Positions 1 to 64,000 of a DNA stretch of 64,000 bases are shown here, piece by piece (positions within the stretch are counted from its first letter, which is position 1; every line of letters starts with the position of its first letter). A model generated the notes under the pieces. That model did no database searches. It saw nothing but the letters and a program-made list of their open reading frames with translations, and had not been told where the DNA came from. The translations under genes were made by a program, and so were the position numbers. The stretch lies in the IMG/VR virus record IMGVR_UViG_3300033144_006348; one strand, given 5' to 3'. The stretch is from a virus (Duplodnaviria > Heunggongvirae > Uroviricota > Caudoviricetes).

Positions 1-749
1 ACTATACAATCTCCATTTATCCAGCTATATGTACATCCATCTGGAGGATTGGCTCCACCTAATAGATTCTGACCATTAGTTTGCCATGAATTAGTGTATA
101 TCCACAGTTTGTCACCCTCATAAACATATTTTGACACAGTATCAGTTGGGGGACCATTACTACAAATACCACATTGACTATCATTTACAGAGCCACTATA
201 AAACCACTCATATGTCCATTGACCGCCAGTATTTCTTATTACGATATTTATATCATTACCACACTCATCAACTACATGAACTGTGGCGGTTGGATCATAA
301 TTTACGCCGCATATTCCAGATTCAGAAGTCAGAATATTTTCTCCTGTGCTATCAGACCCATGAGCAAGACTATAACCGGTATCTCCAACAGACCAATAAT
401 AAGGAGGGCAACCACCTTGGACATACAATGTTATAGTTAATCCTGGAACTATAGTACTAGGAGTCCCAATGTCAGTTAAAACTAAACCTGTTGTGTCACA
501 GCAAAATTTAGTAGAACTTGATGAGCTTGAGCTTTGGAATGTATCAGTCCAAATACAAGAGATAGAAGATTCGCTAGAACTACTAGAAAAGGCAGAACTA
601 CTAGAGCTTGATGAGCTGCTTGAACTTGATCTACTTGAACTAGAGCTACTTGAACTTGAACTTGATCTGCTTGAACTTGAACTTGAACTAGAGCTTTCTG
701 AACTTGAACTAACTGAACTTGAACTGAAGAATAAGCTTGAATTACAAGT
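1..749 (-). CDS. Partial CDS running off the window start: poly-Ser linker then a Cys-containing C-terminal domain (..GGCPPYYWSVGDTGYS..CTYSWINGDC..). Likely the in-frame continuation of the tail-fibre gene 482..2752 after a -1 frame discontinuity near 726-750
   Basis: The minus-strand frame whose codon low coordinates are multiples of 3 contains no stop from 749 down to position 1. There is a stop at 750-752 and no ATG/GTG/TTG start downstream of it. The translation looks protein-like rather than random. Confidence 0.45.
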
Positions 750-2752
750 TTAGGTCTGCATCCTACATCAGGAGCTTCACTACTACAAAACTGAACTAAA
801 CCAAATGTTCGATTCCCACCTATCTTGGGATATCTTAAAATCCATCCGTATGGTTCATGATTTGCAAAAGCATATTGTACAGCTCTAGTGACATCCCAAT
901 CATACTCAGTGTTAGCTGCAGTTGGTATAATAGTGTCTTCAGCGTCATCTAAATGATTGGAACGACCAATAGCTCCTTGCGGTACCCAATAAATTCCTTC
1001 ATAAGGATTACTATTATAAATTCTAAACATCCAACTGACTTCGCCTTCTTGAACAGGGTCGCCAACTCCAGTTCCAGGCTCCCAATTGTCCAACATTCTA
1101 TGGACAGATATTTTAAATCCCGCTGGAACTACACTTGTAGTCTTTAGTATTAAAGTTGCTTCTGTTATGATCGGATTACTACTGTTAAGGAGGGTATATA
1201 AATCATTAAGACTAAACTTAAGTAGAGGTACAGATATTTCAGCTTGTTCTCTAACAACATCTAAGGTAGGATATGCTCCATAATTTGTATCTTGATCATT
1301 ACTATCAATAAAGGTGTCTTCAAGATCAAGGATATACCCAGAAGTTGAACTACTTGACTCACTTGAGCTAGAAGAACTCATACTTGATGAGCTAGAAGAG
1401 CTACTTGAACTTCTAGAACTACTTGATGAACTACTGCTTGAAGAACTTGACGAACTTGATTTACTAGATCCACTTGACGAACTAGAGGAACTTGAACTAG
1501 AGGAACTTGAACTGCTAGACAAACTGCTTGAACTACTACTACTTGAAGAAGATTTTGAGCTTGATGAGCTGCTTGATGAACTCATACTACTACTTGAACT
1601 ACTAGATGAATTTAGACATCGCCTAGCTGAAACATTATCAATATACCATGTAGAAGTTGTAGAATCTGGAGCTAAAAACTCAACTCGAGAACTAGGTCCA
1701 CCTTCTGGTTCTGACTCTTTGTATCTTCTGATGTAGTTCCACTGACCAAGACTAAGGCCGGTTATTTCAAACTCTAAAGTATTAGTTGAATCAATTCCGC
1801 TTCCATCGTACCATTTAACTGTGATACTATTATTATCTACTGGCCAAATCCAAAAACGTAGTATATAGAAAGCTCCTAACACTTGTGCAAAATCATCTGA
1901 TCTAATTCCATCACCAGTATTGTCAGTTCTTACCTTTCTCGAATATGGAAGGCCAGGAACATCTGTTGATCTTCTATTAATTAGTGGTGTGCCTACACTA
2001 TCCCAACAGCAAGTTGAGTCCATTGTTCCATTTGAAATTAATTCGCCACCAACAAAAAGGCACGGTGTAGATGAAGAACTAGATGAAGAACGACTACTAG
2101 ATGAAGATGAACTGGATAAGGAACTACTGCTCATTGACGAACTCGAACTACTTGATGAACTAGTTTCTCCAATATCGAGGTCTTTTGTGAATCCAACACT
2201 CGGATTTGTAATGGATGGGACACCAGTTGACATAACAGGATAGATATATTCATACGATTCAGTGATAGGCGTATCTAAAACAAGGAATTGTATAATAGAA
2301 GTTCTATCAGAATCTTCATATATTTCTAATGAACAAGTACTATCTGTTAAATCTCTATTAAGAGAACAGTAGTAATTTCCAGATGTCATATCAACTGCAG
2401 TAGAATTAGCTGCTGTTTCAAAGTCTCTTAGCGTTAAAGAAAATTCTCCATCAACCTGAGTTCTATATACTGCAAGACCATCTTGATTAACTACACAATC
2501 TGTAAGGGTTGTATTTGTCTCATCATCATTAACTAACCAGTGTACTTGTCTTGAAAAGTTAGCATCTAGTTCTAAACTAATTGTAAAAAGATGAGTAAAC
2601 GTTCCGAAGAAGTCTGGACCATAACTTTTTCTTGAATAGACGTTAGCAGCTCCATACAAATTATTTGCAGTGATCTTTGTAGGTGGGGCAACTACAAGAA
2701 AATTAGCAGTTGTGTCAATTGTCTCATATGTATTAAAATTTTGGAATGTCAT
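482..2752 (-). CDS. Tail fibre-like structural protein with two very long poly-Ser linkers. The C-terminal ~90 aa (VQVQLVQVQ...) look like an out-of-frame reading of a third Ser-coding repeat
   Basis: 756-aa ORF. Residue runs of about 30 and about 100 Ser. Globular segments between the linkers. Sits in the block with the other fibre genes. Confidence 0.6.
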   Translation of the reverse strand: MTFQNFNTYETIDTTANFLVVAPPTKITANNLYGAANVYSRKSYGPDFFGTFTHLFTISLELDANFSRQVHWLVNDDETNTTLTDCVVNQDGLAVYRTQVDGEFSLTLRDFETAANSTAVDMTSGNYYCSLNRDLTDSTCSLEIYEDSDRTSIIQFLVLDTPITESYEYIYPVMSTGVPSITNPSVGFTKDLDIGETSSSSSSSSSMSSSSLSSSSSSSSRSSSSSSSTPCLFVGGELISNGTMDSTCCWDSVGTPLINRRSTDVPGLPYSRKVRTDNTGDGIRSDDFAQVLGAFYILRFWIWPVDNNSITVKWYDGSGIDSTNTLEFEITGLSLGQWNYIRRYKESEPEGGPSSRVEFLAPDSTTSTWYIDNVSARRCLNSSSSSSSSMSSSSSSSSSKSSSSSSSSSSLSSSSSSSSSSSSSSSSGSSKSSSSSSSSSSSSSSSRSSSSSSSSSSMSSSSSSESSSSTSGYILDLEDTFIDSNDQDTNYGAYPTLDVVREQAEISVPLLKFSLNDLYTLLNSSNPIITEATLILKTTSVVPAGFKISVHRMLDNWEPGTGVGDPVQEGEVSWMFRIYNSNPYEGIYWVPQGAIGRSNHLDDAEDTIIPTAANTEYDWDVTRAVQYAFANHEPYGWILRYPKIGGNRTFGLVQFCSSEAPDVGCRPKLVIQAYSSVQVQLVQVQKALVQVQVQADQVQVQVALVQVDQVQAAHQALVVLPFLVVLANLLSLVFGLIHSKAQAHQVLLNFAVTQQV
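500..745. repeat. Tandem hexanucleotide repeat (GAACTTGAACTAGAGCT-type), the third poly-Ser-coding repeat of the fibre gene
   Basis: Period-6 repeats read directly. Encode Ser-Ser in the minus frame whose codon low coordinates are multiples of 3. Confidence 0.8.
1330..1625. repeat. Tandem hexanucleotide repeats encoding a ~100-residue poly-Ser linker
   Basis: Period-6 (AGTTCA/AGCTCA-like) repeats. SSSSSS... in the minus-strand ORF. Confidence 0.8.
2085..2175. repeat. Tandem hexanucleotide repeats encoding a ~30-residue poly-Ser linker
   Basis: Same repeat type as 1330-1625. Confidence 0.75.
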
Positions 2753-2880
2753 TCAGCTCCTTCTTTTATAATGGTCTACGCCGAACTACTTGAACTTCTA
2801 GAATTGTAGCTGTTCTAAAATTATCAAGTTTAAGAAATAAGTTCTATGTCTCCACATGCTCCAGCTAAATAGTTTAGAAT

Positions 2881-5800
2881 TTAGTAAATCAATAAATCTT
2901 TTACTTTAGCTTCTGTAATCCAGTCAGGAAAGATAAACTCCTGCCCCATTGTGGGATATAAATACCTATAACTTATACTAGTACCTGTGACGTTTAGAGT
3001 GTCAAGTAAAGCAAGCCTAGTCTCATCAGTATATATTTTTAGAGTTGTTGTTGTAATTGTTCTTTCAAGTGTCATATAGTATGATGTGGGATATGGTGGT
3101 GGTGCAAAAGTAAAATAAGTATCAACATTTATTACACCACCACCAGGTAAATCATAAAGGTATATAATTGTGCTACCTGCATCGAAATTTACTATTGCAT
3201 ATATTCCTTCATCCTTTGCAAAAAAGTCGAATTCTGTATTACTAGTACCATCGTTGCCTAGGGCAATAAACGGCATATTTCCCTGAATGCTATAATCAAT
3301 TATCTCGACAGTTATATCTATAAGCGTTGTTGTATCAAAATAATTAGATCCATAATCTCTTTGTATATAGCTGTCTGAAGTAGAAGGGATGTCATTTGCT
3401 GTTATAACTCTTGGAGATACAGAGAAATATCCTTCACTATCTGATTCTGTAAATTCTGTAAAATCTTCAAATGGTATTACTGATGTTGAACTGCTACTGC
3501 TGCTAGAAGAATTACTTGAAGAACTACTTGAGCTTCTAGATGAACTACTTAAACTACTTAAAGAAGATGAACTACTTGAGCTATTACTTGAACTTGAGCT
3601 ACTAGATGAACTACTTAAACTTGAAGAGCTACTTGAAGATAAGCTTGAACTACTTGAACTACTTCTAGAACTTGAGCTACTTGATGATCTTGAGCTTGAT
3701 GAACTAGAAGATGATCTTGAACTTGAACTTGAACTGCTTGATGAACTTCTACTTGAACTTGAGCTACTTGATTTTGATGAACTTGATGAACTACTCAATG
3801 AACTAGATGAACTACTTGAACTACTTCTAGAACTTAAACTACTTGATGAACTTGAGCTTTCAGATGAACTACTTGTTGATGATGAAGAACTGCTTGTACT
3901 TGTACTTGAGCTAGATGAACTAGAGACAGTTAGTAGTTTGTAGTATAGCATTAATGTAATATAATCTACATTGTTAGCTCCACCAGATGGAGACCCTTCA
4001 ACTCTGATTACATATCCTTCATCTTTAGTTACCGAATCAAACTCATTTTCGTCACCTGTAAAATAGTTATCAAAATCTAACTGTTTTAGAGTGACTATTG
4101 TATTGTTCGCCCAGATCTGACCAACAGAAGGATTATAAGATCTATCAAATAAACCAGTTCTGAGATGATCAGTAATCTGATCTGCACCCGACCCTGAATC
4201 AATACCTATATCTTCAAGTCGAATAAAAGATGCTTTTCTATTCCCATCATCTTGTACTTTCCACATTATTAACTGGAAGTCCCCGCTGTTGTTTTGAGCA
4301 AAGGCATCTAACCTGTAACCAATGATCTTGAAATCCCTATTTCCAAGGTCTGGATAGCCGATAACTCCATAATCATAATCTATGCCAGAAATTGTTCCAC
4401 TAGTAACATCAATATTTGTAACTTCCCACCACTTTTTAGTTGTCTGATAGTACTGACTAGCTGTTGTATCAATGTCAATTATTTCAGTATCACCAATGAC
4501 TGGTATTGCAGTAGATTCGCTTAGTGATGTACCTGTGATTATCATCTCACCACCAGTTGTTATTGAGTTAACTAAAATAAAAACATGTTGATTAGACACT
4601 GCCCAATCAGCTGCTACGTCTCCAGTTTCTCCTGAATCAACAGTCCTAAATTCTCCAGCAAGGGGAATTTGGTTGTCGGTGACACCAGCCATCGGAAGAG
4701 TATAAGTTACGACTCTTAGTCTATCTTTTAAATTATCATCAACATAAGTCTTTACAGCTGCCTGAGTTGGAATTGTAGTATTAGATGATCCCTCTCCATC
4801 CATACCGGAATTGGTTGAAATGTTATTAACTGAAGCTCCAATAGGTAGGGTTAGATTTCCTCCAACATTTACACCACCATCAACTTCCAAATCTCCAGCA
4901 GATTCACTTAAACTAACTGTACCTGAACCAAGATTAATAAGAGTTGAAATAGTTGCTGTACCATCAACAAATAAATCATTATTAATTGTAACGTCGCCTT
5001 CAAATCTATTTTGAGAAGTTGCGCCTGCCGAATAAAGATTGTAATCATTAGCAAAACCAGCTGCTGATTGGTCTTCAATATATAATCCATATAGATTAGT
5101 TTGTGTTCCAGTTGGATTAAAACCAGGAGCTTGAACTAAAACACCATATCCATCTGTAATATCAACTTCTCCTGAACCAAGATCAAGTAGTTGAAAGCTT
5201 CCAGCTATTGCTGTAGTAAGAGTAACTCCTGACATACCAAATGAACTACCAACAGCAAACTTACCACCTATTATTGTAGAAATTGTTGCGCTATTACCAG
5301 TGACTACGCCAGAACCTGATATACCAATTGCTTCTGTAACGGTACTACCTGTATTTATTGCAGCTGCAGCATTTATACCATTAACTAAAAGATGCTGTGC
5401 GCCTGCTGTATGGTTGGCTTGTAATAATAAACCAGTTGTAGTATTTGCAGCTCCACTAGCTTCAGAGTTTGCTACTAATACTACACCAGTCGCACCACCA
5501 GTGAAAGTAGAATCAAAAGTATCTCTAATATTTAAAATAACCCCATATGTTGGAAATCCTGGTACATCTATATCTGCATCTCCACCTATAGCGCTATGAC
5601 CTTCAATTTTAGCACCACCACTGACAAGTAAATCACCAGCAGATTCACTTAAACTAACTGTACCAGAACCAAGATTTATAAGATTTGTTATAGTTGCAGT
5701 TCCATCAACAACTAGATCTTGAGTTGTAATTTCAAAATTTCCAGCATCCCAGTTAGCTGTTAAAGGAGTAGTTCCATTTTTCTTTAAAAACGCCGTATCA

Positions 5801-7692
5801 GCATAATCATAGATTAACTTAGCTGTAGATAACTGATCATCAGTAGAAGCAGCACTAATTGAATCAGAATCAAGAACACTTAGAATCTCATTTACAGTGG
5901 CTTCATTGCCACCGGTCTGTAAGCCGAGACCGTCCGCAGTAAGATACATAACATTACTACCACCAGCCTCGAAGTATATTGTTTCATTTGTCTGATGTAC
6001 CTTGATTCCAAACGAGGCACCTGAATACATACCAGTAACGCCAGAGGTAGCATAGAATAGTGAATTATCTGCATTGGCGCCATAGATGTCGAAATCACCA
6101 TAACTAGCACCAGCCTCTGTATACCAAGATATAGAATTGGCATAACTATTGAAATCTTCACCAAGGAATAAGTAATCCCAAGGTACATTCAAACCGAGCA
6201 CTGGGTTACCATCAACTTCTACTAGAAAAGTATCATTAGCATAATCAAGATTAAAATTGGTATTAGTGGTTCCAAGTGAAATAACATTAGGAGTTATTGT
6301 TAGATGATTGGTACCAGTAATATCTACAGTGAATACATCATTTCCATAGTCTACTTCTATATTGGTTCCCACGCTTGAACCAAGCCCTATAACTGGACTT
6401 GCTGAATATAAACCATCATGAATAGATTGAGTTAAATGATAAAATTCGTCTGCTGTACTATCTCCACCTTGAAGTCCTAGAAGTTCATTATGTTCATCAA
6501 CTGTATCTATTTGAGCATCTACATAAGTCTTAACAGCCTTCTCTGTAGGGGCCGCATCATCTGAATTACCGGCGAGGGTTCCATCAATTGAGAACTCATT
6601 TATAGAAGCACCGGCTTTCAGAGAGACACCGTCCGTATCAATTCGCATCTCAGCAACATTGTCTGCCTCAAACTGTATCGCCGTAGAGGCTTGCCATATT
6701 TGTATATTGGTACCATTCGTAGGACCTAAAAAGGTTGTACCCGCAGAAAGCTGTAAGTACAAAGCATTTGGCTTTATGAAGCCTTTAATCTGGCCAGCTC
6801 CTTCCGCATCAGAATCTACCTCAATATAAGTATCCGCCGGAGTACCTAATTTAATTACCGTATTTTTAGTAGCAGAAATCTGAAGCTCTTCGTGAAGATT
6901 AAGATGATAGTATTCATCAGTATCTCCACCTTGAAGACCTTGTAGTTCATTATGTTCATCAACTGTATCTATTTGAGTATCAACATAAGATTTTATTGCT
7001 TGTTCAGTTACTAAGAGTGATGTACTATCGCCAGTTAAACTATTATTAGTTGAAACTCCAGTAATAGTTGGACCAGATGATAAAGTTATATCTGAAGTTA
7101 AAGTTCCTCCGCTAACTACTAAATCTCCAGCAGATTCACTAAGACTAACTGTACCAGAACCAAGATTTATAAGATTTGTTATAGTTGCAGTTCCATCAAC
7201 AACTAGGTCTTGAGTTGTAATTTCAAAGTTTCCAGCATCCCAATTACCTGTAAGTGGTAATGAACCATCTCTGAGTAAATAGTCATTATTTACTATAGAG
7301 TTATAATCGGCAAGCGTTAGATGGTAATATTGATTAGTACTATCTCCACCTTGAATATTTAGAAGCTCATTATGTTCGTCTACTCCAGCTATTTGATTAT
7401 CAACGTAAGTTTTTACAGCGTTTTCAGTTGGCAACGAAGTTGAAGAAGCACCCGCTAAAGTTGTATCATTAGAAAACTCATTAACAATAACTCCTGCTGT
7501 TACAGCTAATGTCGTAAACTCTCCTGTACCTGAAACTAAATCACCGATAGGACCAGGTTTTCCAAGTAAGTTTTGTTTTGAAATATTTTTAGTATTTGCG
7601 AAAGGCTGGTCAAAGTCAACAATGGCAAGTAAATCTGCTGGAGCAGCCTGTGCTAATGATACTAAATCTCTGATCTTTTCATCGTCGGCCAT
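2881..7692 (-). CDS. Giant tail fibre / structural protein (1603 aa) with internal repeated modules and a ~170-residue poly-Ser linker
   Basis: N-terminus MADDEKIRDLVSLAQAAPADLLAIVDFD.. looks fibre-like. The module GNFEITTQDLVVDGTATITNLINLGSGTVSLSESAGDL occurs 3 times, and KTYVDxQIxxVDEHNELxGLQGGD..YHL occurs 4 times. Long uninterrupted ORF. Confidence 0.7.
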   Translation of the reverse strand: MADDEKIRDLVSLAQAAPADLLAIVDFDQPFANTKNISKQNLLGKPGPIGDLVSGTGEFTTLAVTAGVIVNEFSNDTTLAGASSTSLPTENAVKTYVDNQIAGVDEHNELLNIQGGDSTNQYYHLTLADYNSIVNNDYLLRDGSLPLTGNWDAGNFEITTQDLVVDGTATITNLINLGSGTVSLSESAGDLVVSGGTLTSDITLSSGPTITGVSTNNSLTGDSTSLLVTEQAIKSYVDTQIDTVDEHNELQGLQGGDTDEYYHLNLHEELQISATKNTVIKLGTPADTYIEVDSDAEGAGQIKGFIKPNALYLQLSAGTTFLGPTNGTNIQIWQASTAIQFEADNVAEMRIDTDGVSLKAGASINEFSIDGTLAGNSDDAAPTEKAVKTYVDAQIDTVDEHNELLGLQGGDSTADEFYHLTQSIHDGLYSASPVIGLGSSVGTNIEVDYGNDVFTVDITGTNHLTITPNVISLGTTNTNFNLDYANDTFLVEVDGNPVLGLNVPWDYLFLGEDFNSYANSISWYTEAGASYGDFDIYGANADNSLFYATSGVTGMYSGASFGIKVHQTNETIYFEAGGSNVMYLTADGLGLQTGGNEATVNEILSVLDSDSISAASTDDQLSTAKLIYDYADTAFLKKNGTTPLTANWDAGNFEITTQDLVVDGTATITNLINLGSGTVSLSESAGDLLVSGGAKIEGHSAIGGDADIDVPGFPTYGVILNIRDTFDSTFTGGATGVVLVANSEASGAANTTTGLLLQANHTAGAQHLLVNGINAAAAINTGSTVTEAIGISGSGVVTGNSATISTIIGGKFAVGSSFGMSGVTLTTAIAGSFQLLDLGSGEVDITDGYGVLVQAPGFNPTGTQTNLYGLYIEDQSAAGFANDYNLYSAGATSQNRFEGDVTINNDLFVDGTATISTLINLGSGTVSLSESAGDLEVDGGVNVGGNLTLPIGASVNNISTNSGMDGEGSSNTTIPTQAAVKTYVDDNLKDRLRVVTYTLPMAGVTDNQIPLAGEFRTVDSGETGDVAADWAVSNQHVFILVNSITTGGEMIITGTSLSESTAIPVIGDTEIIDIDTTASQYYQTTKKWWEVTNIDVTSGTISGIDYDYGVIGYPDLGNRDFKIIGYRLDAFAQNNSGDFQLIMWKVQDDGNRKASFIRLEDIGIDSGSGADQITDHLRTGLFDRSYNPSVGQIWANNTIVTLKQLDFDNYFTGDENEFDSVTKDEGYVIRVEGSPSGGANNVDYITLMLYYKLLTVSSSSSSSTSTSSSSSSTSSSSESSSSSSSLSSRSSSSSSSSSLSSSSSSSKSSSSSSSRSSSSSSSSSSRSSSSSSSSRSSSSSSSRSSSSSSSLSSSSSSSLSSSSSSSSSSNSSSSSSSLSSLSSSSRSSSSSSSNSSSSSSSSTSVIPFEDFTEFTESDSEGYFSVSPRVITANDIPSTSDSYIQRDYGSNYFDTTTLIDITVEIIDYSIQGNMPFIALGNDGTSNTEFDFFAKDEGIYAIVNFDAGSTIIYLYDLPGGGVINVDTYFTFAPPPYPTSYYMTLERTITTTTLKIYTDETRLALLDTLNVTGTSISYRYLYPTMGQEFIFPDWITEAKVKDLLIY
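3485..3905. repeat. Tandem hexanucleotide repeats encoding a ~170-residue Ser-rich linker in the giant fibre gene
   Basis: Period-6 repeats with occasional R/L/K/N/T interruptions. Confidence 0.8.
5636..5762. repeat. Intragenic direct repeat copy A (~125 bp, ~95% identical to copy B at 7126-7257)
   Basis: AGATTCACT[T/A]A[A/G]ACTAACTGTACCAGAACCAAGATTTATAAGATTTGTTATAGTTGCAGTTCCATCAACAACTAG[A/G]TCTTGAGTTGTAATTTCAAA[A/G]TTTCCAGCATCCCA. A more diverged third copy lies at 4895-4980. Confidence 0.75.
7126..7257. repeat. Intragenic direct repeat copy B
   Basis: See copy A. Confidence 0.75.
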
Positions 7693-7712
7693 ATCTCTGT
7701 GTCCTATTTTCC

Positions 7713-8012
7713 TTAAATTTTAAATAAAACTTGTGTTCCGACACTTGTCGGATCTTTGTCATATAAGTCTTGTAACCTATTTCCAATAAGGGTGGGAGAT
7801 TTACTAGCTCTTTGCTTCGCTAGGGCTTCCAATGTCTGCAATTTTTCTAATGCTTGATACGCAGCCTCAAAGATGTGAATCTCCTCCGGATCAGGGTCCT
7901 CTTTATTCTCTAAATGCTCTAAAAGAAAAGTAAGAGATTCTAACATAGGTTTGACTTCTTTTGAGTGCAGCTCCTGTAGAAATATGGAGATAATCTTATT
8001 TGAGTTTGGCAT
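7713..8012 (-). CDS. Hypothetical protein (99 aa), possible fibre assembly/accessory protein by position
   Basis: ORF immediately downstream of the giant fibre gene. No recognisable motif. Confidence 0.35.
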   Translation of the reverse strand: MPNSNKIISIFLQELHSKEVKPMLESLTFLLEHLENKEDPDPEEIHIFEAAYQALEKLQTLEALAKQRASKSPTLIGNRLQDLYDKDPTSVGTQVLFKI

Positions 8013-8092
8013 AACCTAAATGCTCCTCTGGTTTATGAAATATTCTAAACATATATTTTTATTTTTAATTCTTAAAAAACACTCTTACTAAT

Positions 8093-8971
8093 TTATGCAA
8101 CAACTGTTACATGGACTGTAACTGTATCAACTGGCATCCAAATCCTTACATTTGTAGCACTTGTAAACTCTATATTTGCAGGAGTAATAATGTAATCATC
8201 ACTATCTCTTCTAACACTTACAATGGCGTTCATAGTAGATAGTGTTGTAATATCCACATCGGCACGAAAAATCCCTGCATCAGCTGTCCAACCTCCTGGA
8301 GCCGTGATTGTTTGGTTTACACTTATAACATTCCCTGCAAATGTCCAACCTGTTTCACCACCGTAATAGTATTGGTCCGTACTCTTCACATATAAAATTC
8401 TACCTTGATGTTGTAATCTGACAAAGGTTGGAAGGAATATTTCTGTACTGGCATATTGTTGGATAGATATTCGTTGAACATCTGTGTCTTCAGGATCATA
8501 GTCCCATAGACTTACTATTACATTAAAACCGCCAACATCTTCGACTTTGGCTGCTTTTAGGAAGGTTAAATTTGAATTGGGGTAGGTTCCTCTTTCTGAA
8601 GGTCTCAAAATTTTAATACGACCTTGTGGGGCAGGTCTCGATTTTATAAATTCGTATTCAAAAGTTATATAATAATAACCTGTTTCATTTAAAGTACCAT
8701 TAGGATTAAAATAGTGATTGGAGTCCATAAAATCAACAGTGAAATCAGATGTAATAAATATTTGCATATCATCTTTAAATATGATACCTGTAGTAACAAT
8801 AGCTTGTGTTGCTACGGTTCCATCAGTTACATCTAAATCATTTGGCCCGTTAAGCCAACCACTTTGATCTGTGACTCTAGTCACCATTCTAGTCAACTGA
8901 TTCACTATATCACTACCATAAGATGCAAATGGGTCTACCGTTCTTTCTTGATCTGGGATATTAGTAGCCAT
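8093..8971 (-). CDS. Putative tail/baseplate structural protein (292 aa)
   Basis: Beta-rich composition (T/V/N/G rich). Located in the fibre block. Its RBS is CTCCTT read on the plus strand. Confidence 0.4.
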   Translation of the reverse strand: MATNIPDQERTVDPFASYGSDIVNQLTRMVTRVTDQSGWLNGPNDLDVTDGTVATQAIVTTGIIFKDDMQIFITSDFTVDFMDSNHYFNPNGTLNETGYYYITFEYEFIKSRPAPQGRIKILRPSERGTYPNSNLTFLKAAKVEDVGGFNVIVSLWDYDPEDTDVQRISIQQYASTEIFLPTFVRLQHQGRILYVKSTDQYYYGGETGWTFAGNVISVNQTITAPGGWTADAGIFRADVDITTLSTMNAIVSVRRDSDDYIITPANIEFTSATNVRIWMPVDTVTVHVTVVA

Positions 8972-9046
8972 TAGATAAACTCTCCTTACTTAAAAACTCT
9001 AGTTTTTATATATTATGACGATAAGAATAGTACCGGAATCTTTATT

Positions 9047-9056
9047 TTTTGTTCTA
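9047..9056 (+). promoter_or_regulatory. TTTTGTTCTA box copy
   Basis: Same 10-mer at 9261-9270, 9963-9972, 21724-21733 (with T) and 35259-35268. Lies 30-80 nt from gene starts, in either orientation. Confidence 0.3.
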
Positions 9057-9117
9057 AATTTTTATTCTTATTGGATATCAACGAAAGGAAATTGGATTAG
9101 TTTAAAGTTCCTTATTC

Positions 9118-9132
9118 TATATATATTAATAA
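9118..9132 (+). promoter_or_regulatory. Conserved 15-mer TATATATATTAATAA (copy 1 of 4), promoter/TATA-box-like
   Basis: Exact 15-mer recurs at 21734, 45567 and 49546, always intergenic. Position anchored on the stop of 9288..9932. Confidence 0.35.
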
Positions 9133-9174
9133 CAAATAGGAGCTTGTTCTTATTGTTTGGTAGGATTTAATCAG

Positions 9175-9210
9175 CGAAAAAAGCGGGGTACCACTCATCC
9201 GTAGTACCCC
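9175..9210 (-). terminator. Intrinsic terminator for minus-strand gene 9288..9932
   Basis: Hairpin GGGGTACCACTCATCCGTAGTACCCC. On the minus strand it is followed by TTTTTTCG. Confidence 0.5.
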
Positions 9211-9287
9211 ATAACATAGTCGATAATTTCATACTTTTAAGTGAATTGTAAATATTTAATTTTTGTTCTAAAAAAATATGGACATTG

Positions 9288-9932
9288 TCATAAACTATTT
9301 AATACCTTCTCAATGTCTTTATCACTTGGAGCATTGGATTTAAACTTGAGAATTCTCCAACCATAACTCTCAAGTTTATAGTCTCTATTTAGATCTGGAG
9401 CAGCATCCATATTATGCCAGAATGTATCTGGAAAGTCAAAAACAATCTTGAGAACAGGATCGCAGAAGTCAGTTGTAAACTCAAAATCTAGGTTGTTGTC
9501 CCCACCTCTAAATTGCCTTATCAAATAGTCTTGCTGAACACTTGCTGAATATAGTCTAAGATAGTCTAGAATATTTCCTTTCATTTTTTCAATCGGGTTT
9601 AGACTTTTTTCTTCCTTAGCATATATTTCTTTAATGTCTAAATCCTCAATTTCTGGTTCCTCATCTTCAAAATCAACAATCAGATTAGGATCAAGTTTGA
9701 GATCATCTTCTATCTCAGGCCGATAAAACAGTTCTTTATTTTTTCCATATAATCCACGTTTTGCAAACTCAGTATTTGCAAGTGGTGCATCTGGAAATTT
9801 TTCTTTATATCTCTCATATTTCATTTTGTGAGAGAACAGATGCTTTGGTGAAATTACTAAATATGACTTTCCACATAATTGACAGTTAACTTTCCCTTTA
9901 TCGTCAAAAAACGGATATTTATATTCGCTCAT
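9288..9932 (-). CDS. C2H2-like zinc-finger protein with a C-terminal DUF559/Vsr-like endonuclease-type motif; possible homing/nicking endonuclease
   Basis: N-terminal CQLCGK..H..H motif. C-terminal ..YGWRILKF.. resembles the GWRVLRF signature of very-short-patch-repair-like endonuclease domains. A minus-strand terminator lies at 9175-9210. Confidence 0.4.
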   Translation of the reverse strand: MSEYKYPFFDDKGKVNCQLCGKSYLVISPKHLFSHKMKYERYKEKFPDAPLANTEFAKRGLYGKNKELFYRPEIEDDLKLDPNLIVDFEDEEPEIEDLDIKEIYAKEEKSLNPIEKMKGNILDYLRLYSASVQQDYLIRQFRGGDNNLDFEFTTDFCDPVLKIVFDFPDTFWHNMDAAPDLNRDYKLESYGWRILKFKSNAPSDKDIEKVLNSL

Positions 9933-9962
9933 TTAAATTTCTCCTCAGTATTCAAATTTAAA

Positions 9963-9972
9963 TTTTGTTCTA
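9963..9972 (+). promoter_or_regulatory. TTTTGTTCTA box in the 55-bp divergent junction, 15 nt upstream of ATG 9987
   Basis: Exact 10-mer, then AAAAAAGGAGTG. Confidence 0.3.
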
Positions 9973-9986
9973 AAAAAGGAGTGTTA

Positions 9987-10406
9987 ATGGATACAAATGA
10001 TTATATAAAACTGTATAATCTAAAAGTAGATCCAAAAATTCCTCATCATTACATTATTGGTCTCGCTACACAACCAATATTAAGTAAAAATCCAGGTAAA
10101 ATATTTTTAAAGTATGGACCTATACATTTCACAAATGATGAGGTAGTAAGTATGTCAGAAGTAAACCAACTGATGTCAGATGAAATATTTAAAACAACTG
10201 CAAATGAAGCTATAAATAGTCGTGAGGTAGGAGAATTAATAGCTTCTATATCTGGACTATTTATGGTTGCTAGAATGAATGAAGCATCCCTTCATCATTT
10301 CTCTTCAGAATATATTATTACGGATGAATGGTTTGTATCTTTTATAGAAACGGCACATATGAAACATACAAAAAAACTTTTAGATGAGGCAAGAATAAGA
10401 CCATGA
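9987..10406 (+). CDS. Hypothetical protein (139 aa)
   Basis: Start moved from the track start 9879 to the ATG at 9987, preceded by AAAAAGGAGTG. This avoids overlap with the divergent gene. Confidence 0.45.
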   Translation: MDTNDYIKLYNLKVDPKIPHHYIIGLATQPILSKNPGKIFLKYGPIHFTNDEVVSMSEVNQLMSDEIFKTTANEAINSREVGELIASISGLFMVARMNEASLHHFSSEYIITDEWFVSFIETAHMKHTKKLLDEARIRP

Positions 10407-10900
10407 TAGGTTCTTTTACGGGTAAATATAAAGGGTTTAGTAATTTTGAGCCTGTTGTTATATATTATAAACATTATACCTTTCCTTCAGTTGAACATGC
10501 TTATCAGGCTTCAAAAGAATTGTATCCTGGTTATTATTTTTATAAAATATTAGCTGTTCCAGCAGGCGAAGCGAACATTGCAAGAAAGTTGGGAAGGAAA
10601 TCAAAGTTAAGACCTGATTGGGGTAAATTTAAATTGAAATCAATGGAAAAATTTTTAAGACAAAAGTTTGAATATAAAAAATTTAAAAATTTACTCATAT
10701 CTACAGGAGATGAAACTCTTGTAGAAGGTAACTGGTGGCATGATAATTTTTGGGGAGATTGCCACTGTAAAAAATGTAAAGACATAGAGGGACAAAATCA
10801 TTTAGGAAAAATTTTGATGCGGCTAAGGGAGGAATATAACACAAATCGTGAACGTAATAATAACCGGAGACATCCACGGGGAATTTGGACGTCTCAATGA
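10403..10900 (+). CDS. NADAR (YbiA/DUF1768) domain protein
   Basis: Motifs GKYKGFSNFEP, SVEHAYQASK and LVEGN..D.FWGDC match the NADAR family signature. Confidence 0.6.
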   Translation: MIGSFTGKYKGFSNFEPVVIYYKHYTFPSVEHAYQASKELYPGYYFYKILAVPAGEANIARKLGRKSKLRPDWGKFKLKSMEKFLRQKFEYKKFKNLLISTGDETLVEGNWWHDNFWGDCHCKKCKDIEGQNHLGKILMRLREEYNTNRERNNNRRHPRGIWTSQ

Positions 10901-11510
10901 CCTTATTAACAGAAAGAGAAAGTATTTAGATTTAGTAATATGCTGTGGTGATTTTGGATATTGGCCAAATCATCCATATGAACAGATCTCTAATATAAGA
11001 AATCATGGAATACCTATCTTATGGTGCGATGGAAATCATGAAGATCATTGGGCTTTAAGAGAAAGAGATACAGATGAGCTAGCTCCTAATGTATTCTATA
11101 TGCCGAGAGGAAGTACTTATACTTTAGACGATGGAAGAACAATTATGTTTATGGGTGGAGCTGATTCAATTGACAAGCATTCAAGAGTTTATGGAAGAGA
11201 CTGGTTCCCGGAAGAGATTATAACACAGAAAGACTTAATGCATCTTCCGGATATAAAAATTGATATTTTCATCACGCACACTTGTCCAGATGAAGTATAT
11301 CCTATCATGGTCAAATTCTATATTGGCAAAGAAATGGAGCCTTCTAATTATGCTCTAAGTGAACTATGGAAAATTTATAAGCCTGATTTGTGGTTTTTCG
11401 GGCATTGGCATTATTTTCATCATGGTAGTCTAGAAGATACCAAATGGTATGCTTTGAGCCATCCCGGTGAGGGAACTCGTTGGTGGATGTGGCTTCCAAA
11501 GCCTAACTGA
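10848..11510 (+). CDS. Calcineurin-like metallophosphoesterase
   Basis: Motifs GDIHG, CCGDFGY and GNHED are the phosphoesterase metal-binding motifs I, II and III. Confidence 0.6.
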   Translation: MNVIITGDIHGEFGRLNDLINRKRKYLDLVICCGDFGYWPNHPYEQISNIRNHGIPILWCDGNHEDHWALRERDTDELAPNVFYMPRGSTYTLDDGRTIMFMGGADSIDKHSRVYGRDWFPEEIITQKDLMHLPDIKIDIFITHTCPDEVYPIMVKFYIGKEMEPSNYALSELWKIYKPDLWFFGHWHYFHHGSLEDTKWYALSHPGEGTRWWMWLPKPN

Positions 11511-11541
11511 AACTTTTAACACTTTGAATAAGGAGTTTAAA

Positions 11542-13353
11542 ATGATTTGGATTATTTTAGGACTAATTTTACTGATTGCAGCCACTCTGGCTTTTATTAA
11601 AATGCCAGCGACAAAAGACGTAGACGGCACCGAATACTCACTTACAACGGCCAAATATATTGCGACGGCAGTTTGTGTTGTTTTGGCTTTTCTATGCTTC
11701 TTTGCGACCAGTTTTGTCTTTATTGGTCAAAATGAAGTTGGGCATTTAAAGAGGATCTATATGGCCAGTTCAATGAAACCCGGACAGATAATTGCTGCTC
11801 CGTGGCAGAAAGGTGCCCAAGCAAGAATCATCATGCCTGGTTTTAATATTATTCCTTTGGTTTCTGTTCTATTTGATGTAGAGAAGTTTGACATTGTTAG
11901 AGTTCCCGAGGGAGAATATGGATTCGTCAAAACCAAAGATGGAAAGCCTTTAGAGGATGGTCAATATCTTGCCAGAAAGTGGGACGGAACTATAAAGCAA
12001 TTTACGAATGCCAACTATTTCCTTGGGTTTGATAAGGGTGAAGATAAATATACCGGTCCACGTGGTCAAATGGGACCGCAGATAACCGTATTGAGACCAG
12101 GAAATTACAGGATAAACAGATACCTATACGATATTGGTTCCGCCAAAGCCACCGAGGTCAAAGCTGGATTTGTTGGAGTTATCAAATCCAATGTTGGCGA
12201 CAAATACAAAGGAAAAGCCATTCTTCCCGCCGGGGTTAGTGAGACTGATCTCTCTGTTCCCATCGTTCCTAAAGGGTTTAAGGGTGTTTGGCAAGAAGTT
12301 CTGGAGCCTGCAACATACTACATCAACAGAGCTGCATATCAAGTTACCAATATTGATACTCGTGTCCAGGTGTGGAAATATCTTGGTGGATATACCAAAC
12401 GATGGATAGATCTTGAGATCACCGATGATGGAAAAATTAAACAAACGCCTGGTTCGGAACCTTTTGAGCCTCCGCAGGGTGTAGCAGATAAAGCAATCCT
12501 TCTGAGAGTTGAAGGTTGGGATGTTCCTCAAGATTGTAGAATTCAGGTTCAGGTTACACCAAATAATGCTCCATTTGTTGTTGCAGCGGTTGGAACTCTA
12601 CAGCAAGTCGAGGATAAGATCATCACTCCAAATCTTCGTTCCATTATGAGGAATGTGGTGGCGGCAGATACGATCATTGAGGTACCTGTACTGGATGAAA
12701 ATAAAGAACCTGTTCTAAATGTCGACGGAACTCCAAAGATTCGACTGATTCCACGCCCAAGAAAGGTTTTAGACCTTCTATATCAAAGGGAAAAATTGGA
12801 GACCGCTGTAGCGGACAAATTGATTCCTCAAGGTAAAAAGACTGGATTGATAGTTCAGTGGGTTCGGTTTGGTGATCCAGCTGTTCCGCCAGAGTTATTG
12901 GTTCCTGGAAAACGGAAACAATTGGCAGAGCAACTGAAGGATACATATATTCAGGAAAAACTGGCACAGACGGAACGAGTTGCTACTGAAAGTGAAAGAG
13001 CTAGAGCGGATCAACAGGTAGTTTTGATGAAGTCTGAGATTGGTATTACCGTTGCCACGAACCAAGCGACTGCAAGAGAGAAAATTGGGATAGGTGAAAA
13101 GAAATATCTTGAGGCCCTTGCTACGGGTCAAAAAGCACAGGCTATGGTTCTTGGTGTGGAGAAGACCTTTGAACTTGCATACCTCAAAGAGCTTCTTGGT
13201 GCTGCAATCAACAATCCTGAAATCGTTAAGATGAACAACATCTTGGTTATGGGTGCGGATAGTGGAATGTCCGGCCCAGCAGCTATTCTTGGTGCCAGTA
13301 ATCTCAGCTTGGGATTAATAAAACCAGCCAAAGCACCAGTTGCACCAAAGTAA
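11542..13353 (+). CDS. Membrane protein with SPFH/Band-7 (flotillin/HflKC-like) features
   Basis: Start at ATG 11542 after AAGGAG. N-terminal TM helix, large central domain, Ala/Glu/Gln-rich C-terminal coiled-coil segment. Confidence 0.35.
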   Translation: MIWIILGLILLIAATLAFIKMPATKDVDGTEYSLTTAKYIATAVCVVLAFLCFFATSFVFIGQNEVGHLKRIYMASSMKPGQIIAAPWQKGAQARIIMPGFNIIPLVSVLFDVEKFDIVRVPEGEYGFVKTKDGKPLEDGQYLARKWDGTIKQFTNANYFLGFDKGEDKYTGPRGQMGPQITVLRPGNYRINRYLYDIGSAKATEVKAGFVGVIKSNVGDKYKGKAILPAGVSETDLSVPIVPKGFKGVWQEVLEPATYYINRAAYQVTNIDTRVQVWKYLGGYTKRWIDLEITDDGKIKQTPGSEPFEPPQGVADKAILLRVEGWDVPQDCRIQVQVTPNNAPFVVAAVGTLQQVEDKIITPNLRSIMRNVVAADTIIEVPVLDENKEPVLNVDGTPKIRLIPRPRKVLDLLYQREKLETAVADKLIPQGKKTGLIVQWVRFGDPAVPPELLVPGKRKQLAEQLKDTYIQEKLAQTERVATESERARADQQVVLMKSEIGITVATNQATAREKIGIGEKKYLEALATGQKAQAMVLGVEKTFELAYLKELLGAAINNPEIVKMNNILVMGADSGMSGPAAILGASNLSLGLIKPAKAPVAPK

Positions 13354-13362
13354 ACCTGTTTG

Positions 13363-13395
13363 TGGGAGGGACTCCGGTCTCTCCCATCCTTTATT
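13363..13395 (+). terminator. Probable intrinsic terminator after the SPFH-like gene
   Basis: GC-rich hairpin TGGGAGGG-ACTCCGGTC-TCTCCCA followed by TCCTTTATT. Confidence 0.4.
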
Positions 13396-13408
13396 AAGTG
13401 GAGGCATC

Positions 13409-13594
13409 ATGAAGATTGAAAATGATTTAACTCGCATCGAGCAAATTAATACTATTAGACTCATTTTAGGAGATTATAAGTTTGAATTTAATGAAAACGG
13501 AATGACCGATATGCAAATGTTTGAGACCGAAGATGAATTATTTGAGCATATGGCTGAAGAGATTATAGATGCTATGGAAAAAGGAAGGATGTAA
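13409..13594 (+). CDS. Small hypothetical protein (61 aa)
   Basis: Internal ATG at 13409 preceded by GGAGG. Confidence 0.3.
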   Translation: MKIENDLTRIEQINTIRLILGDYKFEFNENGMTDMQMFETEDELFEHMAEEIIDAMEKGRM

Positions 13595-13603
13595 GGAAGC
13601 ATA

Positions 13604-13786
13604 ATGAAAATCAACACTGAAGAATTAGCAGAAAAAATTGTATCCCTTATAAAAAACGATTTAGCAGCGCTATTTTCATTGGGATCTGTTGAACCTATAT
13701 TAAAAAGTAGTTATGGAAAAAGTATTATGGATAATTGGATACCCATAATTGACGGATTTATTCAAGACGCAATTAAAAAAGAGTAA
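13604..13786 (+). CDS. Small hypothetical protein (60 aa)
   Basis: ORF with RBS GGAAGCATAATG. Confidence 0.3.
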   Translation: MKINTEELAEKIVSLIKNDLAALFSLGSVEPILKSSYGKSIMDNWIPIIDGFIQDAIKKE

Positions 13787-13800
13787 GAAAAGGAGAAGAA

Positions 13801-14631
13801 ATGAAGAATCACTTAATGATTGTTGATCCACAAAACTGTTTTTGCTTTCCAGGAGAGTCATTATATGTTACCAATGCTGACCGTGACATGTCCAATGTTG
13901 CAAAAATGATTATACGTCTTAATGAAAGAATATATGAGATTCACGTCACTCTCGACTCTCATCATCTCATTGATATAGCTCACCCCATTTTCTGGGTGAA
14001 CTCTCAAGGGACGGCTCCAGATCCCTTCACTATCATCACAAGAGACGATGTTTTGAATGGAGTCTGGATGCCAAGCATACCTGCTTATCTAAATCGAACG
14101 ACAATGAAAACAGCAGGTATAGATCGTGATGGAGTTGTAGAATATGTAACAACCCTTGAAAAAAATGGAAGATATCCTCTTTGTATCTGGCCTCCACATG
14201 GTCTTATAGGAAGCTTTGGTACACAAGTGTTTCAAGAACTTTTGGAAGCACTTTGGAAATGGGAAAAAGATAACTATGCAATGGTTAACTTTGTAACAAA
14301 AGGCTCGAATTTCATGACAGAACACTATTCGGCAGTTCAAGCAGATGTTCCCGATCCAGAAGACCCAAACACCCATTTAAATGAAGGTCTTATCGAAATT
14401 CTGAAAACAGCAGATGAAATCATATGGACTGGAGAAGCACTATCTCACTGTGTGGCTAATACAATAGAAGATATTGCCAATAACTTTGGAGAAGAAAACA
14501 TCAAAAGAATGATTCTTCTTATAGATGCCACTTCAAATGTTACAGGTTATGACCAGTTGGGTAAAGACCTTGTGAAAAAAATGGTTGGACGTGGGATGAG
14601 AACCTCAACAACAGTTGAGTATATGAAATGA
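13801..14631 (+). CDS. Isochorismatase-family cysteine hydrolase, nicotinamidase (PncA)-like
   Basis: IVDPQNCFCFPGESLYVTNA matches hhhDhQNDF..G.L.V of the family. LDSHHLIDIAHP is a metal-binding D-x-H..H motif. A candidate catalytic Cys lies in GEALSHCV. Confidence 0.45.
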   Translation: MKNHLMIVDPQNCFCFPGESLYVTNADRDMSNVAKMIIRLNERIYEIHVTLDSHHLIDIAHPIFWVNSQGTAPDPFTIITRDDVLNGVWMPSIPAYLNRTTMKTAGIDRDGVVEYVTTLEKNGRYPLCIWPPHGLIGSFGTQVFQELLEALWKWEKDNYAMVNFVTKGSNFMTEHYSAVQADVPDPEDPNTHLNEGLIEILKTADEIIWTGEALSHCVANTIEDIANNFGEENIKRMILLIDATSNVTGYDQLGKDLVKKMVGRGMRTSTTVEYMK

Positions 14632-15143
14632 AAACTGCAAAAGTCATAATGCACTGTAAGATATATACCGAAAGTTTTCCTGACTTTGATTATGAAGAAG
14701 GTGCCACTGGAGAGCAGATAATGGAATTTCTTCTTGATGATTGTGGTCAGGCCTTCAATTCTGGAGGAACTATAACACCGGGAGATTTAAATCTATGGTA
14801 TCTCGCAACTAATGAAAAACATGGTATCCTATCTATAAATGGATCAGAAGAAACATGGAAATGGGGAGAATCATCTTGGGAACGAGTTGAAGGTTTTGTT
14901 GAACTACTGAAAAAGTTTAAGGTTTTTTCAGAAGATCAGTACGATCTCATTATGGAAAAAATTAAGGAAGGTAAAGACAATTTTAATTTCATGTATGACA
15001 TTTCTAACTATTTAGAATCAAAAGAGCTTGGAACCCCTTGGCAGCATCCGGGTAATAAAGGTCGAGATGATTCTTTAAAGTTTTTTGGAAATATTATAAA
15101 AACATTAAAAGACGGAGGATATAAAACCGTATGCCCAGATTAG
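14628..15143 (+). CDS. Hypothetical protein (171 aa)
   Basis: ORF whose start overlaps the upstream stop by 4 nt. Confidence 0.4.
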   Translation: MKTAKVIMHCKIYTESFPDFDYEEGATGEQIMEFLLDDCGQAFNSGGTITPGDLNLWYLATNEKHGILSINGSEETWKWGESSWERVEGFVELLKKFKVFSEDQYDLIMEKIKEGKDNFNFMYDISNYLESKELGTPWQHPGNKGRDDSLKFFGNIIKTLKDGGYKTVCPD

Positions 15144-15901
15144 CACCAACAGACGACGAACAAATTATGACCATTCCTGGTGCAGGAAATATTCAATTCT
15201 CTGCGGTTCGTATGGACAAACTGGGAGCATCTCAGTACTCCCTTATCACAGTTGTTGCAGATAGATCAGGAAGTACCGAACCGTTTGAGAAATCTTTGAA
15301 TAAGCTTGCTCAAGCAGTAGTTGAAACATGCAACGACAAAAACAATCCCAGGAGAGAAAACCTACTTCTCCGGTATCTTATATTTAACGATACCATCACT
15401 GAAGTCCATGGCTTTAAGCTATTGTCATCAATAAACCCCGATGATTATGACTTATTAGAGTCTCGTGGAAGTACAGCTCTTTTTGGCGCAACAGATGATG
15501 CCGTTGGAGCAACATTGACACTGGCAGAAAGATTGATAAGCCAAGATTACGATGTCAATGGAGCTATATATATCATCACAGATGGTATGAATAACGTCTA
15601 CAGTTCTGCAACACCAGAAACAATTATGGACAGGATTAAAAACGCTCTTGGAAAAGAGACTATTATTGATTCTCTGCTAACAATTCTAATCGGACTCTAT
15701 GATCCTAAAATACCATGGAGTAATGAAACTAAAAAGGCTCTGGAAACCTTCAAAGATGATGCAGCCCTTGATGATTATATTGATGCTGGCGAAGCAACTC
15801 CAGAGAACCTTGCGAAAATATGCAACTATGTAAGTGGAAGTGTAAGTAGCGTCAGTCAAGGTCTACAGTCTGGCGTACAAAGTCAACCCTTAACATTTTA
15901 A
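15131..15901 (+). CDS. von Willebrand factor A (vWA) domain protein
   Basis: MIDAS-like ITVVADRSGST (DxSxS), then GSTALFGA and IITDG. Confidence 0.5.
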   Translation: MPRLAPTDDEQIMTIPGAGNIQFSAVRMDKLGASQYSLITVVADRSGSTEPFEKSLNKLAQAVVETCNDKNNPRRENLLLRYLIFNDTITEVHGFKLLSSINPDDYDLLESRGSTALFGATDDAVGATLTLAERLISQDYDVNGAIYIITDGMNNVYSSATPETIMDRIKNALGKETIIDSLLTILIGLYDPKIPWSNETKKALETFKDDAALDDYIDAGEATPENLAKICNYVSGSVSSVSQGLQSGVQSQPLTF

Positions 15902-15915
15902 GGAGAAAATTATCA

Positions 15916-17031
15916 ATGACAGAACCGAAAAAAATTGCAGCAAGTCTCAAAAACTTACTGGACTCTAAGTTGGTGTTAGATATTCTTGACAGAACATCTG
16001 ACATTGTACCAGCAGCAGATCTAGTTAAGAGCTTTTGGGATTATGATTTATTTACCAGAAAACCGTCGCCCGCTTATAATGAATACGGAATATTTCACGG
16101 GACGGATCTAGATTTGGCCTGTTTCCTATACTCACTTTCAGGTCGGGGTGCAGTTATCAATATCCCCTGGTACAAGGCAGCGACCCAGAAGAAGAAAAGA
16201 AAAGATCAGGAGTTATCTTCCTCAAGAAATCGACATGGGGAGCTTCTTTCAGTGGTTGGGAATCAAACATTCTTTAAGTTCAACGTAAAAATCATAGACC
16301 AAAATGTGATTGGCGCCGATAGGGTTGGAGACCCCAGGTTATTCACTATGACGGACTATGATGGAAACTGGTACCCTGGATGGGAAAAGATCGAATTTGT
16401 TCCCACTCTCAATGAAAACAAATTCATCACAGAGAACAAGTTGTGGAGCGGGCATCGGATCGTTTTCAAAAACTTTGTTCATCCAAACAGATGGACCAGC
16501 TTCTTCGGGCAGTATTATATCATCAGCAAATTGATGAGCGAAAGGATTACAGAGGAAGCGAAGTTTCTCAACAGGGAAATCAAAGAGATGAACCTTGAAG
16601 GGATTAAATTTGCTGTTGGCGAAGGGATACAGTCACACGACTATGAGCCGCCCGGTGAAACAAAATCAGTTACATTCAACGCCTTTGAGGCCAAAATCCA
16701 TGTTCCTGAGTTGGGTTTAAAGGGTGAATTTGTTAAACCGGAACACAACCAGAAAACCCTCCTTGAGATATATGAAAAGAGAAAAGGTCTAAACAGAATC
16801 AAGGAAGGTCTTACATTTATGACCCGGGCCACCGAATACGCCCATCACATTGTTCCAGATCGTATGCCAGCGTGGATTCAGAATGCCAAATGGGAAGATG
16901 ACTTCGTTGAACCAGGTAAGAGAATCAAATGGACCAGACTGAAACTGTTTCAGCCGGGAGTCGGAAAACATGCGGTTTCAATCTTGAAACGTGTATATCC
17001 AAAAGCGGCTCAAGTTGACATCGACTACTAA
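15916..17031 (+). CDS. Hypothetical protein (371 aa)
   Basis: ORF preceded by AAGGAGAAAA. Confidence 0.45.
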   Translation: MTEPKKIAASLKNLLDSKLVLDILDRTSDIVPAADLVKSFWDYDLFTRKPSPAYNEYGIFHGTDLDLACFLYSLSGRGAVINIPWYKAATQKKKRKDQELSSSRNRHGELLSVVGNQTFFKFNVKIIDQNVIGADRVGDPRLFTMTDYDGNWYPGWEKIEFVPTLNENKFITENKLWSGHRIVFKNFVHPNRWTSFFGQYYIISKLMSERITEEAKFLNREIKEMNLEGIKFAVGEGIQSHDYEPPGETKSVTFNAFEAKIHVPELGLKGEFVKPEHNQKTLLEIYEKRKGLNRIKEGLTFMTRATEYAHHIVPDRMPAWIQNAKWEDDFVEPGKRIKWTRLKLFQPGVGKHAVSILKRVYPKAAQVDIDY

Positions 17032-17082
17032 CGTCAAAGGGAGGGGTATATATTAATTATATATCCCTCCCATATAAAGGAG

Positions 17083-17571
17083 GTGAAAATGGAAAACAGA
17101 AATAAAGGAATAATAAAACTCGCATTGGTTTTTATAGGGGTTATTTTATTTGCAACTGGTTTATATTTATTATGTAAACCAGACTGGGAATATGAAGTAA
17201 ACACTACAATTAAAGCTAAAATTCTAATATCAAGTATTAACAGGTTGGGTATTCAATACAATCTTGGTAATATTAATGTTCTTGATGACTGGCTCAACGG
17301 ATCACCCTCTTATGTTAAATATTTAGAAAATCTTAATAAAAAACACGGATATATTGAATTCGAGTTGAATGTTTATGACAAACACGGCAGAGTTGTAGAT
17401 CCTATATTTACCTACTATCTTCCTAATGGAGTAGAACTTTTTGCAAGTTATCAACCATTAAGAAAGCAACTTGTAAAAAACTACAAAACAATTCCAGGTT
17501 TCAGGTGGTTAATCAAAGACGGGAAAAAAGTTACTTATAAACCTACTATAAGAAGGGGGAATGCTCTGTGA
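17083..17571 (+). CDS. Membrane-anchored hypothetical protein (162 aa)
   Basis: N-terminal TM helix. RBS AAGGAGGTG. Confidence 0.4.
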   Translation: MKMENRNKGIIKLALVFIGVILFATGLYLLCKPDWEYEVNTTIKAKILISSINRLGIQYNLGNINVLDDWLNGSPSYVKYLENLNKKHGYIEFELNVYDKHGRVVDPIFTYYLPNGVELFASYQPLRKQLVKNYKTIPGFRWLIKDGKKVTYKPTIRRGNAL

Positions 17572-18401
17572 CAACCATTAGTTTAGATACTTTCTTAAAA
17601 ATTGGACACAACCACAAAATATGTGAAGACTACGTTTTATCCGGAATGACTCCTACTCCATATATCATCATATCTGATGGATGCTCATCTTCAACCAACA
17701 CTGAAATGGGAGCTCGATTACTATGTTATTTAGCAAAACAATTCATGGTTTTAAAAGATATTAAGTGTTCAACATATGAACAAATGGGAACATGGATAAT
17801 TAACAACGCTGAAATGACAGCAAGACAACTCGGATTAAATCCTTCTTCTTTAGATGCCACTCTTATCGTATCATATTATAATGAAACAACGAACGAAATC
17901 ATTACCAGATTTTATGGAGATGGATATCTTATTGGAATTTCAAAAAAAGATAAAGTAGTCATCTTTGGACAAAAATTCACAGATAATTATCCATATTATC
18001 TATCTAATAAGATTGATCCAAAAAGAGCTAATGCTTACCATAATATGAAAATAGATTTGATTCTATCAAATCTACTCTTTGGTGACGATACAGGAAAAAT
18101 AACATATTCTGTAAGAGCTTATGATTTTGAAAACCAGATCCATATGAATCTAAGTGATAACAAACTTATTATGATATGTTCCGATGGTCTAGAGTCATTT
18201 TACAATGAAAAAATACGCAGTGATAACCTTATAGAGGTGAAAGATTTGGTTTCAGACTTCACCAACTTTAAAAATACAACTGGAGTGTTTCTTCAAAGAA
18301 GAGTTGGCAAGGCAATAGAAAAATATGAAAAGCAAAATATCTTTCATTTTGATGATCTTTCAATGGGTACTTTTCTTATAGAGGAGGAACAAGAAGAATG
18401 A
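17568..18401 (+). CDS. PP2C-family (PPM) Ser/Thr phosphatase-like protein
   Basis: IIISDGCSSSTNTEMGA and MICSDGLESF resemble PPM metal-binding motifs (xxDGxGG and LLxSDGL). Confidence 0.4.
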   Translation: MTTISLDTFLKIGHNHKICEDYVLSGMTPTPYIIISDGCSSSTNTEMGARLLCYLAKQFMVLKDIKCSTYEQMGTWIINNAEMTARQLGLNPSSLDATLIVSYYNETTNEIITRFYGDGYLIGISKKDKVVIFGQKFTDNYPYYLSNKIDPKRANAYHNMKIDLILSNLLFGDDTGKITYSVRAYDFENQIHMNLSDNKLIMICSDGLESFYNEKIRSDNLIEVKDLVSDFTNFKNTTGVFLQRRVGKAIEKYEKQNIFHFDDLSMGTFLIEEEQEE

Positions 18402-20080
18402 TCTATCATGCAAATGGAAAAAAAGTAGTACTGACTGATCAGGATTTTGTATTCAAAGGAGGTCAAGCGAGAATCTATGAAAAAGGAAATGTAGCATATA
18501 AAATATACATAAATCAGTCAGATATGATTCCAGAAGCAAAAATTCAAGAGTTGCAGTGTCTAGATGATCTAAGAATTGTTAATCCACAACATGTTCTTTT
18601 TAACGAAAAAAAGAAGATGGTAGGATTTTCTATGGAGTGGTTGGGAAATGACTGTATTACTATCTGTAGACTCTTTACAAATACATTTAGAGAGGACAAT
18701 AATGTAGAAGACGATCAGGTAATAAAACTGGTTGAAAATATTAAAACTGGAACTATATCAGTTCATGGTAAAAAGTGCTTGATAGTCGATGGAAATGAAA
18801 TGAATTACATGGTTTCTCAAGACTTTATAACGCCACATTTCATTGATGTCGATTGTTATAAAACTCCAAGCTTTCCTCCCACAGCAATAACACCATCAAT
18901 CAGGGACTGGACAACCACAAAACTTTCAGAATTAACCGATTGGTTTTCATTTGCTGTAGTAACCTTTCAACTGTTCATTGGAATACATCCATTTAGGGGA
19001 GGGCATCCAGACTATTCTAAAAATGACTTTGAAAAGAGAGTTAAGGACTGCGTTTCTGTATTAAACTCCAAAGTTAGCTGTCCACCTCCCACAAGAGACT
19101 TTAATCTAATTCCTTCAGCATACAGAGATTGGTATTATGATTTATTTGAAAAAGGAAAAAGAACAGAACCACCTCTACTGCCAGGAGAAGCCGGAGTTGT
19201 TCAAGTTGAAGTCATCTTAATCAAAAGTACAGATAATTTTAAAATTGAGCTGATAAAGAAATTTGGGCAGACTATAAATTATTATCATGTTCTTCATGGG
19301 AATGAAATTGTTAAAACAAAAGGAAAAATTCATTTTAATGAAAAAGAATACAATGTAACACCAGATGTTGAATTTATGCTAACAATTCCAGAATTAGAAC
19401 CAATTCTTATCAAGATTGAAGACAGAAGAATTAAATTTCATTCTTTAAATGGATTAAAGATAAGAAATTTAGATATTAAGTGCTCAGATAAAATGATCAT
19501 TGACAACACATTATATCTAAAAAGTGGTGGAAAGTTGGTTCAAATAGCTATTGACAAATTCGGAAACACATTAGTTCCATCAGTAAACAAGGATTGGAAT
19601 ATTGGGCTTAAATCAAGTCATTTATTTTCAGGTTTGGTTTATCAAGATCTTTTAGGAAAAGTCTATTTTTCAATACCAGTACCTGGTAAAAAATCTCTAA
19701 TGTTATCATCAATTCATGAACTTGATGAATACAGAGTGGTGGATGCAAAACATGATAATATGGTATGTGTTGTAACTGCTACAAAAGGTGGAGTATATAC
19801 ACGCTTTATCATCATATTTGCGCCTGATTATAAATCCTACAAGTTCAGGACAATAGAAGATATTAATTACTCGCCTATTAACTTTGTGACTCTTGACAAT
19901 GGAATTTGTATAATGATAAATGACGACGATTCAATTGAGATATTCTCAAACCAAATTGATAAGGATTCAATTAAGAAAATTCAGGATCCTCAAATTAATT
20001 CATCAATGAGGTTATGCAAAGATGGAATGCGAGTTCTATTTTTCAAGGAGAATAAATTATTCTCAATAAAAATGAAATGA
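18398..20080 (+). CDS. Protein-kinase-like protein (560 aa), tentative
   Basis: N-terminal KGGQARIYEKGNVAYKIY resembles a Gly loop plus a VAxK lysine. LTDWFSFAVVTFQLFIGIHPF resembles kinase subdomain IX. Translationally coupled to the PP2C-like gene. Confidence 0.3.
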   Translation: MIYHANGKKVVLTDQDFVFKGGQARIYEKGNVAYKIYINQSDMIPEAKIQELQCLDDLRIVNPQHVLFNEKKKMVGFSMEWLGNDCITICRLFTNTFREDNNVEDDQVIKLVENIKTGTISVHGKKCLIVDGNEMNYMVSQDFITPHFIDVDCYKTPSFPPTAITPSIRDWTTTKLSELTDWFSFAVVTFQLFIGIHPFRGGHPDYSKNDFEKRVKDCVSVLNSKVSCPPPTRDFNLIPSAYRDWYYDLFEKGKRTEPPLLPGEAGVVQVEVILIKSTDNFKIELIKKFGQTINYYHVLHGNEIVKTKGKIHFNEKEYNVTPDVEFMLTIPELEPILIKIEDRRIKFHSLNGLKIRNLDIKCSDKMIIDNTLYLKSGGKLVQIAIDKFGNTLVPSVNKDWNIGLKSSHLFSGLVYQDLLGKVYFSIPVPGKKSLMLSSIHELDEYRVVDAKHDNMVCVVTATKGGVYTRFIIIFAPDYKSYKFRTIEDINYSPINFVTLDNGICIMINDDDSIEIFSNQIDKDSIKKIQDPQINSSMRLCKDGMRVLFFKENKLFSIKMK

Positions 20081-20187
20081 GGTGAAAAATGATAGGATTA
20101 TTTGGATGGTTGCAAACGATTGGTATAATTTTTGGGGTTGTTCTAACGGGATTTTTGATTTTAGAAGATGACTTTTAGGGAGAAAAA

Positions 20188-20529
20188 ATGGAGGAAATAA
20201 AAATTATCACAGCGGCTGAGTTAGCAGAAAGAATGAAAAACGGAGAAACAGTTGAGCTTGTACATGCCTTCTCTTCTCCAAATGATGTTTTAAAACCAAG
20301 AGGTTCAATGCAAAAAAATTCAATTGGAGAGTATATGTTTCAAAAACTTGTAGATTCTTGGGAATCGTGGACAGACCCCAAGTACTCTGATAACCCTCCA
20401 GTTGATATGCTTATGGAAATATTATGTACCAATTTTAGAGGTGAGTGTACAGCAGCACTGGAAAAGTTTTTCGATCACGAACAAGTTAGGAAAGCTTTTC
20501 CAGAGAAATTTTCGATACCACCAAAATGA
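20188..20529 (+). CDS. Hypothetical protein (113 aa)
   Basis: ORF with RBS GGGAGAAAAAATG. Confidence 0.4.
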   Translation: MEEIKIITAAELAERMKNGETVELVHAFSSPNDVLKPRGSMQKNSIGEYMFQKLVDSWESWTDPKYSDNPPVDMLMEILCTNFRGECTAALEKFFDHEQVRKAFPEKFSIPPK

Positions 20530-21068
20530 ATGAAAGGAGAAAAAAAATGTACGAAAGATTAGAAAAGACTCCAGTGCAAGAGTTGATAGAAGCGCTGGAA
20601 ACTCCCACTATAGAATATATTTGGGATGGTAAAAAAGAGAGCGGAAGAAAAAAGAGAGGTGTCCTAATTGCTTCTGTACAGTATGGACATGTTCTCATTG
20701 GTTTTTCCATATGTCATAAAACTCTTGATCGGTTTGATTATGTTGATGGTATACATAAACCTGGTCGTGGGTTGGAATGTGCTATCGCCAGATCAGAAAA
20801 ATGGGCCGACTGGAAAAAAGCTTTCGTTGTGGAACCAAACAGGAAAAAAGCAGGAAAGAAAGCGGTTCCAATCCCCAGTCTGATGTCAACTGAAATAGAG
20901 GAATTCATCGGAAAATGTACGACCCTTAACCGCTATAAAAAGAAGAATTTTCCAGAATGGGCAATGGATCTATTGGCTTTTAACAGCGACGTTATTGATT
21001 TTGACAAAGGAGATGCCCATATTGAAACAAAAGTGGTAGAACCAATGCAAACACAAATACAACCATAA
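20526..21068 (+). CDS. Hypothetical protein (180 aa)
   Basis: ORF with RBS AAAGGAGAAAAAAAATG. Confidence 0.4.
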   Translation: MNERRKKMYERLEKTPVQELIEALETPTIEYIWDGKKESGRKKRGVLIASVQYGHVLIGFSICHKTLDRFDYVDGIHKPGRGLECAIARSEKWADWKKAFVVEPNRKKAGKKAVPIPSLMSTEIEEFIGKCTTLNRYKKKNFPEWAMDLLAFNSDVIDFDKGDAHIETKVVEPMQTQIQP

Positions 21069-21088
21069 ATCTTTTAGGGGGAAATACT

Positions 21089-21574
21089 ATGAAAATTTTG
21101 ATGATGTTACTAATAGTTTTATTAGTCCCAGTATCGTGCTCTGGGCAGTTACATAATGTACCTCTTGTATCTTCACACGGAAATCTAGATTCGAGCATAG
21201 TTGTGGGATGGATGGAGGATTTAGACATACTTAATGAAGACTCCTATGCTTTATCACTGGCGCTAAGACCTGCGGATTTTACCTCAACTGATCCTACTCT
21301 CCAGTTCTATAGAAACAAAATTGAAGTAGTTCAATTACTCACTGCTTCAACGGGAGCACTATTAGCTATGTCATTATATTGTGATCGAATGAATCAGATG
21401 ACAAAAACGTTAATAATCGAATATGCAAAAATTCTTGAAAATGACATGATTGAAGCTAAAATACATAATGAGTTTGTTAAAAAGCACAAGCACCTAACGA
21501 CCACGGCAACAGTTGTTATATCATCTACTTACTCGATGTTTTTAGAAATGAGTCTGAGCTTTAGAGATGAATAA
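21089..21574 (+). CDS. Secreted / signal-peptide protein (161 aa)
   Basis: N-terminal hydrophobic signal-like segment MKILMMLLIVLLVPVSCSG. An intrinsic terminator follows at 21591-21623. Confidence 0.4.
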   Translation: MKILMMLLIVLLVPVSCSGQLHNVPLVSSHGNLDSSIVVGWMEDLDILNEDSYALSLALRPADFTSTDPTLQFYRNKIEVVQLLTASTGALLAMSLYCDRMNQMTKTLIIEYAKILENDMIEAKIHNEFVKKHKHLTTTATVVISSTYSMFLEMSLSFRDE

Positions 21575-21590
21575 AGAATAGGGAAAAAAT

Positions 21591-21623
21591 AAATCCGAGT
21601 AATTTAATCGGATTTATTTTTTT
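21591..21623 (+). terminator. Intrinsic terminator
   Basis: Hairpin AAATCCGA-gtaatttaa-TCGGATTT followed by ATTTTTTT. Confidence 0.55.
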
Positions 21624-21723
21624 GGTTTGCAATCGTGACATTTACCACACGGATTCTTCTCTAAAGCTTCTAGGTAATCTTTCCAAATCTTTTTTATTTT
21701 TTTAATTATTTTTTTCATTTTTG

Positions 21724-21748
21724 TATTTTGTTCTATATATATTAATAA
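21724..21748 (+). promoter_or_regulatory. TTTTGTTCTA box fused to TATATATATTAATAA; candidate promoter for the 21792 gene cluster
   Basis: Lies 10-60 nt upstream of RBS/ATG 21792. 15-mer copy 2. Confidence 0.4.
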
Positions 21749-21791
21749 ATGAAAAGTGAAAAGATTATTCTATTTTTTTAAGGAGGTTAAA

Positions 21792-22034
21792 ATGATTACA
21801 TGGCTTTTATTTCTGGTTGTTTGTGTTTATCAAGCTCTTGATGTCTGGCAAAGCTGGTGGTTGTTTCATTTTGGAGCCGGAGAATTAAATCCTCTTGTGG
21901 CTTTAGGAATAGAAGGTGGAGGAATAATGTTCGTAGTTTATCTTAAAACATTATTTACATTGCTACTTTTACTAGGAATCATAATTCAAAAACGAAAAGA
22001 AAAGGAGAAAAAAAATGGAATGGGACAAGATTAA
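21792..22034 (+). CDS. Small membrane protein (two TM helices, holin-like topology), function unknown
   Basis: ATG 21792 after AAGGAGGTTAAA. Downstream of the TTTGTTCTATATATATTAATAA promoter-like motif. Confidence 0.35.
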   Translation: MITWLLFLVVCVYQALDVWQSWWLFHFGAGELNPLVALGIEGGGIMFVVYLKTLFTLLLLLGIIIQKRKEKEKKNGMGQD

Positions 22035-22365
22035 ACTTTCAATTTCAGAGTTTACAAATGCGTTTGTTATTCAGATATTATCTCAAGATATGAGTTATTC
22101 AAACCGAGTTACGAAAGAAGGCTTAGTGAATTTTGATGGATGGCGTATAGAATGTCAGAATAATCCTATGTTATATCCCTCAGAAAAAAAAATATTCCTT
22201 AGAGGTAGAAACCGGGGAGGACATTATAAATTGCTCATTTATGAAGGAGAACACAATCACGCTGTACTAGAAGAGGTCTTGAGAGCAATTAAACTATGGG
22301 CAAAAGCCTTAGACAAAAAAACCCTGTCAGAAAAAGGAGAAAAATGTTACGAAATATCTTTCTAA
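22015..22365 (+). CDS. Hypothetical protein (116 aa)
   Basis: ORF with RBS GGAGAAAAAAATG. Confidence 0.35.
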   Translation: MEWDKIKLSISEFTNAFVIQILSQDMSYSNRVTKEGLVNFDGWRIECQNNPMLYPSEKKIFLRGRNRGGHYKLLIYEGEHNHAVLEEVLRAIKLWAKALDKKTLSEKGEKCYEISF

Positions 22366-22534
22366 GGAGGTGAAATGAATATGCGATGAGACATAGACCT
22401 GAAATTCTAAAAAAATATTCCTTCAATCCATCACGTCAACCCAGCCGTCCTACCGTTTTCGATAAGCTGGATATAAAATCATATATAGATAACCTATTCT
22501 TACAACTATAAATCCCTATTAAGGAGGTAAAAAA

Positions 22535-23197
22535 ATGACAGAGGAAGTACAAGAATGCACAGTATATGCAGAAATTAACGGAACAAATTACGTTATAGAT
22601 AAATATGAAGGAATTTTGATTAACGCGGAAGATGAAACTATAACCTTTAAGATAGATGTGACTCCATACTGCCTCAAATGTAACGATCTTATGGAATTCT
22701 ATCATACAATTGACGAGAAATATGATCGGTATAGTTGTCCTAATCCTTGTAGAGAAGACAGATGGGTTCTAAAGGAGTTCACTCCGAGGACGATAGACGC
22801 TGAAGTAATTAATCCAGATTATGAATATATCGACCCTGTTGAAATGATCAATAGGTTAGAGGGTATGGGATCTTGTATTGCACACAGTACTTGGGACCCT
22901 TTTGATCTACGTCTATTTCTGGAATTTATTACAGCATCAGAATTACATTATTTCTATTTTGTCAAGGTTTTGGTGATGTATAAAAATGATTCAGATGTCT
23001 TTGTTTCCGGATCATGTATCCATAACATAGCAATGAATAGGTATCAGCCTTATAAAGACAGATCGGATTATCAAGGAAATCACCATATAGACCAAAAATA
23101 TGTCTTTAACTCAAAACATTATCCCAGACCCCCTCGCCCTATTATGCCGCCACATCAAGTTGATAATTATATTGAGTCTCTATTTAGTAGTATGTAG
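22535..23197 (+). CDS. Paralog A of a duplicated 220-230 aa Cys-containing protein family
   Basis: Shares NGTNYVIDKYEG..CLKCNDLMEFYHTIDEKYDRYSCPNPCREDRWVLKEFTPR.. with 23964..24656. RBS AAGGAGGTAAAAAAATG. Confidence 0.5.
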   Translation: MTEEVQECTVYAEINGTNYVIDKYEGILINAEDETITFKIDVTPYCLKCNDLMEFYHTIDEKYDRYSCPNPCREDRWVLKEFTPRTIDAEVINPDYEYIDPVEMINRLEGMGSCIAHSTWDPFDLRLFLEFITASELHYFYFVKVLVMYKNDSDVFVSGSCIHNIAMNRYQPYKDRSDYQGNHHIDQKYVFNSKHYPRPPRPIMPPHQVDNYIESLFSSM

Positions 23198-23221
23198 AGA
23201 TTCACAAAAAAGAGGTCTCTG

Positions 23222-23425
23222 ATGGTGAAAACCGATAAAATATGTCCAGGATGTTTAGATGTATGTGCTTGGTTTTTCTATGGTACACTTCAAGCACATC
23301 AGATTAGAAAAATGAAATCATGCCCATGTGGATATTGTATTGTCAAGGCTATGTGCTGGGACAACCAGGATTGTATTCTTTTTAGAGAAAATTTTAAATA
23401 TAAGGTTGGAGATCAATTAAAATGA
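23222..23425 (+). CDS. Cys-rich zinc-ribbon mini-protein, double CxxC type (C-x2-C..CPCGYCIVKAMC)
   Basis: Member of the recurrent P-C-x2-C-[IL]-V family. Tandem with 23422 and 23625. Confidence 0.45.
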   Translation: MVKTDKICPGCLDVCAWFFYGTLQAHQIRKMKSCPCGYCIVKAMCWDNQDCILFRENFKYKVGDQLK

Positions 23426-23628
23426 TAAATAAATCAGATGAACCTTGTGGTGGTTGTTCAATGAGATGTGCGTGGATTATGTTTAGACAACTTCAAGAAT
23501 ATCAGACCAAAAAGATGAAAACATGTCCATGTGGATACTGCATTGTCATGTCAATGTGCAAAAGTAAAAATACTTGCATTCTTTTTCAGGAGAATTTTAA
23601 ATATAAGGTTGGAGATCAAGTAGAATGA
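23422..23628 (+). CDS. Cys-rich zinc-ribbon mini-protein (MINKSDEPCGGC..CPCGYCIVMSMC)
   Basis: Paralog of 23222. Start overlaps the upstream stop (ATGA). Confidence 0.45.
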   Translation: MINKSDEPCGGCSMRCAWIMFRQLQEYQTKKMKTCPCGYCIVMSMCKSKNTCILFQENFKYKVGDQVE

Positions 23629-23858
23629 TAAATGAATCAGATGAACCCTGTGATGGTTGTTTATTATTATGTAATTGGTGGCATGGTTACTATAATAAAA
23701 CGGATGTAAAACTAACTCCTTATGCTCTTAAAAAAATGAAAGAGTGCCCCTGTGAATACTGTTTAGTAAAAGTAATGTGTAAAAAATTTAAGTGTATTTT
23801 ATTTGTTGAACATTTTGAAAACAGAACAGGACAGACTTCCATTTGGAGAAAGAAGTAA
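23625..23858 (+). CDS. Cys-rich zinc-ribbon mini-protein (MINESDEPCDGC..CPCEYCLVKVMC)
   Basis: Paralog of the two preceding mini-proteins. Confidence 0.45.
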   Translation: MINESDEPCDGCLLLCNWWHGYYNKTDVKLTPYALKKMKECPCEYCLVKVMCKKFKCILFVEHFENRTGQTSIWRKK

Positions 23859-23963
23859 TGGCAGCAATAAGACGATGGGCGTTAATATTAGAAGATAAAC
23901 CGTGCAATATTCAGAAATTAGATAAGTATTACAAGGTAAGTTATTAAAAATAATCACTAGGAG

Positions 23964-24656
23964 GTGAAACAAATGAGCGAGGAAATACCTGACCTTATGG
24001 AATTAATTGACATCAATGGAATATCTTATACCATTGACCCAAAAACAAATACTCTACATCACTCATTAGACACAGATATAAAATATGACCTAAATAAAAC
24101 TCCAGTATGTATGGCATGTAAAAAAATTATGAACTTCTACCATGCGGTTGATACAATATATGATCGGTATGATTGTCCATGCGGAGAGGATAGGTGGAGC
24201 ATATTACGAGAGTTCACACCGAGAGGGGAGAAGGTTGAGGAAGATATTAAGGAAGATCTCGATTGTAATCATCGGAGATTTACACCAGAAGAAATGTTCT
24301 TAAAGTTGGAGGAAATGGCGGTCTGTGTATCTAGAGGCTTATGGGACTCGAGAGACTTGAAAATATATCTAGAGTTTATCACATATTCAGACCAACATTT
24401 CTATTACTATATAGAATGTTTGAATCTGTTCCTTCGTAATTCAGATGTCTTTGTTGCATCAACAGCTATCCATATCCTGGCGGCGGCTAGATACCCCCCG
24501 TATGGTTCAAGACTGAAATTTCAAGAAGACTACAAAACTGCTATAGCCAGTGTGTATACTTTCGACCCACAAAATTATGATACACATAATCGTCCGGAAT
24601 TAGCAACTGGACAAGTTAATACATATGTGAGGGATCTATTTGATCTAATGGTGTAA
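23964..24656 (+). CDS. Paralog A' of the duplicated 220-230 aa family (see 22535..23197)
   Basis: NGISYTIDPKTN..CMACKKIMNFYHAVDTIYDRYDCPCGEDRWSILREFTPR aligns with paralog A. RBS AGGAGGTGAAACAAATG. Confidence 0.5.
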   Translation: MKQMSEEIPDLMELIDINGISYTIDPKTNTLHHSLDTDIKYDLNKTPVCMACKKIMNFYHAVDTIYDRYDCPCGEDRWSILREFTPRGEKVEEDIKEDLDCNHRRFTPEEMFLKLEEMAVCVSRGLWDSRDLKIYLEFITYSDQHFYYYIECLNLFLRNSDVFVASTAIHILAAARYPPYGSRLKFQEDYKTAIASVYTFDPQNYDTHNRPELATGQVNTYVRDLFDLMV

Positions 24657-24883
24657 TGGAGGTTCAAATGAACAACAAAGACCCATGTTTCGGTTGTCAT
24701 ACTAACAAGATATGTGAAATAAGAAATTTTCTCATCATTAAAAACTTCGAGATGATATTGGAAGTCTGCCCCTGTATAGAGTGCATTGTAAAACCTTCAT
24801 GTATGAAAGATTGTGATAGGAGGGGTCAATTTTCAAGTTTATTTAGTAAAACTCATTTTGGAGAAATATTTTTCAGTAAGTGA
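24656..24883 (+). CDS. Cys-rich zinc-ribbon mini-protein (CFGCH..CPCIECIVKPSC)
   Basis: Family motif present. Start overlaps the stop of 23964..24656. Confidence 0.4.
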   Translation: MEVQMNNKDPCFGCHTNKICEIRNFLIIKNFEMILEVCPCIECIVKPSCMKDCDRRGQFSSLFSKTHFGEIFFSK

Positions 24884-24926
24884 AGGAAAGAAATAAATGA
24901 CATCTGAAGTATGCTAGGGACATAAG

Positions 24927-25106
24927 ATGAAAAGAATAAAAAATGAAATCTGTCATTTCAGTTGCTATTGGAAGAATAGAATTGGAGAATGTACATATCT
25001 CCAATTCTATTCTAAGAAAAATCAATGCCCATGTATTGTTTGTATAGTTAAAGTCATGTGTCAAAAACCATGTGATATCCAATATAAATGGCGTCTTAAT
25101 TTTTGA
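24927..25106 (+). CDS. Cys-rich zinc-ribbon mini-protein, 59 aa, below the ORF-track size cutoff (..CHFSC..CPCIVCIVKVMCQKPC)
   Basis: Hand-translated. Carries the family core motif. Sits in the gap between 24883 and 25121. Confidence 0.35.
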   Translation: MKRIKNEICHFSCYWKNRIGECTYLQFYSKKNQCPCIVCIVKVMCQKPCDIQYKWRLNF

Positions 25107-25120
25107 AAGGAAATAAACGA

Positions 25121-25579
25121 ATGAGAGAACTACCAAAAAAACCACCACACCAAATTGATGGAGACCCCCATAATTTGTACCCAACACATACACATGGTCT
25201 TGAACAGGTTGGGTTACCAGAGATGTTTATCAATGGAAAAGCTTTCGGAAACGTTGATAATGCTAATATGCTTAACTATATTGTTGCATATCTTTATCTC
25301 AATGAATCAGAATGGGAAAGATGTGTTAAGGGCGAAGATATGGAAATAACTCTATATGAAGATCCCTCCGATCCAGTCTTTTGTTTAAGAAAAGTTGATC
25401 GAAAGTTTTCTGGAGTTACAACTTCATATTATCACGAAGATCTTAATTGTATAACCGGTTTTCGACAGTTATATGTGAAGGGAGATGATCATGTTTTAAC
25501 AGATGAGTACTTTCTTGAAGAAAACAGAAAATCTAAGATGACAGAGTGTGGCCCTGGTTGCTCAGGGTATGATAAATAA
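25121..25579 (+). CDS. Hypothetical protein (152 aa)
   Basis: ATG 25121 after GAAAGGA. The track start 25103 is a TTG. Confidence 0.4.
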   Translation: MRELPKKPPHQIDGDPHNLYPTHTHGLEQVGLPEMFINGKAFGNVDNANMLNYIVAYLYLNESEWERCVKGEDMEITLYEDPSDPVFCLRKVDRKFSGVTTSYYHEDLNCITGFRQLYVKGDDHVLTDEYFLEENRKSKMTECGPGCSGYDK

Positions 25580-25805
25580 ATTAGATGAACCCTGTGATGG
25601 TTGTTTAATTACATGTGCTTGGTGGAATAATATCTATGATAGTAACATTAAAATAAAACTAACTCCTTACGCTCTTGAAAAAATGAAAACATGTCCATGT
25701 TCATATTGTTTAGTAAAAATGATGTGTAATAGGATAAAATGCGATTTATTTCCTGAGCATTTTAAAAACATAACAGGATCGAAATCTATTATAATCATGA
25801 GTTAA
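25569..25805 (+). CDS. Cys-rich zinc-ribbon mini-protein (MINKLDEPCDGC..CPCSYCLVKMMC)
   Basis: Internal ATG 25569 gives the MINKLDEPC N-terminus shared with 23422 and 23625. A terminator follows. Confidence 0.45.
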   Translation: MINKLDEPCDGCLITCAWWNNIYDSNIKIKLTPYALEKMKTCPCSYCLVKMMCNRIKCDLFPEHFKNITGSKSIIIMS

Positions 25806-25821
25806 AGATAAGTCAGCGGAA

Positions 25822-25862
25822 AATAACCCTAGAAGGATTACTCCAACTAGGGTTATTTTTTT
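25822..25862. terminator. Terminator at the convergent junction between the plus block and the capsid-gene block (likely bidirectional)
   Basis: Hairpin ATAACCCTAG-aaggattactccaa-CTAGGGTTAT followed by TTTTTTTT. Confidence 0.55.
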
Positions 25863-25866
25863 GGTC

Positions 25867-27393
25867 TTATTTTCTCAATTCTGAGCTTGAGGCTGAGCAA
25901 TCCACACCAGAACCTTCTGGTCCACATGGAATATTACCACAGTTATTAGTGATACTAAGAGTAGCAATACCTGCACTTCTAATCAATGCTGTCGCATATC
26001 TTGACAGGATTGTTAGACTTGGAGTGAATCCTAGTGGATATGGATGCAGAACAGCTGGTACATAAGGACTATATACATAAATAGCCTTTAGTTCCTCAAC
26101 TGGTTTGTATACCATTACCATTGTGCCTTGTGTTACAACTGCTGATGTTAGAACTTTCCATTTTCCACCAGCTACTGTAGCACTTCTATATCCCAGGTCT
26201 CCATCAACTGAAGATGTTCCTGTATAATTAAACGTCTGTAAATCTTCAAGGATAGCAACATCTAGTGGGTTCGCTAGAATTGTATTTCCAGCTTCAATGT
26301 TAGTATCAGTGTAAATTTGTCCAGATAGTCTGTTCAGGACAGGGATAATGTTTTCATGCCAGTATTTGGTTCCCCAAGTATACGTTACAGGGGGGGTACA
26401 AGAGAATGTGTCTGTATGACAGATATTATTCAGTCTTGTATTTGCGGTAATAAGAGCATTGATAATTTCTCTATCAATATCTAGCGCCACTTGCTGTCCT
26501 AGAATATTTACTATTTCAGCTTGCATTGAGATATCAAACAGAGCTCTCATGTCTTGCTCCATGTTGATTGTCCAGTTTGCAGAGATCTGGCGGTCTCTAG
26601 CATATAGACGAATCTTTTCAACTGATAGTTCAACTCTTGGGTTGATTTGGTTTTCTTCTAGTGAAGTAGTTACTGTGAAACGAGCGTACAGTACAGTTCC
26701 TACTGTGCTGGAAATGACAACTGTTCCATTTAGATAATCTACTTGACCAGAAACAACATCTGCAACTCCACCGATGCTTACACTTGATGAAAAGTGACCT
26801 TCAACAGCAGGTACGATACAAACATCTGTAAAATGAGTTCCGTCAGCCGAAACAGCGTCAATTTCAAAGTCTCTCTCGAGATGTGCTTGAGCGGGTACTA
26901 GTCCTGCTGTAGCAAGTACGTCATAACCGCTGCTTGGTACAGGCATTATAGCTGCAACCTGTGTTCCAAATGCGACACCCTGTGAAATGTCAGGTGTAAT
27001 AACAGGAGCATTATATTGCAAATCGCTATTTGATGGACTAAATTTTGCTTTAACAAACGCTTTAACTGTTTCTGGTTTATCCATTGGTGAAACAGTAATA
27101 GCTTCTTTGGCAACTAGTTTCGGATAGAACACACGAAGAATAGGCAGAGTCAGTGTTTCATACGGGTTGATCTGAAACATTGAATTTTCAAGCAGATTCA
27201 CTCTAGTATTTTCTGCTAGTTGAATAAAATCTTTTCTGTCTTTCTTATTCTCAATAGATTCGGCCAGGCCAGTTACATATGTTTCAAAGGCAGCATCATC
27301 AACAAGAATAGCTTTTAAATTACCGGGCTTTGATGGGTCTATTCCACTGATTTTTTTAGTGGTTCTATAGACTTCGGTCAGTAATTCTTTCAT
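25867..27393 (-). CDS. Putative major capsid protein (508 aa)
   Basis: Large protein at the end of the head-gene block. Strong RBS GGAGGAAAATAATTATG on the minus strand. The bidirectional terminator lies downstream. Assignment is by size and position, with no motif evidence. Confidence 0.45.
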   Translation of the reverse strand: MKELLTEVYRTTKKISGIDPSKPGNLKAILVDDAAFETYVTGLAESIENKKDRKDFIQLAENTRVNLLENSMFQINPYETLTLPILRVFYPKLVAKEAITVSPMDKPETVKAFVKAKFSPSNSDLQYNAPVITPDISQGVAFGTQVAAIMPVPSSGYDVLATAGLVPAQAHLERDFEIDAVSADGTHFTDVCIVPAVEGHFSSSVSIGGVADVVSGQVDYLNGTVVISSTVGTVLYARFTVTTSLEENQINPRVELSVEKIRLYARDRQISANWTINMEQDMRALFDISMQAEIVNILGQQVALDIDREIINALITANTRLNNICHTDTFSCTPPVTYTWGTKYWHENIIPVLNRLSGQIYTDTNIEAGNTILANPLDVAILEDLQTFNYTGTSSVDGDLGYRSATVAGGKWKVLTSAVVTQGTMVMVYKPVEELKAIYVYSPYVPAVLHPYPLGFTPSLTILSRYATALIRSAGIATLSITNNCGNIPCGPEGSGVDCSASSSELRK

Positions 27394-27562
27394 AATTATT
27401 TTCCTCCATTTTGATTAACGTTAATAAAAATGTAAAACCCACACTTGATTTCAATTATGTTCTATGTTTTCAGACTAGTTAGTTTTATCCTTAATATGTT
27501 CGGGAGGCAGTTTAATTCTGAAGCAGTTTTTGAGTCTCAGAATTAAACTGAAATATGAAGAT

Positions 27563-27976
27563 TTATCGGGAGAACCTCTTTCTTATTTTTTGGAGGGTTT
27601 GATTTAAATGATCATCTATTTGTTTGTTCGATAATTTTGGTATTATTTTCAATAGGATAACAGTTTCATTTTTTAAAGTTCCATCATAAACAAGGCCAGA
27701 AGACACCAATTTATCAAGTCTTTCAAGAAGTTTTGAGATCTTCTTCTGACGTTTATATTCTATCATAGTTTTTTCTATAGAACCTTTCTGAGACTCCATT
27801 TTTTTTCTATTAGTTTGAATCTCTATTTTCAGATCATCAACTTGATCTACTTTCTCCGTATATATCTCATTAAATAGAGGATAAACATTATGAATTATAT
27901 TGTTTGCTAAGGTAAGTTTTGATTGATCTAAATTATCCGGCGTGACATCAGGAATGTTTGTTTCTATAATGTTCAT
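27563..27976 (-). CDS. Hypothetical head-block protein (137 aa)
   Basis: ORF overlapping the upstream gene by 4 nt. Confidence 0.35.
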   Translation of the reverse strand: MNIIETNIPDVTPDNLDQSKLTLANNIIHNVYPLFNEIYTEKVDQVDDLKIEIQTNRKKMESQKGSIEKTMIEYKRQKKISKLLERLDKLVSSGLVYDGTLKNETVILLKIIPKLSNKQIDDHLNQTLQKIRKRFSR

Positions 27977-28263
27977 AATTCGCTCCCTAAAGCTTCTAAC
28001 ATTCTACTCTTCAATTGAAAATTATTTTCGCTCAATAGATGTAGTCTCTCATCTAAATTTCTTTTCAATTCTGTAGACTGAATTAAAATAGCTTCTTGAC
28101 TTTCTTTTTTCTTCTCCAAATCTTCAACTATATCTTCTGCTACTCTCATTTCTTTTTTTATTGGAAAATGTTCATCGTTTTTACAGATAGCAAATATTCT
28201 GTTTACTATTTCAGGTAATAACTCTTTTTTTGGTTCCCTATGTTCTAAAAGTTCGATTTTCAA
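27973..28263 (-). CDS. Hypothetical head-block protein (96 aa)
   Basis: ORF with RBS AAGGGAGAACG. Confidence 0.35.
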   Translation of the reverse strand: MKIELLEHREPKKELLPEIVNRIFAICKNDEHFPIKKEMRVAEDIVEDLEKKKESQEAILIQSTELKRNLDERLHLLSENNFQLKSRMLEALGSEL

Positions 28264-28282
28264 GACGTTCTCCCTTCATATA

Positions 28283-28642
28283 TTAATATTTCTGTTTTTT
28301 TAGTTGGACTATCCTATTTTTTAGGTTGCTAAGATCTGTAGAGATATTTTGAATTTTACCCTTCAATTTTTCTTTACATGTTGGTTTTGCACATTTTCCA
28401 GACAACGATTTTATTTTAGAAAGTTCTGCCTGCTTAGCTATTGCTTTGGACTGTAGCATACAAATAGCTTTTTCTTTTTCAGGAAGATTTTTACAACGTC
28501 TGGCAGCTCGGGTGAAAAAATTTTGATATGTTTGATATGATAAATTTAGAAGACTGCCAGCACCTATTGCTACCCCTATCGCTAGAGGTTCAATTTCTTG
28601 TTGAACTTGTATTTCATTTAAATAATCTTCTAATATATTCAT
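28283..28642 (-). CDS. Lys/Cys-rich small protein (119 aa), paralogous in its C-terminal part to 28644..29192
   Basis: Shares a ..C..K.KAIC..KA.AK..C.KP.CK.KLKGK.. pattern with its neighbour. Confidence 0.35.
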   Translation of the reverse strand: MNILEDYLNEIQVQQEIEPLAIGVAIGAGSLLNLSYQTYQNFFTRAARRCKNLPEKEKAICMLQSKAIAKQAELSKIKSLSGKCAKPTCKEKLKGKIQNISTDLSNLKNRIVQLKKQKY

Positions 28643-28643
28643 T

Positions 28644-29192
28644 TTATGATTGCCCCAATTTAGCTTTTTCTTTTGCTATTCTTACCTGTAATTTACCTTT
28701 ACATTTAGCTGGATTTTTTGTTTTGCTACACGCTGCTAATCCTTTTTGCATAACCATTATTTTCGCTTTTTGAGCATCTATTTTAAATTTATTCATACAA
28801 GCTTTCTTTTCTGGACCTTTTCTGTTAGCACATGATTTAGATGCTGCTGAAAATTTCTTTCTATAAGCTATCATGCCGGCCGCTGCAGCAATGGCTGCAA
28901 TACCCAATATAGCCCATGGTTTAAAGCTATCTGGAATTAGTCCTTTACTTAAAAATAGTTCAACTTTTTGTGCGAAAGAATATCCACTTTCACCCATAAA
29001 TTCAAGAAGTTGATCTACTTCTTCTGTAGTAACATTTCTTTTAGCTTCTCCAGAAATCAATAAATGTATCACTTCGTTATCATTAGCTTCTGTAATAAAG
29101 TTTCCCAACCCTAATTTATTTTCTTTTGTTAAATTTTCGTGCTCCAAAACATAATACAAGGCTAGTACCTTTAAGTTTGTATTTCCGGTCAT
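28644..29192 (-). CDS. Membrane-anchored Lys/Cys-rich protein (182 aa)
   Basis: Central TM helix (WAILGIAAIAAAAGMIAY), then a basic Cys-containing tail. Confidence 0.35.
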   Translation of the reverse strand: MTGNTNLKVLALYYVLEHENLTKENKLGLGNFITEANDNEVIHLLISGEAKRNVTTEEVDQLLEFMGESGYSFAQKVELFLSKGLIPDSFKPWAILGIAAIAAAAGMIAYRKKFSAASKSCANRKGPEKKACMNKFKIDAQKAKIMVMQKGLAACSKTKNPAKCKGKLQVRIAKEKAKLGQS

Positions 29193-29204
29193 TTTTTTAT
29201 CTCC

Positions 29205-29870
29205 TTAAATCCACTTTTGAAAAAACTGAATAACTTTTGTTTCTACTAGCTTATCAAAATAATCTGGTACAAAACACCTATCTCCAACACAAACTATACC
29301 AGACTGAGACTCAAATAAAGTACTATATTCAAACTTCATTTCATTAAAGTCAACAACTGCAGATTTATGTGAAGGCATAGAGACAGCATCAAAGGCAATA
29401 ATTGTTAATGGAGATTTAACCACATTGTGATCTTGTAATCTTTCAAGCTCAGCTAGACCCCTCATGGAAAAACCAACGCCAGTTCTATCCTTCAGCAGTC
29501 CTAGTAAAATCCCTCCATTGGGTGTACTTGTAGTTTCCATTTCTCCAACAAGATGATTTCCTGTAAAATCGAACTCTCTTACAATATGTGATACCTTCTC
29601 TAAAGACACTGTAGTTTGTCTTATACCATCAATTTGTTCGTTTCCAGTTGGAAGAGGATGGTCTAATTCAGAATAAAAAGCTCTTCTCTTAATTCTTCCT
29701 TCACAATTACTCATTCCTTCTTTTAATACTCCTCTAGGATACATTCTATTATTTTGATTGACCTCATCAACTGATTGTATAGGACATCTGAATATAGCTT
29801 TAGATGGTGTTTCTTTAATCATTTTGGCTTCTGAAAAAACACTTTGTTCTATAATAAGTTTACTTGACAT
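29205..29870 (-). CDS. Head-morphogenesis protein (possible prohead protease or core protein), tentative
   Basis: Placed between the putative scaffold and the small head proteins. No confident motif. Confidence 0.25.
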   Translation of the reverse strand: MSSKLIIEQSVFSEAKMIKETPSKAIFRCPIQSVDEVNQNNRMYPRGVLKEGMSNCEGRIKRRAFYSELDHPLPTGNEQIDGIRQTTVSLEKVSHIVREFDFTGNHLVGEMETTSTPNGGILLGLLKDRTGVGFSMRGLAELERLQDHNVVKSPLTIIAFDAVSMPSHKSAVVDFNEMKFEYSTLFESQSGIVCVGDRCFVPDYFDKLVETKVIQFFQKWI

Positions 29871-29879
29871 AGTGACTCC

Positions 29880-30905
29880 TTAATCATCGTTCTTTGCATC
29901 ATTTTTATAGTAACTACGGAGAATCTCATAAGTTATATCCAAAAACTTATAAAAGGTAACTATGATTTCATTTATTTGTTCTTTATATTGGTCAAAGTTT
30001 ACTACTACAGTTTCAAATAAATCCATAGCTTCTGAAACCATTCCTCTCATTGTTAGTAAAGATACATCAGTTGTAGCTGATAGATGTGCTTCAAGAGAAG
30101 ACATTCTTGAATATATTTTCTTCATTTCATATACTTTTCCAATTTCACTTGAAGTAAGGGTTTGCTCTCGTTCTTGCCCCATTCCCATTCCCATCATTCC
30201 ACCCATTTCTCCACCAGCTCCCATTTCTCCACCAGCTCCTAAATCTTCACCCGCTCCCATATTCTCTTCGCCTGGTACTGGAGGAATAGTTTCAGTTGTC
30301 TTGGCTTTTTCTTTTGTGTCTTTCTCTACTTTCGCTGGAGGTTCTTGCTCAGTTAGTTCATCATGTTCCTTAATCTTCGCTCTATCTATCAGATTATATT
30401 TTGAGATTTTTCCATTTCGGACTACCATCTGAATGGCATTTCTAGAAGAAAGCCCTTTCACACCATAATATAAATATATAGCACTTGGTGTAAAATGTAG
30501 GGATAATGGTTCAACACCTGTTCCACTCTTTTCATCAGCTACCTTAGTCCAACTCTGAAAATTTTTAGCAATAATATCTTTTTGTTTAGTGGATGGTTTT
30601 CCTGTGAATTTTGGAATCTGGTATCCCTGGCCTTTCTTACCCCCAAAAATTTCTTGTATTTTCATGTCTTCTTCTGCTGTATTTAGTTCAGAATCATCTT
30701 GTTCCATTGCTTTATATGTTTGATATTCTTTTGGGTCTTCAATATATGGGAAATCTTTAAACTGATCTTGACTTCCTTCATAATCATCTCTATCACCAGC
30801 TAAATTTGGAGTAGTTCTTGAAGTAGCGTAAGGAGCCTCATTAATATCAACTTCAACATCTACAGCACCTTTTAATTGGTCCCAAACATCTTGCGATCTT
30901 GCCAT
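29880..30905 (-). CDS. Putative scaffolding protein (341 aa)
   Basis: Acidic protein with a Gly/Met-rich repeat (GAGEDLGAGGEMGAGGEMGGMMGMGMG), located next to the putative portal. Confidence 0.3.
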   Translation of the reverse strand: MARSQDVWDQLKGAVDVEVDINEAPYATSRTTPNLAGDRDDYEGSQDQFKDFPYIEDPKEYQTYKAMEQDDSELNTAEEDMKIQEIFGGKKGQGYQIPKFTGKPSTKQKDIIAKNFQSWTKVADEKSGTGVEPLSLHFTPSAIYLYYGVKGLSSRNAIQMVVRNGKISKYNLIDRAKIKEHDELTEQEPPAKVEKDTKEKAKTTETIPPVPGEENMGAGEDLGAGGEMGAGGEMGGMMGMGMGQEREQTLTSSEIGKVYEMKKIYSRMSSLEAHLSATTDVSLLTMRGMVSEAMDLFETVVVNFDQYKEQINEIIVTFYKFLDITYEILRSYYKNDAKNDD

Positions 30906-30919
30906 TTTTTTATCCTCAT

Positions 30920-32845
30920 TTAAATTCCTGGAGTTCCTCCAAAATTACCCATTCCTCCAAGACCTCCCATTTCATCTTCTTTCTTTTCTGGATCAATAAT
31001 TTCATCAATTTTAGTATCGACTTCATATTTCTCAACATCTCCCCAATCAATTTGAGGTAAGTATCTTTTCTTTGAATACTCTTTTGGAATTCCAATTCTT
31101 TCAAGGTTTTCAATTAGAGTGGTTATTTCTCCCATGTATCTAGATTCTCTTTCAAATTGGAGTGACCTAGGTGGAGGTAGCGAAATATCTACATTATCTA
31201 AAATAGTTAATGCTTCCTCAGGATTTATAATTTGAAAAACTTTTAGTATTAACTCTCTAAGTTGATGACTTAAATATTTTTGATGTCCAATTACAGTTCT
31301 AGCAAATAAAATATTTTCTTCACTTAATGCAGCTTTATTTGAAAGGTTCTCTTCAATACCGATAAAAGCTGGTGGAACTCCCAAACTAGCTACCATTTGA
31401 TCTCTCATAAATTTTAGTTCATCAACTTTACTTCTAATATCTACATTTCCTTCATTAAAGGTTGAAATATCTACAAATGGTTTCCCATCTTTTTGTGGAA
31501 TATATACATCCTCAAATGTTGTGATCATACTTGGAATTGTATCTACTGTTCCAAAACTATCGAGACTAACTTTTCTTTTTCTGAACTCTTCTTTCATTAA
31601 CTCAATAGCTTTTCTTGCGTCTCTTGGGAGACCGATTTCAATAGCAATTTTTCGTTTTTCTGTGGATCTTGAAAGTCTTTGAACTGCTAATGCTGTTTCT
31701 AATGAAATTAATACCTTAGCAGAATATTGAGTACTATCAAAAATTGATTCTCCATATGGATAATATTTTGTTGTCGGTAATATAAAATGGACCATTTTGT
31801 CAGGTGGAATATAGCGAATATTTACTGATTTGTTATAGTCAGAATTTGTTAGCATTGATAACACCAAATCTTTTATTTCTTTGTTATCTTTAAAATCTGC
31901 CATTTGTGGGAGTTTATTTGCTAAACTTTTTAGAATAGCGATACATATGTTATTAATGGCTTCATCTGCTAAAGTGGCACCAGGAACTGCAGTAATGGAA
32001 GGAAAAACTAAATAACCAAAGCAAATAGGGAACATTGCACTTTGTAGTTTAACAACAAACTCTGGAGTGTGAAATATCAACTGTAGATTTTTTAATAATT
32101 TTTTCTCTTTTGCCTTTTCTTTTTTGGTAGGTTTATCTAGATCGGCTTCTTGAAGAGCTGTATAATCCATGTTAATTTCATATTCTTCTTTATCAATAGT
32201 TTGAGTTATTGTTTCTCTAAATCCATTGATGTACTGATCTTTGATTACTTGCTGATATAGTGGAGCTTCATTTAATAGGGTCTGACTTGTTAGAGCTTCC
32301 TTCGGACCTCCGATTTCACAAAATAAATCTCCATACATTAGAGTGTTTCTAACAATAAGATCCAAACGCCTTTCCAAATCTATTAGTTTTATAACTTCTT
32401 TGACATATCTTGTTCTTGAAGCTGTGGGTACCTCATCCTCAAGAAAGGTTTGTGGTTTTACTTCCAATACCATTTTTGTAATATCATCAGGTGATAAAAT
32501 GTTATCGACTAATACATTTAAAGCTCTATAAGCATAATTTATTTGAGATACAATTGCTTGATATGCTTTATACCTCATAATTCGACTACCCTGACCAAAT
32601 GCTGTAGGAGTTACACCTTGAGCAAATAACCCACCACCTGCACCTGTTATTTTCACATCTGCTGTTTTTGAAATTAAACTACGAACTAGTTGGATATAAC
32701 CATTTCGGCCTGAGTTGTTTTTAAAAACTAAAATATCTTTAACAGCTTGATCTAATTTAGCATCAATTTTACTAGTTTGTGTCTTAACGATAGTGGATTT
32801 TAATTTCTGTAGTGTGTTCTGTACTGATGTTAGAGGACCTGCCAT
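30920..32845 (-). CDS. Putative portal protein (641 aa)
   Basis: Size and position upstream of the scaffold/capsid genes. Gly-rich C-terminal tail. No Walker motif, which argues against a terminase. Confidence 0.35.
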   Translation of the reverse strand: MAGPLTSVQNTLQKLKSTIVKTQTSKIDAKLDQAVKDILVFKNNSGRNGYIQLVRSLISKTADVKITGAGGGLFAQGVTPTAFGQGSRIMRYKAYQAIVSQINYAYRALNVLVDNILSPDDITKMVLEVKPQTFLEDEVPTASRTRYVKEVIKLIDLERRLDLIVRNTLMYGDLFCEIGGPKEALTSQTLLNEAPLYQQVIKDQYINGFRETITQTIDKEEYEINMDYTALQEADLDKPTKKEKAKEKKLLKNLQLIFHTPEFVVKLQSAMFPICFGYLVFPSITAVPGATLADEAINNICIAILKSLANKLPQMADFKDNKEIKDLVLSMLTNSDYNKSVNIRYIPPDKMVHFILPTTKYYPYGESIFDSTQYSAKVLISLETALAVQRLSRSTEKRKIAIEIGLPRDARKAIELMKEEFRKRKVSLDSFGTVDTIPSMITTFEDVYIPQKDGKPFVDISTFNEGNVDIRSKVDELKFMRDQMVASLGVPPAFIGIEENLSNKAALSEENILFARTVIGHQKYLSHQLRELILKVFQIINPEEALTILDNVDISLPPPRSLQFERESRYMGEITTLIENLERIGIPKEYSKKRYLPQIDWGDVEKYEVDTKIDEIIDPEKKEDEMGGLGGMGNFGGTPGI

Positions 32846-32848
32846 TAA

Positions 32849-33088
32849 TTATCTCCTTGCTTGGCTTCTGACTCTCGGTGAGTATTTTTTATGGATCATA
32901 TTTCTATATTTAAAATAGTTATCTCTAAAATAAATCATCCTTTTATACATAGGATCATTCTTTTTCCTTGCTGTTGTAGTCGATAGTTGCCCAGTAACCC
33001 TTTTGATTTTAGTTTGTCTAGAGATGGTGTACCGTGTCGTTTTCTTTGGCTTTTCTTGAAGAAATTGTAAGTATCCTTCTAATATCAT
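32849..33088 (-). CDS. Small basic protein (79 aa)
   Basis: ORF with a Lys/Arg-rich composition. Confidence 0.3.
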   Translation of the reverse strand: MILEGYLQFLQEKPKKTTRYTISRQTKIKRVTGQLSTTTARKKNDPMYKRMIYFRDNYFKYRNMIHKKYSPRVRSQARR

Positions 33089-33519
33089 TGTAGTCCCTCT
33101 GTATTTTCTTCCTCCATTAGATTACTCATCGAATTCTTTCTTATTTCATCATTCTCATATTTAGTATTAAAATATTCTACCATATTAAATACTAAGGTAT
33201 CATAATCACCGTAAAAAAATTCGAACTCTTTCAAAAGGGAGGGTCCCATAATTTTTTGTGCTAATCTTAGAAATACTTTAGAATATTCATTAAACTCTTT
33301 ATCTGGAAGAGTAGTAGCTTCTAATGAATATATTAATATCTTATCTTTATGAACAAGTTCATAAGCTCTTTCTAAATGGTAATCCAACACAGTTGAATAT
33401 GCAACAAAGTTCTTTACTATCCTCTCTCGCTTCAAATCATCATATGATCTTTTCAAGATGTATAGCACTCCACTTCCAAGTATAACCAAGCAAATAACTA
33501 ATAATATGCTATTTAACAT
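33085..33519 (-). CDS. Membrane-anchored hypothetical protein (144 aa)
   Basis: N-terminal TM helix. Confidence 0.35.
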   Translation of the reverse strand: MLNSILLVICLVILGSGVLYILKRSYDDLKRERIVKNFVAYSTVLDYHLERAYELVHKDKILIYSLEATTLPDKEFNEYSKVFLRLAQKIMGPSLLKEFEFFYGDYDTLVFNMVEYFNTKYENDEIRKNSMSNLMEEENTEGLQ

Positions 33520-33523
33520 TTTC

Positions 33524-33811
33524 TTATTTATCCGTAATAGAATCTTTTATTTTTTGGTCCCCTTTTAAAGGATCTTTAATTTCTTTTTCTATTTTAGGTT
33601 CTTCATCTTTTGCTTCTACCTCTTGAACTAAAATAGATTGTATTTGGCTTGGTCTTACAATGGCAGTAGAATATGTAGATTGAAGTAATGATATATTATT
33701 TATGATTAGAAGCTTAGATAAAGAATTACAATATTCATCAAAATCAACATCCGACTCATCATAAACTATAGTCTTACTGCCGTTACAATGGTCAAGACAA
33801 ATTTTTCTCAT
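33524..33811 (-). CDS. Hypothetical protein (95 aa)
   Basis: ORF. Confidence 0.3.
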   Translation of the reverse strand: MRKICLDHCNGSKTIVYDESDVDFDEYCNSLSKLLIINNISLLQSTYSTAIVRPSQIQSILVQEVEAKDEEPKIEKEIKDPLKGDQKIKDSITDK

Positions 33812-33828
33812 ATTTATTCTCCAATTCG

Positions 33829-34125
33829 TTATTTTGTTTCAAGAAGTTGGCTAAGGATTGATTTATTATCTTCATCTATATTTGTAACCAACTCTTCAAT
33901 AAGGATTTCTTCCTCTTCTTCTGTAATAGTATAGGAGTCGTCAATAACATCTTCTTCATTTCTAATATAACATTTTATATCAAGTCTTTTTGTTTGAGAT
34001 TTTAACAAGTCCAACTCTGCTTTAGTTATATTTTCAAACTCTACGGGAGATCTTACTTGTCTATTTCTCAAAAATATTATATGATTTGCATCGGGAATCT
34101 CTACTCTATACCTTTTCTCATTCAT
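33829..34125 (-). CDS. Hypothetical protein (98 aa)
   Basis: ORF. Confidence 0.3.
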   Translation of the reverse strand: MNEKRYRVEIPDANHIIFLRNRQVRSPVEFENITKAELDLLKSQTKRLDIKCYIRNEEDVIDDSYTITEEEEEILIEELVTNIDEDNKSILSQLLETK

Positions 34126-34187
34126 TTTACATCCTTTTGCATAATAGATTAAGAAGTTTTATAATCTTAATCTATTATGCCATTAAA

Positions 34188-35201
34188 TTAGACTTTAATA
34201 TTGTCTGTATCTATATCTTCGATTTCTTCCTCAATAGCTTCTTTGAAAATCTTGAAAGCTTCTTCGTAGACATCTTCTTCTGCATCTTCACCTGTTTTCT
34301 TTGGGGATGGACCACCAGGAACTGCGCTAGGTGCTGCTTGTTCTTTCATCTCTTTATCTACGTCAAGTTTTTCATCTTCATCTTCATCTTCGTCACCAGT
34401 TGGTGCTGGCGGTTCGTCTTCTTCATCTTGCTCTAGAATACTTACTTCTAGATCGTCAAGAGCTGCTTGAACTGAATCAGAAATTTTGTCGTCTTGAGGA
34501 ACATCAGCTGATTTTACAGCTTGATCCGCTCTATCTTTTCTAGGCGGAAGTTCTTTTGTTGCATTACCAGTACCTGCTTGTTGCGTACCAGCACCTTTAG
34601 CATCTTCCTCTGACGATGTTGCTTCTTTTTCCTCTTTTACAGGAGCTTCTTCTTCTATGGCATCTTTTACGTCACCACCGTGAAAATCCTCTGCTTCTTC
34701 TACATCTTCCATTTCTGCTATCAGTTTTTCGATAATAGCATTTTCTAATTCAAGACCTTCTTCCATTTCTTCTTTTTCATCTTCATCTTCATCTTTTGCC
34801 ATTTCTACATCTTCTTCATCTTGTTCAGAAAGATCTACATCTTCTTTGGCAATATCTTTCTCTTTGTCTTTCTTTGCCCCTTGGATGTTTTTGGCAGGAG
34901 AAGTTCCAGCTTGCTCTGTTCCTTCACCTTCTGCATCTTTCATTGCTTTACTATCACCAATTTGACCTTTGTCATTTTCATAACCCATTTCATCTAGGAT
35001 TCCAACTCCTTCATCTCTGTTTTCGTTGAAGTAGTATCTCTCTAAAATGCTAGCAGCATCTTTGTTGGTCGGCAGTTCGCCGTCACCTTGCCATGAGAGA
35101 ATGGGATCTAGCATTGGGCCTTTGACATCAACTGTATCACTCGTGTCAAATTCTGCAATAGCTTCTTTCAGTAAATTAATGTAAGTTACTTTTTTACTCA
35201 T
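34188..35201 (-). CDS. Extremely acidic protein (337 aa; long D/E tracts)
   Basis: Runs such as DEDEDEKEEMEEG and EEDEPPAPTGDEDEDEDEK. RBS GGAGGAATTAGAAAATG. Confidence 0.45.
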   Translation of the reverse strand: MSKKVTYINLLKEAIAEFDTSDTVDVKGPMLDPILSWQGDGELPTNKDAASILERYYFNENRDEGVGILDEMGYENDKGQIGDSKAMKDAEGEGTEQAGTSPAKNIQGAKKDKEKDIAKEDVDLSEQDEEDVEMAKDEDEDEKEEMEEGLELENAIIEKLIAEMEDVEEAEDFHGGDVKDAIEEEAPVKEEKEATSSEEDAKGAGTQQAGTGNATKELPPRKDRADQAVKSADVPQDDKISDSVQAALDDLEVSILEQDEEDEPPAPTGDEDEDEDEKLDVDKEMKEQAAPSAVPGGPSPKKTGEDAEEDVYEEAFKIFKEAIEEEIEDIDTDNIKV

Positions 35202-35311
35202 TTTCTAATTCCTCCATCTATTTTATTCCTAGAATATAGATAACTTTTTTGATTTGTTTTTTGTTCTATATTTTTCCCACCTTTACAGTCAGTTTGATTC
35301 TCAAAAAATTA

Positions 35312-36796
35312 CTATAGACCAGTAAAACCAGTAAAACATTCTATGAGTTGATCTGTTGATGCGTCTGGCTTTCTTTTATTTGCTAATGGTGATACTTCTT
35401 TAAATTTAAATTTTGAGAAATCAACAGTAAAATTAACAGATATGTTTGCTTTACCACTACGGTTTTTTCCTATTTTACAAAATACTATATCTTGATCTGT
35501 TTGACTCTTAGCTAGAAGAGCTACCAAATCAGCATGCTCTACTTTTTTGATTGATTCTGACATTTGATCAAGATTTAAACTTTGAGCATCAGGGATTTTA
35601 TACACGCCTCTTCCCAGTTGTGAAGCAGTTATTACCGGAATATTATATTGAACTGCAAGAGTTTTTAATGAAAGTGTTATATGACCAAGTTCTAATCTAT
35701 ACATATCATATTTTATATCAGTTTTTAATAGATCAAGATAATCAATGTATAGTCCAGCAATACGTTCTTCCCCATATTCATTGATTACATCATCAACAAC
35801 TGCCATAATATCAAGTGTACTTATACTCATTGCAGGGAAATACTTCATTATAATTGTAGAACCTTTTTTAGCAAGCTCATTATTTATTAGTTGCTTAATA
35901 TCAACACCTTTCATAATATCATCAATCATTTGTGGAATTGTTCTATCAAACATTGGTTGATATGTTCTCATTAGAGATTCTTCAATAGTATTTTCCATAG
36001 TGATATAAATATAAACTTTAGTTATCTCTCCAGGTTTTGGAATCTGATCTTCTAGAGTTGGGGATTTTGTAGCAGATTTGTAGATTGTATTATTTAAAAA
36101 AGTAGATTTACCAGCACCTGAGCCACCTCCAAAAACATATAGTCTTGAAGGTTCGTATCCTCCAGACATTACTTCTTGATCTAAATAAGCAAACCCCGTT
36201 GACGTAGTGTTTTTAGATTGATATTTACTTTTGATCATATCTATAACATGAGTGTAATCGTCTTTGACTAAATCAAGAGAAGCAGCAGCTTCAAGAGTAA
36301 TTGATCTATTACTCTCCATCACATTTGTATATAGTTTTTTAATGGTTACCTCATAGTCTTCAACCATATCATCTATTGAATCAAATGAACCATCCCTGAT
36401 AGAATCTAACACTCTACTAAGTTCATCATAGTTGTTGAACAAAGCATTAATCTTTTTTCTGAGTCTTATTTGTTTTATTATATCCTGAAAAATTTGTTCA
36501 TTAATATTTTCATTCATTTTGAGATCTAAAAAATCAACATGCTGCTTGAACTTTTCACTAAATAAAATACTATCTATAATATTTTCAATAGTTTTATCTT
36601 CAAGAGCCATTGAAGAAATCTTTTTAAGGCAATCTAATTTATTTTTTACAGTTATTGGAACATCAATTGTTTCTTTCTCTGAATAAAAATCTAAAATATC
36701 AAGTATGTCTCTATATAATGCCTTACTTCTCTTAATCATTGACTTTTTATTCAATAGTATTGAAAAACATGAATTTAAAAAAGATTCAGTTATCAA
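35312..36796 (-). CDS. DnaB-like replicative DNA helicase
   Basis: Walker A LYVFGGGSGAGKSTFLNN. Walker B/H2 LYIDYLDLLK resembles DnaB hhIDYLQLM. PVITASQLGR resembles DnaB PVIALSQLNR. Confidence 0.65.
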   Translation of the reverse strand: MITESFLNSCFSILLNKKSMIKRSKALYRDILDILDFYSEKETIDVPITVKNKLDCLKKISSMALEDKTIENIIDSILFSEKFKQHVDFLDLKMNENINEQIFQDIIKQIRLRKKINALFNNYDELSRVLDSIRDGSFDSIDDMVEDYEVTIKKLYTNVMESNRSITLEAAASLDLVKDDYTHVIDMIKSKYQSKNTTSTGFAYLDQEVMSGGYEPSRLYVFGGGSGAGKSTFLNNTIYKSATKSPTLEDQIPKPGEITKVYIYITMENTIEESLMRTYQPMFDRTIPQMIDDIMKGVDIKQLINNELAKKGSTIIMKYFPAMSISTLDIMAVVDDVINEYGEERIAGLYIDYLDLLKTDIKYDMYRLELGHITLSLKTLAVQYNIPVITASQLGRGVYKIPDAQSLNLDQMSESIKKVEHADLVALLAKSQTDQDIVFCKIGKNRSGKANISVNFTVDFSKFKFKEVSPLANKRKPDASTDQLIECFTGFTGL

Positions 36797-36811
36797 ATAG
36801 TTATCCTCCTT

Positions 36812-37222
36812 TCATTTTATTGTTTTTTCTAAATCCTCTATAATAGGATCTGAGGTTTTAGCTTCTGGTAGTATTTTTCTAGCAAAATATTTTCCTATTT
36901 TTTTAGCATACTCACGTAAATCTTCAGTTCTTGGATCAGGTGGATATTTATGTTTTAGAATAGAAGATGAGATAGATGTAGCAGAGACAGAATTACTAGA
37001 TTGACTAGTGGATGTAGAAGAACAGGTATAATCAGGTTCTGGTACTCCCATGATATTAGTAACCCAATCAGTTTTTCCTTCTCCATCACATTGATAACAA
37101 GGAACCTCATATTCTCCTTCCATCCAGTAGTCATTTGTAATAAAAGTTACTCCAGTTCCATCACATAAACTACATATTACTTCGCCTTCTTCAAGATTAA
37201 GTTCCTTCATTGTAATCTCCAC
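36812..37222 (-). CDS. DnaJ-type zinc-finger (CxxCxGxG) mini-protein with a Ser/Thr-rich tail
   Basis: CSLCDGTGV..CYQCDGEGKTDW: two CxxCxGxG repeats plus the conserved KTDW motif. Confidence 0.45.
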   Translation of the reverse strand: MEITMKELNLEEGEVICSLCDGTGVTFITNDYWMEGEYEVPCYQCDGEGKTDWVTNIMGVPEPDYTCSSTSTSQSSNSVSATSISSSILKHKYPPDPRTEDLREYAKKIGKYFARKILPEAKTSDPIIEDLEKTIK

Positions 37223-37475
37223 ATATGTTTTTTATAATGTCTCTATCAATATCTTCCTTTAACTTTTCAGCCATCACTTTAAAAATCTCAAATTCTCCAG
37301 TGAACCAACATATATCAGGACGTTCTCCCATAGCATTAGTAATCCAATCAGTTTTTCCTTCTCCATTACATTTTGAGCATGTAAATTGAGCATATTGGTA
37401 TCCCAAATATGGAGTACACCCTTCTCCCTCACACTTAGAACATATTACTTCGCCTTCTTCAAGTACAATATCCAA
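37197..37475 (-). CDS. DnaJ-type zinc-finger (CxxCxGxG) mini-protein
   Basis: CSKCEGEGC..CSKCNGEGKTDWITNAMGERPD, a paralog of 36812 and 39119. Confidence 0.45.
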   Translation of the reverse strand: MDIVLEEGEVICSKCEGEGCTPYLGYQYAQFTCSKCNGEGKTDWITNAMGERPDICWFTGEFEIFKVMAEKLKEDIDRDIIKNICGDYNEGT

Positions 37476-37694
37476 TTATTCTTCCCCCTTAATTAGTTTC
37501 CCATTTTCTTTTAAGACCTCATTAGCTATATTATACTGATCTTCCTCACTAAATTTACTAATATCAAGATATGAAATCAGATGATTTATAAAGTCGTCAC
37601 AAGATTCTTTGCACATTCCTCTAACTATGCATGTTTTACAAGGAGTGGGATGTTTAATTGAAGTATTAAATTCATCAAGTCTTTTATAGATCAT
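37476..37694 (-). CDS. Cys-rich zinc-ribbon mini-protein of the P-C-x2-C-I-V family (PCKTCIVRGMCKESC), encoded in the replication block
   Basis: Same core motif as the tRNA-array mini-proteins. Confidence 0.4.
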   Translation of the reverse strand: MIYKRLDEFNTSIKHPTPCKTCIVRGMCKESCDDFINHLISYLDISKFSEEDQYNIANEVLKENGKLIKGEE

Positions 37695-39079
37695 ACTGTT
37701 AATACCCTTTTTCTTTCATCAAGTTCTACAAATTCATCTTTTGCTAAAACTTTATTGATAAGATACTCACAATAATCTTCATCAAGATTGGTTAACATAT
37801 CCAACGATCTTGCTATACTGAAAGACTTAATCTTTTGTTTTTTTGTTATTTTTCCTTGGTTAAGAATGCTTGTAGCATGGAGGCAAGATTGATGAAATTC
37901 TTCTATTTCTCCATTTACATATAATGGATAAATATCGCCTGCGTAATCTCGCAACCACCCTTGAATTTCAGAAAATAAAAGGATTGGATAAAATAAAGTA
38001 AGATAAATTTTTAAATCTTCATTATATGTATTGGTTTCATCATTATATATTCTATCAACATCAATTCGTTTGAAGTTGAGAGTATCTGCTACATGATCAA
38101 CTAACCTCTGTGCAGCATCAATACATCTTTCTCCTTTGTAGAATCTTTTATCAATATCGGCAGACTTAAGGCTCATTTTCCTAACATATCCATCACCATC
38201 TTTAACATGAATATATCTTGCCATTTGACTTTGCTTATAAGGACCAGATGAATCATAAGTCATATTCAATTTAATTTTATGCTTATCCCAAACAATTTTA
38301 GTAAAAAATTCATAGAATAAAATATCTCTCCAGTTTGCACCTCCTAAAATATGGAAGTTGAGAAAGTCTCTATTATATTTTTTACATTCATTTAAGAGCG
38401 GGATTAATGGAAGGACATAGATAATACAGGGGATAGACATATCAGTAGCCATATTAGCTACTATACCACCTGTTCCATGTGATTGAAAATAAGGAAATAG
38501 TTCATTGTCTCTCATGATTCGAGTATATATATCCCAAAGTTTAGGAGTTCTAAAATGATGAATATATACAATTTTATCACGAACTACTTTTGGAAGGTCT
38601 CTTGCTTGTGTGTATGACTCTAAATTGAGTTTATAAACATCGTAGAAATTATGGAATATTTTACATCCGGGTCCAGGTGGAATATCTAAAATAAAAGCTT
38701 TGGCAAATAACTCATGATTATTTTTCAACCATTCATAATACATTTTAAATAAATTCTCTGATCTTTCTCTGGAAAATCGACCAGTAGATATTTGAAACCC
38801 GCCGCTATCAACATAAAAATCACATTTATCAAATATACCCATCTCTATACACTGATTAAACATTCGGGTTTCATTTATATCATGTTTTTCAAGTTTCTTT
38901 TTCTTATCGAAGTTTTGTCCATATGAGTGAAGAAAACCAGAGCAAGTAGTCGACAAAAATTTCGCTACATCTGCCCTAGTAAAGTTATCATGAAATTGTC
39001 CTCTTTCTCCCTTAATAAATCTATCAACAATGCCTGCTAAGGTTTCAAATCCAGCAAGGATATAACCACTTCTAACCAT
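37691..39079 (-). CDS. tRNA-guanine transglycosylase superfamily protein, DpdA-like (candidate DNA 7-deazaguanine transglycosylase)
   Basis: FYVDSGGFQIS matches the TGT catalytic-region signature TDSGGFQ. 462 aa with no obvious Zn-binding C-terminal motif, consistent with the DpdA-type branch. QueE-like gene nearby. Confidence 0.45.
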   Translation of the reverse strand: MVRSGYILAGFETLAGIVDRFIKGERGQFHDNFTRADVAKFLSTTCSGFLHSYGQNFDKKKKLEKHDINETRMFNQCIEMGIFDKCDFYVDSGGFQISTGRFSRERSENLFKMYYEWLKNNHELFAKAFILDIPPGPGCKIFHNFYDVYKLNLESYTQARDLPKVVRDKIVYIHHFRTPKLWDIYTRIMRDNELFPYFQSHGTGGIVANMATDMSIPCIIYVLPLIPLLNECKKYNRDFLNFHILGGANWRDILFYEFFTKIVWDKHKIKLNMTYDSSGPYKQSQMARYIHVKDGDGYVRKMSLKSADIDKRFYKGERCIDAAQRLVDHVADTLNFKRIDVDRIYNDETNTYNEDLKIYLTLFYPILLFSEIQGWLRDYAGDIYPLYVNGEIEEFHQSCLHATSILNQGKITKKQKIKSFSIARSLDMLTNLDEDYCEYLINKVLAKDEFVELDERKRVLTV

Positions 39080-39118
39080 TCTAAAACTCCCTTTTATTAT
39101 TTTGTTCCCAATTCACAT

Positions 39119-39334
39119 TTAAAATTCTATAGCACCAATTGCTAAATCTTTTATACCAACTGCTTTTTCAATCCAATCTACTTTACCATGACCAGAACAT
39201 TTAAAACATATTTTTTTATGATCCTTGATATTTAAAATAGATCCTACTTCTATTCCGTAACCATTACACTCAGGACATAACTCTTCTCCTTCTTTTACAA
39301 TTACAAAATCTCTCGTCCAATAATTAAAGGCCAC
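39119..39334 (-). CDS. DnaJ-type zinc-finger (CxxCxGxG) mini-protein
   Basis: CPECNGYG..CFKCSGHGKVDW. Confidence 0.45.
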   Translation of the reverse strand: MAFNYWTRDFVIVKEGEELCPECNGYGIEVGSILNIKDHKKICFKCSGHGKVDWIEKAVGIKDLAIGAIEF

Positions 39335-39900
39335 TATTCCATAACCTCAATAGTATAAGGCTCACCAACAGCGAAAGAAAATTCTGCAGCAGCTTTAAGA
39401 GCAGTCAAAACTCTTTTAGATGGAGACTTAACTCTTTTAGAAGTAAAAAATGATCCCAATGCTGTATTTGCTCCTGACCCTATAGCATTATAGTATCCAT
39501 ACGTTTTATTCATTTGGAAATCAAGTAAAATGTCATAGAGCTCACCTTTCCATGCTATTAAAAAATTGGACTGTTGTATTACAGCTCCATCTTCATCATT
39601 ACATATAACTCCCTTTTTAGTAAAATACTCATACATAGCATCAGGCATTTCTTTTATATCTTTAGGTGGAGTAAAGTAATCAGGTTTTATAAGTTGGCCA
39701 GTTCTAATACTTCCAGTAAATCCAATAAGATAGTCTCCATTCCAAAAAAGCTTTTCACAAAAAACAGGTCTATATTCAGCACGAGGATTAGTTGCAACTC
39801 CATCCGCACCCATATAAACTTTGCCATTTTGTAACAAACCAACAACACATGACATACTTATTCTCCCTTTAACTGTATATTTTCTTGCATCCTTAAACAT
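39334..39900 (-). CDS. HslV/proteasome-beta-like Ntn-hydrolase peptidase
   Basis: VYMGADGVAT and AIGSGANTALG parallel the HslV motifs (GDGQAT, AIGSGG). An N-terminal Ser (MSCVVG) sits where HslV has Thr. Confidence 0.45.
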   Translation of the reverse strand: MFKDARKYTVKGRISMSCVVGLLQNGKVYMGADGVATNPRAEYRPVFCEKLFWNGDYLIGFTGSIRTGQLIKPDYFTPPKDIKEMPDAMYEYFTKKGVICNDEDGAVIQQSNFLIAWKGELYDILLDFQMNKTYGYYNAIGSGANTALGSFFTSKRVKSPSKRVLTALKAAAEFSFAVGEPYTIEVME

Positions 39901-40661
39901 TTTGCTAAGTCAAAAACATAATCGTAAATATGCAGACCCTTAGACGAAGCTATCATTTCTCCATCTTCAACTCCAATTTCTGCTGCAACATACTCTTTTA
40001 ATAATTGAATTGCTGCTAAATTTGCTGGTAATCCATTCCACATATCCCATGATCTAAAATATGGATAAAAATGTAATTTGCCGTCCTGTATTCGTGTGTC
40101 TATATGTCTTAAACATGGAGGATCTTTAAGTAACATATCTGTTGGATGTGCCACCTGTAAAACCATTTGATTATTTCTAAACCCTTTATTTTTATAAGTC
40201 CATATCAGTAGATCTATTTGATTAAGACAAGTACACTTAAACTCTTTATCATAAAAAATTATCTCTAACTCAGATAATGTATCTAGTTCATTAATATAAA
40301 TATCAACCTTACCAATATAATGCAACGCTGCTGGAGGAATAGGATATCTTGTTAATCTCTGACCATAAGTGTAACTCTCCCCTTCTTTTAATTCTCCAGT
40401 CATCAAATAAGGAAGATACCCATCTAAATAATCATCTGCAACTGGATTTGGAATCCCATACTGTGGTTCAATTTGTGGTAGTAAAGGTCTTTCGCCAGGA
40501 TGTGTAATATGAATATCAACATAATCAAATTCCAACCTTTTTTGACCAGCATATGACCCTCTATCAATTGTAAAAACGCTTCCCTCAGTTATCATTCTAA
40601 ATAATGTTTGAAACCAAGCATCTCCTAAATGTGTAGCTTTTATATCTTGTTTATTTAACAC
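39858..40661 (-). CDS. Thymidylate synthase (ThyA) family enzyme; may be a dNMP hydroxymethylase rather than a true TS
   Basis: DPPCLRHIDTRIQDGKLHFYPYFRSWDMWNGLPANLAAIQLL parallels ThyA LPPCH..DGKLS.QLYQRS.D.FLGLPFNIASYALL. Confidence 0.55.
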   Translation of the reverse strand: MLNKQDIKATHLGDAWFQTLFRMITEGSVFTIDRGSYAGQKRLEFDYVDIHITHPGERPLLPQIEPQYGIPNPVADDYLDGYLPYLMTGELKEGESYTYGQRLTRYPIPPAALHYIGKVDIYINELDTLSELEIIFYDKEFKCTCLNQIDLLIWTYKNKGFRNNQMVLQVAHPTDMLLKDPPCLRHIDTRIQDGKLHFYPYFRSWDMWNGLPANLAAIQLLKEYVAAEIGVEDGEMIASSKGLHIYDYVFDLAKCLRMQENIQLKGE

Positions 40662-41010
40662 CGTGAAGAATACCTCCTTGTGGGATTACTACAGCAGTTC
40701 CTTCTTGGGACATTAATTCTACAGAAGTCAATTGACTTATTAAATTTTTATCAGTAAGTTTCCCATATACGTCTTCGTATCTGAGAACTTTAAGAATCCT
40801 GTTTTTAATAACTATAGTCTGGCCTCCATGTTGAAGATGAAAAATTAAAACATCTCCAACTTTAATTGCAGAGACATCTTCTCCAACTGTTACAACTCTT
40901 CCATAACCTTGAGGATCTATAATTGCATCAGTAGGAGCAATTATTCCTCCACTAGATTTTTGTCTCTTTAATTCTTCAACGATAATCTTGTCTTTTACTG
41001 CTTCCAGCAT
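40651..41010 (-). CDS. GroES/gp31-like co-chaperonin
   Basis: Size about 110-120 aa. N-terminal MLEAVKDKIIVEELKRQKSSGGIIAPT fits the GroES pattern (roof hairpin, mobile loop GGI). Confidence 0.5.
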   Translation of the reverse strand: MLEAVKDKIIVEELKRQKSSGGIIAPTDAIIDPQGYGRVVTVGEDVSAIKVGDVLIFHLQHGGQTIVIKNRILKVLRYEDVYGKLTDKNLISQLTSVELMSQEGTAVVIPQGGILHGVK

Positions 41011-41296
41011 CTTGTTTTCTCCTTTTCATTTGATATTTTCTTGCTCTATCTTGCATCTCTTTCTTTTTTTCTTCCTCTTTTTTGAGCATTCTGATTGCTC
41101 TAGCTCTTTTCTTCCTCTTTTTTATACTAGGTTTTTCATGAAACATAGAATCTCGAAACTCTTTTGCGATTCCGCTTTTAGAATACTTTTTCCTGAACCT
41201 CTTGATAAGTTCGTGAGTAGATTCTCCCTTTTTCTGGACAACACATATTCCAAAATTCTCTTCTGGCTGATAATGTTCAGGTCTTTCTAAGTGCAT
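40976..41296 (-). CDS. rpsU: Ribosomal protein bS21-like protein with N- and C-terminal extensions
   Basis: ..ICVVQKKGES..LIKRFRKKYSKSGIAKEFRDSMFHEKPSIKKRKKRARAIR aligns with bacterial bS21 (..VIKV.[41 protein letters not shown]). Confidence 0.5.
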   Translation of the reverse strand: MHLERPEHYQPEENFGICVVQKKGESTHELIKRFRKKYSKSGIAKEFRDSMFHEKPSIKKRKKRARAIRMLKKEEEKKKEMQDRARKYQMKRRKQDAGSSKRQDYR

Positions 41297-41583
41297 TTTT
41301 AATCATCTCCTTCCTTAACCTCTTCACGAAAGTTATAATTAGGTGTCCTAAAAGAGGCACACCCAGACCAACGATTACTGGACTCAAACTACCAAGAACC
41401 CATGCAAGATCTGTGTTCATATTTAACATCCTTTTAACGAGGAAATAACAATTTTGTCCTCGCCCTTCTTTTTAAATAGTAAAAACCATATAATCTTCCA
41501 AACATTTTGATCAGGCCTATTACTTGCAGACCCTCCGTCTTTAGATTCTAGTTGAATACTATATTTTCTCATTTCTTTCCTCC

Positions 41584-42270
41584 TTATACAAAACCATAAA
41601 TTATATGACTTCGTGACGAAAAATTGAATTTGTACTTCTCTGCAACATCAAAAACTTCTCCTGAATTTTTGATTAGCGTACTTCTATTTGTACCCTCTGG
41701 CATTAACCAAACTCTTCTACTTGCGAATCTATCTTTTTTCATTAATTGAGATAATATTTCTAAATAATCAATCACAGTAGATCGAGTCTCATAAACAATC
41801 TTAATATAAACATCATCAAAATCTAATAATTCTTTAGTTTTTTCAACCGCTTCTCTGAGATCTTCAGGTGTAAATATTTTTGGTGAATATATAAACTTTA
41901 CATTTTTAGCCTTAGATGTTGATAAAACTAGTCGTGGTAATTTATATCCATTTGACTCAACATTTACAATTGGATACTCTAATTCATTTAATAATGCAAG
42001 AGTTTCAGCATAATGTTTCGGTACCGTAGGTTCTCCACCTGTTATTAACAAACCGCAATTTGTATCATCTATCTGTTTTTGAATGTCTGATAAAAGGTGG
42101 GGTGCCTCTGCTGAGATACGCATTTTTACAGATGTATCACACCAAGAGCATTTGAGGTTACACGTTTTGAACCTGAGGATAAGCATTGCTCGGCCCATAT
42201 CTGGACCTTCCCCTTGAAAACTCCTAAAATTTTCGATTAGTCTTACCGATTCCATAAATTCCCCTTTCAT
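41584..42270 (-). CDS. queE: Radical-SAM 7-carboxy-7-deazaguanine synthase (QueE)-like enzyme
   Basis: IENFRSFQGEGPDMGRAMLILRFKTCNLKCSWCDT fits the QueE N-terminus (F.T.QGEG..G.P..F.R..GC.L.C.WCDT). A GGEP motif is also present. Confidence 0.55.
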   Translation of the reverse strand: MKGEFMESVRLIENFRSFQGEGPDMGRAMLILRFKTCNLKCSWCDTSVKMRISAEAPHLLSDIQKQIDDTNCGLLITGGEPTVPKHYAETLALLNELEYPIVNVESNGYKLPRLVLSTSKAKNVKFIYSPKIFTPEDLREAVEKTKELLDFDDVYIKIVYETRSTVIDYLEILSQLMKKDRFASRRVWLMPEGTNRSTLIKNSGEVFDVAEKYKFNFSSRSHIIYGFV

Positions 42271-42286
42271 TTTTTATTTGTTCTAA

Positions 42287-45200
42287 TTAAAAAGTCAATA
42301 CTTCCATGTTTTTCTGTACATCTAATAACGGTTTTAACATCAATTCATATCTATCAACAAATACAAATTTTAGAGTTGCTTTAGTATCTCTTATGAAATA
42401 ATCTGGTAATTTTTCCTCTTCGTCGGGGATTGCTATTACTTGTAACTTTTTCCCTTCTGAAATAAACTTATGATACTTGTTCCTAACATCTTCTGGAGCT
42501 TTCATAATATCAACGCCTGAAACCCAATACATATATGCTCTAGCACCAGGTCTATGACTCATATACATTATTTCATTCCATGCTTCCATAGCCTTAACTC
42601 CCTGTGGAATGAGTTTATAATCTTTCAATGGTCTTCCATATGACACAGGCCTTGCTATGGTTTTACTTCCTTCCTTAATTAATCTGATAAATTCCCCTTC
42701 TTTACTTTGGACAAATTTTAATAGGCCTGATATTAATATCTTTTCAGATTTTAAAATTAACTCTGAAAGTTCAGTTAGAAACTCTTTTGATTTACTTGGG
42801 TAGTCTGATCTTTTAATCTCTACTCCCATATAACTAATTTCGTCCACATCTTCTCCTTCTATATTTATAACACGAATTGCATATCTCTTTTTAGCTAAAA
42901 ATAAGCCTCTTGAAATAACCAACTCATTTTTTAACATCAATCTGTTAAAGTCCATATCTGTATTATGTTTCTTTACAACTTCAATAATTTTATCATTGTT
43001 TAAAAACTCTTTTATTTTAGAACACCAAGAAAGAATATTTTCAACTGTCTTATCTTCTGGAAAATTTTCAAAACAACAAAAAATTGAGTCAGTATCACCG
43101 GTTACAATGTATTCATTACTTCTATCTGGCATTGCCTTTTCAAACATTTCTTGTTTAGTTAGAGGATTTGGTTTTACATATGGTAGTCCTGTACTTAAAT
43201 GCCTCATAAAAGCATCAGCCTCAATGATAGAAGTTTTTAGAGCTTCTTGCCCTGATAGTGTTACTGCAGCAGCTAGAGATGTATCAAAAAATCTGAATGC
43301 TTTATTTGCAACAACTCCATATAAAGTATTAGCTAGCACTTTATAAACTAATTGCCTTGTATAAAAGAATGCTCTTCCATCTTGATCTTTCTTGTCGATT
43401 GCCTCAAACATCTTCTTTTTATATTCTTTTCTGGACTTCATTAAATTATCAACAATTTCTCCAAAAACAGAAAACTCTTTCTTCTGAGGTTTGAAAAAAC
43501 AACCATTAATAGTAAATATTAATTCATCATCTTTTATTTTTTTAAACAGTTGATCCTTAGAAACTTTAACTAATTTATTTTCATACAATGGGTCAATATA
43601 CACTTCAATTTTTTCTGGTAGATTGTCTGGATAATATGTCAATTCATATCCTAAATGAGGATCTTTTGTTTTCATTACATAACTATTTACCCCTATATTG
43701 TATGTAATCATTAAACTTGGATATAGTGAAGCAAAATCAAAGTCTGTGATATGATCATAGATTCCAGGAATTGGTTCAAATACAAATGCTCCTGGATAAT
43801 CTTTCTTTTTAACATGAGGATCAGCATTTTTTGATGCAAGTCCCTTTTTATTCAAGTATGAAACCATCAATGTATCAATTTGTCCGAACGGTGAAGATCC
43901 TGTATCAAAACTTGCATTACAAATAATCCTTAACTCATTCAACAAATTTATATGAGATAATTTATTTTCAAGACTCTCCAAAATTTCAGCATCTCTAATA
44001 TTATACTCTATCGTTGTATTTAACATCTTCCAGTACATTTCGTTAAATTTAAGAGGAAGTTGTATCTTGGTTATTTCTAATTCATGTTGTGCAATAAAAC
44101 CAAGCTTATAGTTCTCCATCTTTGTGAATGTAAAAAATTTATATAAAAACTCTTGATCCAAAATAACACAACCTGGAATATGGCAAATATATTTAGAACC
44201 ATCAATATACACTTCTCCAAAATTTGAAAGTGAATTAGGCGGCATCCCTATTTTATTCATACGGTTATAAATATAGTCCATATCAAAGTTAATGAAGTTC
44301 CACCCACTCATAAAATCTGGATCATCTTTTTTAAAGTCTTTAATAAAAGTATTTAATAACTGTCTTTCATTACTGAATATTTTAATTTCAACTCCTTCTT
44401 GATCTTTAATTGGTTCAGTTTTATTATCAATAACGTAAGTAGTTTTCTTTCCATTTAAAATTGTAGTAATCATATTGATCGGAAACAATGATTTCTTTGG
44501 ACTGGGGAATATAGTTTCTTTTCCAGTATCAACCTCAATATCACAAAACATCACATTATTTTGTGATTTCTGTGGTTCTCCCTCATTAAAGAAATAATAA
44601 TCCATTGTATGTTTCGCTGTAATTTTATAGTCGCCTTCATATGTAATCTTTGGATCTAAACTAAATCTGTCTTTGTATGGAATTGAAATCTGATTCAGGT
44701 CATCATATGGAACTAATTTCCTTGCTTCAACTCCCTCTGGAACTTGATAACATACAAACTCATCACTTTCTTGGTGATAACATTTAAAATTATGTTTGTC
44801 TCTAAAAATATATAAAACTTTACTCTTTTTATTTAAATACTGAACATCTATTAATCTATACTCATCCGTATAAAACTTATCTGGAATCCTGTATCTATGA
44901 ACGCCTTTTCCTAGCGTTTTCCCTTTTACAGTTGCTTTTATATCAATCTTCTTTCCACTAATTAATTCAGCAACCTTTGCTATATCAGCTTCAAATTTTG
45001 GCATCCATAAATTTTTATTTCTATTTACAAACGATGGATGAACTGTCAAGAATAATTTATAATCCTCCCACTCAAAAATCTGTCCGTGGATATTAGTTAT
45101 TCCACTCTTGGCAATTCCAAAAGCAGACATTGGGCTTCCGCCCATCAAAAGAACTAAATCTGGATTGCATACTCGAATCATATTCATACAATTCTCTTTA

Positions 45201-45550
45201 CATCTTTCAATAACATCATCAGTTGGATTTCCTGTAGTTCCATCTGGATTTAATGTCTGACATAAAACAACATTTGTTAAAAGATATTTAATTTTATTCA
45301 ACCCAAACATTTCAAAATATTGACGAAATACTTTTCCCGCAGTTCCTATCAATGGTTGTCCTTTCTTGATTTCATTCTTTCCAGGATTTTCAGCTACAAC
45401 CACAAGAGAAACTTTAGATAAATCATCTTCTGAATTAGTTTCTATCATACAAGAAGGTGTATCTAAAAGAGGACACACTGAACAGTTTGCAAATGATTTT
45501 TTTATTGATTCCAAATATATACCCCTTTCTTTTTGATTGTTTGTTCCCAT
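42287..45550 (-). CDS. Family-B DNA polymerase with 3'-5' exonuclease and an N-terminal family-4 UDG-like domain
   Basis: N-terminus: C..C.L, VVAENPGKNE..GQPLIGTAGKVF and HPSFV, as in UDG family 4. Exo I DIEVDTG. Motif B KVLANTLYGV. Motif C VTGDTDSIF. Confidence 0.75.
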   Translation of the reverse strand: MGTNNQKERGIYLESIKKSFANCSVCPLLDTPSCMIETNSEDDLSKVSLVVVAENPGKNEIKKGQPLIGTAGKVFRQYFEMFGLNKIKYLLTNVVLCQTLNPDGTTGNPTDDVIERCKENCMNMIRVCNPDLVLLMGGSPMSAFGIAKSGITNIHGQIFEWEDYKLFLTVHPSFVNRNKNLWMPKFEADIAKVAELISGKKIDIKATVKGKTLGKGVHRYRIPDKFYTDEYRLIDVQYLNKKSKVLYIFRDKHNFKCYHQESDEFVCYQVPEGVEARKLVPYDDLNQISIPYKDRFSLDPKITYEGDYKITAKHTMDYYFFNEGEPQKSQNNVMFCDIEVDTGKETIFPSPKKSLFPINMITTILNGKKTTYVIDNKTEPIKDQEGVEIKIFSNERQLLNTFIKDFKKDDPDFMSGWNFINFDMDYIYNRMNKIGMPPNSLSNFGEVYIDGSKYICHIPGCVILDQEFLYKFFTFTKMENYKLGFIAQHELEITKIQLPLKFNEMYWKMLNTTIEYNIRDAEILESLENKLSHINLLNELRIICNASFDTGSSPFGQIDTLMVSYLNKKGLASKNADPHVKKKDYPGAFVFEPIPGIYDHITDFDFASLYPSLMITYNIGVNSYVMKTKDPHLGYELTYYPDNLPEKIEVYIDPLYENKLVKVSKDQLFKKIKDDELIFTINGCFFKPQKKEFSVFGEIVDNLMKSRKEYKKKMFEAIDKKDQDGRAFFYTRQLVYKVLANTLYGVVANKAFRFFDTSLAAAVTLSGQEALKTSIIEADAFMRHLSTGLPYVKPNPLTKQEMFEKAMPDRSNEYIVTGDTDSIFCCFENFPEDKTVENILSWCSKIKEFLNNDKIIEVVKKHNTDMDFNRLMLKNELVISRGLFLAKKRYAIRVINIEGEDVDEISYMGVEIKRSDYPSKSKEFLTELSELILKSEKILISGLLKFVQSKEGEFIRLIKEGSKTIARPVSYGRPLKDYKLIPQGVKAMEAWNEIMYMSHRPGARAYMYWVSGVDIMKAPEDVRNKYHKFISEGKKLQVIAIPDEEEKLPDYFIRDTKATLKFVFVDRYELMLKPLLDVQKNMEVLTF

Positions 45551-45581
45551 TTAAAAAAATAATTACTATATATATTAATAA
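45543..45581 (+). promoter_or_regulatory. GTTCCCATTTAAAAA box + 18-nt spacer + TATATATATTAATAA; candidate promoter driving rightward into the GC-rich non-coding segment
   Basis: Near-identical composite to 49522-49560, with the same spacer length. Overlaps the polB start codon on the other strand. Confidence 0.4.
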
Positions 45582-45590
45582 CTGTCATAG

Positions 45591-45982
45591 TCAATTCTTG
45601 TGATTGGCAATTATAGAAACTGCCATGGTTTCTGGGCTTTTAGTTTCACAAGAGATATCTAAGGCCGAATTCGATGCTAGGGATGTACAGCATTGGATTG
45701 CCCGGTCGGGTCTAACTTTTACTCCGGTACATGGCTTAGTTTTCCCAAATTCCATATTTTCCCAAATTCTACTAGTGGCTTTAAGGAGGGCCAAAGACAA
45801 TGTAAAATAATTTTATAGAGGCTGCAAGGAAGTGCGCCAATAGAGCGTTGCGTATTGATCCTCGGTATACCCGAATGCCTGATAGGAGGGGGCAAAAAAG
45901 TCATGAGATTATAAAGCAAAATAATCATTTTAAATAATACAGCCAGAGATACCTTTAGTGGGGAAGCGCTTGGTAGCGTGCC
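45591..45982 (+). ncRNA. Candidate structured non-coding RNA (~390 nt), class unknown
   Basis: GC content far above genome background. Only short mutually overlapping ORFs on both strands. Bracketed by the promoter-like composite motif and a strong terminator. Confidence 0.3.
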
Positions 45983-46033
45983 GAGGGAGAGAAGAGCCGG
46001 TGACGACGGCCATGACTCTCTCCCTCATTTTTT
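45983..46033 (+). terminator. Intrinsic terminator closing the 45.6-46.0 kb non-coding segment
   Basis: Hairpin GAGGGAGAGA-agagccggtgacgacggccatgac-TCTCTCCCTC followed by ATTTTTTC. Confidence 0.55.
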
Positions 46034-46167
46034 CAATGCATGTCTGATCAACGACTGTGTTGGAACTGGTGAGGCATAGAGATATGATTGCCTGATCACT
46101 CTATGCCTCAGCAGTCTCAACAGATTTCATTTTTATAAAATCAACTTTATATGAAAGGAGATACACC

Positions 46168-46806
46168 ATGTCAACAGAGTTAATACCTTTAGCTGAAGCG
46201 GAGAAATTTTTGGGTATGGGTAACCTCCCATACGATAAAGATAGAGTTCATAAAAATTGTGACATTTTAGTAGAATGCGCTACAGAAAATGAGGAAGCTG
46301 AAAAAATTCCTCTTTATTATGACGCGAGATTTATTTGCTTGAATGTTATAGGTGAAGCTCAACTTGTCAAAACGGGACAGTTTCATCTTGAATCTCCGCT
46401 AGCAGATGCCTGTGATCGGTGTAAAGGTGTTGGACGAATGCTAAAGCGGGAAATGAAGGAAATAGAAGTTGGATGTCACGACTGCGGCGGCGAGGGTGGG
46501 ACCAAAGAGGAATGCCCTGCATGTAATGGAACCAGGCGACATGTTAGAAAATTTCCAGGGTTGACAATTTCTGTTAACTGCACTCAATGTGATAATAATG
46601 GAGCGAAGATCGCAAAATGCGAAGTTTGCCGAGGATCTGCTAAGGTTAAAAAATCAATTAGCACAGGCAAATTCGCTTCTTCAAGCCAATGTAAATCATG
46701 TAAAGGAACCGGAAAGAAACCTCCAAAGAAACCAAAACGAATTTTTCATGACGATTTTCAGAGTCAATTGGCCGGTTTTCTTAAAAATGCAGCTAACGTA
46801 AAGTAG
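46168..46806 (+). CDS. DnaJ central-domain-like zinc-finger protein (four CxxCxGxG-type repeats)
   Basis: CDRCKGVGR, CHDCGGEGG, CPACNGTRR, CTQCDNNG, CEVCRGSAK, CKSCKGTGK. Lone plus-strand gene after the ncRNA-like segment. Confidence 0.45.
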   Translation: MSTELIPLAEAEKFLGMGNLPYDKDRVHKNCDILVECATENEEAEKIPLYYDARFICLNVIGEAQLVKTGQFHLESPLADACDRCKGVGRMLKREMKEIEVGCHDCGGEGGTKEECPACNGTRRHVRKFPGLTISVNCTQCDNNGAKIAKCEVCRGSAKVKKSISTGKFASSSQCKSCKGTGKKPPKKPKRIFHDDFQSQLAGFLKNAANVK

Positions 46807-46822
46807 AGGCAAGGGAGCATTT

Positions 46823-47338
46823 TTATACTTTCATAGTAGAAAAGTGCTCCCTCAAAAATTGTTTTAATGATATTTTTTTCTTCTCTATTTTTTTCTTTCT
46901 TATTTTTTGTTTTTTTGGTTTATCAATCCCAAGAGATTCATACACTATATCCTTATCTTCTGATTTATTAATTATATCACATAATAAAGAAACATCTCCA
47001 TTTTTCAACGTTGGAGTTTTCTCTCTCAGTTTTTCATATAATTGATTTCTTGCTCTTCTTGGGTAATAAACTATATCTCTTTTATTCACTCTAAAGTCCA
47101 ACACACATCTCTTTATAAAATAAAACAACTCTTCTTTTAAAAGATATCTTAAATCAATATTATTAAAGTAGTTGTTTAAATAATGATTTAATTTTGCATT
47201 TCTTAAAAATAATGAAATAACAAACGTATGAGTTATAGGACTATTATATTTAAGAATATCAACTCCATCTTTTTCTTTTGGTATTGGAGTTTTTATATTT
47301 CCATCAAACAACCAAGTGTTGAACGTTTTAAATGGCAT
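46823..47338 (-). CDS. Hypothetical protein with a Lys-rich C-terminus (171 aa)
   Basis: ORF. Confidence 0.35.
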   Translation of the reverse strand: MPFKTFNTWLFDGNIKTPIPKEKDGVDILKYNSPITHTFVISLFLRNAKLNHYLNNYFNNIDLRYLLKEELFYFIKRCVLDFRVNKRDIVYYPRRARNQLYEKLREKTPTLKNGDVSLLCDIINKSEDKDIVYESLGIDKPKKQKIRKKKIEKKKISLKQFLREHFSTMKV

Positions 47339-48271
47339 TTAAGACTCCTTCATTATTTGTATTATGTTCCTATAGAAATCTTTCATATCCTGCCAACATA
47401 AGATTTCAGGAACTTCTAACTCTCCATTTAAAGCTTTTCTTAACTTTCTAAATAAATCTCTCTTGCTTGTGTACAAATATTCTTTTGGTAATAATTCTGG
47501 ATAAGAACACCTTTTTGGAGCTATTGGAATACAACCATTTAAGACAGCATCAACAATCTGGTAGCCAAAAGTCTCTTCCTGTGCTGTAATAAGAAGAACC
47601 TTTGACTCTGCTAAAAATTCATAATAGTTATGCCATTCTTTTGTTTCTTTTCTAATAATTTTAGAAAACTCAAACTCAACCTCTTGCTCAAGACCTGAAT
47701 CAACTTTTTGAATGGATGGTCTTGAAGCTGAAACTATATCAAATTGCTTACGCATTCCTATATATATTTCTAATGGAGGAATTGGGAGTCTAGTAACAAC
47801 TGTATTATCCCAAAGCTTCTTTTGATGATACTTACTTCCTACAAATATTTTCTTAAAAAATCTAGAGTGAGATGTTTCTACTGGAAATTTTATACATTGA
47901 ACTCCAGCAAAATAATCATATTTATTAACACTTGTAGCATGACAAAATGCAAACATCTTTGGAACTAATTTATGATATAATGCACTACAAAATAAACCAG
48001 GAAAACTTATATCTGCTAAAAATAAAATATCATCTGAAAATATATCCATATTCATATATTCTCTTATTTGCTCAGTTTCAAATTCAATTGCTTCACTTAT
48101 AGGAGCAAACATTGATGCTGTTGCTGCTTTATTTTTCATCTTCTTAAAATATGTTTCTCCAAGAGTTACAACTGTAGCGACCTCTCTAAATTTTTTTTGA
48201 AACTCTGAAATCCACCACTCTTGATATCTCATTGGAGTTGGATACTGAGGTACAAAAATTATCCTTCTCAT
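47339..48271 (-). CDS. Putative GT-B fold glycosyltransferase
   Basis: C-terminal EETFGYQIVDAVLNGCIPIA resembles the GT4/GT1 E-x7-E nucleotide-sugar binding motif. 310 aa. Confidence 0.4.
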   Translation of the reverse strand: MRRIIFVPQYPTPMRYQEWWISEFQKKFREVATVVTLGETYFKKMKNKAATASMFAPISEAIEFETEQIREYMNMDIFSDDILFLADISFPGLFCSALYHKLVPKMFAFCHATSVNKYDYFAGVQCIKFPVETSHSRFFKKIFVGSKYHQKKLWDNTVVTRLPIPPLEIYIGMRKQFDIVSASRPSIQKVDSGLEQEVEFEFSKIIRKETKEWHNYYEFLAESKVLLITAQEETFGYQIVDAVLNGCIPIAPKRCSYPELLPKEYLYTSKRDLFRKLRKALNGELEVPEILCWQDMKDFYRNIIQIMKES

Positions 48272-48570
48272 TAAAATTCTCCCATATGATCTAAAATGCT
48301 CTGTTCAAATAACTCTGGATCAATTTCTGATTCTTTATCCTCTTTCTCCAAATAAGATTTTACTTCGTCAAGCATCTCTCTAACCTTATCTTTGGATAGG
48401 TTGATTTTTAACGCTTCTGTCATTATTGCGGCTATTTCATCTAGTACTAGACTATCAACTCCTCTTTTCAAATCATACTCTGGATTTATAGTCCAGTCTT
48501 CTCCTATCCTTTTCGCAATTAAATTCTCTTCTTCATCAAATAAACACACACCCACTTTTAAATGTTTCAT
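48271..48570 (-). CDS. Hypothetical protein (99 aa), paralog of 48575..48910
   Basis: VGVCLFDEEENLIAKRIGEDW aligns with KLGICFLDMEDNIIAKKVVEANW. Confidence 0.35.
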   Translation of the reverse strand: MKHLKVGVCLFDEEENLIAKRIGEDWTINPEYDLKRGVDSLVLDEIAAIMTEALKINLSKDKVREMLDEVKSYLEKEDKESEIDPELFEQSILDHMGEF

Positions 48571-48574
48571 TTCA

Positions 48575-48910
48575 TTATCCTTTCTCTAGTTCACTTCTAC
48601 ACTCTAGTAACATTTCTCTAATTACATCTGGAGTTGTTTCTAATTTTAAATGTTCCGCTAATATAGTTGCAACTTCTTTCTGAATATCAATATCAAAAAA
48701 TTTGTTCACATCAGTCTCAAGATTGATACTCCAGTTTGCTTCAACTACTTTTTTGGCGATTATATTATCTTCCATGTCTAAAAAACATATTCCTAATTTT
48801 AAAGTTTTCATTTGATCTCCTCTCTTACACTCGTCACATGGATCTCCAATAGCATCACTTCCCATAAATTCTGTCCCACATGATGGACATCTCTGTTTGG
48901 TTGGCATCAT
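48575..48910 (-). CDS. Hypothetical protein with an N-terminal CxxC..CxxC zinc ribbon (111 aa)
   Basis: CPSCGTEF..CDECKRG. The C-terminal part is paralogous to 48271..48570. Confidence 0.35.
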   Translation of the reverse strand: MMPTKQRCPSCGTEFMGSDAIGDPCDECKRGDQMKTLKLGICFLDMEDNIIAKKVVEANWSINLETDVNKFFDIDIQKEVATILAEHLKLETTPDVIREMLLECRSELEKG

Positions 48911-48925
48911 TCTAAAATCCTCCTT

Positions 48926-49465
48926 TTAAAATATCCATTTACAATACCCTTCAAATAATATATATTTTTTATCATATTCCCACAAGCTTTTTTGATTTGG
49001 ATATACATTATTTAACAACTCTTCTTTTTTATCTGGTTCCTGAACTTCATGAATATATGGAGCATTCATATTAGTTGTATAAAAAGTTACATTCATTCCA
49101 GCTCTTGCCAGTTGTTCTCCCATCAGTCCATATTGTCTATGAATTGGATGAATCTCATATATAGGGTCTGGAAAATAAAAAGTAGTGTTTTGATTAATAA
49201 AGGTAGGGGGAACTGTCATAAGAAAGTGTTGCATTTTAACAGAGATGTATTCTTGAATTTTAAGAGCTTCTTCTCTTCTTTTAACATCTGTATTTCCGGA
49301 GTAAATAATAATTAAACTAGATCTTTTCTTCAATACTTCGTAGCAACCAATAATTTCATCATCTGGATGTGGTGCTATTATTACAGTATCGTTTTGAGGT
49401 TGTTTTACTTGCTCTTCATATATGTCATCTTTTTGCACTAATTCTATTATATTATCTTTACTCAT
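48926..49465 (-). CDS. PIG-L/LmbE-family N-acetylglucosaminyl deacetylase-like protein
   Basis: VIIAPHPDDEIIG carries the family hallmark HPDDE. Confidence 0.5.
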   Translation of the reverse strand: MSKDNIIELVQKDDIYEEQVKQPQNDTVIIAPHPDDEIIGCYEVLKKRSSLIIIYSGNTDVKRREEALKIQEYISVKMQHFLMTVPPTFINQNTTFYFPDPIYEIHPIHRQYGLMGEQLARAGMNVTFYTTNMNAPYIHEVQEPDKKEELLNNVYPNQKSLWEYDKKYILFEGYCKWIF

Positions 49466-49486
49466 ACATTACTCCTTTTATATTTA

Positions 49487-49560
49487 TGTTCCCATTCATT
49501 AAAAAAATTACCCATTTATATGTTCCCATTTAAAAATTGATAATCTATATATATTAATAA
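49487..49560 (+). promoter_or_regulatory. Two GTTCCCATT boxes + TATATATATTAATAA; candidate promoter for the 49.57-50.2 kb non-coding RNA / tRNA array
   Basis: Composite motif shared with 45543-45581. Confidence 0.4.
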
Positions 49561-49566
49561 CTAATG

Positions 49567-50143
49567 ATAGAGTGTTTGTTAGTTTTATAATTACTTCGGA
49601 GATGGGATAGCTTTGGGTTGTGATCCCCAAAGTGAACTCCGTGAATTCATAGCCAGGATTATGAGTGGCCAGAGCTTAATCTCTCTAGGTACCACTGTAA
49701 CTGGCCCCTATATTTAATATAGAACAAATTGAAAATTTGTGGGGTTTTGCTCGTTTGTGGAAATAACGAGACCTCCGGATTAGGATGCGTTATATGCCGG
49801 CTTTTAAAAATATGACGGGTTGCTAGTATGGAGGGATGTATAGAAGGAGTACAGGATACAGTCCTGGTATTTCGCGGATACAAAAACTGAGACGGTATGC
49901 TATAGTCAGTTGTGACGTTTGGGCCTCATCGCCGACGGACCACAGACCGAGAAAGACTCCGGTTCGTCCTCCGCCTCCCTGCCGCCGGATACGAAAGCGG
50001 CTATGTGGGAGTGCGTTATCGGCTTCGGCTGGGATTTTTCCCCCGCCAGAATGAAACCGCAATTGGAATAGAATCCGTCCCCCACTTTATTTTAGCAGGT
50101 GACTAAGACTAATTCTCACTGATAGAGTTTTAATTTTCCTGCG
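49567..50143 (+). ncRNA. Candidate structured non-coding RNA (~580 nt), class unknown
   Basis: Locally ~55-60% GC around 49.9-50.06 kb versus ~33% background. Four short mutually overlapping ORFs on both strands. Promoter-like motif upstream, terminator downstream. Confidence 0.3.
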
Positions 50144-50206
50144 AATTGATAGGGATGCTAAGGATGCTGTCAGTGCTAGAGAGCATCCTTCCTATCAATT
50201 TTTTTA
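50144..50206 (+). terminator. Intrinsic terminator closing the 49.57-50.14 kb non-coding segment, upstream of tRNA-Pro
   Basis: Long bulged hairpin AATTGATAGG[gatgct]AAGGATGC...GCATCCTTCCTATCAATT followed by TTTTTTAG. Confidence 0.55.
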
Positions 50207-50303
50207 GTAACTTTAATTTGAGAATGAAACTTATTTTTACAGTTTGTTTCTAGAATCTATCTATTAAAAAGTTTAGAACATATGAAAAATGTAGTTAGTA
50301 TCT

Positions 50304-50381
50304 CGGGGTGTAGCTCAGTCTGAGTAGAGCGCTCGGTTTGGGGCCGAGGTGTCGGAGGTTCGAATCCTCTTACCCCGACCA
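50304..50381 (+). tRNA. tRNA-Pro (anticodon TGG)
   Basis: Hand-folded cloverleaf. Acceptor CGGGGTG/TACCCCG, anticodon loop TTTGGGG, T-loop TTCGAAT, A discriminator, encoded CCA. Confidence 0.8.
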
Positions 50382-50422
50382 TTTTAGAAGTAAACTAAAA
50401 CAGTGAAAGGGAGAATTAGTGA

Positions 50423-50698
50423 ATGAATCTTAGGAAAAAAAGTTATAAAAGTATTGTTGCACCATTGGTCAAAATGGCAGGGGATCTAAAAGATTACGCC
50501 GACAGTCAAAAAACTGTAATCTTAGATTTGGTAGAGAAGAAAACCAAGATTGAGAGCGACATGGAATCATCACAGCTTGAAATAACAAGATCACAATACA
50601 CCTCAGAAAAGATTTCAGAATTGTTAGCTTCTGATGGGGTTGACGACTATGAAGAAGATCCAGAACAAGATGAAACAAAACCAGAAATAACAGAATAG
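50423..50698 (+). CDS. Small acidic hypothetical protein (91 aa)
   Basis: Lies between two tRNAs. RBS GAAAGGGAG. Confidence 0.4.
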   Translation: MNLRKKSYKSIVAPLVKMAGDLKDYADSQKTVILDLVEKKTKIESDMESSQLEITRSQYTSEKISELLASDGVDDYEEDPEQDETKPEITE

Positions 50699-50706
50699 AG
50701 ATGAGT

Positions 50707-50791
50707 GCCAGTGTGGCGTAACTGGTAGGCGCGCATGATTTAGGATCATGTGTCTTAGGGCGTGGAGGTTCAACTCCTCTCACTGGCACCA
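50707..50791 (+). tRNA. tRNA-Leu (anticodon TAG), type II with long variable arm
   Basis: Acceptor GCCAGTG/CACTGGC, anticodon stem CATGA/TCATG, loop TTTAGGA, encoded CCA. Confidence 0.8.
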
Positions 50792-50822
50792 TTTTTAATT
50801 CACGAATTGCGAAAGGAGTATT

Positions 50823-51059
50823 ATGAAACAAGATGAAATTGATAGAGTAGAAAAAGTAAAACAGGAACACGCACAAAATTTAAAAGAAAAGATGAAATCA
50901 ACTGGAGATAAATTTCAGGATTTCGTAAACTGTTTAGAATATATGAAACACGAGTTTTGTTATGATGAAATAAAGGTAATAATATCAAGCTCCTCTAGTA
51001 ATCCAACGCTTGAATGGTCCATAGAAACCTCTAGAGAAAATATAGAGACTAAAAAATGA
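50823..51059 (+). CDS. Hypothetical protein (78 aa)
   Basis: RBS GCGAAAGGAG 7 nt before the ATG, directly after tRNA-Leu. Confidence 0.4.
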   Translation: MKQDEIDRVEKVKQEHAQNLKEKMKSTGDKFQDFVNCLEYMKHEFCYDEIKVIISSSSSNPTLEWSIETSRENIETKK

Positions 51060-51454
51060 GTCAAGAATTTGTACAATTTACTTTTCCATGTTCTGATTGT
51101 ATAGTCAGAGCAGCATGTAAAGACCAAGAAAGATTAACAGTTAAGGATCTATATAACACTAAATCTGCCAAATGTCTTACAATACCAAAACTCGAAGATG
51201 ATAAATCATATCATAAAGTCTTAATGGAATGTATGGCAAATTTATTCAAAGATATAATGGGCAGTGTACAAAAAGATGAAGATCCAATAGGAGTGAATAA
51301 AGAAAACAAACTTCCTTACAGATATGTTACATTATTTTATCAGATGGCATGTGCTATGCAATACATGGTAAATTCAACAAGCTGGAAAATAGGTGAATTG
51401 AAAGATTTTGATAGGGATGAAATAAATAGAAAGTTGAAGCTTGCTAAACTGTGA
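51056..51454 (+). CDS. Cys-motif protein related to the P-C-x2-C-I-V family (FPCSDCIVRAACKD)
   Basis: Core motif present; 132 aa. Confidence 0.4.
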   Translation: MSQEFVQFTFPCSDCIVRAACKDQERLTVKDLYNTKSAKCLTIPKLEDDKSYHKVLMECMANLFKDIMGSVQKDEDPIGVNKENKLPYRYVTLFYQMACAMQYMVNSTSWKIGELKDFDRDEINRKLKLAKL

Positions 51455-51798
51455 AAAAAAATATTCATGAACTTCTAAAAATATGTAATGAAAATAGTGG
51501 AAAAATCCTAAGATCAAAAGAGATTTTAAAACTATTTGGATATTCTACAAACACTAATGTTAATGAAACAACAGCTGGCTATTTTTTAACAATGGCGGGT
51601 AATTCTCCTGGTTCTGGTACGCCACAAATGTGGAAAATAGGTAGTTGGGTAATTGTTACAAGAGATGAACTAAATAGTTTAGTAAATCCGAAAGACATAT
51701 GGGAAGGTAGATGGACAACAATAAAATATAATCAATATTTATTTCCTAGAGACCGTATTCCATGGTGGAGACTAAAGGAATATGGTGGAAAATTATGA
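51451..51798 (+). CDS. Hypothetical protein, tandem paralog 1
   Basis: LLKICNENSGKILRSKEILKLFGYS..WKIGSWVIV..WWRLKEYGGKL. Confidence 0.4.
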   Translation: MKKNIHELLKICNENSGKILRSKEILKLFGYSTNTNVNETTAGYFLTMAGNSPGSGTPQMWKIGSWVIVTRDELNSLVNPKDIWEGRWTTIKYNQYLFPRDRIPWWRLKEYGGKL

Positions 51799-52130
51799 AA
51801 GACATATATGATCTGCTTAGAATATGTAATGAAAATAGTGGTAAGGTTTTAAAAACTCCAGAGATTTTAGAACTATTTGGATACTCTATAAAAAGTAGCA
51901 TATTTCAGACAAAAGTTATAGAATTTTTGTTTTTTCAAGGATATATACATCCATCAAACTATTGGAAAATTGGAAGTTGGGTGCTTCTCTCTTATAAAGA
52001 ATTAAGAGAATATGAACCAGAAGAAAGACAAGCATATTTTGAGGCAAGTAAAATATCTAAAAATCTATATCTATATGATAAAAATAAAGTTGAATGGTGG
52101 AATCTAAAGGAATATGGAGGTAATCTATGA
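51762..52130 (+). CDS. Hypothetical protein, tandem paralog 2
   Basis: LLRICNENSGKVLKTPEILELFGYS..WKIGSWVLL..WWNLKEYGGNL. Confidence 0.4.
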   Translation: MVETKGIWWKIMKDIYDLLRICNENSGKVLKTPEILELFGYSIKSSIFQTKVIEFLFFQGYIHPSNYWKIGSWVLLSYKELREYEPEERQAYFEASKISKNLYLYDKNKVEWWNLKEYGGNL

Positions 52131-52302
52131 CTATAGAGGCATTTCAAATATTATCTAATTTTTATTCTACAATAGTTCTAATAGGAATGGCGGTATGGTG
52201 GAGTCGTAAGAGTAAAATAGATAGACTTGTAAAGGGTATTCTCTTAATCGGTGGTATGATGGAAATTTTTACTATTATTTTAAATTTGTAGAAAGGAAAT
52301 GT

Positions 52303-52680
52303 ATGTTAAGACAAGATGGAGAATATATTATCTTTATTATACAACATAAATATAAAGATAAAAAAGTTGAAGGCTGGAGTAATTCAGGAGATTGTGGTCA
52401 GTTTTTTCCTAACGGGCCATTTACAGAAAAGGAATGGAGAACCAAACATAAAGAAATAGATTATTTTAATGCATCGGGGGATTGCTGGCAAGATACTGGA
52501 GTACATGGAACATATGATCTAAACGAGGCATTTCAGCTTTTAGTGAAGGTAATTCAATGGGCTCCAGAACACAGATTCCGTATTGCAAGAATAGAAATAA
52601 AACAAAAAACAGAACAGGTTGCAGAAGCCAAAGGGAACGAAAGTAAATCAAAAGAAGAAGTAGAAGCAGTATTAACATAG
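52303..52680 (+). CDS. Hypothetical protein (125 aa)
   Basis: RBS GAAAGGAAATG. Its stop abuts tRNA-Thr. Confidence 0.4.
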   Translation: MLRQDGEYIIFIIQHKYKDKKVEGWSNSGDCGQFFPNGPFTEKEWRTKHKEIDYFNASGDCWQDTGVHGTYDLNEAFQLLVKVIQWAPEHRFRIARIEIKQKTEQVAEAKGNESKSKEEVEAVLT

Positions 52681-52681
52681 T

Positions 52682-52758
52682 GCCGATGTAGCTCAGCAGG
52701 CCAGAGCTGGGGTTTTGTAAACCTCATGTCGCAGGTTCGATTCCTGTCATCGGCCCCA
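52682..52758 (+). tRNA. tRNA-Thr (anticodon TGT)
   Basis: Acceptor GCCGATG/CATCGGC, D-stem GCTC/GAGC, anticodon loop TTTGTAA, encoded CCA. Confidence 0.8.
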
Positions 52759-52776
52759 TTTATGAAAGGAGAATCA

Positions 52777-53301
52777 ATGCAAAAACACACCGATATTACA
52801 GTTGGGTTATTTGGCACATGTGACAACATTCCTTGGCGTATACCCTTTATCGAACGGTATGAAAAAGAAGGAATAAAGTGGTTTAATCCCGATTATGGTT
52901 CTGGATGGCATCCAGGATGCATACCTGAAGAGAATTATTTTTTAAACAACGCTGAAATCATCTTATTTCCTATCCTAAAAGACTCCCTAGGGTCTGGTAG
53001 TCTTGCAGAGATAGGGTTCAGTATACAGAACGTAGTACGAAATATTCAAAATGGTAAACAACAGTTCCTTATAGTACTCATAGATGATGACTGTACTGAT
53101 GAACGCAAAACGGATGAAGAAAGAAAAAGGTCTATCAAGGATAGAAAGTTAGTCAAAACTAAGTTAATGGAAAAACTGTCATATCCATCCATAACCATAG
53201 TTAATTCGCTTGAAGAGATGCTTGATCTTAGTGTCGATCTTTACATACTTGCGAAGAAAGGGGAGACAGTAGAAGATAACAGCGAAAGTACGGCTTCTTA
53301 A
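52777..53301 (+). CDS. Hypothetical protein (174 aa)
   Basis: ATG 52777 lies 18 nt after the tRNA CCA, with RBS GAAAGGAG. Confidence 0.4.
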   Translation: MQKHTDITVGLFGTCDNIPWRIPFIERYEKEGIKWFNPDYGSGWHPGCIPEENYFLNNAEIILFPILKDSLGSGSLAEIGFSIQNVVRNIQNGKQQFLIVLIDDDCTDERKTDEERKRSIKDRKLVKTKLMEKLSYPSITIVNSLEEMLDLSVDLYILAKKGETVEDNSESTAS

Positions 53302-53307
53302 TTTAAT

Positions 53308-53399
53308 GCCCCTGTAGCTCAATGGATAAAATTCTTAACAGAAAACAGAGCACCTGAACTGTCAGGTAGACGTTGGTTCGAATCCTGCCGGGGGCACCA
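53308..53399 (+). tRNA. Atypical tRNA-like gene (92 nt): perfect acceptor stem and T-arm, ~20-nt insertion in the D-loop region, non-canonical 6-nt anticodon-region loop AACTGT; identity undetermined, possible pseudo-tRNA
   Basis: Acceptor GCCCCTG/CGGGGGC, A discriminator, encoded CCA, T-loop TTCGAAT. D-region reads GCTCAATGGA[taaaattcttaacagaaaac]AGAGC. Confidence 0.4.
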
Positions 53400-53420
53400 T
53401 TTAAAAGAAAGGAGTGAAAA

Positions 53421-53639
53421 ATGGGATATGATCTCAATACAGTTGGAGATATTAGAAGAAGATTAAAACAATATCCATCAGACTTAAAAGTATTAACTCT
53501 TCACGATGGACTTGGTTATCCAATTAATGAAATTAGAGTTACTTATGTTAAACCAGATAAAAATTGGTCAGGTGACGACTGTTTCATAGGGGCTGAAGAA
53601 GATGATCCTGATGCTATTCAAGTTCTGGAGATTGACTAA
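53421..53639 (+). CDS. Small hypothetical protein (72 aa)
   Basis: RBS AAAGGAGTGAAAAATG 22 nt after the tRNA-like gene. Confidence 0.4.
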   Translation: MGYDLNTVGDIRRRLKQYPSDLKVLTLHDGLGYPINEIRVTYVKPDKNWSGDDCFIGAEEDDPDAIQVLEID

Positions 53640-53872
53640 TGAAATATCATATTGCTTATCAAGATGGTGATGATGCAATACTTTCCAGTTTTAATTCCAT
53701 GGAAGATTTAAAAAGGTTTATGACATCATGTAATCTACAACCAGATGATGTATGGTTAATTGAAGGAGGTGAACTAATTTCTGGGATTGGAAATAAACAC
53801 ATGCCAAAGGAATTTTTTGATGATAAAAGAAAACGGAAAAATAGTAAAATGCCCCGAATGCGGAAGCGATGA
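53639..53872 (+). CDS. Small hypothetical protein (77 aa)
   Basis: ATGA overlap with the upstream gene. The C-terminal basic tail overlaps the next ORF, so its true end is uncertain. Confidence 0.3.
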   Translation: MKYHIAYQDGDDAILSSFNSMEDLKRFMTSCNLQPDDVWLIEGGELISGIGNKHMPKEFFDDKRKRKNSKMPRMRKR

Positions 53873-53984
53873 TATTGAAGCGCCTATGCCATTTGATTAT
53901 ATAAAGCGATGTAATAATGATGAGTGCCCATTTTATTTAGAGAATAATATGAGAAATGAATTTATGACCGGTGAACATAATTAA
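53820..53984 (+). CDS. Small zinc-ribbon protein (CPECG..CNNDECP)
   Basis: Internal ATG of track ORF 53787..53984. Its stop abuts tRNA-Arg. Confidence 0.3.
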   Translation: MIKENGKIVKCPECGSDDIEAPMPFDYIKRCNNDECPFYLENNMRNEFMTGEHN

Positions 53985-54064
53985 GCCTCTGTAGCTCAGT
54001 CCGGAAGTAGAGCAGCTGGTTTCTACCCAGCATGTCGGGGGTTCAAATCCCTCCAGGGGCTCCA
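53985..54064 (+). tRNA. tRNA-Arg (anticodon TCT)
   Basis: Acceptor GCCTCTG/CAGGGGC, anticodon stem GCTGG/CCAGC, loop TTTCTAC, encoded CCA. Confidence 0.8.
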
Positions 54065-54080
54065 TTTTGAAAGGATCTTT

Positions 54081-54266
54081 ATGAAGATATTCAACATATT
54101 TTGGGTAGAATCTCCATGCAAAAAATGTATCATTCGACCATGCTGTCATAGAAGAGATGATTGTGACACAAGATTTGAATTTGAAGAAGGAATATTTTTT
54201 AGGATATTAAGTGCTGGGTTTGCAGGAATTATATTTGGAATTATAAGAAACATAACTGGAATTTAA
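54081..54266 (+). CDS. Tail-anchored Cys-rich zinc-ribbon mini-protein (SPCKKCIIRPCCH + C-terminal TM)
   Basis: Family motif. TTTGAAAGGA RBS directly after the tRNA. Confidence 0.45.
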   Translation: MKIFNIFWVESPCKKCIIRPCCHRRDDCDTRFEFEEGIFFRILSAGFAGIIFGIIRNITGI

Positions 54267-54284
54267 AAGAGAAAGGAGTGAAAA

Positions 54285-54458
54285 ATGTCAATTAATGTAG
54301 AGGATATTGTTGTTGATTTTGAATGTCCAGAATGTAAGTTAACACAACAATCTTCAGTTGGTGATATAATCGAAGTAGGATGCCCTGTATGTACCGTATG
54401 TCAACACAATCCTATAATGTGTCATGGAGATGCATGGATTTATGAAAACAGAACGTGA
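54285..54458 (+). CDS. Small double CxxC zinc-ribbon protein (57 aa, below the ORF-track cutoff)
   Basis: Hand-translated MSINVEDIVVDFECPECKLT..GCPVCTVCQHNPIMCHG. RBS GAAAGGAGTGAAAAATG. Confidence 0.35.
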   Translation: MSINVEDIVVDFECPECKLTQQSSVGDIIEVGCPVCTVCQHNPIMCHGDAWIYENRT

Positions 54459-54480
54459 ATTAATTGGAAAGGAGTGAATA

Positions 54481-54912
54481 ATGGAAACATTTACATCAGG
54501 TGCATCAGTATTTGAAGAAATGCTTGGAGACATTGATTATCCAGAAGATAGTTTTGCGGGAAAATTATATAAATTTAAATGTAGGGTAGGTTGTGTTAAA
54601 AGACGACCTCCTCGTCATGACTATTTTGAATATATTCTTGAGATGGGAGTTGGAGATATTGATAAAGTATTTAAAGGTGAGTCTTTTGATGGGAAAACAC
54701 ATTTAACATTTGTATTTCCTGAGAGATATATGGCAGTTACTGAGCAACAGGCATTTACAAGTATTTTAAACAACCATCCAGAGGCAGATTCTTTAGAACA
54801 AGTCGATATTATAACATCTTGCCCTATGCTAATTGGTTCTTTTCACAACGTACAAATTAGAATTCTAACATGGGAAGACGATCATCTATATGATTGTGGT
54901 AATACTGGTTAA
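54481..54912 (+). CDS. Hypothetical protein (143 aa)
   Basis: RBS GGAAAGGAGTGAATAATG. Confidence 0.4.
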   Translation: METFTSGASVFEEMLGDIDYPEDSFAGKLYKFKCRVGCVKRRPPRHDYFEYILEMGVGDIDKVFKGESFDGKTHLTFVFPERYMAVTEQQAFTSILNNHPEADSLEQVDIITSCPMLIGSFHNVQIRILTWEDDHLYDCGNTG

Positions 54913-54931
54913 AATTTGAAGTGAATTTATA

Positions 54932-55171
54932 ATGCGATACTTAATATTGAATATTAATGAAAATTTTACTCTGCTATGTCATAAAGACCCGTGTAAAAAA
55001 TGTATCGTCCAACCAGCATGTAGTATGTTATGTAAAGAAAAAATTCAACTGGATATTATGTTATATCCATACAATTCTTGGTTTGTAAGATTTCTGGCAG
55101 GAGTGGTTTTATTTGTTCCCTTAAGTATGGTAGTTTATACCTTTGTAATGATATATAAAGGGCTAACATGA
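54932..55171 (+). CDS. Tail-anchored Cys-rich zinc-ribbon mini-protein (DPCKKCIVQPACSMLC + TM)
   Basis: Family motif with a hydrophobic C-terminus. Confidence 0.45.
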   Translation: MRYLILNINENFTLLCHKDPCKKCIVQPACSMLCKEKIQLDIMLYPYNSWFVRFLAGVVLFVPLSMVVYTFVMIYKGLT

Positions 55172-55190
55172 AAATATTAAGAGGTTTAAT

Positions 55191-55430
55191 ATGGGAATAA
55201 TAAAGTGGTGGATTGACGAAATCCAAAAAGCAATAATTATTTTATTTTATAAAAACCCATGTAAAAAATGTATTGTCAGAGCAGGCTGCTCAGTTGGATG
55301 TGACCAAAAAATATATTTGACCGATCCTATTACCTTGTTAAAAATAGAAGCTACCCTGAAGTTGATAGTATTTTTCGAGATACTCTCATTACTCTATGTT
55401 TTTATATATAGAGGGATCCTTGGAGCGTAA
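55191..55430 (+). CDS. Tail-anchored Cys-rich zinc-ribbon mini-protein (NPCKKCIVRAGCSVGC + TM)
   Basis: Family motif with a hydrophobic C-terminus. Confidence 0.45.
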   Translation: MGIIKWWIDEIQKAIIILFYKNPCKKCIVRAGCSVGCDQKIYLTDPITLLKIEATLKLIVFFEILSLLYVFIYRGILGA

Positions 55431-55432
55431 AT

Positions 55433-55714
55433 GTGAAACTCATATCTTCAATGAAAGGATATAGCATCACTTCCAGCCTTCTTTGTTCTATACTTGCTGC
55501 GATGTTTATTATTCCTTTCATAAAAGAACCATGTAAAAAATGTATCGTGAGAGCTTGTTGTAGAGAATACTGTGATGAAAAAACAGAGTTTAACTCCCTT
55601 ATTAGCAATTCAAGTTTGATTGAAATCAGAATATGCGCAATAATTCTATGGTTAGGATTTATTTCCATAATTATAGCTACTTTTGCAATCACAGGAATAA
55701 TAGAGTTAACATAG
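55433..55714 (+). CDS. Cys-rich zinc-ribbon mini-protein with N- and C-terminal hydrophobic segments (EPCKKCIVRACCREYC)
   Basis: Family motif. Its stop codon overlaps the 5' end of tRNA-Gln. Confidence 0.45.
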   Translation: MKLISSMKGYSITSSLLCSILAAMFIIPFIKEPCKKCIVRACCREYCDEKTEFNSLISNSSLIEIRICAIILWLGFISIIIATFAITGIIELT

Positions 55715-55790
55715 GGGTGTTGCCTAGTCTGGCTAAGGCACGAGACCTTGGATCTCGCATTCGTTGGTTCGAATCCAACCACCCCTTCCA
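55713..55790 (+). tRNA. tRNA-Gln (anticodon TTG)
   Basis: Acceptor AGGGGTG/CACCCCT, anticodon stem CGAGA/TCTCG, loop CCTTGGA, encoded CCA. Confidence 0.75.
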
Positions 55791-55806
55791 TATGAAAGGA
55801 GAACAT

Positions 55807-56043
55807 GTGAAAAATTTTATACAAGACTTATTCTATGACTATGTAACTGTAATCTTTATCAAAAATCCATGTTATACATGTCTAGTCGCCCCTTCATGTA
55901 CAACTTGTTGTAATATATGTGAAACCACCAGAAATTATATTTGTAAAAAAGATATAGAATCTAAACAAGCCAATGCTCTTTTTGCATGGTCTTTTGTAAT
56001 ACTATTTATTATCGTTGTGTCAATTAGTTTATATATCAGTTGA
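55807..56043 (+). CDS. Tail-anchored Cys-rich zinc-ribbon mini-protein (NPCYTCLVAPSCTTCC + TM), GTG start
   Basis: RBS GAAAGGAGAAC 17 nt after the tRNA CCA. Family motif. Confidence 0.4.
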   Translation: MKNFIQDLFYDYVTVIFIKNPCYTCLVAPSCTTCCNICETTRNYICKKDIESKQANALFAWSFVILFIIVVSISLYIS

Positions 56044-56053
56044 GAAGAATAAT

Positions 56054-56138
56054 GGGGGAGTGGCGTAACTGGTAGGCGCGCGGGATTTAAGATCCCGTGT
56101 CTTAGGGCGTGAGGGTTCGACTCCCTCCTTCCCCACCA
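56054..56138 (+). tRNA. tRNA-Leu (anticodon TAA), type II
   Basis: Acceptor GGGGGAG/CTTCCCC, anticodon stem CGGGA/TCCCG, loop TTTAAGA, long variable arm, encoded CCA. Confidence 0.8.
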
Positions 56139-56153
56139 TTTGAAAGGATAAAA

Positions 56154-56507
56154 ATGTCAAGAAATCAAATTTATATAGTTTCAATTCCTAAAGAATGGGA
56201 ACCAAAAAGAAATGAGATCAAAGAAATCTATGAAAAAGAAGGTATAGGAGAAAGGGGTTATTCTTTTAATGATGCTCACAAAGATGTTCTTGAAAATATT
56301 GAAGACTTAAAATCTGAAATTCCTTTTACAGACTTTAGGGATAATTTTGAACTAGAACAAACTCGAATGATTGAGGTATTATGTGAGCGTCATAAGTTTA
56401 TACTTCATTATGATGAAGTATCATCAAATAGTTATGCTGTTATATTTGGAATAAGTCCGAAAACTTTACCAACAATAAAAGATGCTAAGAAAGGGCGAGT
56501 GAAGTAA
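56154..56507 (+). CDS. Hypothetical protein (117 aa)
   Basis: ATG 16 nt after the tRNA CCA. RBS TTTGAAAGGA. Confidence 0.4.
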   Translation: MSRNQIYIVSIPKEWEPKRNEIKEIYEKEGIGERGYSFNDAHKDVLENIEDLKSEIPFTDFRDNFELEQTRMIEVLCERHKFILHYDEVSSNSYAVIFGISPKTLPTIKDAKKGRVK

Positions 56508-56508
56508 T

Positions 56509-56697
56509 TTGGATATATACTGGTTAAGAAACCCGTGTAAAAAATGTTTGGTAAGGGCATGTTGTAGTTTGACATGTTTGAAAAAATATGAATCGGTAGA
56601 TTTTAACATAATTGCCTTATGTTTTCTCATTCTTTTTATATCATCATTTCTAGGGATTATGGAAATAATAAGAATCTTAAATGGGCGAGTGGCGTAA
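56509..56697 (+). CDS. Tail-anchored Cys-rich zinc-ribbon mini-protein (NPCKKCLVRACCSLTC + TM)
   Basis: Family motif. Its 3' end overlaps the start of tRNA-Leu(CAA) by 15 nt. Confidence 0.45.
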   Translation: MDIYWLRNPCKKCLVRACCSLTCLKKYESVDFNIIALCFLILFISSFLGIMEIIRILNGRVA

Positions 56698-56769
56698 CTG
56701 GTAGGCGCGCAGGGTTCAAATTCCTGTGAGATAATTCTCGTAAGGGTTCAACTCCCTTCTTGCCCACCA
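56683..56769 (+). tRNA. tRNA-Leu (anticodon CAA), type II
   Basis: Acceptor GGGCGAG/CTTGCCC, anticodon stem CAGGG/TCCTG, loop TTCAAAT, variable arm with GAGA/TCTC stem, encoded CCA. Confidence 0.75.
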
Positions 56770-56788
56770 AATAAATTAAGGAGTCAAC

Positions 56789-57421
56789 ATGAAAAGATTA
56801 TTAATCTTAGTTATTTTAATATTATTTATAGCATCATGCGCAACTATGGGAGAAAAAGAGACTACAGGAATGGTAACTGGTGCAGTCATCGGAGGAGTAT
56901 TAGGAGCAGTTGTAGGTCATAATACCGGTGGTAACACTGCAGCAGGAGCAGCTATAGGGGCTGCAATTGGCGGAACAGTTGGAAATAGAGCTGGCGCCTA
57001 TATGGATAAACAAGAGGCAGCGCTGAACAATGCTCTAGCTTCAGCACAGGCTGCAAATCAGGTTTCTATTCAAAGAAGTAACGACGTACTGATGGCTACA
57101 TTTAAAGGAGATGTGTTTTTTGCTAATAACTCCGCCATCGTTAAACCTGGTGGTTATGCAGAATTGGATAGGGTGGCTACAGTCCTAAATTCATATCCAA
57201 ATACAAGTATTAGAATAGAAGGACATACAAGCCTAGCTGGATCTGAGGGATATAACCAACTCTTATCAGAAAGTCGAGCTGTTAATGTAAGGAACATCCT
57301 CATTCAAAAAGGGGTTGCTTCTTCAAGAATGGTTGCGATTGGGTTTGGTAAGTCTATGCCTATATCTTCAAGTCCATCAATTAACCGGAGAGTTACGATT
57401 GTAATTACTCAAAACGCTTAA
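56789..57421 (+). CDS. OmpA-family lipoprotein (lipobox, glycine-zipper segment, C-terminal OmpA/peptidoglycan-binding domain)
   Basis: LFIASC lipobox. GAVIGGVLGAVVG glycine zipper. OmpA-like signature ..IEGHTS..GSEGYNQLLSESRA..V...L...G.....GFGKS.P......NRRV. Confidence 0.55.
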   Translation: MKRLLILVILILFIASCATMGEKETTGMVTGAVIGGVLGAVVGHNTGGNTAAGAAIGAAIGGTVGNRAGAYMDKQEAALNNALASAQAANQVSIQRSNDVLMATFKGDVFFANNSAIVKPGGYAELDRVATVLNSYPNTSIRIEGHTSLAGSEGYNQLLSESRAVNVRNILIQKGVASSRMVAIGFGKSMPISSSPSINRRVTIVITQNA

Positions 57422-57444
57422 ACAGAAAGAAAGGGGAATTTGTA

Positions 57445-57963
57445 ATGAGAAAATTGAATATGAGTATTTTGGCCTTGATTCTTGGTGGGACCATTGTTTT
57501 ATTTGGATTAAGCAGTTGCTGTTTTTTGGATATTTGTACCATTCCAAAGAGGGGCAGTAACAGTATAGCGAATGTCGTCCCAATGGAATATACCGTTCCA
57601 CAACTGGCAAGTGTAGAAGCGCCTCCACTACTCATGAAGGTCAATATTGCCGAACGTGTCTTGTTTGACTTTGATTCTTCCGATATTGATGCAAGGGGAA
57701 TCATTACCATCAGAAAAGTTGCGTTCTTCATCGACCAGTATCCGGATACGACCATCGTTCTCAAGGGACACACAGATCCGGTCGGGACAGATTTTTACAA
57801 CCAGGGTCTCTCTGAGCGAAGAGCTGAATCGGTTAAAAATGCTCTTATGGAAAATGGTGTCGATCCCGCTGCAATTGTCAGCGTGACTGGTTTTGGAGAA
57901 AGTAAAATTATCTCCGAGATCAACAGGCAAAATCGCCGGGTTATGATTCTGAACATTGAATAA
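57445..57963 (+). CDS. OmpA-family lipoprotein, second copy
   Basis: LFGLSSC lipobox. LKGHTDPVGTDFYNQGLSERRAESV..L...GV......GFGE.........NRRV. Confidence 0.5.
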   Translation: MRKLNMSILALILGGTIVLFGLSSCCFLDICTIPKRGSNSIANVVPMEYTVPQLASVEAPPLLMKVNIAERVLFDFDSSDIDARGIITIRKVAFFIDQYPDTTIVLKGHTDPVGTDFYNQGLSERRAESVKNALMENGVDPAAIVSVTGFGESKIISEINRQNRRVMILNIE

Positions 57964-58220
57964 CCTTTTTCTAAGAAGCGATCCATGTGAGAACATAATT
58001 CACATGGATCACTTCTTGTAAGTTAAAAGGAGTTATAATTGGTAAACAAAAAAGAATTATTAGAGAAAGGAGTGAAAGTTTTCAAGGACTCTGAGCAAAA
58101 AACTGATGATTATATGCAACTATTTTTAGTTGTAAGAAAAGTTCTACAACCAGCAGATGGATTGCTCTGGTCTACTATAAAAGAAGTTCTTGATGAGGTT
58201 CTTAATGAAGTATAAAATGG

Positions 58221-58299
58221 CGCGGGGTGGAGGAGTTTGGTCGTCCTCGCTGGGCTCATATCCCAGAGATCACGGGTTCAAATCCCGTTCCCGCTACCA
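58221..58299 (+). tRNA. tRNA-Met (anticodon CAT) with initiator-like features
   Basis: Anticodon stem CTGGG/CCCAG gives three consecutive G:C pairs next to loop CTCATAT. Position 1:72 is an unpaired C.U. A discriminator, encoded CCA. Position anchored on the GTG of track ORF 58227. Confidence 0.7.
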
Positions 58300-58421
58300 A
58301 TTTTTGCGTGAAGGATGCCGAATGTGCTAAGGTAGCGAGAAATAGTGGCATGGGTCGTAAGGCGACAGGCCGAGTCTTTGGCATACTGAAATCTCTCTTG
58401 ATCCGACACGCATTGAAAGGA

Positions 58422-58637
58422 ATGAATATGGGCGAAAAATATTTAATAAAAATGATGTTATTCAGTTTGTCACTTCACTCTAAAATATTCATACCAGTGT
58501 CTGAAAAATTGTTGGAAAAATATGGGAAAGGGCACTTTTTTGTAAAAGCATGGAGTGAAGTAGCTCTATTATTTTGTGGCTTAAGTAAAACTTTTGCATT
58601 AATATACTTGTTTTTATATATGGCAAAGGAGAAGTGA
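58422..58637 (+). CDS. Small membrane protein (71 aa)
   Basis: Internal ATG 58422 after GAAAGGAATGAAT. The upstream part of track ORF 58227 overlaps the tRNA and is rejected. Confidence 0.35.
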   Translation: MNMGEKYLIKMMLFSLSLHSKIFIPVSEKLLEKYGKGHFFVKAWSEVALLFCGLSKTFALIYLFLYMAKEK

Positions 58638-58639
58638 AT

Positions 58640-58813
58640 ATGGCGAATCTTGATAAAGTAATAATTTTCTTTCAATGCAAACATTGCCAAGATAAAATGG
58701 AGATGACCGCAGCTAAGTTAATGGAAGCTAGTACTAAAAGTCCTCCCATATGCTATTGTAACGAAGAAAATGATGAATTGAATGTTATAGGCGCCTATTT
58801 TAAAAGAAAATGA
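58640..58813 (+). CDS. Small CxxC..CxC zinc-ribbon protein (57 aa, below the track cutoff)
   Basis: Hand-translated MANLDKVIIFFQCKHCQDK..PPICYCNEEND. ATGA overlap with the next gene. Confidence 0.3.
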   Translation: MANLDKVIIFFQCKHCQDKMEMTAAKLMEASTKSPPICYCNEENDELNVIGAYFKRK

Positions 58814-59049
58814 AATGTCCATGCGAAAATTGCATTACATTATCTATGTGTAAAAATTTATATCCTCATAGCAAGACTGGAAATGTAATGCACGCAATAA
58901 CAAAATGCTCTCTTTTATATGATTACATAAATGTTAAAAAAATAAACACTCCAACTAATGAAATATGGTCTGATTTGGAACATGAAATACTAACCGAACG
59001 AATGGATATATTACACGAATTTTTACCGTGGAAAGAGGAGAAAAAGTGA
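58810..59049 (+). CDS. Cys-rich mini-protein of the P-C-x2-C-I family (MKCPCENCITLSMCKNL)
   Basis: Family motif at the N-terminus. Confidence 0.4.
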   Translation: MKCPCENCITLSMCKNLYPHSKTGNVMHAITKCSLLYDYINVKKINTPTNEIWSDLEHEILTERMDILHEFLPWKEEKK

Positions 59050-59426
59050 TTGAAAAGAACGTAATGAAGGTTGATGAATATAAAGATTCTATTACATTTC
59101 GTATAGCATGTGACTGTGGAGATCCTGAGCATGATACAACAATAGATTTTGAAAAAGATAAAGATCTCCCAACAATGTATTTTATGACCATTTCTAAAAA
59201 TATGGCATGGTCATGTTACTGGAAAAATAATAATTGGTTTGATGCACAATGGAGAAAACTAAAAGCTATTTTTAAGCTTTTCTTTACAGGTTATATTGAA
59301 TTGGGTGATGACTTTATTATCAAAGGTGAAGAACATATTGATTCGTTCATAAAAGCCCTTGAAGAAGGAAAAAGGCATATGAAAGGAGAAACCAGTGAAA
59401 ACTCAAGTGAAATTCAAAAAGAATAA
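59046..59426 (+). CDS. Hypothetical protein (126 aa), GTG start
   Basis: GTG 59046 after AAGAGGAG. The track start 59028 is an upstream GTG inside the previous gene. Confidence 0.35.
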   Translation: MIEKNVMKVDEYKDSITFRIACDCGDPEHDTTIDFEKDKDLPTMYFMTISKNMAWSCYWKNNNWFDAQWRKLKAIFKLFFTGYIELGDDFIIKGEEHIDSFIKALEEGKRHMKGETSENSSEIQKE

Positions 59427-59622
59427 TGATGTTGAAGTTCATACTCCAGAAAATGATACAACATTACATATGAAAAAAGATGTGTTTGATCATTTGCAAA
59501 AAATAATCAATGGGGATTATGAAACCGTTGATTATGAGGAAGATTTTAAAAGTTTTAACAATTTCAATGTTTTAATTACAGTCGAAGGGAAGTATGAATT
59601 CAATAGGATAGAACTATGTTAA
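59395..59622 (+). CDS. Small hypothetical protein (75 aa)
   Basis: RBS GAAAGGAGAAACCAGTG. Ends 9 nt before tRNA-Ser. Confidence 0.35.
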   Translation: MKTQVKFKKNNDVEVHTPENDTTLHMKKDVFDHLQKIINGDYETVDYEEDFKSFNNFNVLITVEGKYEFNRIELC

Positions 59623-59631
59623 AAAATAATT

Positions 59632-59719
59632 GGCGAGGTGCCCGAGTATGGTAAGGGAACTGTTTGCTAAGCAGCCGGGTGTAAAAGCTCCGCAGGTTCA
59701 AATCCTGTCCTCGCCTCCA
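59632..59719 (+). tRNA. tRNA-Ser (anticodon GCT), type II
   Basis: Acceptor GGCGAGG/CCTCGCC (perfect), 3-bp D-stem CCC/GGG, anticodon loop TTGCTAA, 16-nt variable arm, encoded CCA. Confidence 0.75.
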
Positions 59720-59736
59720 TTTTGAAAGGAATGAAA

Positions 59737-60018
59737 ATGGAAATTTTAGACGAAAAATTTATTATCAATAATGAAGTAACCCAAGAATTAATAAGAGGAA
59801 ACTTTGAAGAATTTCCAGAAGTCAAAAATGGAGTATGGTCTTGTGTTCAAAGAGACTATAGATTTATGTTTTTCAAGTACAAAACATTGAAAAGCATAAT
59901 TAATCATACAGATGCTATTTCAAATAAAGAATTAGAAGCAACAATAGCAATCTGGATTGACGGAAAATGTTTTATAGAATCCTCTCCTTGTCTACATTTT
60001 GAAAGGAGTGAATCGTGA
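59737..60018 (+). CDS. Hypothetical protein (93 aa)
   Basis: ATG 59737 six nt after GAAAGGA. The track start 59722 is a TTG inside the RBS. Confidence 0.4.
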   Translation: MEILDEKFIINNEVTQELIRGNFEEFPEVKNGVWSCVQRDYRFMFFKYKTLKSIINHTDAISNKELEATIAIWIDGKCFIESSPCLHFERSES

Positions 60019-60341
60019 ATGAATTATACAAGTTTCTACATAATTTTACCAAAATAGAGTTAAAAGAAATAGGCGGTGGTAATTTTGATATTGGTCAAGA
60101 ATCTGATGTATATATTGATGAGATGTTCTTGGGGTTGTCTTTAAAAGATGATCTTCTTTATATTTATTTTCATAATTGCCCAGGAAGAGATTATGTTGTC
60201 TATAAATGGCCGTGGGGAAAAGAAGAATTTGATTACTTTATAGATATTATAAACGAGGTAGAAGAAAGATCAACCATCTTAGGAATATCTTTAAAGCTTC
60301 TAACTAAATATGTAGGATTGAAAAATGTCAAACCCATGTGA
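60015..60341 (+). CDS. Hypothetical protein (108 aa)
   Basis: RBS GAAAGGAGTGAATCGTG. GTG/ATG start. Confidence 0.4.
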   Translation: MNELYKFLHNFTKIELKEIGGGNFDIGQESDVYIDEMFLGLSLKDDLLYIYFHNCPGRDYVVYKWPWGKEEFDYFIDIINEVEERSTILGISLKLLTKYVGLKNVKPM

Positions 60342-60627
60342 TGATTGTGTAGTCAAACCATCATGTACATCTGTTTGTCCTGATAAAGAAAACTATGGGG
60401 TTTTTTTAGAAATGGGTGCAAGACAGTTAAAATCATCTTTAAGACATTATACATCAAAAGGAACACAAGTTCCCAAAAGCATTCAGGATCAGAGTCTATT
60501 TCATGGTAGAAAATTAATAATTCATAACCTTGAAGTATATCGTATACAGAACAATAACAAAGGTAAGAGACTTTATAAAGATGAACATGTACCATTTCCA
60601 ATTACGAAACGAGGTAGGTTCCTATAA
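60325..60627 (+). CDS. Cys-rich protein of the P-C-x2-C-V-V family (SNPCDDCVVKPSCTSVCPDK)
   Basis: Family motif at the N-terminus. Confidence 0.4.
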   Translation: MSNPCDDCVVKPSCTSVCPDKENYGVFLEMGARQLKSSLRHYTSKGTQVPKSIQDQSLFHGRKLIIHNLEVYRIQNNNKGKRLYKDEHVPFPITKRGRFL

Positions 60628-60646
60628 AAATAGAGAAGGGAGAATA

Positions 60647-61000
60647 ATGAAAAAAATAATACTGTTTACAATTATGTTACTATGGATGTCATCTACAATT
60701 TGTTTAGCGATGGATCTGAATGAAACTGTAGGGACAATAAACTCTAAAATCAAAGTGCTATATGACTATAATCATAATGCATTTATTCTTGGACACCCTC
60801 ATCATGGAGTAATAAATGTATCAGTACCAACTAAAATGCTTCTGAAGATTAGCTTCAAATGTAGAGTAGAAGCTTTAAAATCTATTTTCGATAAAGTTGG
60901 ACCCTACATTCAAGAAGTTCGTATGATTAATGAACGAAATACTATCATTATGTATATCAAAAAGGTAGGCCGCGAAATAGAGTTACTATATCTCTTTTAA
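60647..61000 (+). CDS. Secreted protein with signal peptide (117 aa)
   Basis: Internal ATG 60647 after GAAGGGAGAATAATG. N-terminus MKKIILFTIMLLWMSSTICLA. Confidence 0.4.
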   Translation: MKKIILFTIMLLWMSSTICLAMDLNETVGTINSKIKVLYDYNHNAFILGHPHHGVINVSVPTKMLLKISFKCRVEALKSIFDKVGPYIQEVRMINERNTIIMYIKKVGREIELLYLF

Positions 61001-61016
61001 TAGAAAGGAGTGAATT

Positions 61017-61406
61017 GTGAGCGAATCATATATACATCTATTTGTAGTTCCTAAAAACTATAAAATAGAAGAAGATCGTTTTAAACAAGTATTTGAAAAT
61101 CAATACTTTAAACAAACATGCTCTCATGAGATATTTGAAGAAGTATGTAAAGTTATTGAGAATCTCGCAGGTGGTGGGAGATATATCCATTGTCAAGATG
61201 TTTTTGATGATATTGATGCAAGTGGAGATGTATGGGAGTCAATGATAGATATATTGAAAGAGGATCTAGTTCTTGTACATGAGTTTGTAGATGGAGCTAA
61301 TGGAGCGAATGACTCAATTGAATCTCTATCAAAAGAAAAATTTCAAGAAATTGTTTTGGCAATGACAGAAGTTAATAACATAATGGACCTACTGGATAAA
61401 GTTTAA
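61017..61406 (+). CDS. Hypothetical acidic protein (129 aa), GTG start
   Basis: RBS GAAAGGAGTGAATTGTG. Confidence 0.4.
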   Translation: MSESYIHLFVVPKNYKIEEDRFKQVFENQYFKQTCSHEIFEEVCKVIENLAGGGRYIHCQDVFDDIDASGDVWESMIDILKEDLVLVHEFVDGANGANDSIESLSKEKFQEIVLAMTEVNNIMDLLDKV

Positions 61407-61605
61407 AAGAAAAACTATTGGAAGGGTAGGAGGGTTCTATGAAAAGAAATAATGTGAATTTTCGAGGAATAAAATATAAAATCTTTGATTATTTTATGAA
61501 GTATCTTTTAGCGTGCGGAATTGGTGCCAACATATTTTTCATTTTTGTAATTATTTGGAAGATTACTTCGTGAAAGGATCTCAACAATTTAAAAGATAAA
61601 ATAAA

Positions 61606-61695
61606 GGAGGGGTGGCCGAGTCTGGTTTAAGGCGCTAGTTTTGAAAACTAGAGTGTGTAAAAGCTCCGGGGGTTCAAATCCCTCTCCCTCCTCCA
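61606..61695 (+). tRNA. tRNA-Ser (anticodon TGA), type II
   Basis: Acceptor GGAGGGG/TCCCTCC, anticodon stem CTAGT/ACTAG, loop TTTGAAA, long variable arm, encoded CCA. 3' end anchored 16 nt before ATG 61711. Confidence 0.75.
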
Positions 61696-61710
61696 GGTGA
61701 AAGGCGAAAT

Positions 61711-62124
61711 ATGATAAGAATTATAATCGACTGGGATTTTATGAGTCCTGTACTTGGAGTATCAAGTGGAATAGTATCAATAGACGATACTGATTATACT
61801 CGACCATATGGAGGTCAACTAATCAATATCCTAAAATTTAGAATAAAAGTTGAACCTGGTTGTTTGGGTTTTTCAGGAATAGAAGAAGGTACAGGAATCC
61901 CATCAAAACTATTTGATGTTTTTCGAGAACAAGTTTCCCAAATGGCATATTCATTTCATAGAGGGATGTTATTAGAAAATTGTGATTTCTACTGGTACGA
62001 ATCAGAAGAGATTAATCTTGAAGATCTCGAAAAAGAAAATAAAAATTACATGGAGGAAGTATCAGAGCCAGGAAAGAACACTTTTATTTATAGAGAGACA
62101 AAATCAGTAGTGATATCCCTTTAA
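61711..62124 (+). CDS. Hypothetical protein (137 aa)
   Basis: RBS GTGAAAGGCGAAATATG after the tRNA. Stop is 2 nt before tRNA-Val. Confidence 0.4.
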   Translation: MIRIIIDWDFMSPVLGVSSGIVSIDDTDYTRPYGGQLINILKFRIKVEPGCLGFSGIEEGTGIPSKLFDVFREQVSQMAYSFHRGMLLENCDFYWYESEEINLEDLEKENKNYMEEVSEPGKNTFIYRETKSVVISL

Positions 62125-62126
62125 AT

Positions 62127-62202
62127 AGGTCCTTAGCTCAGCTGGGAGAGCGCTGCCCTTACAAGGCAGATGTCGCAGGTTCAATCCCTGTAGGACCTAC
62201 CA
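62127..62202 (+). tRNA. tRNA-Val (anticodon TAC)
   Basis: Acceptor AGGTCCT/AGGACCT (perfect), D-stem GCTC/GAGC, anticodon loop CTTACAA, encoded CCA. Confidence 0.8.
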
Positions 62203-62221
62203 TTTTTCAAAGGAGTGAATA

Positions 62222-62503
62222 TTGAAATACCCATGCAGAACCTGTATAGTAAAAGCGATGTGTATGAGTAAAGGAAAAGAGTTCTTTGGTTTATATGTTA
62301 TTATAGACGAATGTAGTCTTTTACAAGATTTCTTAAAAACTACTGAAATCTATCCTATAATAAGACAAATTACTACATTTCTAAGAAAAAGAGATTTCAA
62401 AATAAAAATAAGAGATATAATTAAAGATTTAAACATTAAACAATCTAATGAACCATTATGTTGCTTATCACATAAAGATGGTTATGATAATTTTGATATC
62501 TGA
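62222..62503 (+). CDS. Cys-rich mini-protein of the P-C-x2-C-I-V family (MKYPCRTCIVKAMCMS), probable TTG start
   Basis: RBS CAAAGGAGTGAATATTG 20 nt after the tRNA CCA. Family motif. Confidence 0.4.
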   Translation: MKYPCRTCIVKAMCMSKGKEFFGLYVIIDECSLLQDFLKTTEIYPIIRQITTFLRKRDFKIKIRDIIKDLNIKQSNEPLCCLSHKDGYDNFDI

Positions 62504-62514
62504 AAGGAACGAAT

Positions 62515-62769
62515 ATGAGTGAATTACCAAAAGAAGTCAAAGAAAAATTAGATGAATGGTTTAGTGGAGATGACAAATATTCTATTCTTCATTTTTGGGA
62601 AAGTCATTATAAAGATACTTACTATATTGTATGCAGACGTTTTGATATAACTGAAGAAATAACCTTTATAAGGGTCTTTAAACTTGGAAATGAATGGGCC
62701 CTTTCTCAAGATGGAAACACTATATTACTACTGACAGATGGAAAGAACATTTCCTTTGGTTATTGCTAA
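62515..62769 (+). CDS. Hypothetical protein (84 aa)
   Basis: RBS GAAAGGAACGAATATG. Confidence 0.4.
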   Translation: MSELPKEVKEKLDEWFSGDDKYSILHFWESHYKDTYYIVCRRFDITEEITFIRVFKLGNEWALSQDGNTILLLTDGKNISFGYC

Positions 62770-62771
62770 TA

Positions 62772-63053
62772 ATGGAATGTCCATGTGAAAATTGTATAGT
62801 TCTAGCAATATGTAAAAGTATAGACCATGGACCATTAACAATATTTGAGCTCATAGACCATTGTAGTATTTTAAAAGAATTCTTGCAGATCCGCGGTTGT
62901 AATAAATTCCCTAGAGAAATCAGGACTGATCTCACAATACTATACTTTAAACTTGCAATTAGAGAAATAAATAAATTCTTAAATACACAATCGTCTGGTA
63001 TATTGATAGCCTTTTATTCATTTCATGATGGTGTTTATAATTTTTATTTGTAG
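62772..63053 (+). CDS. Cys-rich mini-protein of the P-C-x2-C-I-V family (MECPCENCIVLAICKS)
   Basis: Internal ATG 62772 gives an N-terminus parallel to 58810 (MKCPCENCITLSMCK). Confidence 0.4.
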   Translation: MECPCENCIVLAICKSIDHGPLTIFELIDHCSILKEFLQIRGCNKFPREIRTDLTILYFKLAIREINKFLNTQSSGILIAFYSFHDGVYNFYL

Positions 63054-63217
63054 CATATATAAGTTTGTGCGAGGAACCTAATGGAGGATGGTGGTTGCAA
63101 TTCTTAGTGAGTACTTGACTTGTTCATGTGGAAACGACTGACAAGAATGTGTAGAACAAAACCATGATAAGATTGGGGCGCTAATCTTATTAAATTGGAT
63201 ACACCCGCACAATTAAT

Positions 63218-63304
63218 GGGAGCGACAACAAATGTGGTAAAGATAGCTGGCTGTAAACCAGTGGCCTGAGTGCTGTGTAGGTTCGATTCCTTCCGCTCCC
63301 ACCA
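63218..63304 (+). tRNA. tRNA-Tyr (anticodon GTA), type II, with a weak D-stem
   Basis: Acceptor GGGAGCG/CGCTCCC (perfect), anticodon stem GCTGG/CCAGT, loop CTGTAAA, T-loop TTCGATT, encoded CCA. D-arm pairing is poor (AACA/AGAT). Confidence 0.6.
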
Positions 63305-63342
63305 CTTTTAAATTAGAACAAAATATAAAAAAGGAGTGTAAT

Positions 63343-63420
63343 CATGGAACTAGAATGTAAATATCCAGCAGGATGGAAATATCCATCATTACCTCGACCA
63401 ACAAAGGAGAAAGTAATATG
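63343..63420 (+). CDS. Possible 25-aa upstream mini-ORF, translationally coupled (ATGA) to the Cys-rich peptide gene
   Basis: RBS AAAAAAGGAGTGTAATCATG. Confidence 0.2.
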
Positions 63421-63564
63421 ACAAAAGAAGAAGAAACTGGAAAACCAACCGGTGGCAATTTGATAGACGAGGCATGTGGCTGCTGCTCGGGATGTTGTGG
63501 AATATATGAACCAGATCGTAACGATCCAGATGAAAATAAGAAACCAACAGAATCTGGTCCGTAG
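63418..63564 (+). CDS. Cys-rich 48-aa peptide (..DEACGCCSGCCGIYEPDRNDPDENKKPTESGP)
   Basis: RBS AAAGGAGAAAGTAATATG. CGCCSGCCG cluster. Confidence 0.35.
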   Translation: MTKEEETGKPTGGNLIDEACGCCSGCCGIYEPDRNDPDENKKPTESGP

Positions 63565-63654
63565 ATGATTCCACCGTAGGGTCGTTCTAGAGATCCTCCT
63601 AAAATGATTTTTAACCGCATCTACTGTTTAAAAATCAAACGGAGGGTCATCAAG

Positions 63655-63966
63655 ATGACTTTTAAAGAACTAAAAAATAAAATCAAAGAAGAACAAAAAA
63701 CTTTAGCACAAAACATAAGAAATGGAAAATCGGGGAGAAAACCTGACAATCGGGGAGATGACAATTTAAAAGATTATAAAAATTTAGATTGGAATCGAGA
63801 TCATTATAGACATACTCATGTTGCTTATTGTTTATTTTTCAATAATACCCCATATGAAAAGATTGAAAATCCAAGAGAAGAGAATAGCCCAAGATCATCT
63901 ACCATTGAAAGTTTGAAAGAAAAATGGTCAGGAGAAATTGATGAAGCTCTTCGTAACTGTGCGTAA
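63655..63966 (+). CDS. Basic hypothetical protein (103 aa)
   Basis: Internal ATG 63655 after AACGGAGGG. Confidence 0.35.
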   Translation: MTFKELKNKIKEEQKTLAQNIRNGKSGRKPDNRGDDNLKDYKNLDWNRDHYRHTHVAYCLFFNNTPYEKIENPREENSPRSSTIESLKEKWSGEIDEALRNCA

Positions 63967-64000
63967 GGATTTGTCTAGTTCTCAACAGGCCGTGCAAGCA

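Follow-up and report, generated by a model that had tools for sequence, protein, structure and literature searches.

A structured, two-module 5' leader upstream of a DnaJ-type zinc-finger gene in a sub-clade of ~250-kb phages

Introduction

In the window, by which we mean the whole 64,000-nucleotide stretch of Caudoviricetes DNA analyzed here, a gap of ~590 nt separates the divergent polB and DnaJ-type zinc-finger genes. The GC-rich segment in this gap is non-coding, has its conserved structure on the + strand, belongs to a family of related sequences in which two modules co-occur, and occupies the position of a 5' leader in front of the zinc-finger gene (46168..46806). It is best explained as an expanded member of a two-module leader family in a sub-clade of ~250-kb phages. 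With regard to its function, we lean, with some reserve, toward a long, structured, cis-acting 5' leader or attenuator that would control read-through into 46168..46806.

What this adds is an RNA family without an Rfam model, with strong covariation and a modular anatomy, from large and essentially unstudied ~250-kb environmental phages. The combination of its parts is unusual: a consensus kink-turn (k-turn) lies within a terminator-type hairpin and is accompanied by start-stop mini-ORFs whose Shine-Dalgarno (SD) sequence is displayed in a loop and which are regenerated when lost. It also illustrates that a GC-rich non-coding island in an AT-rich phage genome need not be a separate ncRNA gene but can be the expanded leader of a neighboring gene.

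Genomic Setting and Coding Content

A preliminary description of the window had pointed to a GC-rich stretch with only short ORFs, and it was right in this: the GC content of 45600-46100 is 43-45%, compared with ~30% in the flanking genes, and no ORF overlapping the segment exceeds 69 aa. The downstream gene (46168..46806, + strand) encodes a protein of 212 aa with six CxxCxGxG repeats, that is, a DnaJ-type cysteine-rich domain (Pfam PF00684, E = 6e-11). Its product matches the DnaJ zinc-finger domains 1exk and 2ctt in the PDB, and a weak match to phrog_6060 ('Q-like antitermination protein') is confined to the zinc finger. Identity between the window PolB and T4-like gp43 does not exceed 28%. 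No match was obtained for the segment in GenBank phages (blastn), for PolB in genome contigs, or for the zinc-finger protein in IMG/VR. In these phages, bS21 and GroES are encoded near the segment.

That the segment encodes a small protein, or is a DNA-level element (origin, cruciform) next to polB, we regard as very improbable. ORFs of up to 69 aa do exist, but those considered (e.g., 45625..45810 on the + strand or 45719..45928 on the - strand) are not preceded by an SD, and tblastx against 80 loci found nothing. In the closest relative, locus L087, the frames are disrupted by 1-nt indels and by insertions of 95 and 33 nt. The 13 indels between the window and L087 are mostly non-triplet, and the substitutions are spread evenly over the codon positions (12/11/11). 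A conserved small protein, which the preliminary description had named as a possible refutation of its reading, was rejected on the basis of the tblastx search, the indels, and the codon positions. An origin, for its part, would suit a place beside the replicative polymerase, but the pairing pattern of the hairpin described below points to a single RNA strand.

The evidence supports a non-coding segment with conserved RNA structure. Since its folding energy as a whole is ordinary (z = -1.2 for the + strand and -1.4 for the - strand), the case for structure is built on comparative evidence and not on thermodynamics. Of the checks that had been proposed beforehand, Rfam 15 yielded no family: scans at the gathering threshold (window and five loci) returned only tRNAs, and E-value scans of the segment and five relatives' loci returned only sub-threshold chance matches. 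Covariation, on the other hand, is strong in the outer stem of the hairpin.

Promoter and Leader Position

The segment is preceded by a promoter-like composite that is conserved throughout the clade (45541..45581, + strand). It consists of TTGTTCCCATTTAAAAA (45541-45557) and TATATATATTAATAA (45567-45581) and had been recognized before, although it starts at 45541 and not at 45543, and its spacer measures 9 nt and not 18. The second of these parts, a 15-mer, has four copies in the window, each of them on the + strand. Related loci preserve the composite in 49 distinct contexts; it is identical at 41/41 positions in L087, and in relatives with short leaders it is the sole conserved element upstream of the zinc-finger gene. 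The segment is probably transcribed rightward from the composite, the presumed promoter of the leader and the zinc-finger gene. It may additionally serve the divergent polB; ORF geometry across loci did not settle its direction. At 9.1 kb and 49.5 kb, the same motif stands before other units that seem to be non-coding, and a second promoter-like sequence, TTGGAA-17-TATGAT, is present at 46060-46088.

Every one of ~50 related loci has both the divergent polB/zinc-finger pair and the promoter motif, and in ~80 related loci the motif lies directly upstream of the zinc-finger gene. In most relatives, the zinc-finger gene begins 50-100 nt past the motif, but ~16 related loci have leaders of 218-700 nt that are made, as in the window, from two modules, which we call A and B. 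In the long-leader relatives, the module B hairpin lies 31-72 nt from the ATG of the zinc-finger gene, so there is no space for a further promoter. Because the promoter motif of the relatives precedes the same gene and leaves no such space, we assign the segment as the 5' leader of 46168..46806. Directly upstream of the gene is its basal 5' UTR (46113..46167, + strand), with a U-rich tract, CAAC, and the SD AAAGGAG (46154-46160); this part is 83% identical to L087, and its layout is the same in short-leader relatives. A GC-rich stretch beside polB in L001-L004 was considered as a homologous ncRNA and rejected, as it is the zinc-finger gene.

This position changes how the segment is to be understood. 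A separate ncRNA unit comparable to the segment at 49.57-50.2 kb is not supported. The refuting condition named beforehand, that the segment is merely the 5' UTR of 46168..46806, captures the position and misses the content, as two selected and recurrent modules are present. The parallel with the 49.57-50.2 kb segment extends to the promoter composite (88.6% over 44 nt) and to a terminal hairpin with a T-tract; it does not include the modules, neither of which occurs there, or the rest of the sequence. Outside the promoter no similarity was detected between the two, in agreement with the earlier remark that they are not obviously similar, and the 49.57-50.2 kb segment has no homologue among the fetched loci.

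An independent, stable RNA of ~450 nt (an RNP) that ends at the k-turn terminator, with the zinc-finger gene expressed through leak-through or from its own weak promoter, is a possible but unlikely reading. A strong, 100% conserved promoter and the terminator geometry would suit it, as would the recurrence of the motif before the other units named above. Moreover, it is the k-turn and the ribosome-binding sites that are conserved, as expected of an RNP, and in the window a 78-nt insert parts the hairpin from the gene, with the second promoter-like sequence at hand. However, the relatives offer no room for a promoter between hairpin and ATG, the module B element is never found away from the zinc-finger gene, and about two-thirds of the clade has the promoter and the gene without the leader modules. 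An accessory cis-regulator therefore fits better than an essential trans-acting RNA.

Module B: A Kink-Turn-Type Hairpin

Module B (45983..46026, + strand) is a hairpin of the k-turn type. Its outer helix (P1, or NC helix) pairs 45983-45992 (GAGGGAGAGA) with 46017-46026 (TCTCTCCCTC), and its C helix pairs 45996-45999 with 46007-46010 around a loop at 46000-46006. Between the helices, the 5' side of the core contains A45993 (position 3n) and the non-bulged G45994-A45995, and the 3' side contains the bulge C46011 A46012 U46013, followed by G46014-A46015 and C46016 (3b).

A covariance model of this hairpin (R1) found exactly one match per locus and none elsewhere (678 kb, both strands), including six hairpins outside its training set with E values from 3e-4 to 3e-7. 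P1 is 10-13 bp long, with pairs 4-13 paired in all 15 distinct sequences and double changes in 12 of 13 pairs. Its covariation score is 0.541, whereas shuffles give 0.226 (0/500) and slid controls 0.07-0.16, and RNAalifold recovers the same fold de novo from a plain MAFFT alignment. G-U pairs occur in the stem and A-C pairs are absent, which indicates selection on the + strand RNA and not on duplex DNA.

The core is close to invariant. All 15 distinct sequences have 1b = G, 1n = A, 2b = A, and 2n = G (G.A and A.G), as well as -1b = C, -1n = G, and a C-G as the next pair. The bulge is CAU in 14 and CAC in one, 3b is C in 14/15, and 3n varies (A, C, or U) without ever being G; in the long class, the third C-helix pair is U.U. 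In the standard consensus, a 3-nt bulge is followed by tandem G.A and A.G on the 3' side (PMC5061560), and metal ions alone suffice for folding when either 3b = C or 3n = G, though not when both apply (PMC4382518). By sequence, the module B core matches both the consensus and the metal-ion folding rule and would thus be a standard k-turn. An AUG-initiated uORF within the k-turn CAUGA was rejected: the AUG is missing in L065 and L033, there is no SD, and the site is within the helix. Altogether, a putatively regulatory RNA family without an Rfam match, from a clade of uncultivated giant phages, is well supported.

Module A: Start-Stop Mini-ORFs

In module A, the loop of a G/C-clamped hairpin exposes a perfect SD, and a mini-ORF of AUG, 0-3 codons, and stop comes after it; the window has two copies. 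The first (45777..45805, + strand) is formed by the hairpin GGC-UUUAAGGAGG-GCC, an A-rich spacer, and ATG TAA (45800-45805), giving the layout AAGGAGG-N10-ATG TAA. The second (45877..45914, + strand) combines the hairpin GCC-UGAUAGGAGGG-GGC with ATG AGA TTA TAA (45903-45914), in the layout AGGAGGGGG-N10-ATG AGA TTA TAA. Duplicated modules are also found in L017 and L027.

Both mini-ORFs are preserved in L087 through turnover of their start codons. In copy 1, the start has shifted (ATG ATA ATT TAA) with the stop unchanged; in copy 2, ATA replaces the ATG, and with a new start codon 4 nt upstream the mini-ORF reads ATG CCA TAA. Across the family, the ORF content is variable (ATGTAA, ATGTGA, ATGTAG, ATG-NNN-stop) and the stems covary. 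All 16 hairpin-bearing leaders contain module A, against a background of one per 9.4 kb per strand, and all 16 fit a minigene or start-stop uORF (SD plus 5-13 nt, start, 0-3 codons, stop). The SD is in a clamped loop in 14 of the 27 mini-ORFs, compared with 2 of 74 ordinary genes. Exact-pattern scans for modules A and B gave no matches in IMG/VR; those of GTDB genomes gave seven, all of which fall in GC-rich coding sequence and lack the hairpin.

The SD modules lie 45-175 nt upstream of the module B hairpin, far from the gene. Attenuation through a leader peptide (trp/his/pheS type) was ruled out, as the ORFs have 1-4 codons, show no conserved codons, and end 22-175 nt before the hairpin. No alternative antiterminator pairing with the P1 strands appeared in the folds examined.

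Terminator Geometry

The hairpin and T tract that had been described at 45983-46033 are present: module B (predicted -18.9 kcal/mol) is directly followed on its 3' side by an A + U6 tract (46027..46034, + strand; T6 at 46028-46033). In the window, a stable G+C-rich hairpin thus has a U run within ~2 nt, as an intrinsic terminator should; a simple terminator scanner missed it because of the internal loop.

Elsewhere in the family the picture is mixed, and here a leader that acts on translation or mRNA stability without regulated termination should be weighed. In such a leader, the mini-ORF ribosome-binding sites would be 5' stabilizers (STAB-SD-like elements or ribosome roadblocks), and the k-turn would either block passage with a protein bound to it or mark a processing site. 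Short leaders without the hairpin also have a homologous U-rich tract, TTTATTTTTTCAA(C), so that the tract belongs to the basal UTR and the hairpin merely adjoins it. Moreover, hairpin and tract are 10-20 nt apart in about half of the family, and the distance of the SD modules from the gene is like that of 5' stabilizers. Termination may accordingly be incidental, or restricted to the window-like subgroup. On the other hand, the hairpin ends 0-2 nt before U5-U7 in the window, L087, L010, L052, and L077-79, where a bacterial RNA polymerase could hardly fail to terminate, and where the two are apart, the intervening nucleotides often pair upstream and lengthen the helix toward the U-tract. We find this stability reading rather unlikely.

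Immediately downstream, a window-specific insertion of 78 nt (46035..46112, + strand) contains the second hairpin that had been placed at 46071-46109 and that we find at 46070-46110, with a 14-bp stem. It has a folding energy of -23.7 kcal/mol and no adjoining U-tract. The insertion is missing from L087 and L090, whose sequence aligns on both sides, and has no other copies within the window. The second hairpin was rejected as a k-turn or k-loop, given its lack of a tandem G.A arrangement and its location in a window-specific insertion.

The Leader in the Closest Relative

The L087 leader is homologous to that of the window along its entire length. The 5' structured domain (45584..45745, + strand) is 78% identical to L087 and common only to L087 and L090; it contains hairpins at 45590-45608 and a long-range helix, GCCAUG/CAUGGC. 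Of the 39 pairs in a two-sequence RNAalifold consensus, 10 have changed and all are still paired (nine one-sided changes, one double, none broken), so that conservation of this structure with L087, from two sequences compared, is modestly indicated. Most of the window leader (5' domain, spacers, and 78-nt insert) is common to one relative or none.

Should the leader then be seen as functionless 5' UTR sequence, a spacer left to drift or the debris of insertions, with the hairpin as a terminator remnant? Its length and content vary greatly among relatives (70 to 700 nt), the window has lineage-specific insertions, and the folding z-score is unremarkable. Nevertheless, we strongly disfavor such a spacer and give it hardly any credence: the compensatory covariation of P1 is strong and the core invariant, the mini-ORFs are kept through start-codon turnover, and the modules co-occur in 16/16 leaders. 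Moreover, the hairpin is 95% identical to that of L087, compared with 62-66% for the spacers, and its only two changes together form one compensatory pair (G-C to C-G).

A Possible Mode of Action

As a read-through leader, the segment could work as follows. Rightward transcription would start from the conserved motif at 45541-45581, and most transcripts would end at 46028-46034, yielding a leader RNA of ~450 nt, with the zinc-finger gene expressed by read-through only. Module A would be a site that loads a ribosome unable to travel; ribosomes parked on the mini-ORFs may shield the long untranslated leader or report translational capacity. Termination or RNA stability may be tuned by a protein that docks on the k-turn, be it a phage factor or a host member of the L7Ae family (e.g., YbxF/YlxQ). 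No L7Ae/YbxF homologues were found, with approximate query sequences, in the 64-kb window (of a phage of ~250 kb) or the fetched loci.

A bolder version, which we put forward only tentatively and consider improbable, is a leader class that has not been described before, in which a terminator-embedded k-turn would recruit a k-turn-binding protein (YbxF/YlxQ-like from the host, or from the phage) and act together with upstream ribosome-parking sites displayed on hairpins, and in which read-through into the chaperone-type zinc-finger gene would report the translational or ribosomal state of the cell. The modules are short, and each is open to mutation and in vitro assay.

Comparison with Known Systems

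T-box stem I and S-box/SAM-I P2 resemble the segment in that a standard k-turn is found in a 5' leader upstream of a terminator-like hairpin and U-tract. The segment, however, has no specifier loop, T-box sequence, SAM-binding core, or Rfam match, and too few conserved nucleotides for a ligand pocket. In addition, its k-turn is inside the terminator-like hairpin itself, whereas that of the T-box and S-box is in an upstream aptamer helix.

L7Ae and a k-turn in the 5' UTR form a protein-operated translational switch in archaea and in synthetic versions (PMC5539422). As in module B, the k-turn is a simple hairpin in a 5' leader, and the conserved U at bulge position L3 is shared with box C/D and U4 k-turns. 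In contrast to the archaeal case, the nearby bS21 and GroES genes mark the host here as bacterial, and the downstream gene is not L7Ae; the module B k-turn is clear of the SD, 31-140 nt upstream. Bacterial L7Ae homologues, YbxF and YlxQ, bind GA-motif k-turns (PMC4316175). If the k-turn is protein-operated, the leader would represent, in bacteria or phages, a natural equivalent of the L7Ae/k-turn switches of synthetic biology, as well as a tractable case for the role of start-stop sites.

Several minigenes (lambda bar, the EHEC LEE1 leader, and axe-txe) share with module A a strong SD, an AUG, 0-2 codons, and a stop. The bar minigenes of phage lambda are start-stop minigenes. Leader minigenes affect the downstream gene or translation (PMC3262186, PMC8708949, PMC2490762). 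Module A differs in having its SD in a conserved, clamped hairpin loop, in being often duplicated, and in always accompanying the k-turn hairpin. Because module A is 100-360 nt from the main start codon, direct occlusion of the ribosome-binding site or coupling is excluded.

In the PR'-6S RNA-tR' unit of lambda, a strong promoter produces a non-coding transcript of a few hundred nt up to an intrinsic terminator, and downstream expression needs read-through by Q. The segment is likewise a promoter-proximal, non-coding leader before a terminator-type hairpin, but it has no identified qut-like element and precedes a single zinc-finger gene and not a late operon; its only link to Q is the weak, zinc-finger-limited PHROG match.

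Finally, the STAB-SD of Bacillus thuringiensis cryIIIA and the ermC leader are 5' mRNA stabilizers that act via ribosome binding. As in the segment, their long leaders contain a perfect SD well ahead of the coding start. STAB-SD requires no start codon, whereas the AUG and the stop of module A are conserved, and are regenerated when lost.

The Leader of a Divergent Zinc-Finger Gene

We show that the GC-rich segment beside polB is a non-coding, structured, plus-strand leader specific to the zinc-finger gene, combining a mini-ORF ribosome-binding module (module A) with a kink-turn (k-turn) hairpin (module B). The gene itself (46168..46806, plus strand) lies divergent from polB and encodes 212 aa with six CxxCxGxG repeats, a DnaJ-type cysteine-rich domain. 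The protein matches a "Q-like antiterminator" PHROG over the zinc finger only, and we gave this match no weight.

Related loci were fetched with PolB as the anchor, yielding 9 IMG/VR loci, 66 metagenome loci, and 4 further contigs, and wherever a locus reached far enough upstream, a CxxCxGxG gene lay divergent to polB. The intergenic region carries a promoter-like composite, namely TGTT(C/A)C(C/T)nATTTnAAAAA, about 10 nt, CTATATATAT(T/A)AAT(T/A)A, and nTGAA, which was found in 49 distinct contexts among these loci; its 15-mer core occurs four times in the window, always on the plus strand. In about two-thirds of the loci, the zinc-finger gene starts only 50–100 nt past the composite; the window's ~590 nt are therefore extra material within the 5′ leader of this gene. 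Such long leaders measure 218–445 nt in about 16 loci and ~700 nt in L087/L090, the closest relative. A GC-rich stretch beside polB in the related loci L001–L004 was considered as a homologous non-coding RNA and rejected, as it is the zinc-finger gene itself. Some relatives (L012, L066, and L070) carry an extra Cys-rich small ORF of ~100 aa on the minus strand between polB and the composite.

The features that the preliminary description had listed for the segment are all present, with minor corrections. Its GC content is 43–45% over 45600–46100, no ORF exceeds 69 aa, A and T6 come directly after the terminator-like hairpin (45983–46026), and 46070–46110 forms a second hairpin. The composite is likewise there, beginning at 45541 and with an internal spacer of 9 nt, not 18. 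The suggested Rfam search assigned no family to the segment: with Rfam 15, gathering thresholds turned up nothing but tRNAs in the window, permissive ones gave only chance matches in the segment, and the relatives' loci behaved alike on both counts. Folding of the 451-nt segment barely beats shuffled sequence in minimum free energy (z = −1.2 and −1.4 for the two strands), and because thermodynamics alone says little, our structural argument is built on comparative data.

A Conserved Kink-Turn-Type Hairpin

With the window's segment as the query, blastn and nhmmer gave matches in the hairpin region only, in the loci L052 and L070, and it was the side-by-side reading of the leaders that brought out the two recurrent elements. 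Module B is the hairpin previously described as a terminator; its outer stem varies in sequence among loci and its inner core is constant (5′ ..N-GA-GC(C/U)G .. C(G/U)GC-CAU-GA-C.. 3′). Seven short-class members served to build a covariance model, which found exactly one match per locus when both strands of 678 kb were searched, always in the leader, including a single match in the 64-kb window; six hairpins outside the training set scored E-values from 3e-4 to 3e-7.

Outer stem pairs 4–13 are paired in 15/15 distinct sequences, with both-side changes in 12/13 pairs. In the alignment fitted to the covariance model, the covariation score is 0.541 against 0.226 ± 0.023 for shuffles (0/500 reach 0.541), and it amounts to 0.07–0.16 when the partner is slid by 1–3 columns. 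As a check free of this fitting, RNAalifold was run on a plain MAFFT alignment; it predicted an identical fold de novo, with compensation in 12 of 15 pairs. G-U pairs occur and A-C pairs are absent, so it is the plus strand, as RNA, that is under selection.

Judged by its nucleotides, the invariant asymmetric loop matches a standard kink-turn, whose consensus fits the loop positions (PMC5061560). The bulge is CAU in 14/15 sequences, the G·A and A·G pairs and the closing C=G at −1b/−1n are found in 15/15, position 3b is C in 14/15, and 3n is never G. The long-class hairpins of L011, L017, L029, L065, and L076 additionally carry a second conserved internal loop above the k-turn (5′ AGUGAGAU .. 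3′ AAUACCRA), a U·U mismatch in the C helix, and a variable apical stem. This second loop does not fit a simple second k-turn.

Start-Stop Mini-ORFs

Module A lies 22–175 nt upstream of the hairpin and consists of a 3–5-bp G/C stem, a 9–11-nt loop with GGAGG(UG), an A-rich spacer, and AUG (GUG in two members), followed by 0–3 codons and a stop. Every hairpin-bearing leader has it (16/16), against a pattern background of ~1 per 9.4 kb per strand. The content of the mini-ORFs varies (ATGTAA, ATGTGA, ATGTAG, ATG-AAC-TGA, ATG-GAT-TGA, GTG-TTA-TAA, and others), and the clamp stems change compensatorily (CGG/CCG, CGGC/GCCG, AGG/CCU, and GGGU/GCCC). An SD held in a clamped loop is a specific trait of the leader modules: 14 of 27 GGAGG mini-ORFs (nearly all leader modules) have it, versus 2 of 74 GGAGG sites before ORFs of at least 60 codons.

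The module is duplicated in the window, L017, and L027. Both window copies are on the plus strand, at 45777–45805 (ATG TAA) and 45877–45914 (ATG AGA TTA TAA), with the clamp stems GGC/GCC and GCC/GGC. Elsewhere in the window, the gap between genes 22015..22365 and 22535..23197 holds a mini-ORF with a perfect SD at 22365–22389 (AGGAGGTGAA ATG AAT ATG CGA TGA), suggesting that mini-ORFs may serve elsewhere in this phage.

Coding or Non-Coding: The Closest Relative

A search with the zinc-finger protein gave one close homolog (73% identity), on contigs L087/L090, whose leader aligns with that of the window over its whole length. Relative to L087, identity is 100% in the composite, 95% in the k-turn hairpin, ~80% in the modules and 5′ domain, and 62–66% in the spacers; the sole two differences in the hairpin form one compensatory G-C to C-G pair. 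Mini-ORF 1 is ATG TAA in the window and ATG ATA ATT TAA in L087, with a shared stop, while in mini-ORF 2 the window's ATG is ATA in L087, where a new ATG placed four bases upstream opens the frame ATG CCA TAA. That both mini-ORFs are kept with relocated start codons points to selection for an SD, a start, and an immediate stop, and not for a peptide.

We reject the alternative that the segment encodes a small protein. The two leaders differ by thirteen indels (1, 1, 95, 33, 5, 2, 4, 10, 3, 1, 2, 5, and 11 nt), no codon position is favored among the substitutions (12/11/11 and 19/15/13), and tblastx of the segment against all fetched loci gave no match. For the 5′ domain (45584–45745), all 10 differing pairs of the two-sequence consensus stay paired, a single comparison that lends modest support to conserved pairing. 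The second hairpin, a perfect 14-bp one, lies within a window-specific 78-nt plus-strand insertion (46035–46112) that is absent from L087/L090 and has no other copy in the window. A tandem direct repeat, TTTTCCCAAATTC (45740–45752 and 45757–45769), replaces ~128 nt of leader present in L087.

Other Copies of the Composite

The segment had been likened in its organization to a second one at 49.57–50.2 kb. Both indeed share the composite, whose ATGTTCCCATT box occurs twice at the second segment (49487 and 49519), and that segment (49520–50210, GC up to 56%) ends in a hairpin (50148–50196) and T7 upstream of tRNA-Pro and the tRNA array. It has no Rfam match, neither the k-turn nor the mini-ORF module, and no homolog among the fetched loci, so the parallel reflects a shared promoter class and not a shared RNA. 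The promoter motif recurs a third time at 9118 (plus strand), between two minus-strand genes, and the ~90 nt after it contain a hairpin, GGGGTAC..GTACCCC (~9185–9210, −14 kcal/mol); the region 9100–9215 possibly yields a small RNA, antisense or intergenic.

The Phage and Its Host

The window derives from an uncultivated, AT-rich phage (GC ~30%). Its polB (42287..45550, minus strand) encodes a family-B DNA polymerase with an N-terminal uracil-DNA-glycosylase domain that is at most 28% identical to T4-like gp43 of GenBank phages and has hundreds of metagenome relatives (60–73% identical, on contigs up to ~255 kb). PolB probably starts at an in-frame TTG (45514–45512, minus strand; SD GGGG at 45525–45522) instead of the ATG at 45550, since alignments with relatives begin only at residues 7–15 and CCCAT is part of the conserved composite; with this start, CCCAT falls in the intergenic region. 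One relative, P0070, has 1529 aa and an additional match to Pfam PF14890, suggesting that some members of the clade have an insertion, which we take to be intein-like, in their polymerase gene.

The polymerase operon (40651–42270 of the window, minus strand; also L076–L079) further codes for a radical-SAM protein, ribosomal protein bS21 (40976–41296), and GroES (40651–41010), to which relatives add thymidylate synthase. Because of this set of genes, the host is bacterial. Together with the DnaJ-type zinc-finger gene, they suggest a phage-encoded translation and chaperone toolkit. The contigs that carry the close PolB relatives P0091 and P0114, one of which measures 255 kb, were deposited as MAGs of Thermoplasmata and Thorarchaeota; in view of bS21 and GroES, they are probably phage contigs that were mis-binned.

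How the Leader Would Work

A hairpin followed within 0–2 nt by U5–U7, as in the window, L087, L010, L052, and L077–L079, is the form expected of an intrinsic terminator. In about half of the family, 10–20 nt separate the hairpin from the U-tract, and these often pair upstream, lengthening the helix. As a caveat to termination, short leaders without the hairpin have the U-tract TTTATTTTTTCAA(C) too. Because the relatives' hairpins lie only 31–72 nt from the zinc-finger ATG, the gene must be expressed by read-through; most transcripts would stop at 46028–46034 and the rest would continue. A k-turn-recognizing protein could modulate termination or stability: YbxF and YlxQ, bacterial homologs of L7Ae, bind such motifs, and k-turns ("GA motifs") recur in bacterial antitermination leaders (PMC4316175). 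No L7Ae-like gene was found in the 64 kb searched, which is a weak test, and no alternative antiterminator pairing was found. Ribosomes on the mini-ORFs, unable to translocate far, may shield the long untranslated leader or report on it; an influence of two-codon leader minigenes on the genes that follow is known (PMC3262186, PMC8708949).

Comparison with Known Systems

The combination of modules, the leader family, and its phage clade match no Rfam model, and neither the literature searched nor the public collections scanned outside this clade contained them. Its ingredients, namely k-turns in leaders, intrinsic terminators, and minigenes or start-stop sites, are of known kinds. As a whole, the element, which we class as a cis-regulatory leader or attenuator, does not qualify as a classical leader-peptide attenuator or as any Rfam riboswitch. 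That it represents a new RNA family is well supported; it also hints at a mechanism and lends itself readily to testing.

Follow-up and report, generated by a model that had tools for sequence, protein, structure and literature searches.

Analysis of the GC-rich region ahead of the tRNA array in a 64,000-nt stretch of tailed-phage DNA (IMG/VR record IMGVR_UViG_3300033144_006348, hereafter the window) revealed a structured RNA core of 347 nt (49739-50085, + strand), which belongs to a family found in uncultured T4-like phages. The members are homologous, their helices covary, two of their hairpin loops carry palindromes, and their loci are syntenic with tRNA arrays. Judging from these patterns, it is rather probable that the core is a stand-alone structured non-coding RNA, which self-associates via symmetric kissing loops and is analogous, not homologous, to the phage RNAs ROOL and GOLLD. 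We infer that the RNA is transcribed, that it oligomerizes and that it may have a role connected with the phage tRNA set or translation; the oligomers would be held together by the loops. The original prediction had regarded a segment of ~640 nt as a structured RNA: the candidate was indeed found to be structured and non-coding, with compensatory covariation and no reading frame kept in 22 homologs, but the conserved core comprises just 347 nt of the segment.

Genomic context of the GC-rich region

In the window, genes for a major capsid protein of the Gp23 type and a portal of the T4 type occur together with those for a DnaB-like helicase and a family-B DNA polymerase, no DNA match was obtained among 50,697 GenBank phage records, and related contigs reach 223-312 kb; the source is therefore a large-genome, uncultured phage of the T4-like kind. 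The family-B polymerase (42287-45550, - strand) possesses an N-terminal domain of the uracil-DNA-glycosylase superfamily (Pfam UDG, E = 8e-17), a fusion that is uncommon. The genes divergent from the RNA (47339-49465, - strand) include one for a weak PIG-L-like deacetylase with an HPDDE motif (the immediate neighbor, 179 aa in length, whose PIG-L match is weak) and one for a weak glycosyltransferase, to which proteins of large-genome Xanthomonas, Erwinia and Burkholderia phages are distantly related; together these genes may be part of a sugar-modification module.

In 200-nt intervals the GC content reaches 0.515 (49800-49999) and 0.56 (49900-50099), against 0.22-0.35 in the flanks, and the RNA core has a GC content of 0.52 versus 0.34 for the whole window. 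Thus, the region does lie far above the genomic background, as originally described, with values up to 0.56. It is also located directly upstream of the tRNA array, as had been stated: ~100 nt separate it from the first gene of the array, tRNA-Pro(UGG) (50304-50381, + strand), which is called by both Rfam and ARAGORN. The array comprises 11 tRNAs according to ARAGORN and 13 according to Rfam; two tRNA-like genes (53308-53396 and 63218-63301, + strand) are called by Rfam and unreported by ARAGORN. Small ORFs of unknown function lie scattered among the tRNAs.

Upstream of the core there is a promoter-like composite (49488-49560, + strand), comprising two GTTCCCATT boxes (49488-49496 and 49522-49530) and a -10-like CTATATATATTAATAA element (49545-49560), which is near-identical in the related contigs L164 and L163. 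The motif occurs in four copies on the + strand of the window (9118, 21734, 45567 and 49546) and recurs in many related contigs, each copy being placed upstream of genes or of the core RNA. This phage-wide repetition agrees with the promoter-like character assigned to the composite in the original prediction, and the composite is predicted to be active as a promoter. In the form tGTTCYYATTT-N15-cTATATATATTAAT the motif is strongly conserved across the phage clade, and it could be of use in mapping the transcription units of these phages, all uncultured. One of its copies (45543-45582) directly precedes a second GC-elevated stretch (45580-46130, + strand; GC 0.39-0.54), ~550 nt without a long ORF, located between the PolB gene and an ORF at 46168-46806. 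In this stretch there are a hairpin that resembles a terminator and has a T run (near 45985-46035) and, further on, a long one (46067-46112). Its Rfam search returned noise alone and its fold z-score is just -1.2; it may be another non-coding RNA.

Transcription of the core would run rightward from the conserved phage promoter through a variable 5' leader (49561-49738, + strand). The leader is conserved between the window and L164, the closest relative of the window RNA, only in its first and last ~35 nt; its segment 49567-49738 is otherwise diverged even from this nearest relative and has an unremarkable fold z-score of -1.39. In most other members the gap between the -10-like box and P1, the closing helix of the core, is 10-51 nt, and in L184, L203 and L207 it is 98-126 nt. 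At the other end, the RNA of the window has an intrinsic terminator to itself (50143-50205, + strand), in which a long bulged hairpin (50143-50198) is followed by U7 ending at 50205, and the transcript would stop there, shortly ahead of the tRNA array. The 130-nt segment with the terminator folds at -42.5 kcal/mol (z = -4.8), in keeping with the strong bulged hairpin and T tract reported originally; a simple consensus scan fails to see it because of the long loop and the bulge. A T run of at least 6 is present within ~120 nt past P1 in about ten other members, readable hairpin and T-run terminators are found in L211, L212, L230, L231 and L208, and in about half of the members the RNA is followed by a T run or a terminator of its own. 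The RNA was assigned to the + strand because of the frequent G-U pairs in its helices and the orientation of the promoter and terminator; fold-energy z-scores (-4.3 for the + strand, -6.8 for the - strand) do not favor it.

Family members and architecture of the core RNA

Searches with single sequences by nhmmer failed to link members of the family to one another. Candidate loci were gathered via the 179-aa PIG-L-like neighbor (41 from IMG/VR and 80 from metagenomes), and shared end motifs were recognized on reading L006 and L002. A scan for the motif ACGG[TA]ATG...A[AT]CCGT then returned a dozen clear homologs, the window included, and a profile search with the 5' domain yielded 22 full-length and 4 truncated members, all in contigs of uncultured T4-like phages. 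Exact-pattern scans of IMG/VR with motifs derived from the window returned nothing or only the already known L002 contig, and a scan for the tRNA-Pro T-arm pattern returned unrelated tRNAs.

All members occupy the same place, divergent from the PIG-L-like gene and at the head of the tRNA array, with one copy per genome. The RNA is present in 21 of the 94 related loci with enough upstream sequence, only where the neighbor protein is at least 50% identical, and L006 differs from the near-identical L037 by its clean presence or absence (~335 nt). The hosts are T4-like phages of sediment and saline metagenomes, and the members are 239-365 nt long. In the window and in most members with downstream sequence the RNA lies between 100 nt and about 1.3 kb upstream of tRNA-Pro, and the order tRNA-Pro(UGG), tRNA-Leu(UAG) follows it in most members with enough sequence on the 3' side, these two genes coming directly past a terminator or past a NAPRTase-like gene. 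Two loci possess shorter GC-rich elements at the same position, which lack defining parts and were not counted as members. The element of L004 (5355-5530, - strand), just before tRNA-Pro, forms two long hairpins (z = -6.3) and shares AAUCCGUC with the family, while lacking the 5' domain. The element of L002 (5650-5806, - strand; ~160 nt), on the same contig as L042 and L176, has the family 5' GGGGUGUUCC, the loop CCAAAACGAUUG and the 3' GGAAUAGAAUCC without the 5' strand of helix P-a, and it may be a decayed or minimal form of the family RNA.

The core is closed by P1 (GUGGGG, 49739-49744, paired with CCCCAC, 50080-50085), a blunt helix that comprises 4-17 bp of differing sequence in the 22 full-length homologs. 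P1 would close two domains, a conserved 5' domain with hairpin P2, the P3 arm and hairpins P4 and P5, and a variable GC-rich 3' domain with the stacked helices P-a, P-b and P-c at its base. The 5' strands of the latter (49891-49914, + strand) comprise P-a GACGG, the internal loop UAUG, P-b CUAU and P-c CAGUUGUG, and the 3' strands (50058-50079, + strand) comprise P-c CGCAAUUG, P-b AUAG, the loop AAU and P-a CCGUC. In an alignment anchored on invariant positions alone, 97.6% of the cells of P1, P-a (RACGG/CCGUY) and P-b are paired, and 11 of the 17 pairs show changes on both sides; none of 500 shuffles paired as well, and slid controls gave 36-52%. Covariation analysis, proposed in the original prediction as a check, thus had a positive outcome for these three helices. 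The variants include GGGG/CCCC to GAGG/CCUC in P1, ACGG/CCGU to AUGG/CCAU and ACAG/CUGU in P-a, and CUAU/AUAG, GUUC/GAAC, CUAC/GUAG and CUAA/UUAG in P-b; P-c is supported by the comparison of the window with L164. The internal loop between P-a and P-b (49896-49899 and 50072-50074), located at the junction of the two domains, is asymmetric and nearly invariant, with UAUG opposite AAU (variants UAGG and AAC), and does not fit a kink-turn.

In the 5' domain the stems of P2, P3a, P4 and P5 are likewise paired in 97.6% of cells, with compensatory changes in 16 of 16 pairs, counts that lean toward the model, as this alignment was built by hand and fitted to it. The equivalents of P2 and P4 are also recovered by RNAalifold from A7, a MAFFT alignment left unedited that comprises 12 other members and not the window; the MAFFT alignment of the P3 arm is too noisy. 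Median partition-function pair probabilities across the family are 0.80 for P2, 0.94 for P3a, 0.91 for P4 and 0.35 for P5. In the window, P2 (49749-49772, + strand; GCUCGUU/AACGAGAC), which covaries in the hand-built alignment, has a pair probability of 0.82 and is also recovered by RNAalifold on the pair of the window and L164. The P3 arm (49772-49834, + strand) ends in an apical stem (CGUUAUAU, 49788-49795, with AUAUGACG, 49810-49817) of probability 1.00, whose loop is unpaired with a probability of 0.99, and an equivalent arm is present in all members. P4 (49852-49866, + strand; CAGG-AUACAGU-CCUG), the hairpin recovered from A7, has the stem variants CAGA/UCUG, AUGG/CCAU, AAGG/CCUU and GGAG/CUCC. 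The stem of P5 (49867-49881, + strand; GUAU-UUCGCGG-AUAC) covaries in the hand-built alignment; this hairpin is short and thermodynamically weak, and in the window, where it is in competition with an extended P4, its probability is 0.00.

The branched interior of the 3' domain (49915-50057, + strand) is variable and GC-rich, with a hairpin GACGGACC/GGUUCGUC at 49934-49968 and the motif GGAUUUUUCC at 50032-50041. Measured from just past the P-a internal loop to just before AAUCCGU, the domain spans 89-193 nt. As a whole it cannot be aligned across the subtypes, and several of its helices are backed by the comparison of the window with L164; no motif is universal in this domain among the members, UUUUCC being present in 9 of 21.

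With Rfam 15 the window yielded tRNAs alone at the gathering score, the region 49300-50400 noise alone at E<=10, and five other members no family match at E<=5. The Rfam search suggested with the original prediction therefore identified no known family, and the earlier failure to recognize tmRNA, RNase P or 6S RNA by eye agrees with both Rfam 15 and ARAGORN. Specifically, the Rfam models of RNase P RNA, 6S RNA and group I introns do not match; for tmRNA, ARAGORN reports tRNAs alone in the window and the members, Rfam has no tmRNA hit, and P1 is blunt, without NCCA. A by-eye resemblance to RNase P P4/CR-V and to the 5' end of tmRNA was rejected, given no model match, the blunt P1 and the wrong pairing register. 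Searches of GenBank phage DNA with the window element and three other subtypes gave no match, and neither did representative bacterial and archaeal genomes beyond chance; a family 19-mer compared with the genomes of 185,579 species gave 11 chance matches, at which the family profile fails beyond the 19-mer. The full-text literature search returned no description of the family; overlap with a catalogue of 10,006 candidate IMG/VR RNAs (PMC10690425) lay outside the comparison. We rate the RNA as a new family, matching no Rfam 15 model, among the ornate phage RNAs at tRNA islands.

Self-complementary loops and their interpretation

Two hairpin loops of the 5' domain show a feature absent from the original prediction, namely self-complementarity. 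The loop at the apex of the P3 arm, KL1 (49796-49809, + strand; GCCGGCUUUUAAAA), comprises the self-complementary GCCGGC followed by UUUUAAAA. All 22 distinct KL1 loops of the family contain a self-complementary 6-8-mer, in the form of at least 10 different palindromes, including GCCGGC (in the window and L164), GGCGCGCC, GGAGCUCC, GGCGCC, GCGCGC, GGAUCC, GGUACC, UGCGCA, GUGCAC and GUCGAC. Even close relatives differ by symmetric double changes, e.g. GGAUCC in L174 versus GGUACC in L169. The self-duplex of GCCGGC has an energy of -11.7 kcal/mol. The second loop, KL2 in P5 (49871-49877, + strand), contains CGCG, or UCGCGG with G-U pairs allowed; 17 of the 18 distinct KL2 loops possess a palindrome of at least 4 nt and 11 of the 18 one of at least 6 nt, that of the window being only CGCG.

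Palindromes were tested in the loops only, with other loops as controls. Fisher p-values are 1e-12 for KL1 and 6e-8 for KL2 against uniform random loops, and 7e-8 and 5e-4, respectively, against shuffles of the same letters; the relatedness of the sequences makes these values overstate independence, and hand parsing of the loops makes the counts lean toward the model, so that the number of distinct palindromes (about 10) is the fairer measure for KL1. The control loops of P2 and P4 have p about 1, and the P4 loop is non-palindromic. A region-wide shuffle test of the largest palindrome gives p = 0.2-0.7 per sequence. In addition, the type-B members (L173, L184, L175, L178, L174, L172 and L169) carry an 8-nt palindrome, GAUAUAUC, at the junction of P2 and P3, which is neutral with respect to a third self-pairing site because it is invariant.

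KL1 and, less strictly, KL2 thus match the pattern of a symmetric kissing-loop motif, an unpaired loop with a run of at least 4-6 nt that varies and stays palindromic. The KL1 palindrome is found once per RNA in nearly all members and therefore lacks an intramolecular partner; since neighbors within a loop cannot pair with each other and there is no second copy, the sole Watson-Crick partner available is the same loop of another copy of the RNA. KL1 would expose its self-complementary sequence, KL2 probably likewise, and the RNA would act in trans as a homodimer formed through KL1. If KL2 were also used, the two orthogonal symmetric kissing loops could build a closed higher-order assembly; two self-complementary loops would permit two-contact dimers, closed rings, cages of dihedral symmetry, or chains. 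Four other explanations were considered, each of which is less well supported than self-association.

A genuine non-coding RNA of a new family could instead work as a monomer or with a protein, its palindromes being a symmetric protein site or part of an alternative fold. The structure and the family are solid under this explanation too, oligomerization is predicted from sequence alone, and KL2 is weak in the window. However, a protein site would hold the sequence constant, whereas here just self-complementarity is kept (at least 10 variants), and the palindrome has no partner within the molecule, so we find a monomeric or protein-bound RNA unlikely.

We regard as improbable that the RNA is a cis-acting leader of the tRNA array or of the NAPRTase-like gene, i.e. 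an attenuator, a riboswitch or a processing platform. Its position is always behind a promoter and ahead of the first gene downstream, L173, L184, L175, L178, L172 and L006 have no terminator there, the RNA continuing directly into a ribosome-binding site and a gene, and about 7 members lack a terminator before the NAPRTase-like gene, so that a cis role is conceivable in these. Yet in the window, L181, L211, L212, L230, L231, L174, L169 and L208 the RNA is succeeded by a T run or a strong terminator, which makes it a separate transcription unit in these members. The gene next downstream also varies, being a tRNA, the NAPRTase-like gene or small ORFs, the ribosome-binding site is located well past the end of P1, related phages without the RNA are otherwise unchanged, and no Rfam riboswitch model matches. 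A riboswitch or cis-leader class was rejected on the variable neighbor and on the terminators or T runs of about half of the members.

A DNA-level element, either an insertion of the MITE type, bounded by terminal inverted repeats, or a cluster of palindromic sites for protein binding or restriction, has a very low probability. It would account for the presence/absence polymorphism and the inverted repeats at the ends of L006 (a perfect core of 13 bp, about 17 bp with one bulged base), any 6-bp palindrome is a potential type II restriction site, and the minus strand folds well too. Against it stand the single copy per genome at a constant locus, the many G-U pairs, which equal A-C on the opposite strand or in DNA, the conservation of unpaired motifs, and the promoter and terminator that flank the element in the RNA sense. 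As to one or more small encoded proteins, which we consider next to impossible, the short ORFs that overlap on both strands do exist (five were counted, of 50-79 aa, at 49823-50106, and none exceeds 79 aa), but stop-free segments occur in all frames of both strands, as expected of GC-rich DNA, and a conserved coding frame, the finding that would have spoken against the original non-coding assignment, was sought among the 22 homologs and not found, the translated matches being spread over all frames of both strands with a shifting frame.

Comparison with known RNAs

Among stable RNAs of phages, the core RNA resembles species 1 and 2 of T4 (rnaC and rnaD; 119-139 nt, at the 3' end of the tRNA cluster according to the annotation of AF158101) in being located beside a T4-type tRNA cluster, the function of the T4 RNAs being unknown. 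Unlike rnaC, it has no tRNA-like T arm, and a search of the T4 tRNA region with the profile of the family 5' domain (nhmmer, E<=10) returned nothing, so rnaC and rnaD are unrelated to it. The pRNA of phi29 is a phage RNA that forms a ring via intermolecular loop-loop pairing, for which it uses two different, mutually complementary loops, and it binds the portal. In the new RNA the loops are self-complementary, and its core, which heads the tRNA array, is ~17 kb away from the portal gene.

With respect to the loop itself, the dimerization of HIV-1 through the DIS kissing loop relies on a self-complementary hairpin loop of the same type. The similarity extends to L9.3 of OLE, a hairpin loop with a GC-rich self-complementary tetramer or hexamer, often with flanking unpaired purines, which varies and stays palindromic. 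These molecules and their contexts are unrelated to the new RNA, which has up to two such loops. The same palindrome logic was applied to OLE L9.3 and GOLLD L21a by Kretsch et al. (2025), and cryo-EM showed intermolecular kissing loops (PMC12286853); in the D7 14-mer of GOLLD, an intermolecular kissing bridge is made by L21a, a loop that covaries between palindromes (PMC12286853). As the new family shows, scanning hairpin loops for covarying palindromes could serve as a screen for RNA quaternary structure.

The closest analogs are ROOL and GOLLD, which phages encode at tRNA islands and which assemble into large RNA-only cages of D4 and D7 symmetry, respectively; by cryo-EM, the nanocage of ROOL is held in part by symmetric kissing loops (PMC12286853). 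Like them, the new RNA is phage-encoded and adjoins a tRNA island. It shares with GOLLD, a phage and prophage RNA near tRNA arrays, the division into a conserved and a variable half; it differs in size (about 350 nt versus about 800 nt), its conserved half is the 5' one, and the GOLLD covariance model (RF01998) matches neither the window nor five members. With ROOL it has in common the phage origin, a length of several hundred nt, a high GC content, an ornate structure, a frequent position beside tRNA islands and no known protein partner. It differs from ROOL in architecture and in being shorter (239-365 nt), its assembly is predicted from sequence alone, and the ROOL model (RF03087) finds no match in the window at the gathering score or E<=10, nor in five members at E<=5.

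The function of ROOL and GOLLD is unknown, and the new family, independent of them and about half their size, occupies comparable loci in another phage lineage and bears a very clear evolutionary mark of self-pairing loops. We tentatively suggest, as a possibility that we hold to be less than even, that next to these two it represents a third class of phage RNA, unrelated in structure, whose members would assemble themselves into a closed multimer (a ring or cage) via two orthogonal symmetric kissing loops. Assembly, if confirmed, would argue for a functional, not an accidental, association of self-assembling RNAs with tRNA islands. If there is a third class, RNA-only assemblies beside tRNA islands would have evolved repeatedly and would serve one shared purpose, be it in phage translation or in counter-defence, and the new RNA, provided that it does assemble, would offer a smaller and simpler system than ROOL or GOLLD for cryo-EM and mutational tests.

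Follow-up and report, generated by a model that had tools for sequence, protein, structure and literature searches.

In WhiB-like (Wbl) proteins a C-x2-C-x5-C triad precedes hydrophobic residues, and the fourth cysteine lies upstream of this triad. They are small (80–120 aa), have four cysteines and are often encoded by phages. Wbl proteins work by binding host sigma-A (PMC6954389; PMC8612146), possess a Gly-rich beta-turn (G[VI]WGG) and a C-terminal AT-hook (PMC6954389), and are reported to be confined to Actinobacteria and actinobacteriophages (PMC13013590). RseC, a small membrane protein of the SoxR-reducing system, has a CX2CX5C triad in a cytoplasmic N-terminus, which forms an O2-sensitive [4Fe-4S] cluster and is followed by TM helices (PMC11729352). 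In eukaryotes, CYSTM and LITAF proteins carry a short cytosolic Cys-rich segment beside a C-terminal membrane anchor (PMC2804304, PMC5095921). The SPASM/twitch domain (TIGR04085) is the C-terminal domain of radical SAM enzymes of ~350–450 aa, with its four cysteines split between two clusters. Zinc ribbons and rubredoxin knuckles are tiny four-Cys metal-binding units common in phages; in the ribbon, one Zn is bound jointly by a pair of CxxC (often CPxCG) knuckles that sit on beta-hairpins.

The window (the whole stretch of 64,000 nucleotides that was analysed) belongs to an uncultured T4-like jumbo phage. Its phage marker genes include Gp23, Gp20, a UDG-PolB fusion and DnaB; the phage is low in GC and encodes Pal/OmpA-type lipoproteins. 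Eighteen ORFs in the window are genuine genes of a single, previously undescribed, phage-restricted superfamily. All 18 match an HMM of a common module at E≤1.3e-4 in a scan of all 934 stop-to-stop ORFs, and the next best ORF has E=0.14. A strict regular expression (PC..C[ILVM][VIL]...C) applied to the six-frame translation finds 17 ORFs, with a chance expectation of 0.0 in 100 second-order Markov shuffles; the 18th member, at 58810, has CIT in place of CIV. The module consists of roughly 20 residues, [KR]-[ND]-P-C-x2-C-[IL]-[VT]-x-[AP]-x-C-x(3-48)-C, and the proline and four cysteines are invariant across the alignment of the 18 window members. These cysteines have a '3+1' arrangement, a tight CX2CX5C triad and then one distal cysteine. 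The proteins are stand-alone, 57–152 aa in length, and combine the shared module with four interchangeable tails. Architecture A has a second Cys cluster at the N-terminus, B a linker and then a single C-terminal TM helix, and C a variable alpha+beta domain of ~70 residues with the fourth cysteine within a CSLL..Y helix; D is a short, soluble form. The members, and the block in which most of them lie, are as follows.

23222..23425, plus strand: subfamily A, 67 aa, 8 Cys; N-terminal CxGCx3C, CPCGYCIVKAMC...C
23422..23628, plus strand: subfamily A, 68 aa, 8 Cys
23625..23858, plus strand: subfamily A, 77 aa, 8 Cys; 64% identity to 25569
24656..24883, plus strand: subfamily A, 75 aa, 8 Cys
24927..25106, plus strand: subfamily A, 59 aa, 8 Cys
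25569..25805, plus strand: subfamily A, 78 aa, 8 Cys
37476..37694, minus strand: soluble short-spacing member, 72 aa; PCKTCIVRGMCKESC
50304..63301, plus strand: co-directional block of 13 tRNA genes and interleaved small ORFs, containing 11 of the 18 members
51056..51454, plus strand: member of 132 aa; fourth Cys 16 residues downstream
54081..54266, plus strand: subfamily B, 61 aa; PCKKCIIRPCC module, C-terminal TM
54932..55171, plus strand: subfamily B, 79 aa; PCKKCIVQPACSMLC, C-terminal TM; AlphaFold-modelled
55191..55430, plus strand: subfamily B, 79 aa; PCKKCIVRAGCSVGC, C-terminal TM
55433..55714, plus strand: subfamily B, 93 aa; PCKKCIVRACCREYC, C-terminal TM
55792..56043, plus strand: subfamily B, 83 aa; PCYTCLVAPSCTTCC, C-terminal TM
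56509..56697, plus strand: subfamily B, 62 aa; PCKKCLVRACCSLTC, TM; TTG start, least certain
58810..59049, plus strand: subfamily C, 79 aa; MKCPCENCITLSMC...CSLL
60325..60627, plus strand: soluble short-spacing member, 100 aa; MSNPCDDCVVKPSCTSVC
62222..62503, plus strand: subfamily C, 93 aa; TTG start, SD AAAGGAG upstream
62772..63053, plus strand: subfamily C, 93 aa; MECPCENCIVLAIC...CSIL

A preliminary description of this DNA had recognised the heavy duplication, which the 18 copies in the 64 kb window bear out, and had placed the core motif correctly at every position it named. However, its total of at least 19 is reduced to 18 by the HMM and by a motif search for P-C-x2-C-[IL]-[VT]-x-[AP]-x-C...C, and its seven members at 54081–56697 are six (54081, 54932, 55191, 55433, 55792 and 56509). 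The ORF at 54285–54458 was rejected as a family member, as it is an ordinary CPxC...CPxC zinc-ribbon ORF.

The motif is covered by direct DNA repeats of 33–61 nt, two members with non-ATG starts were missed by a gene caller, and 56509 is preceded by the remnant of a tRNA-Leu 5' end. These features would fit a motif that is a by-product of repeated DNA, left by recombination or duplication near the tRNAs in ORFs without function. However, codons at the invariant P/C/I/V positions vary freely and synonymously among members, indicating selection at the protein level. The members also have SD sequences and intact frames, a single frame per gene holds all of the matches where none is expected by chance, and hundreds of diverged homologs retain both the residues and the TM architecture. 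A repeat by-product is effectively refuted, and its probability is negligible.

In all six subfamily B members the C-terminus forms a strong TM segment (mean Kyte-Doolittle value over 19 residues 2.0–2.7) with 0–5 residues beyond it, and no TM segment is present in any of the remaining 12 window members. Hydrophobic ends had been proposed earlier for the members at 54–57 kb, with a reservation about 55433; the ends are found in six of six, and the reservation does not hold, the segment of 55433 being strong. This member also has a hydrophobic helix at its N-terminus, begins with GTG preceded by GGAG, and ends with a TAG stop that overlaps tRNA-Gln by 2 nt. The start of 54081 lies 16 nt 3' of tRNA-Arg, with the SD sequence GAAAGGA. 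The 55792 ORF is flanked by tRNA-Gln upstream and tRNA-Leu(taa) downstream, and its true start is probably the GTG at 55807, which has the SD sequence AAAGGAG 5 nt upstream. The 56509 ORF reads 15 nt into tRNA-Leu(caa), and its final five codons and stop lie inside the tRNA gene. The JGI gene caller passed over both 55433 and 56509 on a duplicate contig, which makes their starts less secure.

In a set of 222 B-type proteins, a single TM is present in 200; a median of 4 residues follows the TM, and the stretch linking module to TM carries a net charge of +3.1. No family member has a signal peptide. Together with the positive-inside rule in subfamily B, this places the module in the cytoplasm and, in B, at the inner face of the membrane. 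The subfamily B module thus faces the cytoplasm and is anchored to the cell membrane, and TM prediction and topology agree with the cytosolic Cys segment and membrane anchor originally suggested for these members.

Small single-TM proteins of a lytic T4-like phage might instead act in lysis or permeability (holin, antiholin or pinholin-like), or in superinfection exclusion by blocking injection, in the manner of T4 Imm/Sp, with the cysteines of subfamily B being incidental. Phage WhiB-type Fe-S proteins have been tied to superinfection exclusion (PMC8612146). However, six differentiated copies per genome are atypical for holins, of which a genome usually encodes one or two beside an endolysin or spanin gene, the median of 4 post-TM residues leaves essentially nothing in the periplasm, and the module is shared by 12 soluble paralogs of the same genome. 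No endolysin or spanin was recognised among the scanned neighbouring ORFs, and such a role for subfamily B is improbable.

The association with tRNA genes is real and syntenic. In related phages, family members occupy syntenic tRNA slots, and the syntenic Arg-to-Gln slot contains 0–4 family copies. The ortholog of 51056 is kept between tRNA-Leu(tag) and tRNA-Thr of related phages, and 62222 starts 19 nt 3' of tRNA-Val. It had been stated that each member at 54–57 kb follows a tRNA or a sibling. This is correct for four of the six, but 54932 and 56509 have an unrelated ORF upstream. Nor is the association specific to the family, since family members account for only 15 of the 78 ORFs abutting tRNA 5' ends in this clade and the largest arrays are without any tRNA. 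What links members to tRNAs is the tight packing of the tRNA/ORF block, and not anything particular to the family.

Outside subfamily B, 23222 and 23422 are recent tandem duplicates, 37476 falls within the replication module and adjoins the DnaB helicase, and 58810 has an external ortholog at 69% identity. Architectures A, B and C are intermixed within tandem arrays of other contigs. Profile-profile comparison of A, B and C gives probabilities of 93–98% over the module, although the evidence for A/B/C homology is in part circular, as members were collected by the module regular expression. The [AP] position was not used in selection and is common to all classes. Together these findings place A, B and C in one superfamily.

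The N-terminus of subfamily C is conserved and its C-terminus hypervariable, a pattern also expected of RiPP-like precursors in which the Cys-containing N-terminus would serve as recognition or leader part and the variable C-terminus as core, both processed by radical SAM enzymes. In a related 309-kb phage (L099), an array of about 47 (at least 45) consecutive copies in ~22 kb lies ~2 kb downstream of a cluster containing a twitch-domain radical SAM protein (326 bits), two further radical SAM genes and FabH. However, this is the single linked case, six unrelated genes separate that cluster from the array, and no maturase is recruited with the family in any of 64 loci scanned. The surroundings of the window arrays contain no maturase gene of the rSAM/SPASM, LanM, YcaO or similar kinds. 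The only radical SAM candidate in the window is a weak QueE-like ORF (41584–42270) beside PolB, 10–20 kb from the arrays. The 'variable' part contains the fourth invariant cysteine, the AlphaFold model of 62772 is a folded alpha+beta domain, and subfamily B carries TM anchors. RiPP precursors are a very improbable explanation.

The family is restricted to phages and widespread in metagenomes. Homologs of subfamily B comprise 595 cluster representatives at E≤1e-3, those of subfamily C 87 matches, and other phage contigs contain tandem arrays of 8–13 members. In 185,579 species genomes a single locus matches the family, on a probable phage contig, and there is no match among 50,697 records of cultured phages. 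Among the relatives, 30 lack the A cluster that adjoins the capsid gene, and tandem units of 203 nt in the family reflect recent duplication. The best-hit pattern suggests that the six B copies represent old and already differentiated types, found in other phages as well, and that the A copies may be a recent burst specific to this lineage. No promoter signal indicating expression timing was found, and the literature yielded no phage family described as having ~47 copies in tandem.

About 100 members, scanned one by one, match no family in Pfam, PHROGs or NCBIfam, and the 18 window members have no match in PADLOC. Sequence profiles of the PDB gave nothing significant, and three fold searches with two AlphaFold models (54932 and 62772) returned no fold relatives. 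The preliminary description had been unable to place the motif in a protein family, and each of these searches agrees. It is also not a generic rubredoxin or zinc-ribbon motif, as it has one CxxC and no zinc-ribbon match in Pfam.

The module probably chelates a metal centre. An Fe-S cluster is slightly favoured over structural zinc by analogy, because the triad with a remote cysteine, and hydrophobic residues after the second cysteine, is the build of a [4Fe-4S] site; the sites of SPASM, RseC, Wbl and Dna2-type nucleases likewise combine a close Cys triad with a remote Cys. The spacing C-x2-C-x5-C-x3-C is present in 75 of 80 B, 16 of 22 A and 12 of 18 D members, and is absent from subfamily C, where the fourth cysteine is at +8 to +48. 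In both AlphaFold models the cysteines are in helices and loops rather than beta-hairpins, and confidence reaches its minimum exactly at the Cys loop, as is also reported for RseC.

Many small phage proteins contain four-Cys zinc sites. A structural zinc site (ribbon or knuckle), making these cytosolic zinc mini-proteins of which some are membrane-anchored, is a tentative but substantial possibility, in line with four invariant cysteines within a tiny domain. It would differ from the favoured view in the metal and in redox sensitivity, and in nothing else. Zinc-ribbon ORFs of CPxC...CPxC type occur in the same block (54285–54458, 53787–53984 and 58634–58813), and a zf-HIT entry is one of two insignificant matches among the PDB profiles (E=7.7). 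However, the module has a single CxxC pair, its second half is C...C with a variable spacing of 3–48 residues, and Fe-S sites typically show the CX2CX5C(X3C) spacing that it has. No zinc-ribbon or zinc-finger profile is matched at E≤0.1 in Pfam or NCBIfam by about 100 members, and zinc-ribbon signatures do not have the invariant proline and [IL][VT] pair of the family. The 'Zn ribbon' of the preliminary description is not upheld, there being one CxxC instead of two knuckles and no modelled beta-hairpin at the cysteines.

RseC, SPASM/twitch and Wbl each resemble the family in part. Subfamily B shares with RseC/MucC a cytoplasmic CX2CX5C triad followed by TM, and in an hhalign alignment RseC KASCSSCASRAGC falls in register with KNPCKKCIVRACC, the consensus of subfamily B, although the probability of 1.8% is not significant. 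RseC differs in having two TM helices and a C-terminal cytoplasmic domain, in being a single-copy cellular gene, and in lacking the invariant proline and the x3-C fourth cysteine; PF04246 (RseC/MucC) is not matched in Pfam scans of the members. The CX2CX5CX3C spacing of SPASM/twitch is identical to that of the 75 B members, and TIGR04085 faintly matches the motif in one of 10 proteins scanned (E=0.011, 16.2 bits against a cutoff of 27). However, the family proteins have no radical SAM core (CX3CX2C). Compared with Wbl, the fourth invariant cysteine is downstream of the triad instead of upstream, none of 166 members has the Gly-rich turn or AT-hook, no member matches Pfam Whib (PF02467), and the confinement of Wbl to Actinobacteria and actinobacteriophages contrasts with the low-GC T4-like phage here, which encodes Pal/OmpA-type lipoproteins. 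The resemblance of subfamily B to CYSTM and LITAF is an analogy of architecture only, the sequences being unrelated and the cysteines differently arranged.

We propose that the metal centre nucleates a tiny fold, that a variable tail or membrane anchor would set the target or location of each paralog, and that the phage may deploy the set as accessory host-interaction adaptors in host takeover, exclusion or counter-defence. Such a role is suggested by the small size of the proteins, by the diversification among paralogs and by their confinement to phages. Taken jointly, a module-bearing superfamily with a metal centre, used for host interaction and made up of old B and recent A copies, has a probability of about 0.5. 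The massive paralogy could also come from dosage or a selfish duplication dynamic and not from diversified targets. A more specific version, which is doubtful, holds that these are miniature redox- or oxygen-sensitive Fe-S adaptors, 'Wbl/RseC-like' outside Actinobacteria. Each of the soluble paralogs would then have its own docking partner among host proteins (transcription, defence), and for the tail-anchored ones the partners would be membrane redox complexes, for instance Rnf/Rsx.

Large paralog families are rare in phage genomes, yet 18 genes in this 64-kb window are built on a single tiny scaffold, as are about 47 genes in a row in the related 309-kb phage. The tail-anchored form comprises hundreds of diverged metagenome clusters, yet is absent from Pfam, PHROGs, NCBIfam and the PDB; it would represent a new class of phage protein acting on the cytoplasmic side of the host membrane. 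Defining the family could annotate a sizeable part of jumbo-phage dark matter, and the compact, easily synthesised module offers a test case for Fe-S or Zn mini-adaptors against host targets. Expanded multigene families, with tandem diverged paralogs on a small scaffold and copy numbers that vary between relatives, are a feature of large DNA viruses, the known cases being poxviruses and giant viruses of eukaryotes. The family described here, with tens of diverged tandem paralogs on one small scaffold, resembles them. Should the paralogs prove to differ in their host partners, the family would be the phage equivalent of adaptive multigene families in large eukaryotic viruses. If the Fe-S adaptor version is true, it would be the first large adaptive multigene family to be described in bacteriophages, with between 18 and about 47 copies in a genome, on a par with the way poxviruses and giant viruses have expanded their host-range and immune-evasion genes.

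The four-cysteine mini-proteins of the window belong to a real, undescribed and phage-restricted superfamily whose paralog expansion is unusual. In a six-frame translation of the window (64 kb, 34% GC), matches to the strict pattern PC..C[ILVM][VIL]...C number 17 versus 0.0 expected from 100 second-order Markov shuffles, and those to the loosest pattern, C..C.....C, 24 versus 2.4. An 18th member, 58810 (members are named by start coordinate), has CIT in place of CIV. Of the 934 stop-to-stop ORFs with 30 aa or more, the module HMM picks out exactly these 18 at E≤1.3e-4 (next best E=0.14). The motif is present at every position listed in the preliminary description, which had put the paralogs at 19 or more, seven of them in 54081-56697; the counts are 18 and six. 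The least secure members are 55433 (GTG start) and 56509 (TTG start), since the JGI pipeline called neither on a duplicate contig. For 55792 the probable start is the GTG at 55807, downstream of the Shine-Dalgarno (SD) sequence AAAGGAG.

Only P, C, C, C and C are invariant columns in the alignment of the 18 sequences. At the invariant residues synonymous codons vary freely (CCA/CCC/CCG/CCT; TGT/TGC; ATT/ATA/ATC; GTC/GTA/GTT/GTG), so constraint acts on the protein and not on a DNA repeat. The explanation of the motif as a DNA-repeat artefact is refuted both by this codon usage and by the existence of hundreds of diverged homologs. The members fall into the following architectures:

Subfamily A: six window members with 8 Cys, having an additional CxGC...C cluster at the N-terminus
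Subfamily B: six members at 54-57 kb, [KR][ND]PCKKC[IL]VRACCSxxCExK, then a ~20-residue linker and one transmembrane (TM) helix
Subfamily C: 58810, 62222 and 62772, with the module M..PCxxCI[TV]LAxC at the extreme N-terminus
Short soluble forms (D): 37476 and 60325, which retain the x3 spacing
51056: a conserved ortholog of 132 aa

In subfamily C the fourth Cys is shifted 8-48 residues and lies inside a CSLL..Y helix, after which the tail is variable. Among the 166 distinct complete members gathered from all fetched loci (22 A, 80 B, 46 C and 18 D), the C-x2-C-x5-C-x3-C spacing is found in 75 of the 80 B members. Profile-profile probabilities between classes are 93-98% and confined to the 20-33-column module, evidence that is partly circular because a regular expression was used to gather the members. 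Homology of A, B and C is independently backed, since [AP] two residues ahead of the third Cys is common to the classes and lies outside that expression, and since the three architectures are intermixed in single tandem arrays of other phage contigs. No domain fusion was seen in any member examined, including the longest. At the C-terminus of all six members in 54081-56697 a strong TM helix is predicted, followed by 0-5 residues, as had been proposed, and the doubt then expressed over 55433 falls away; none of the remaining 12 window members has one.

Single scans of ~100 members against Pfam and PHROGs gave scattered individual matches (E~0.01-0.1) and no recurrent family, and there was likewise none in NCBIfam, or in PADLOC for the 18 window members. 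51056 matches phrog_28328 (E=0.0026), whose function is unknown. PDB sequences yielded no significant match; an SdhB Fe-S motif (E=1) ranked highest, together with a zf-HIT (E=7.7), and both are noise. These scans agree with the earlier remark that the motif could not be placed in a known protein family. A literature search turned up no account of the family and none of a comparable expansion of paralogs in phages.

In the AlphaFold model of 54932 (pLDDT 79.5) the N-terminus forms a helix, PCKKC lies on a short helix and the other Cys on a low-confidence loop, followed by a helix and then a 30-residue TM helix. In the model of 62772 (pLDDT 75.5, pTM 0.64) the Cys lie on four short helices, after which come two beta-hairpins separated by a helix. 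The module is not a generic zinc ribbon, because it has one CxxC, the models have no beta-knuckles, and its invariant Pro and hydrophobic pair are foreign to the ribbon signature. The initial observation was largely right; it erred in speaking of a 'zinc ribbon' and in the weight given to tRNAs.

The source of the window is an uncultured T4-like phage. Its capsid protein is a Gp23 and its portal a Gp20, and it also encodes a DnaB helicase and a UDG-family B polymerase fusion. No close relatives were found among 50,697 cultured-phage records; in cultured phages, megablast with 24 kb of the window returned only a tRNA match and tblastn with one subfamily B protein returned none. The capsid protein is 63-85% identical in 30 IMG/VR contigs, and as these reach 312 kb the clade is one of jumbo phages. 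The SD sequence AAAGGAG is consistently strong across the window (e.g. 54066-54080, 55795-55801, 62208-62214), which argues for a host with canonical SD-led initiation; Bacteroidota is an unlikely host on the same account. Neither sigma-70-like promoters (72 versus 64 expected) nor the T4 late-promoter sequence TATAAATA (11 versus 12) are enriched in the window. The members and some other notable genes are placed as follows:

11467-13353 (+): 628-aa protein with an SPFH/Band 7 domain
23.2-25.8 kb: six members, in a cluster adjoining the capsid gene
37476-37694 (-): one member, in the replication module
42287-45550 (-): family B DNA polymerase with a UDG-superfamily domain at its N-terminus; the relative L002 has the same fusion
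46168-46806 (+): 212-aa protein with a DnaJ-type CXXCXGXG zinc-finger segment, kept beside the tRNA block in the relatives L001 and L002
50.3-63.3 kb: 11 of the 18 members, in a co-directional block with 13 tRNA genes

The alignment of the 18 members retrieved 37 proteins from the databases, none of them named and none with a Pfam domain. An exhaustive search of 1.84 billion cluster representatives with a subfamily B profile (29-sequence alignment) gave 595 matches at E≤1e-3, 102 of them at E≤1e-10; all of the 150 best-scoring are 57-152 aa long. The subfamily C alignment added a further 87 matches. Among 185,579 prokaryotic species (one genome each) the only locus is on a 54-kb contig of an archaeal MAG; the contig has five members and tRNAs and is probably a mis-binned phage. 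The contexts read are phage-like, and L001 and L002 share the window's UDG-PolB fusion, DnaJ-like Cys protein and tRNA block. L001 also carries a tRNA with a CTA anticodon (18893-18967; amber suppressor, labelled Pyl by ARAGORN) and a tmRNA (19666-20034) with the tag ADDYYDELRLAA, while neither a suppressor tRNA nor a tmRNA was seen in the window. L002 encodes ribosomal protein S21 and Cpn10 at 1-462.

Across 229 kb from the metagenome and species-genome collections, 186 motif ORFs occur in 64 loci, with 1-13 members per locus. The extreme array has ~47 module-HMM matches on one strand over ~22 kb of a 309.6-kb contig (L099 and L103), a figure that excludes variants such as PCxxCPSxAxC, which the HMM misses. 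L099 and L100 are the same phage (100% identity), so that this pair is uninformative on gene turnover. About 2 kb upstream of the ~47 genes, L099 1-6119 encodes a radical SAM protein with a twitch domain (NF033640, 326 bits), three more radical SAM genes (two scanned and generic; the third, cut by the locus end, known from precomputed Pfam annotation), a 444-aa unknown protein and a FabH-type ketoacyl-ACP synthase III. This radical SAM cluster would fit mini-proteins that are RiPP precursors. However, the sole radical SAM gene in the window is a weak QueE-like ORF adjoining PolB and the members are predicted to fold or to bear TM anchors, and this explanation is rejected for the window.

Members are genuinely associated with tRNAs, and the association is syntenic. 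The same slot, from tRNA-Arg or tRNA-Leu to tRNA-Gln, is filled by tail-anchored copies in relatives, the 51056 ortholog lies between tRNA-Leu(tag) and tRNA-Thr, and another array reads Gly-Phe-His-[member]-Cys-Lys. Fifty-eight of the 186 members are within 300 bp of a tRNA, without exception on the same strand. In the window, the statement that each member in 54081-56697 follows a tRNA or a sibling holds for four of the six and fails for two. CCA is encoded in 196 of 203 tRNAs, and an SD-like sequence (typically GAAAGGAG) and start codon follow within 30 nt of 147. In 78 cases an ORF of 40 codons or more stops in the interval from -15 to +45 relative to the 5' end of the tRNA; only 15 of those ORFs are family members, and no tRNA occurs in the largest arrays. 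As the anatomy is independent of the family, the tRNA block is a densely packed accessory-gene region that has recruited members, and not a family-specific functional partner of theirs. The tRNA-Leu-like relic upstream of 56509, listed below, hints that member-plus-tRNA cassettes spread via recombination at tRNA 5' ends.

The window block at 50304-63301 has a 'tRNA-punctuated' operon anatomy, in which a CCA-encoding tRNA is followed after ~5 nt by the SD GAAAGGAG and a start codon, and preceding ORFs stop at or within the next tRNA (e.g. 55712-55714/55713, 56683-56697, 54064-54081). Member 55433 ends in a TAG that shares 2 nt with tRNA-Gln, an overlap repeated at six further distinct junctions in other contigs, and 56509 extends 15 nt into tRNA-Leu(caa). 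With stops so placed, RNase P cleavage would yield non-stop mRNAs. The count of 13 tRNAs includes two that Rfam adds (gathering score 29) and ARAGORN misses. Further features of the block are:

53308-53396 (+): tRNA-like gene, Rfam 43.3 bits
53787-53984, 54285-54458, 58634-58813 and 63373-63564: non-member Cys-rich small ORFs, three of classical CPxC...CxxC zinc-ribbon type and one with a CGCCSGCC run
56490-56507: 18-nt relic resembling a tRNA-Leu 5' end, AAAGGGCGAGTGAAGTAA versus AATGGGCGAGTGGCGTAA at 56680-56697; it forms the end of the ORF directly upstream of 56509
56789-57421 (+): first OmpA/Pal-type protein, with a lipoprotein-like signal (…IASC) and a glycine zipper
57445-57963 (+): second, adjacent OmpA/Pal-type protein
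57980-58010: terminator 3' of this pair, the best intrinsic terminator of the region
63218-63301 (+): tRNA-like gene, Rfam 39.2 bits

The OmpA/Pal pair suggests a diderm host and possible envelope remodelling.

The subfamilies differ in their apparent history. For all six window B copies the best external match exceeds the best in-window match (e.g. 55433, 70.9 versus 40.4 bits), so these are old, differentiated types that phages share; the syntenic Arg-to-Gln slot holds 0-4 copies. Reciprocal best matches among A members (23222/23422, 58% identity; 23625/25569, 64%) and their 203-nt tandem DNA units (63-85% identity) indicate a recent, lineage-specific burst. The A cluster is absent from its place beside the capsid gene in 30 relatives. 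The fixed scaffold, variable tails, fast copy-number change and confinement to phages would be expected of accessory host-interaction genes. With low probability, subfamily B may comprise holin-type or exclusion proteins, but such roles leave the twelve soluble paralogs unexplained. The members are, judging from their sequences, small phage accessory proteins with a predicted metal site.

The Cys of the module are arranged as three close together (CX2CX5C) and one distal. The [4Fe-4S] clusters of SPASM domains are bound by CX2CX5CX3C, and the three-plus-one arrangement also serves [4Fe-4S] in RseC, Dna2-type nucleases, Wbl proteins and Endo III. One member has a faint match to SPASM TIGR04085 exactly over the Cys stretch (E=0.011, below cutoff). 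Given this arrangement and match, and the RseC analogy described below, an Fe-S cluster may be slightly likelier than structural zinc, at about an even chance for the former and a little under that for the latter. Membership in Wbl was rejected, as the Gly-rich turn and AT-hook of those proteins (PMC6954389) and any Pfam match are absent.

The predicted topology of subfamily B is better founded than the metal assignment. A single TM helix lies downstream of the module in 200 of 222 B-type proteins, the median tail beyond it is 4 residues and the segment from module to helix has a net charge of +3.1, from which the module is predicted to be cytoplasmic, at the inner face of the membrane. Homology to E. 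coli RseC was rejected, as hhalign sets KASCSSCASRAGC in register with KNPCKKCIVRACC at a probability of 1.8%, and the likeness is one of analogy. In architecture RseC is nevertheless the nearest analogue of subfamily B: a CX2CX5C triad on its cytoplasmic side, over which AlphaFold confidence is reported to be low, forms a [4Fe-4S] cluster that is sensitive to O2, and TM helices come after the triad (PMC11729352).
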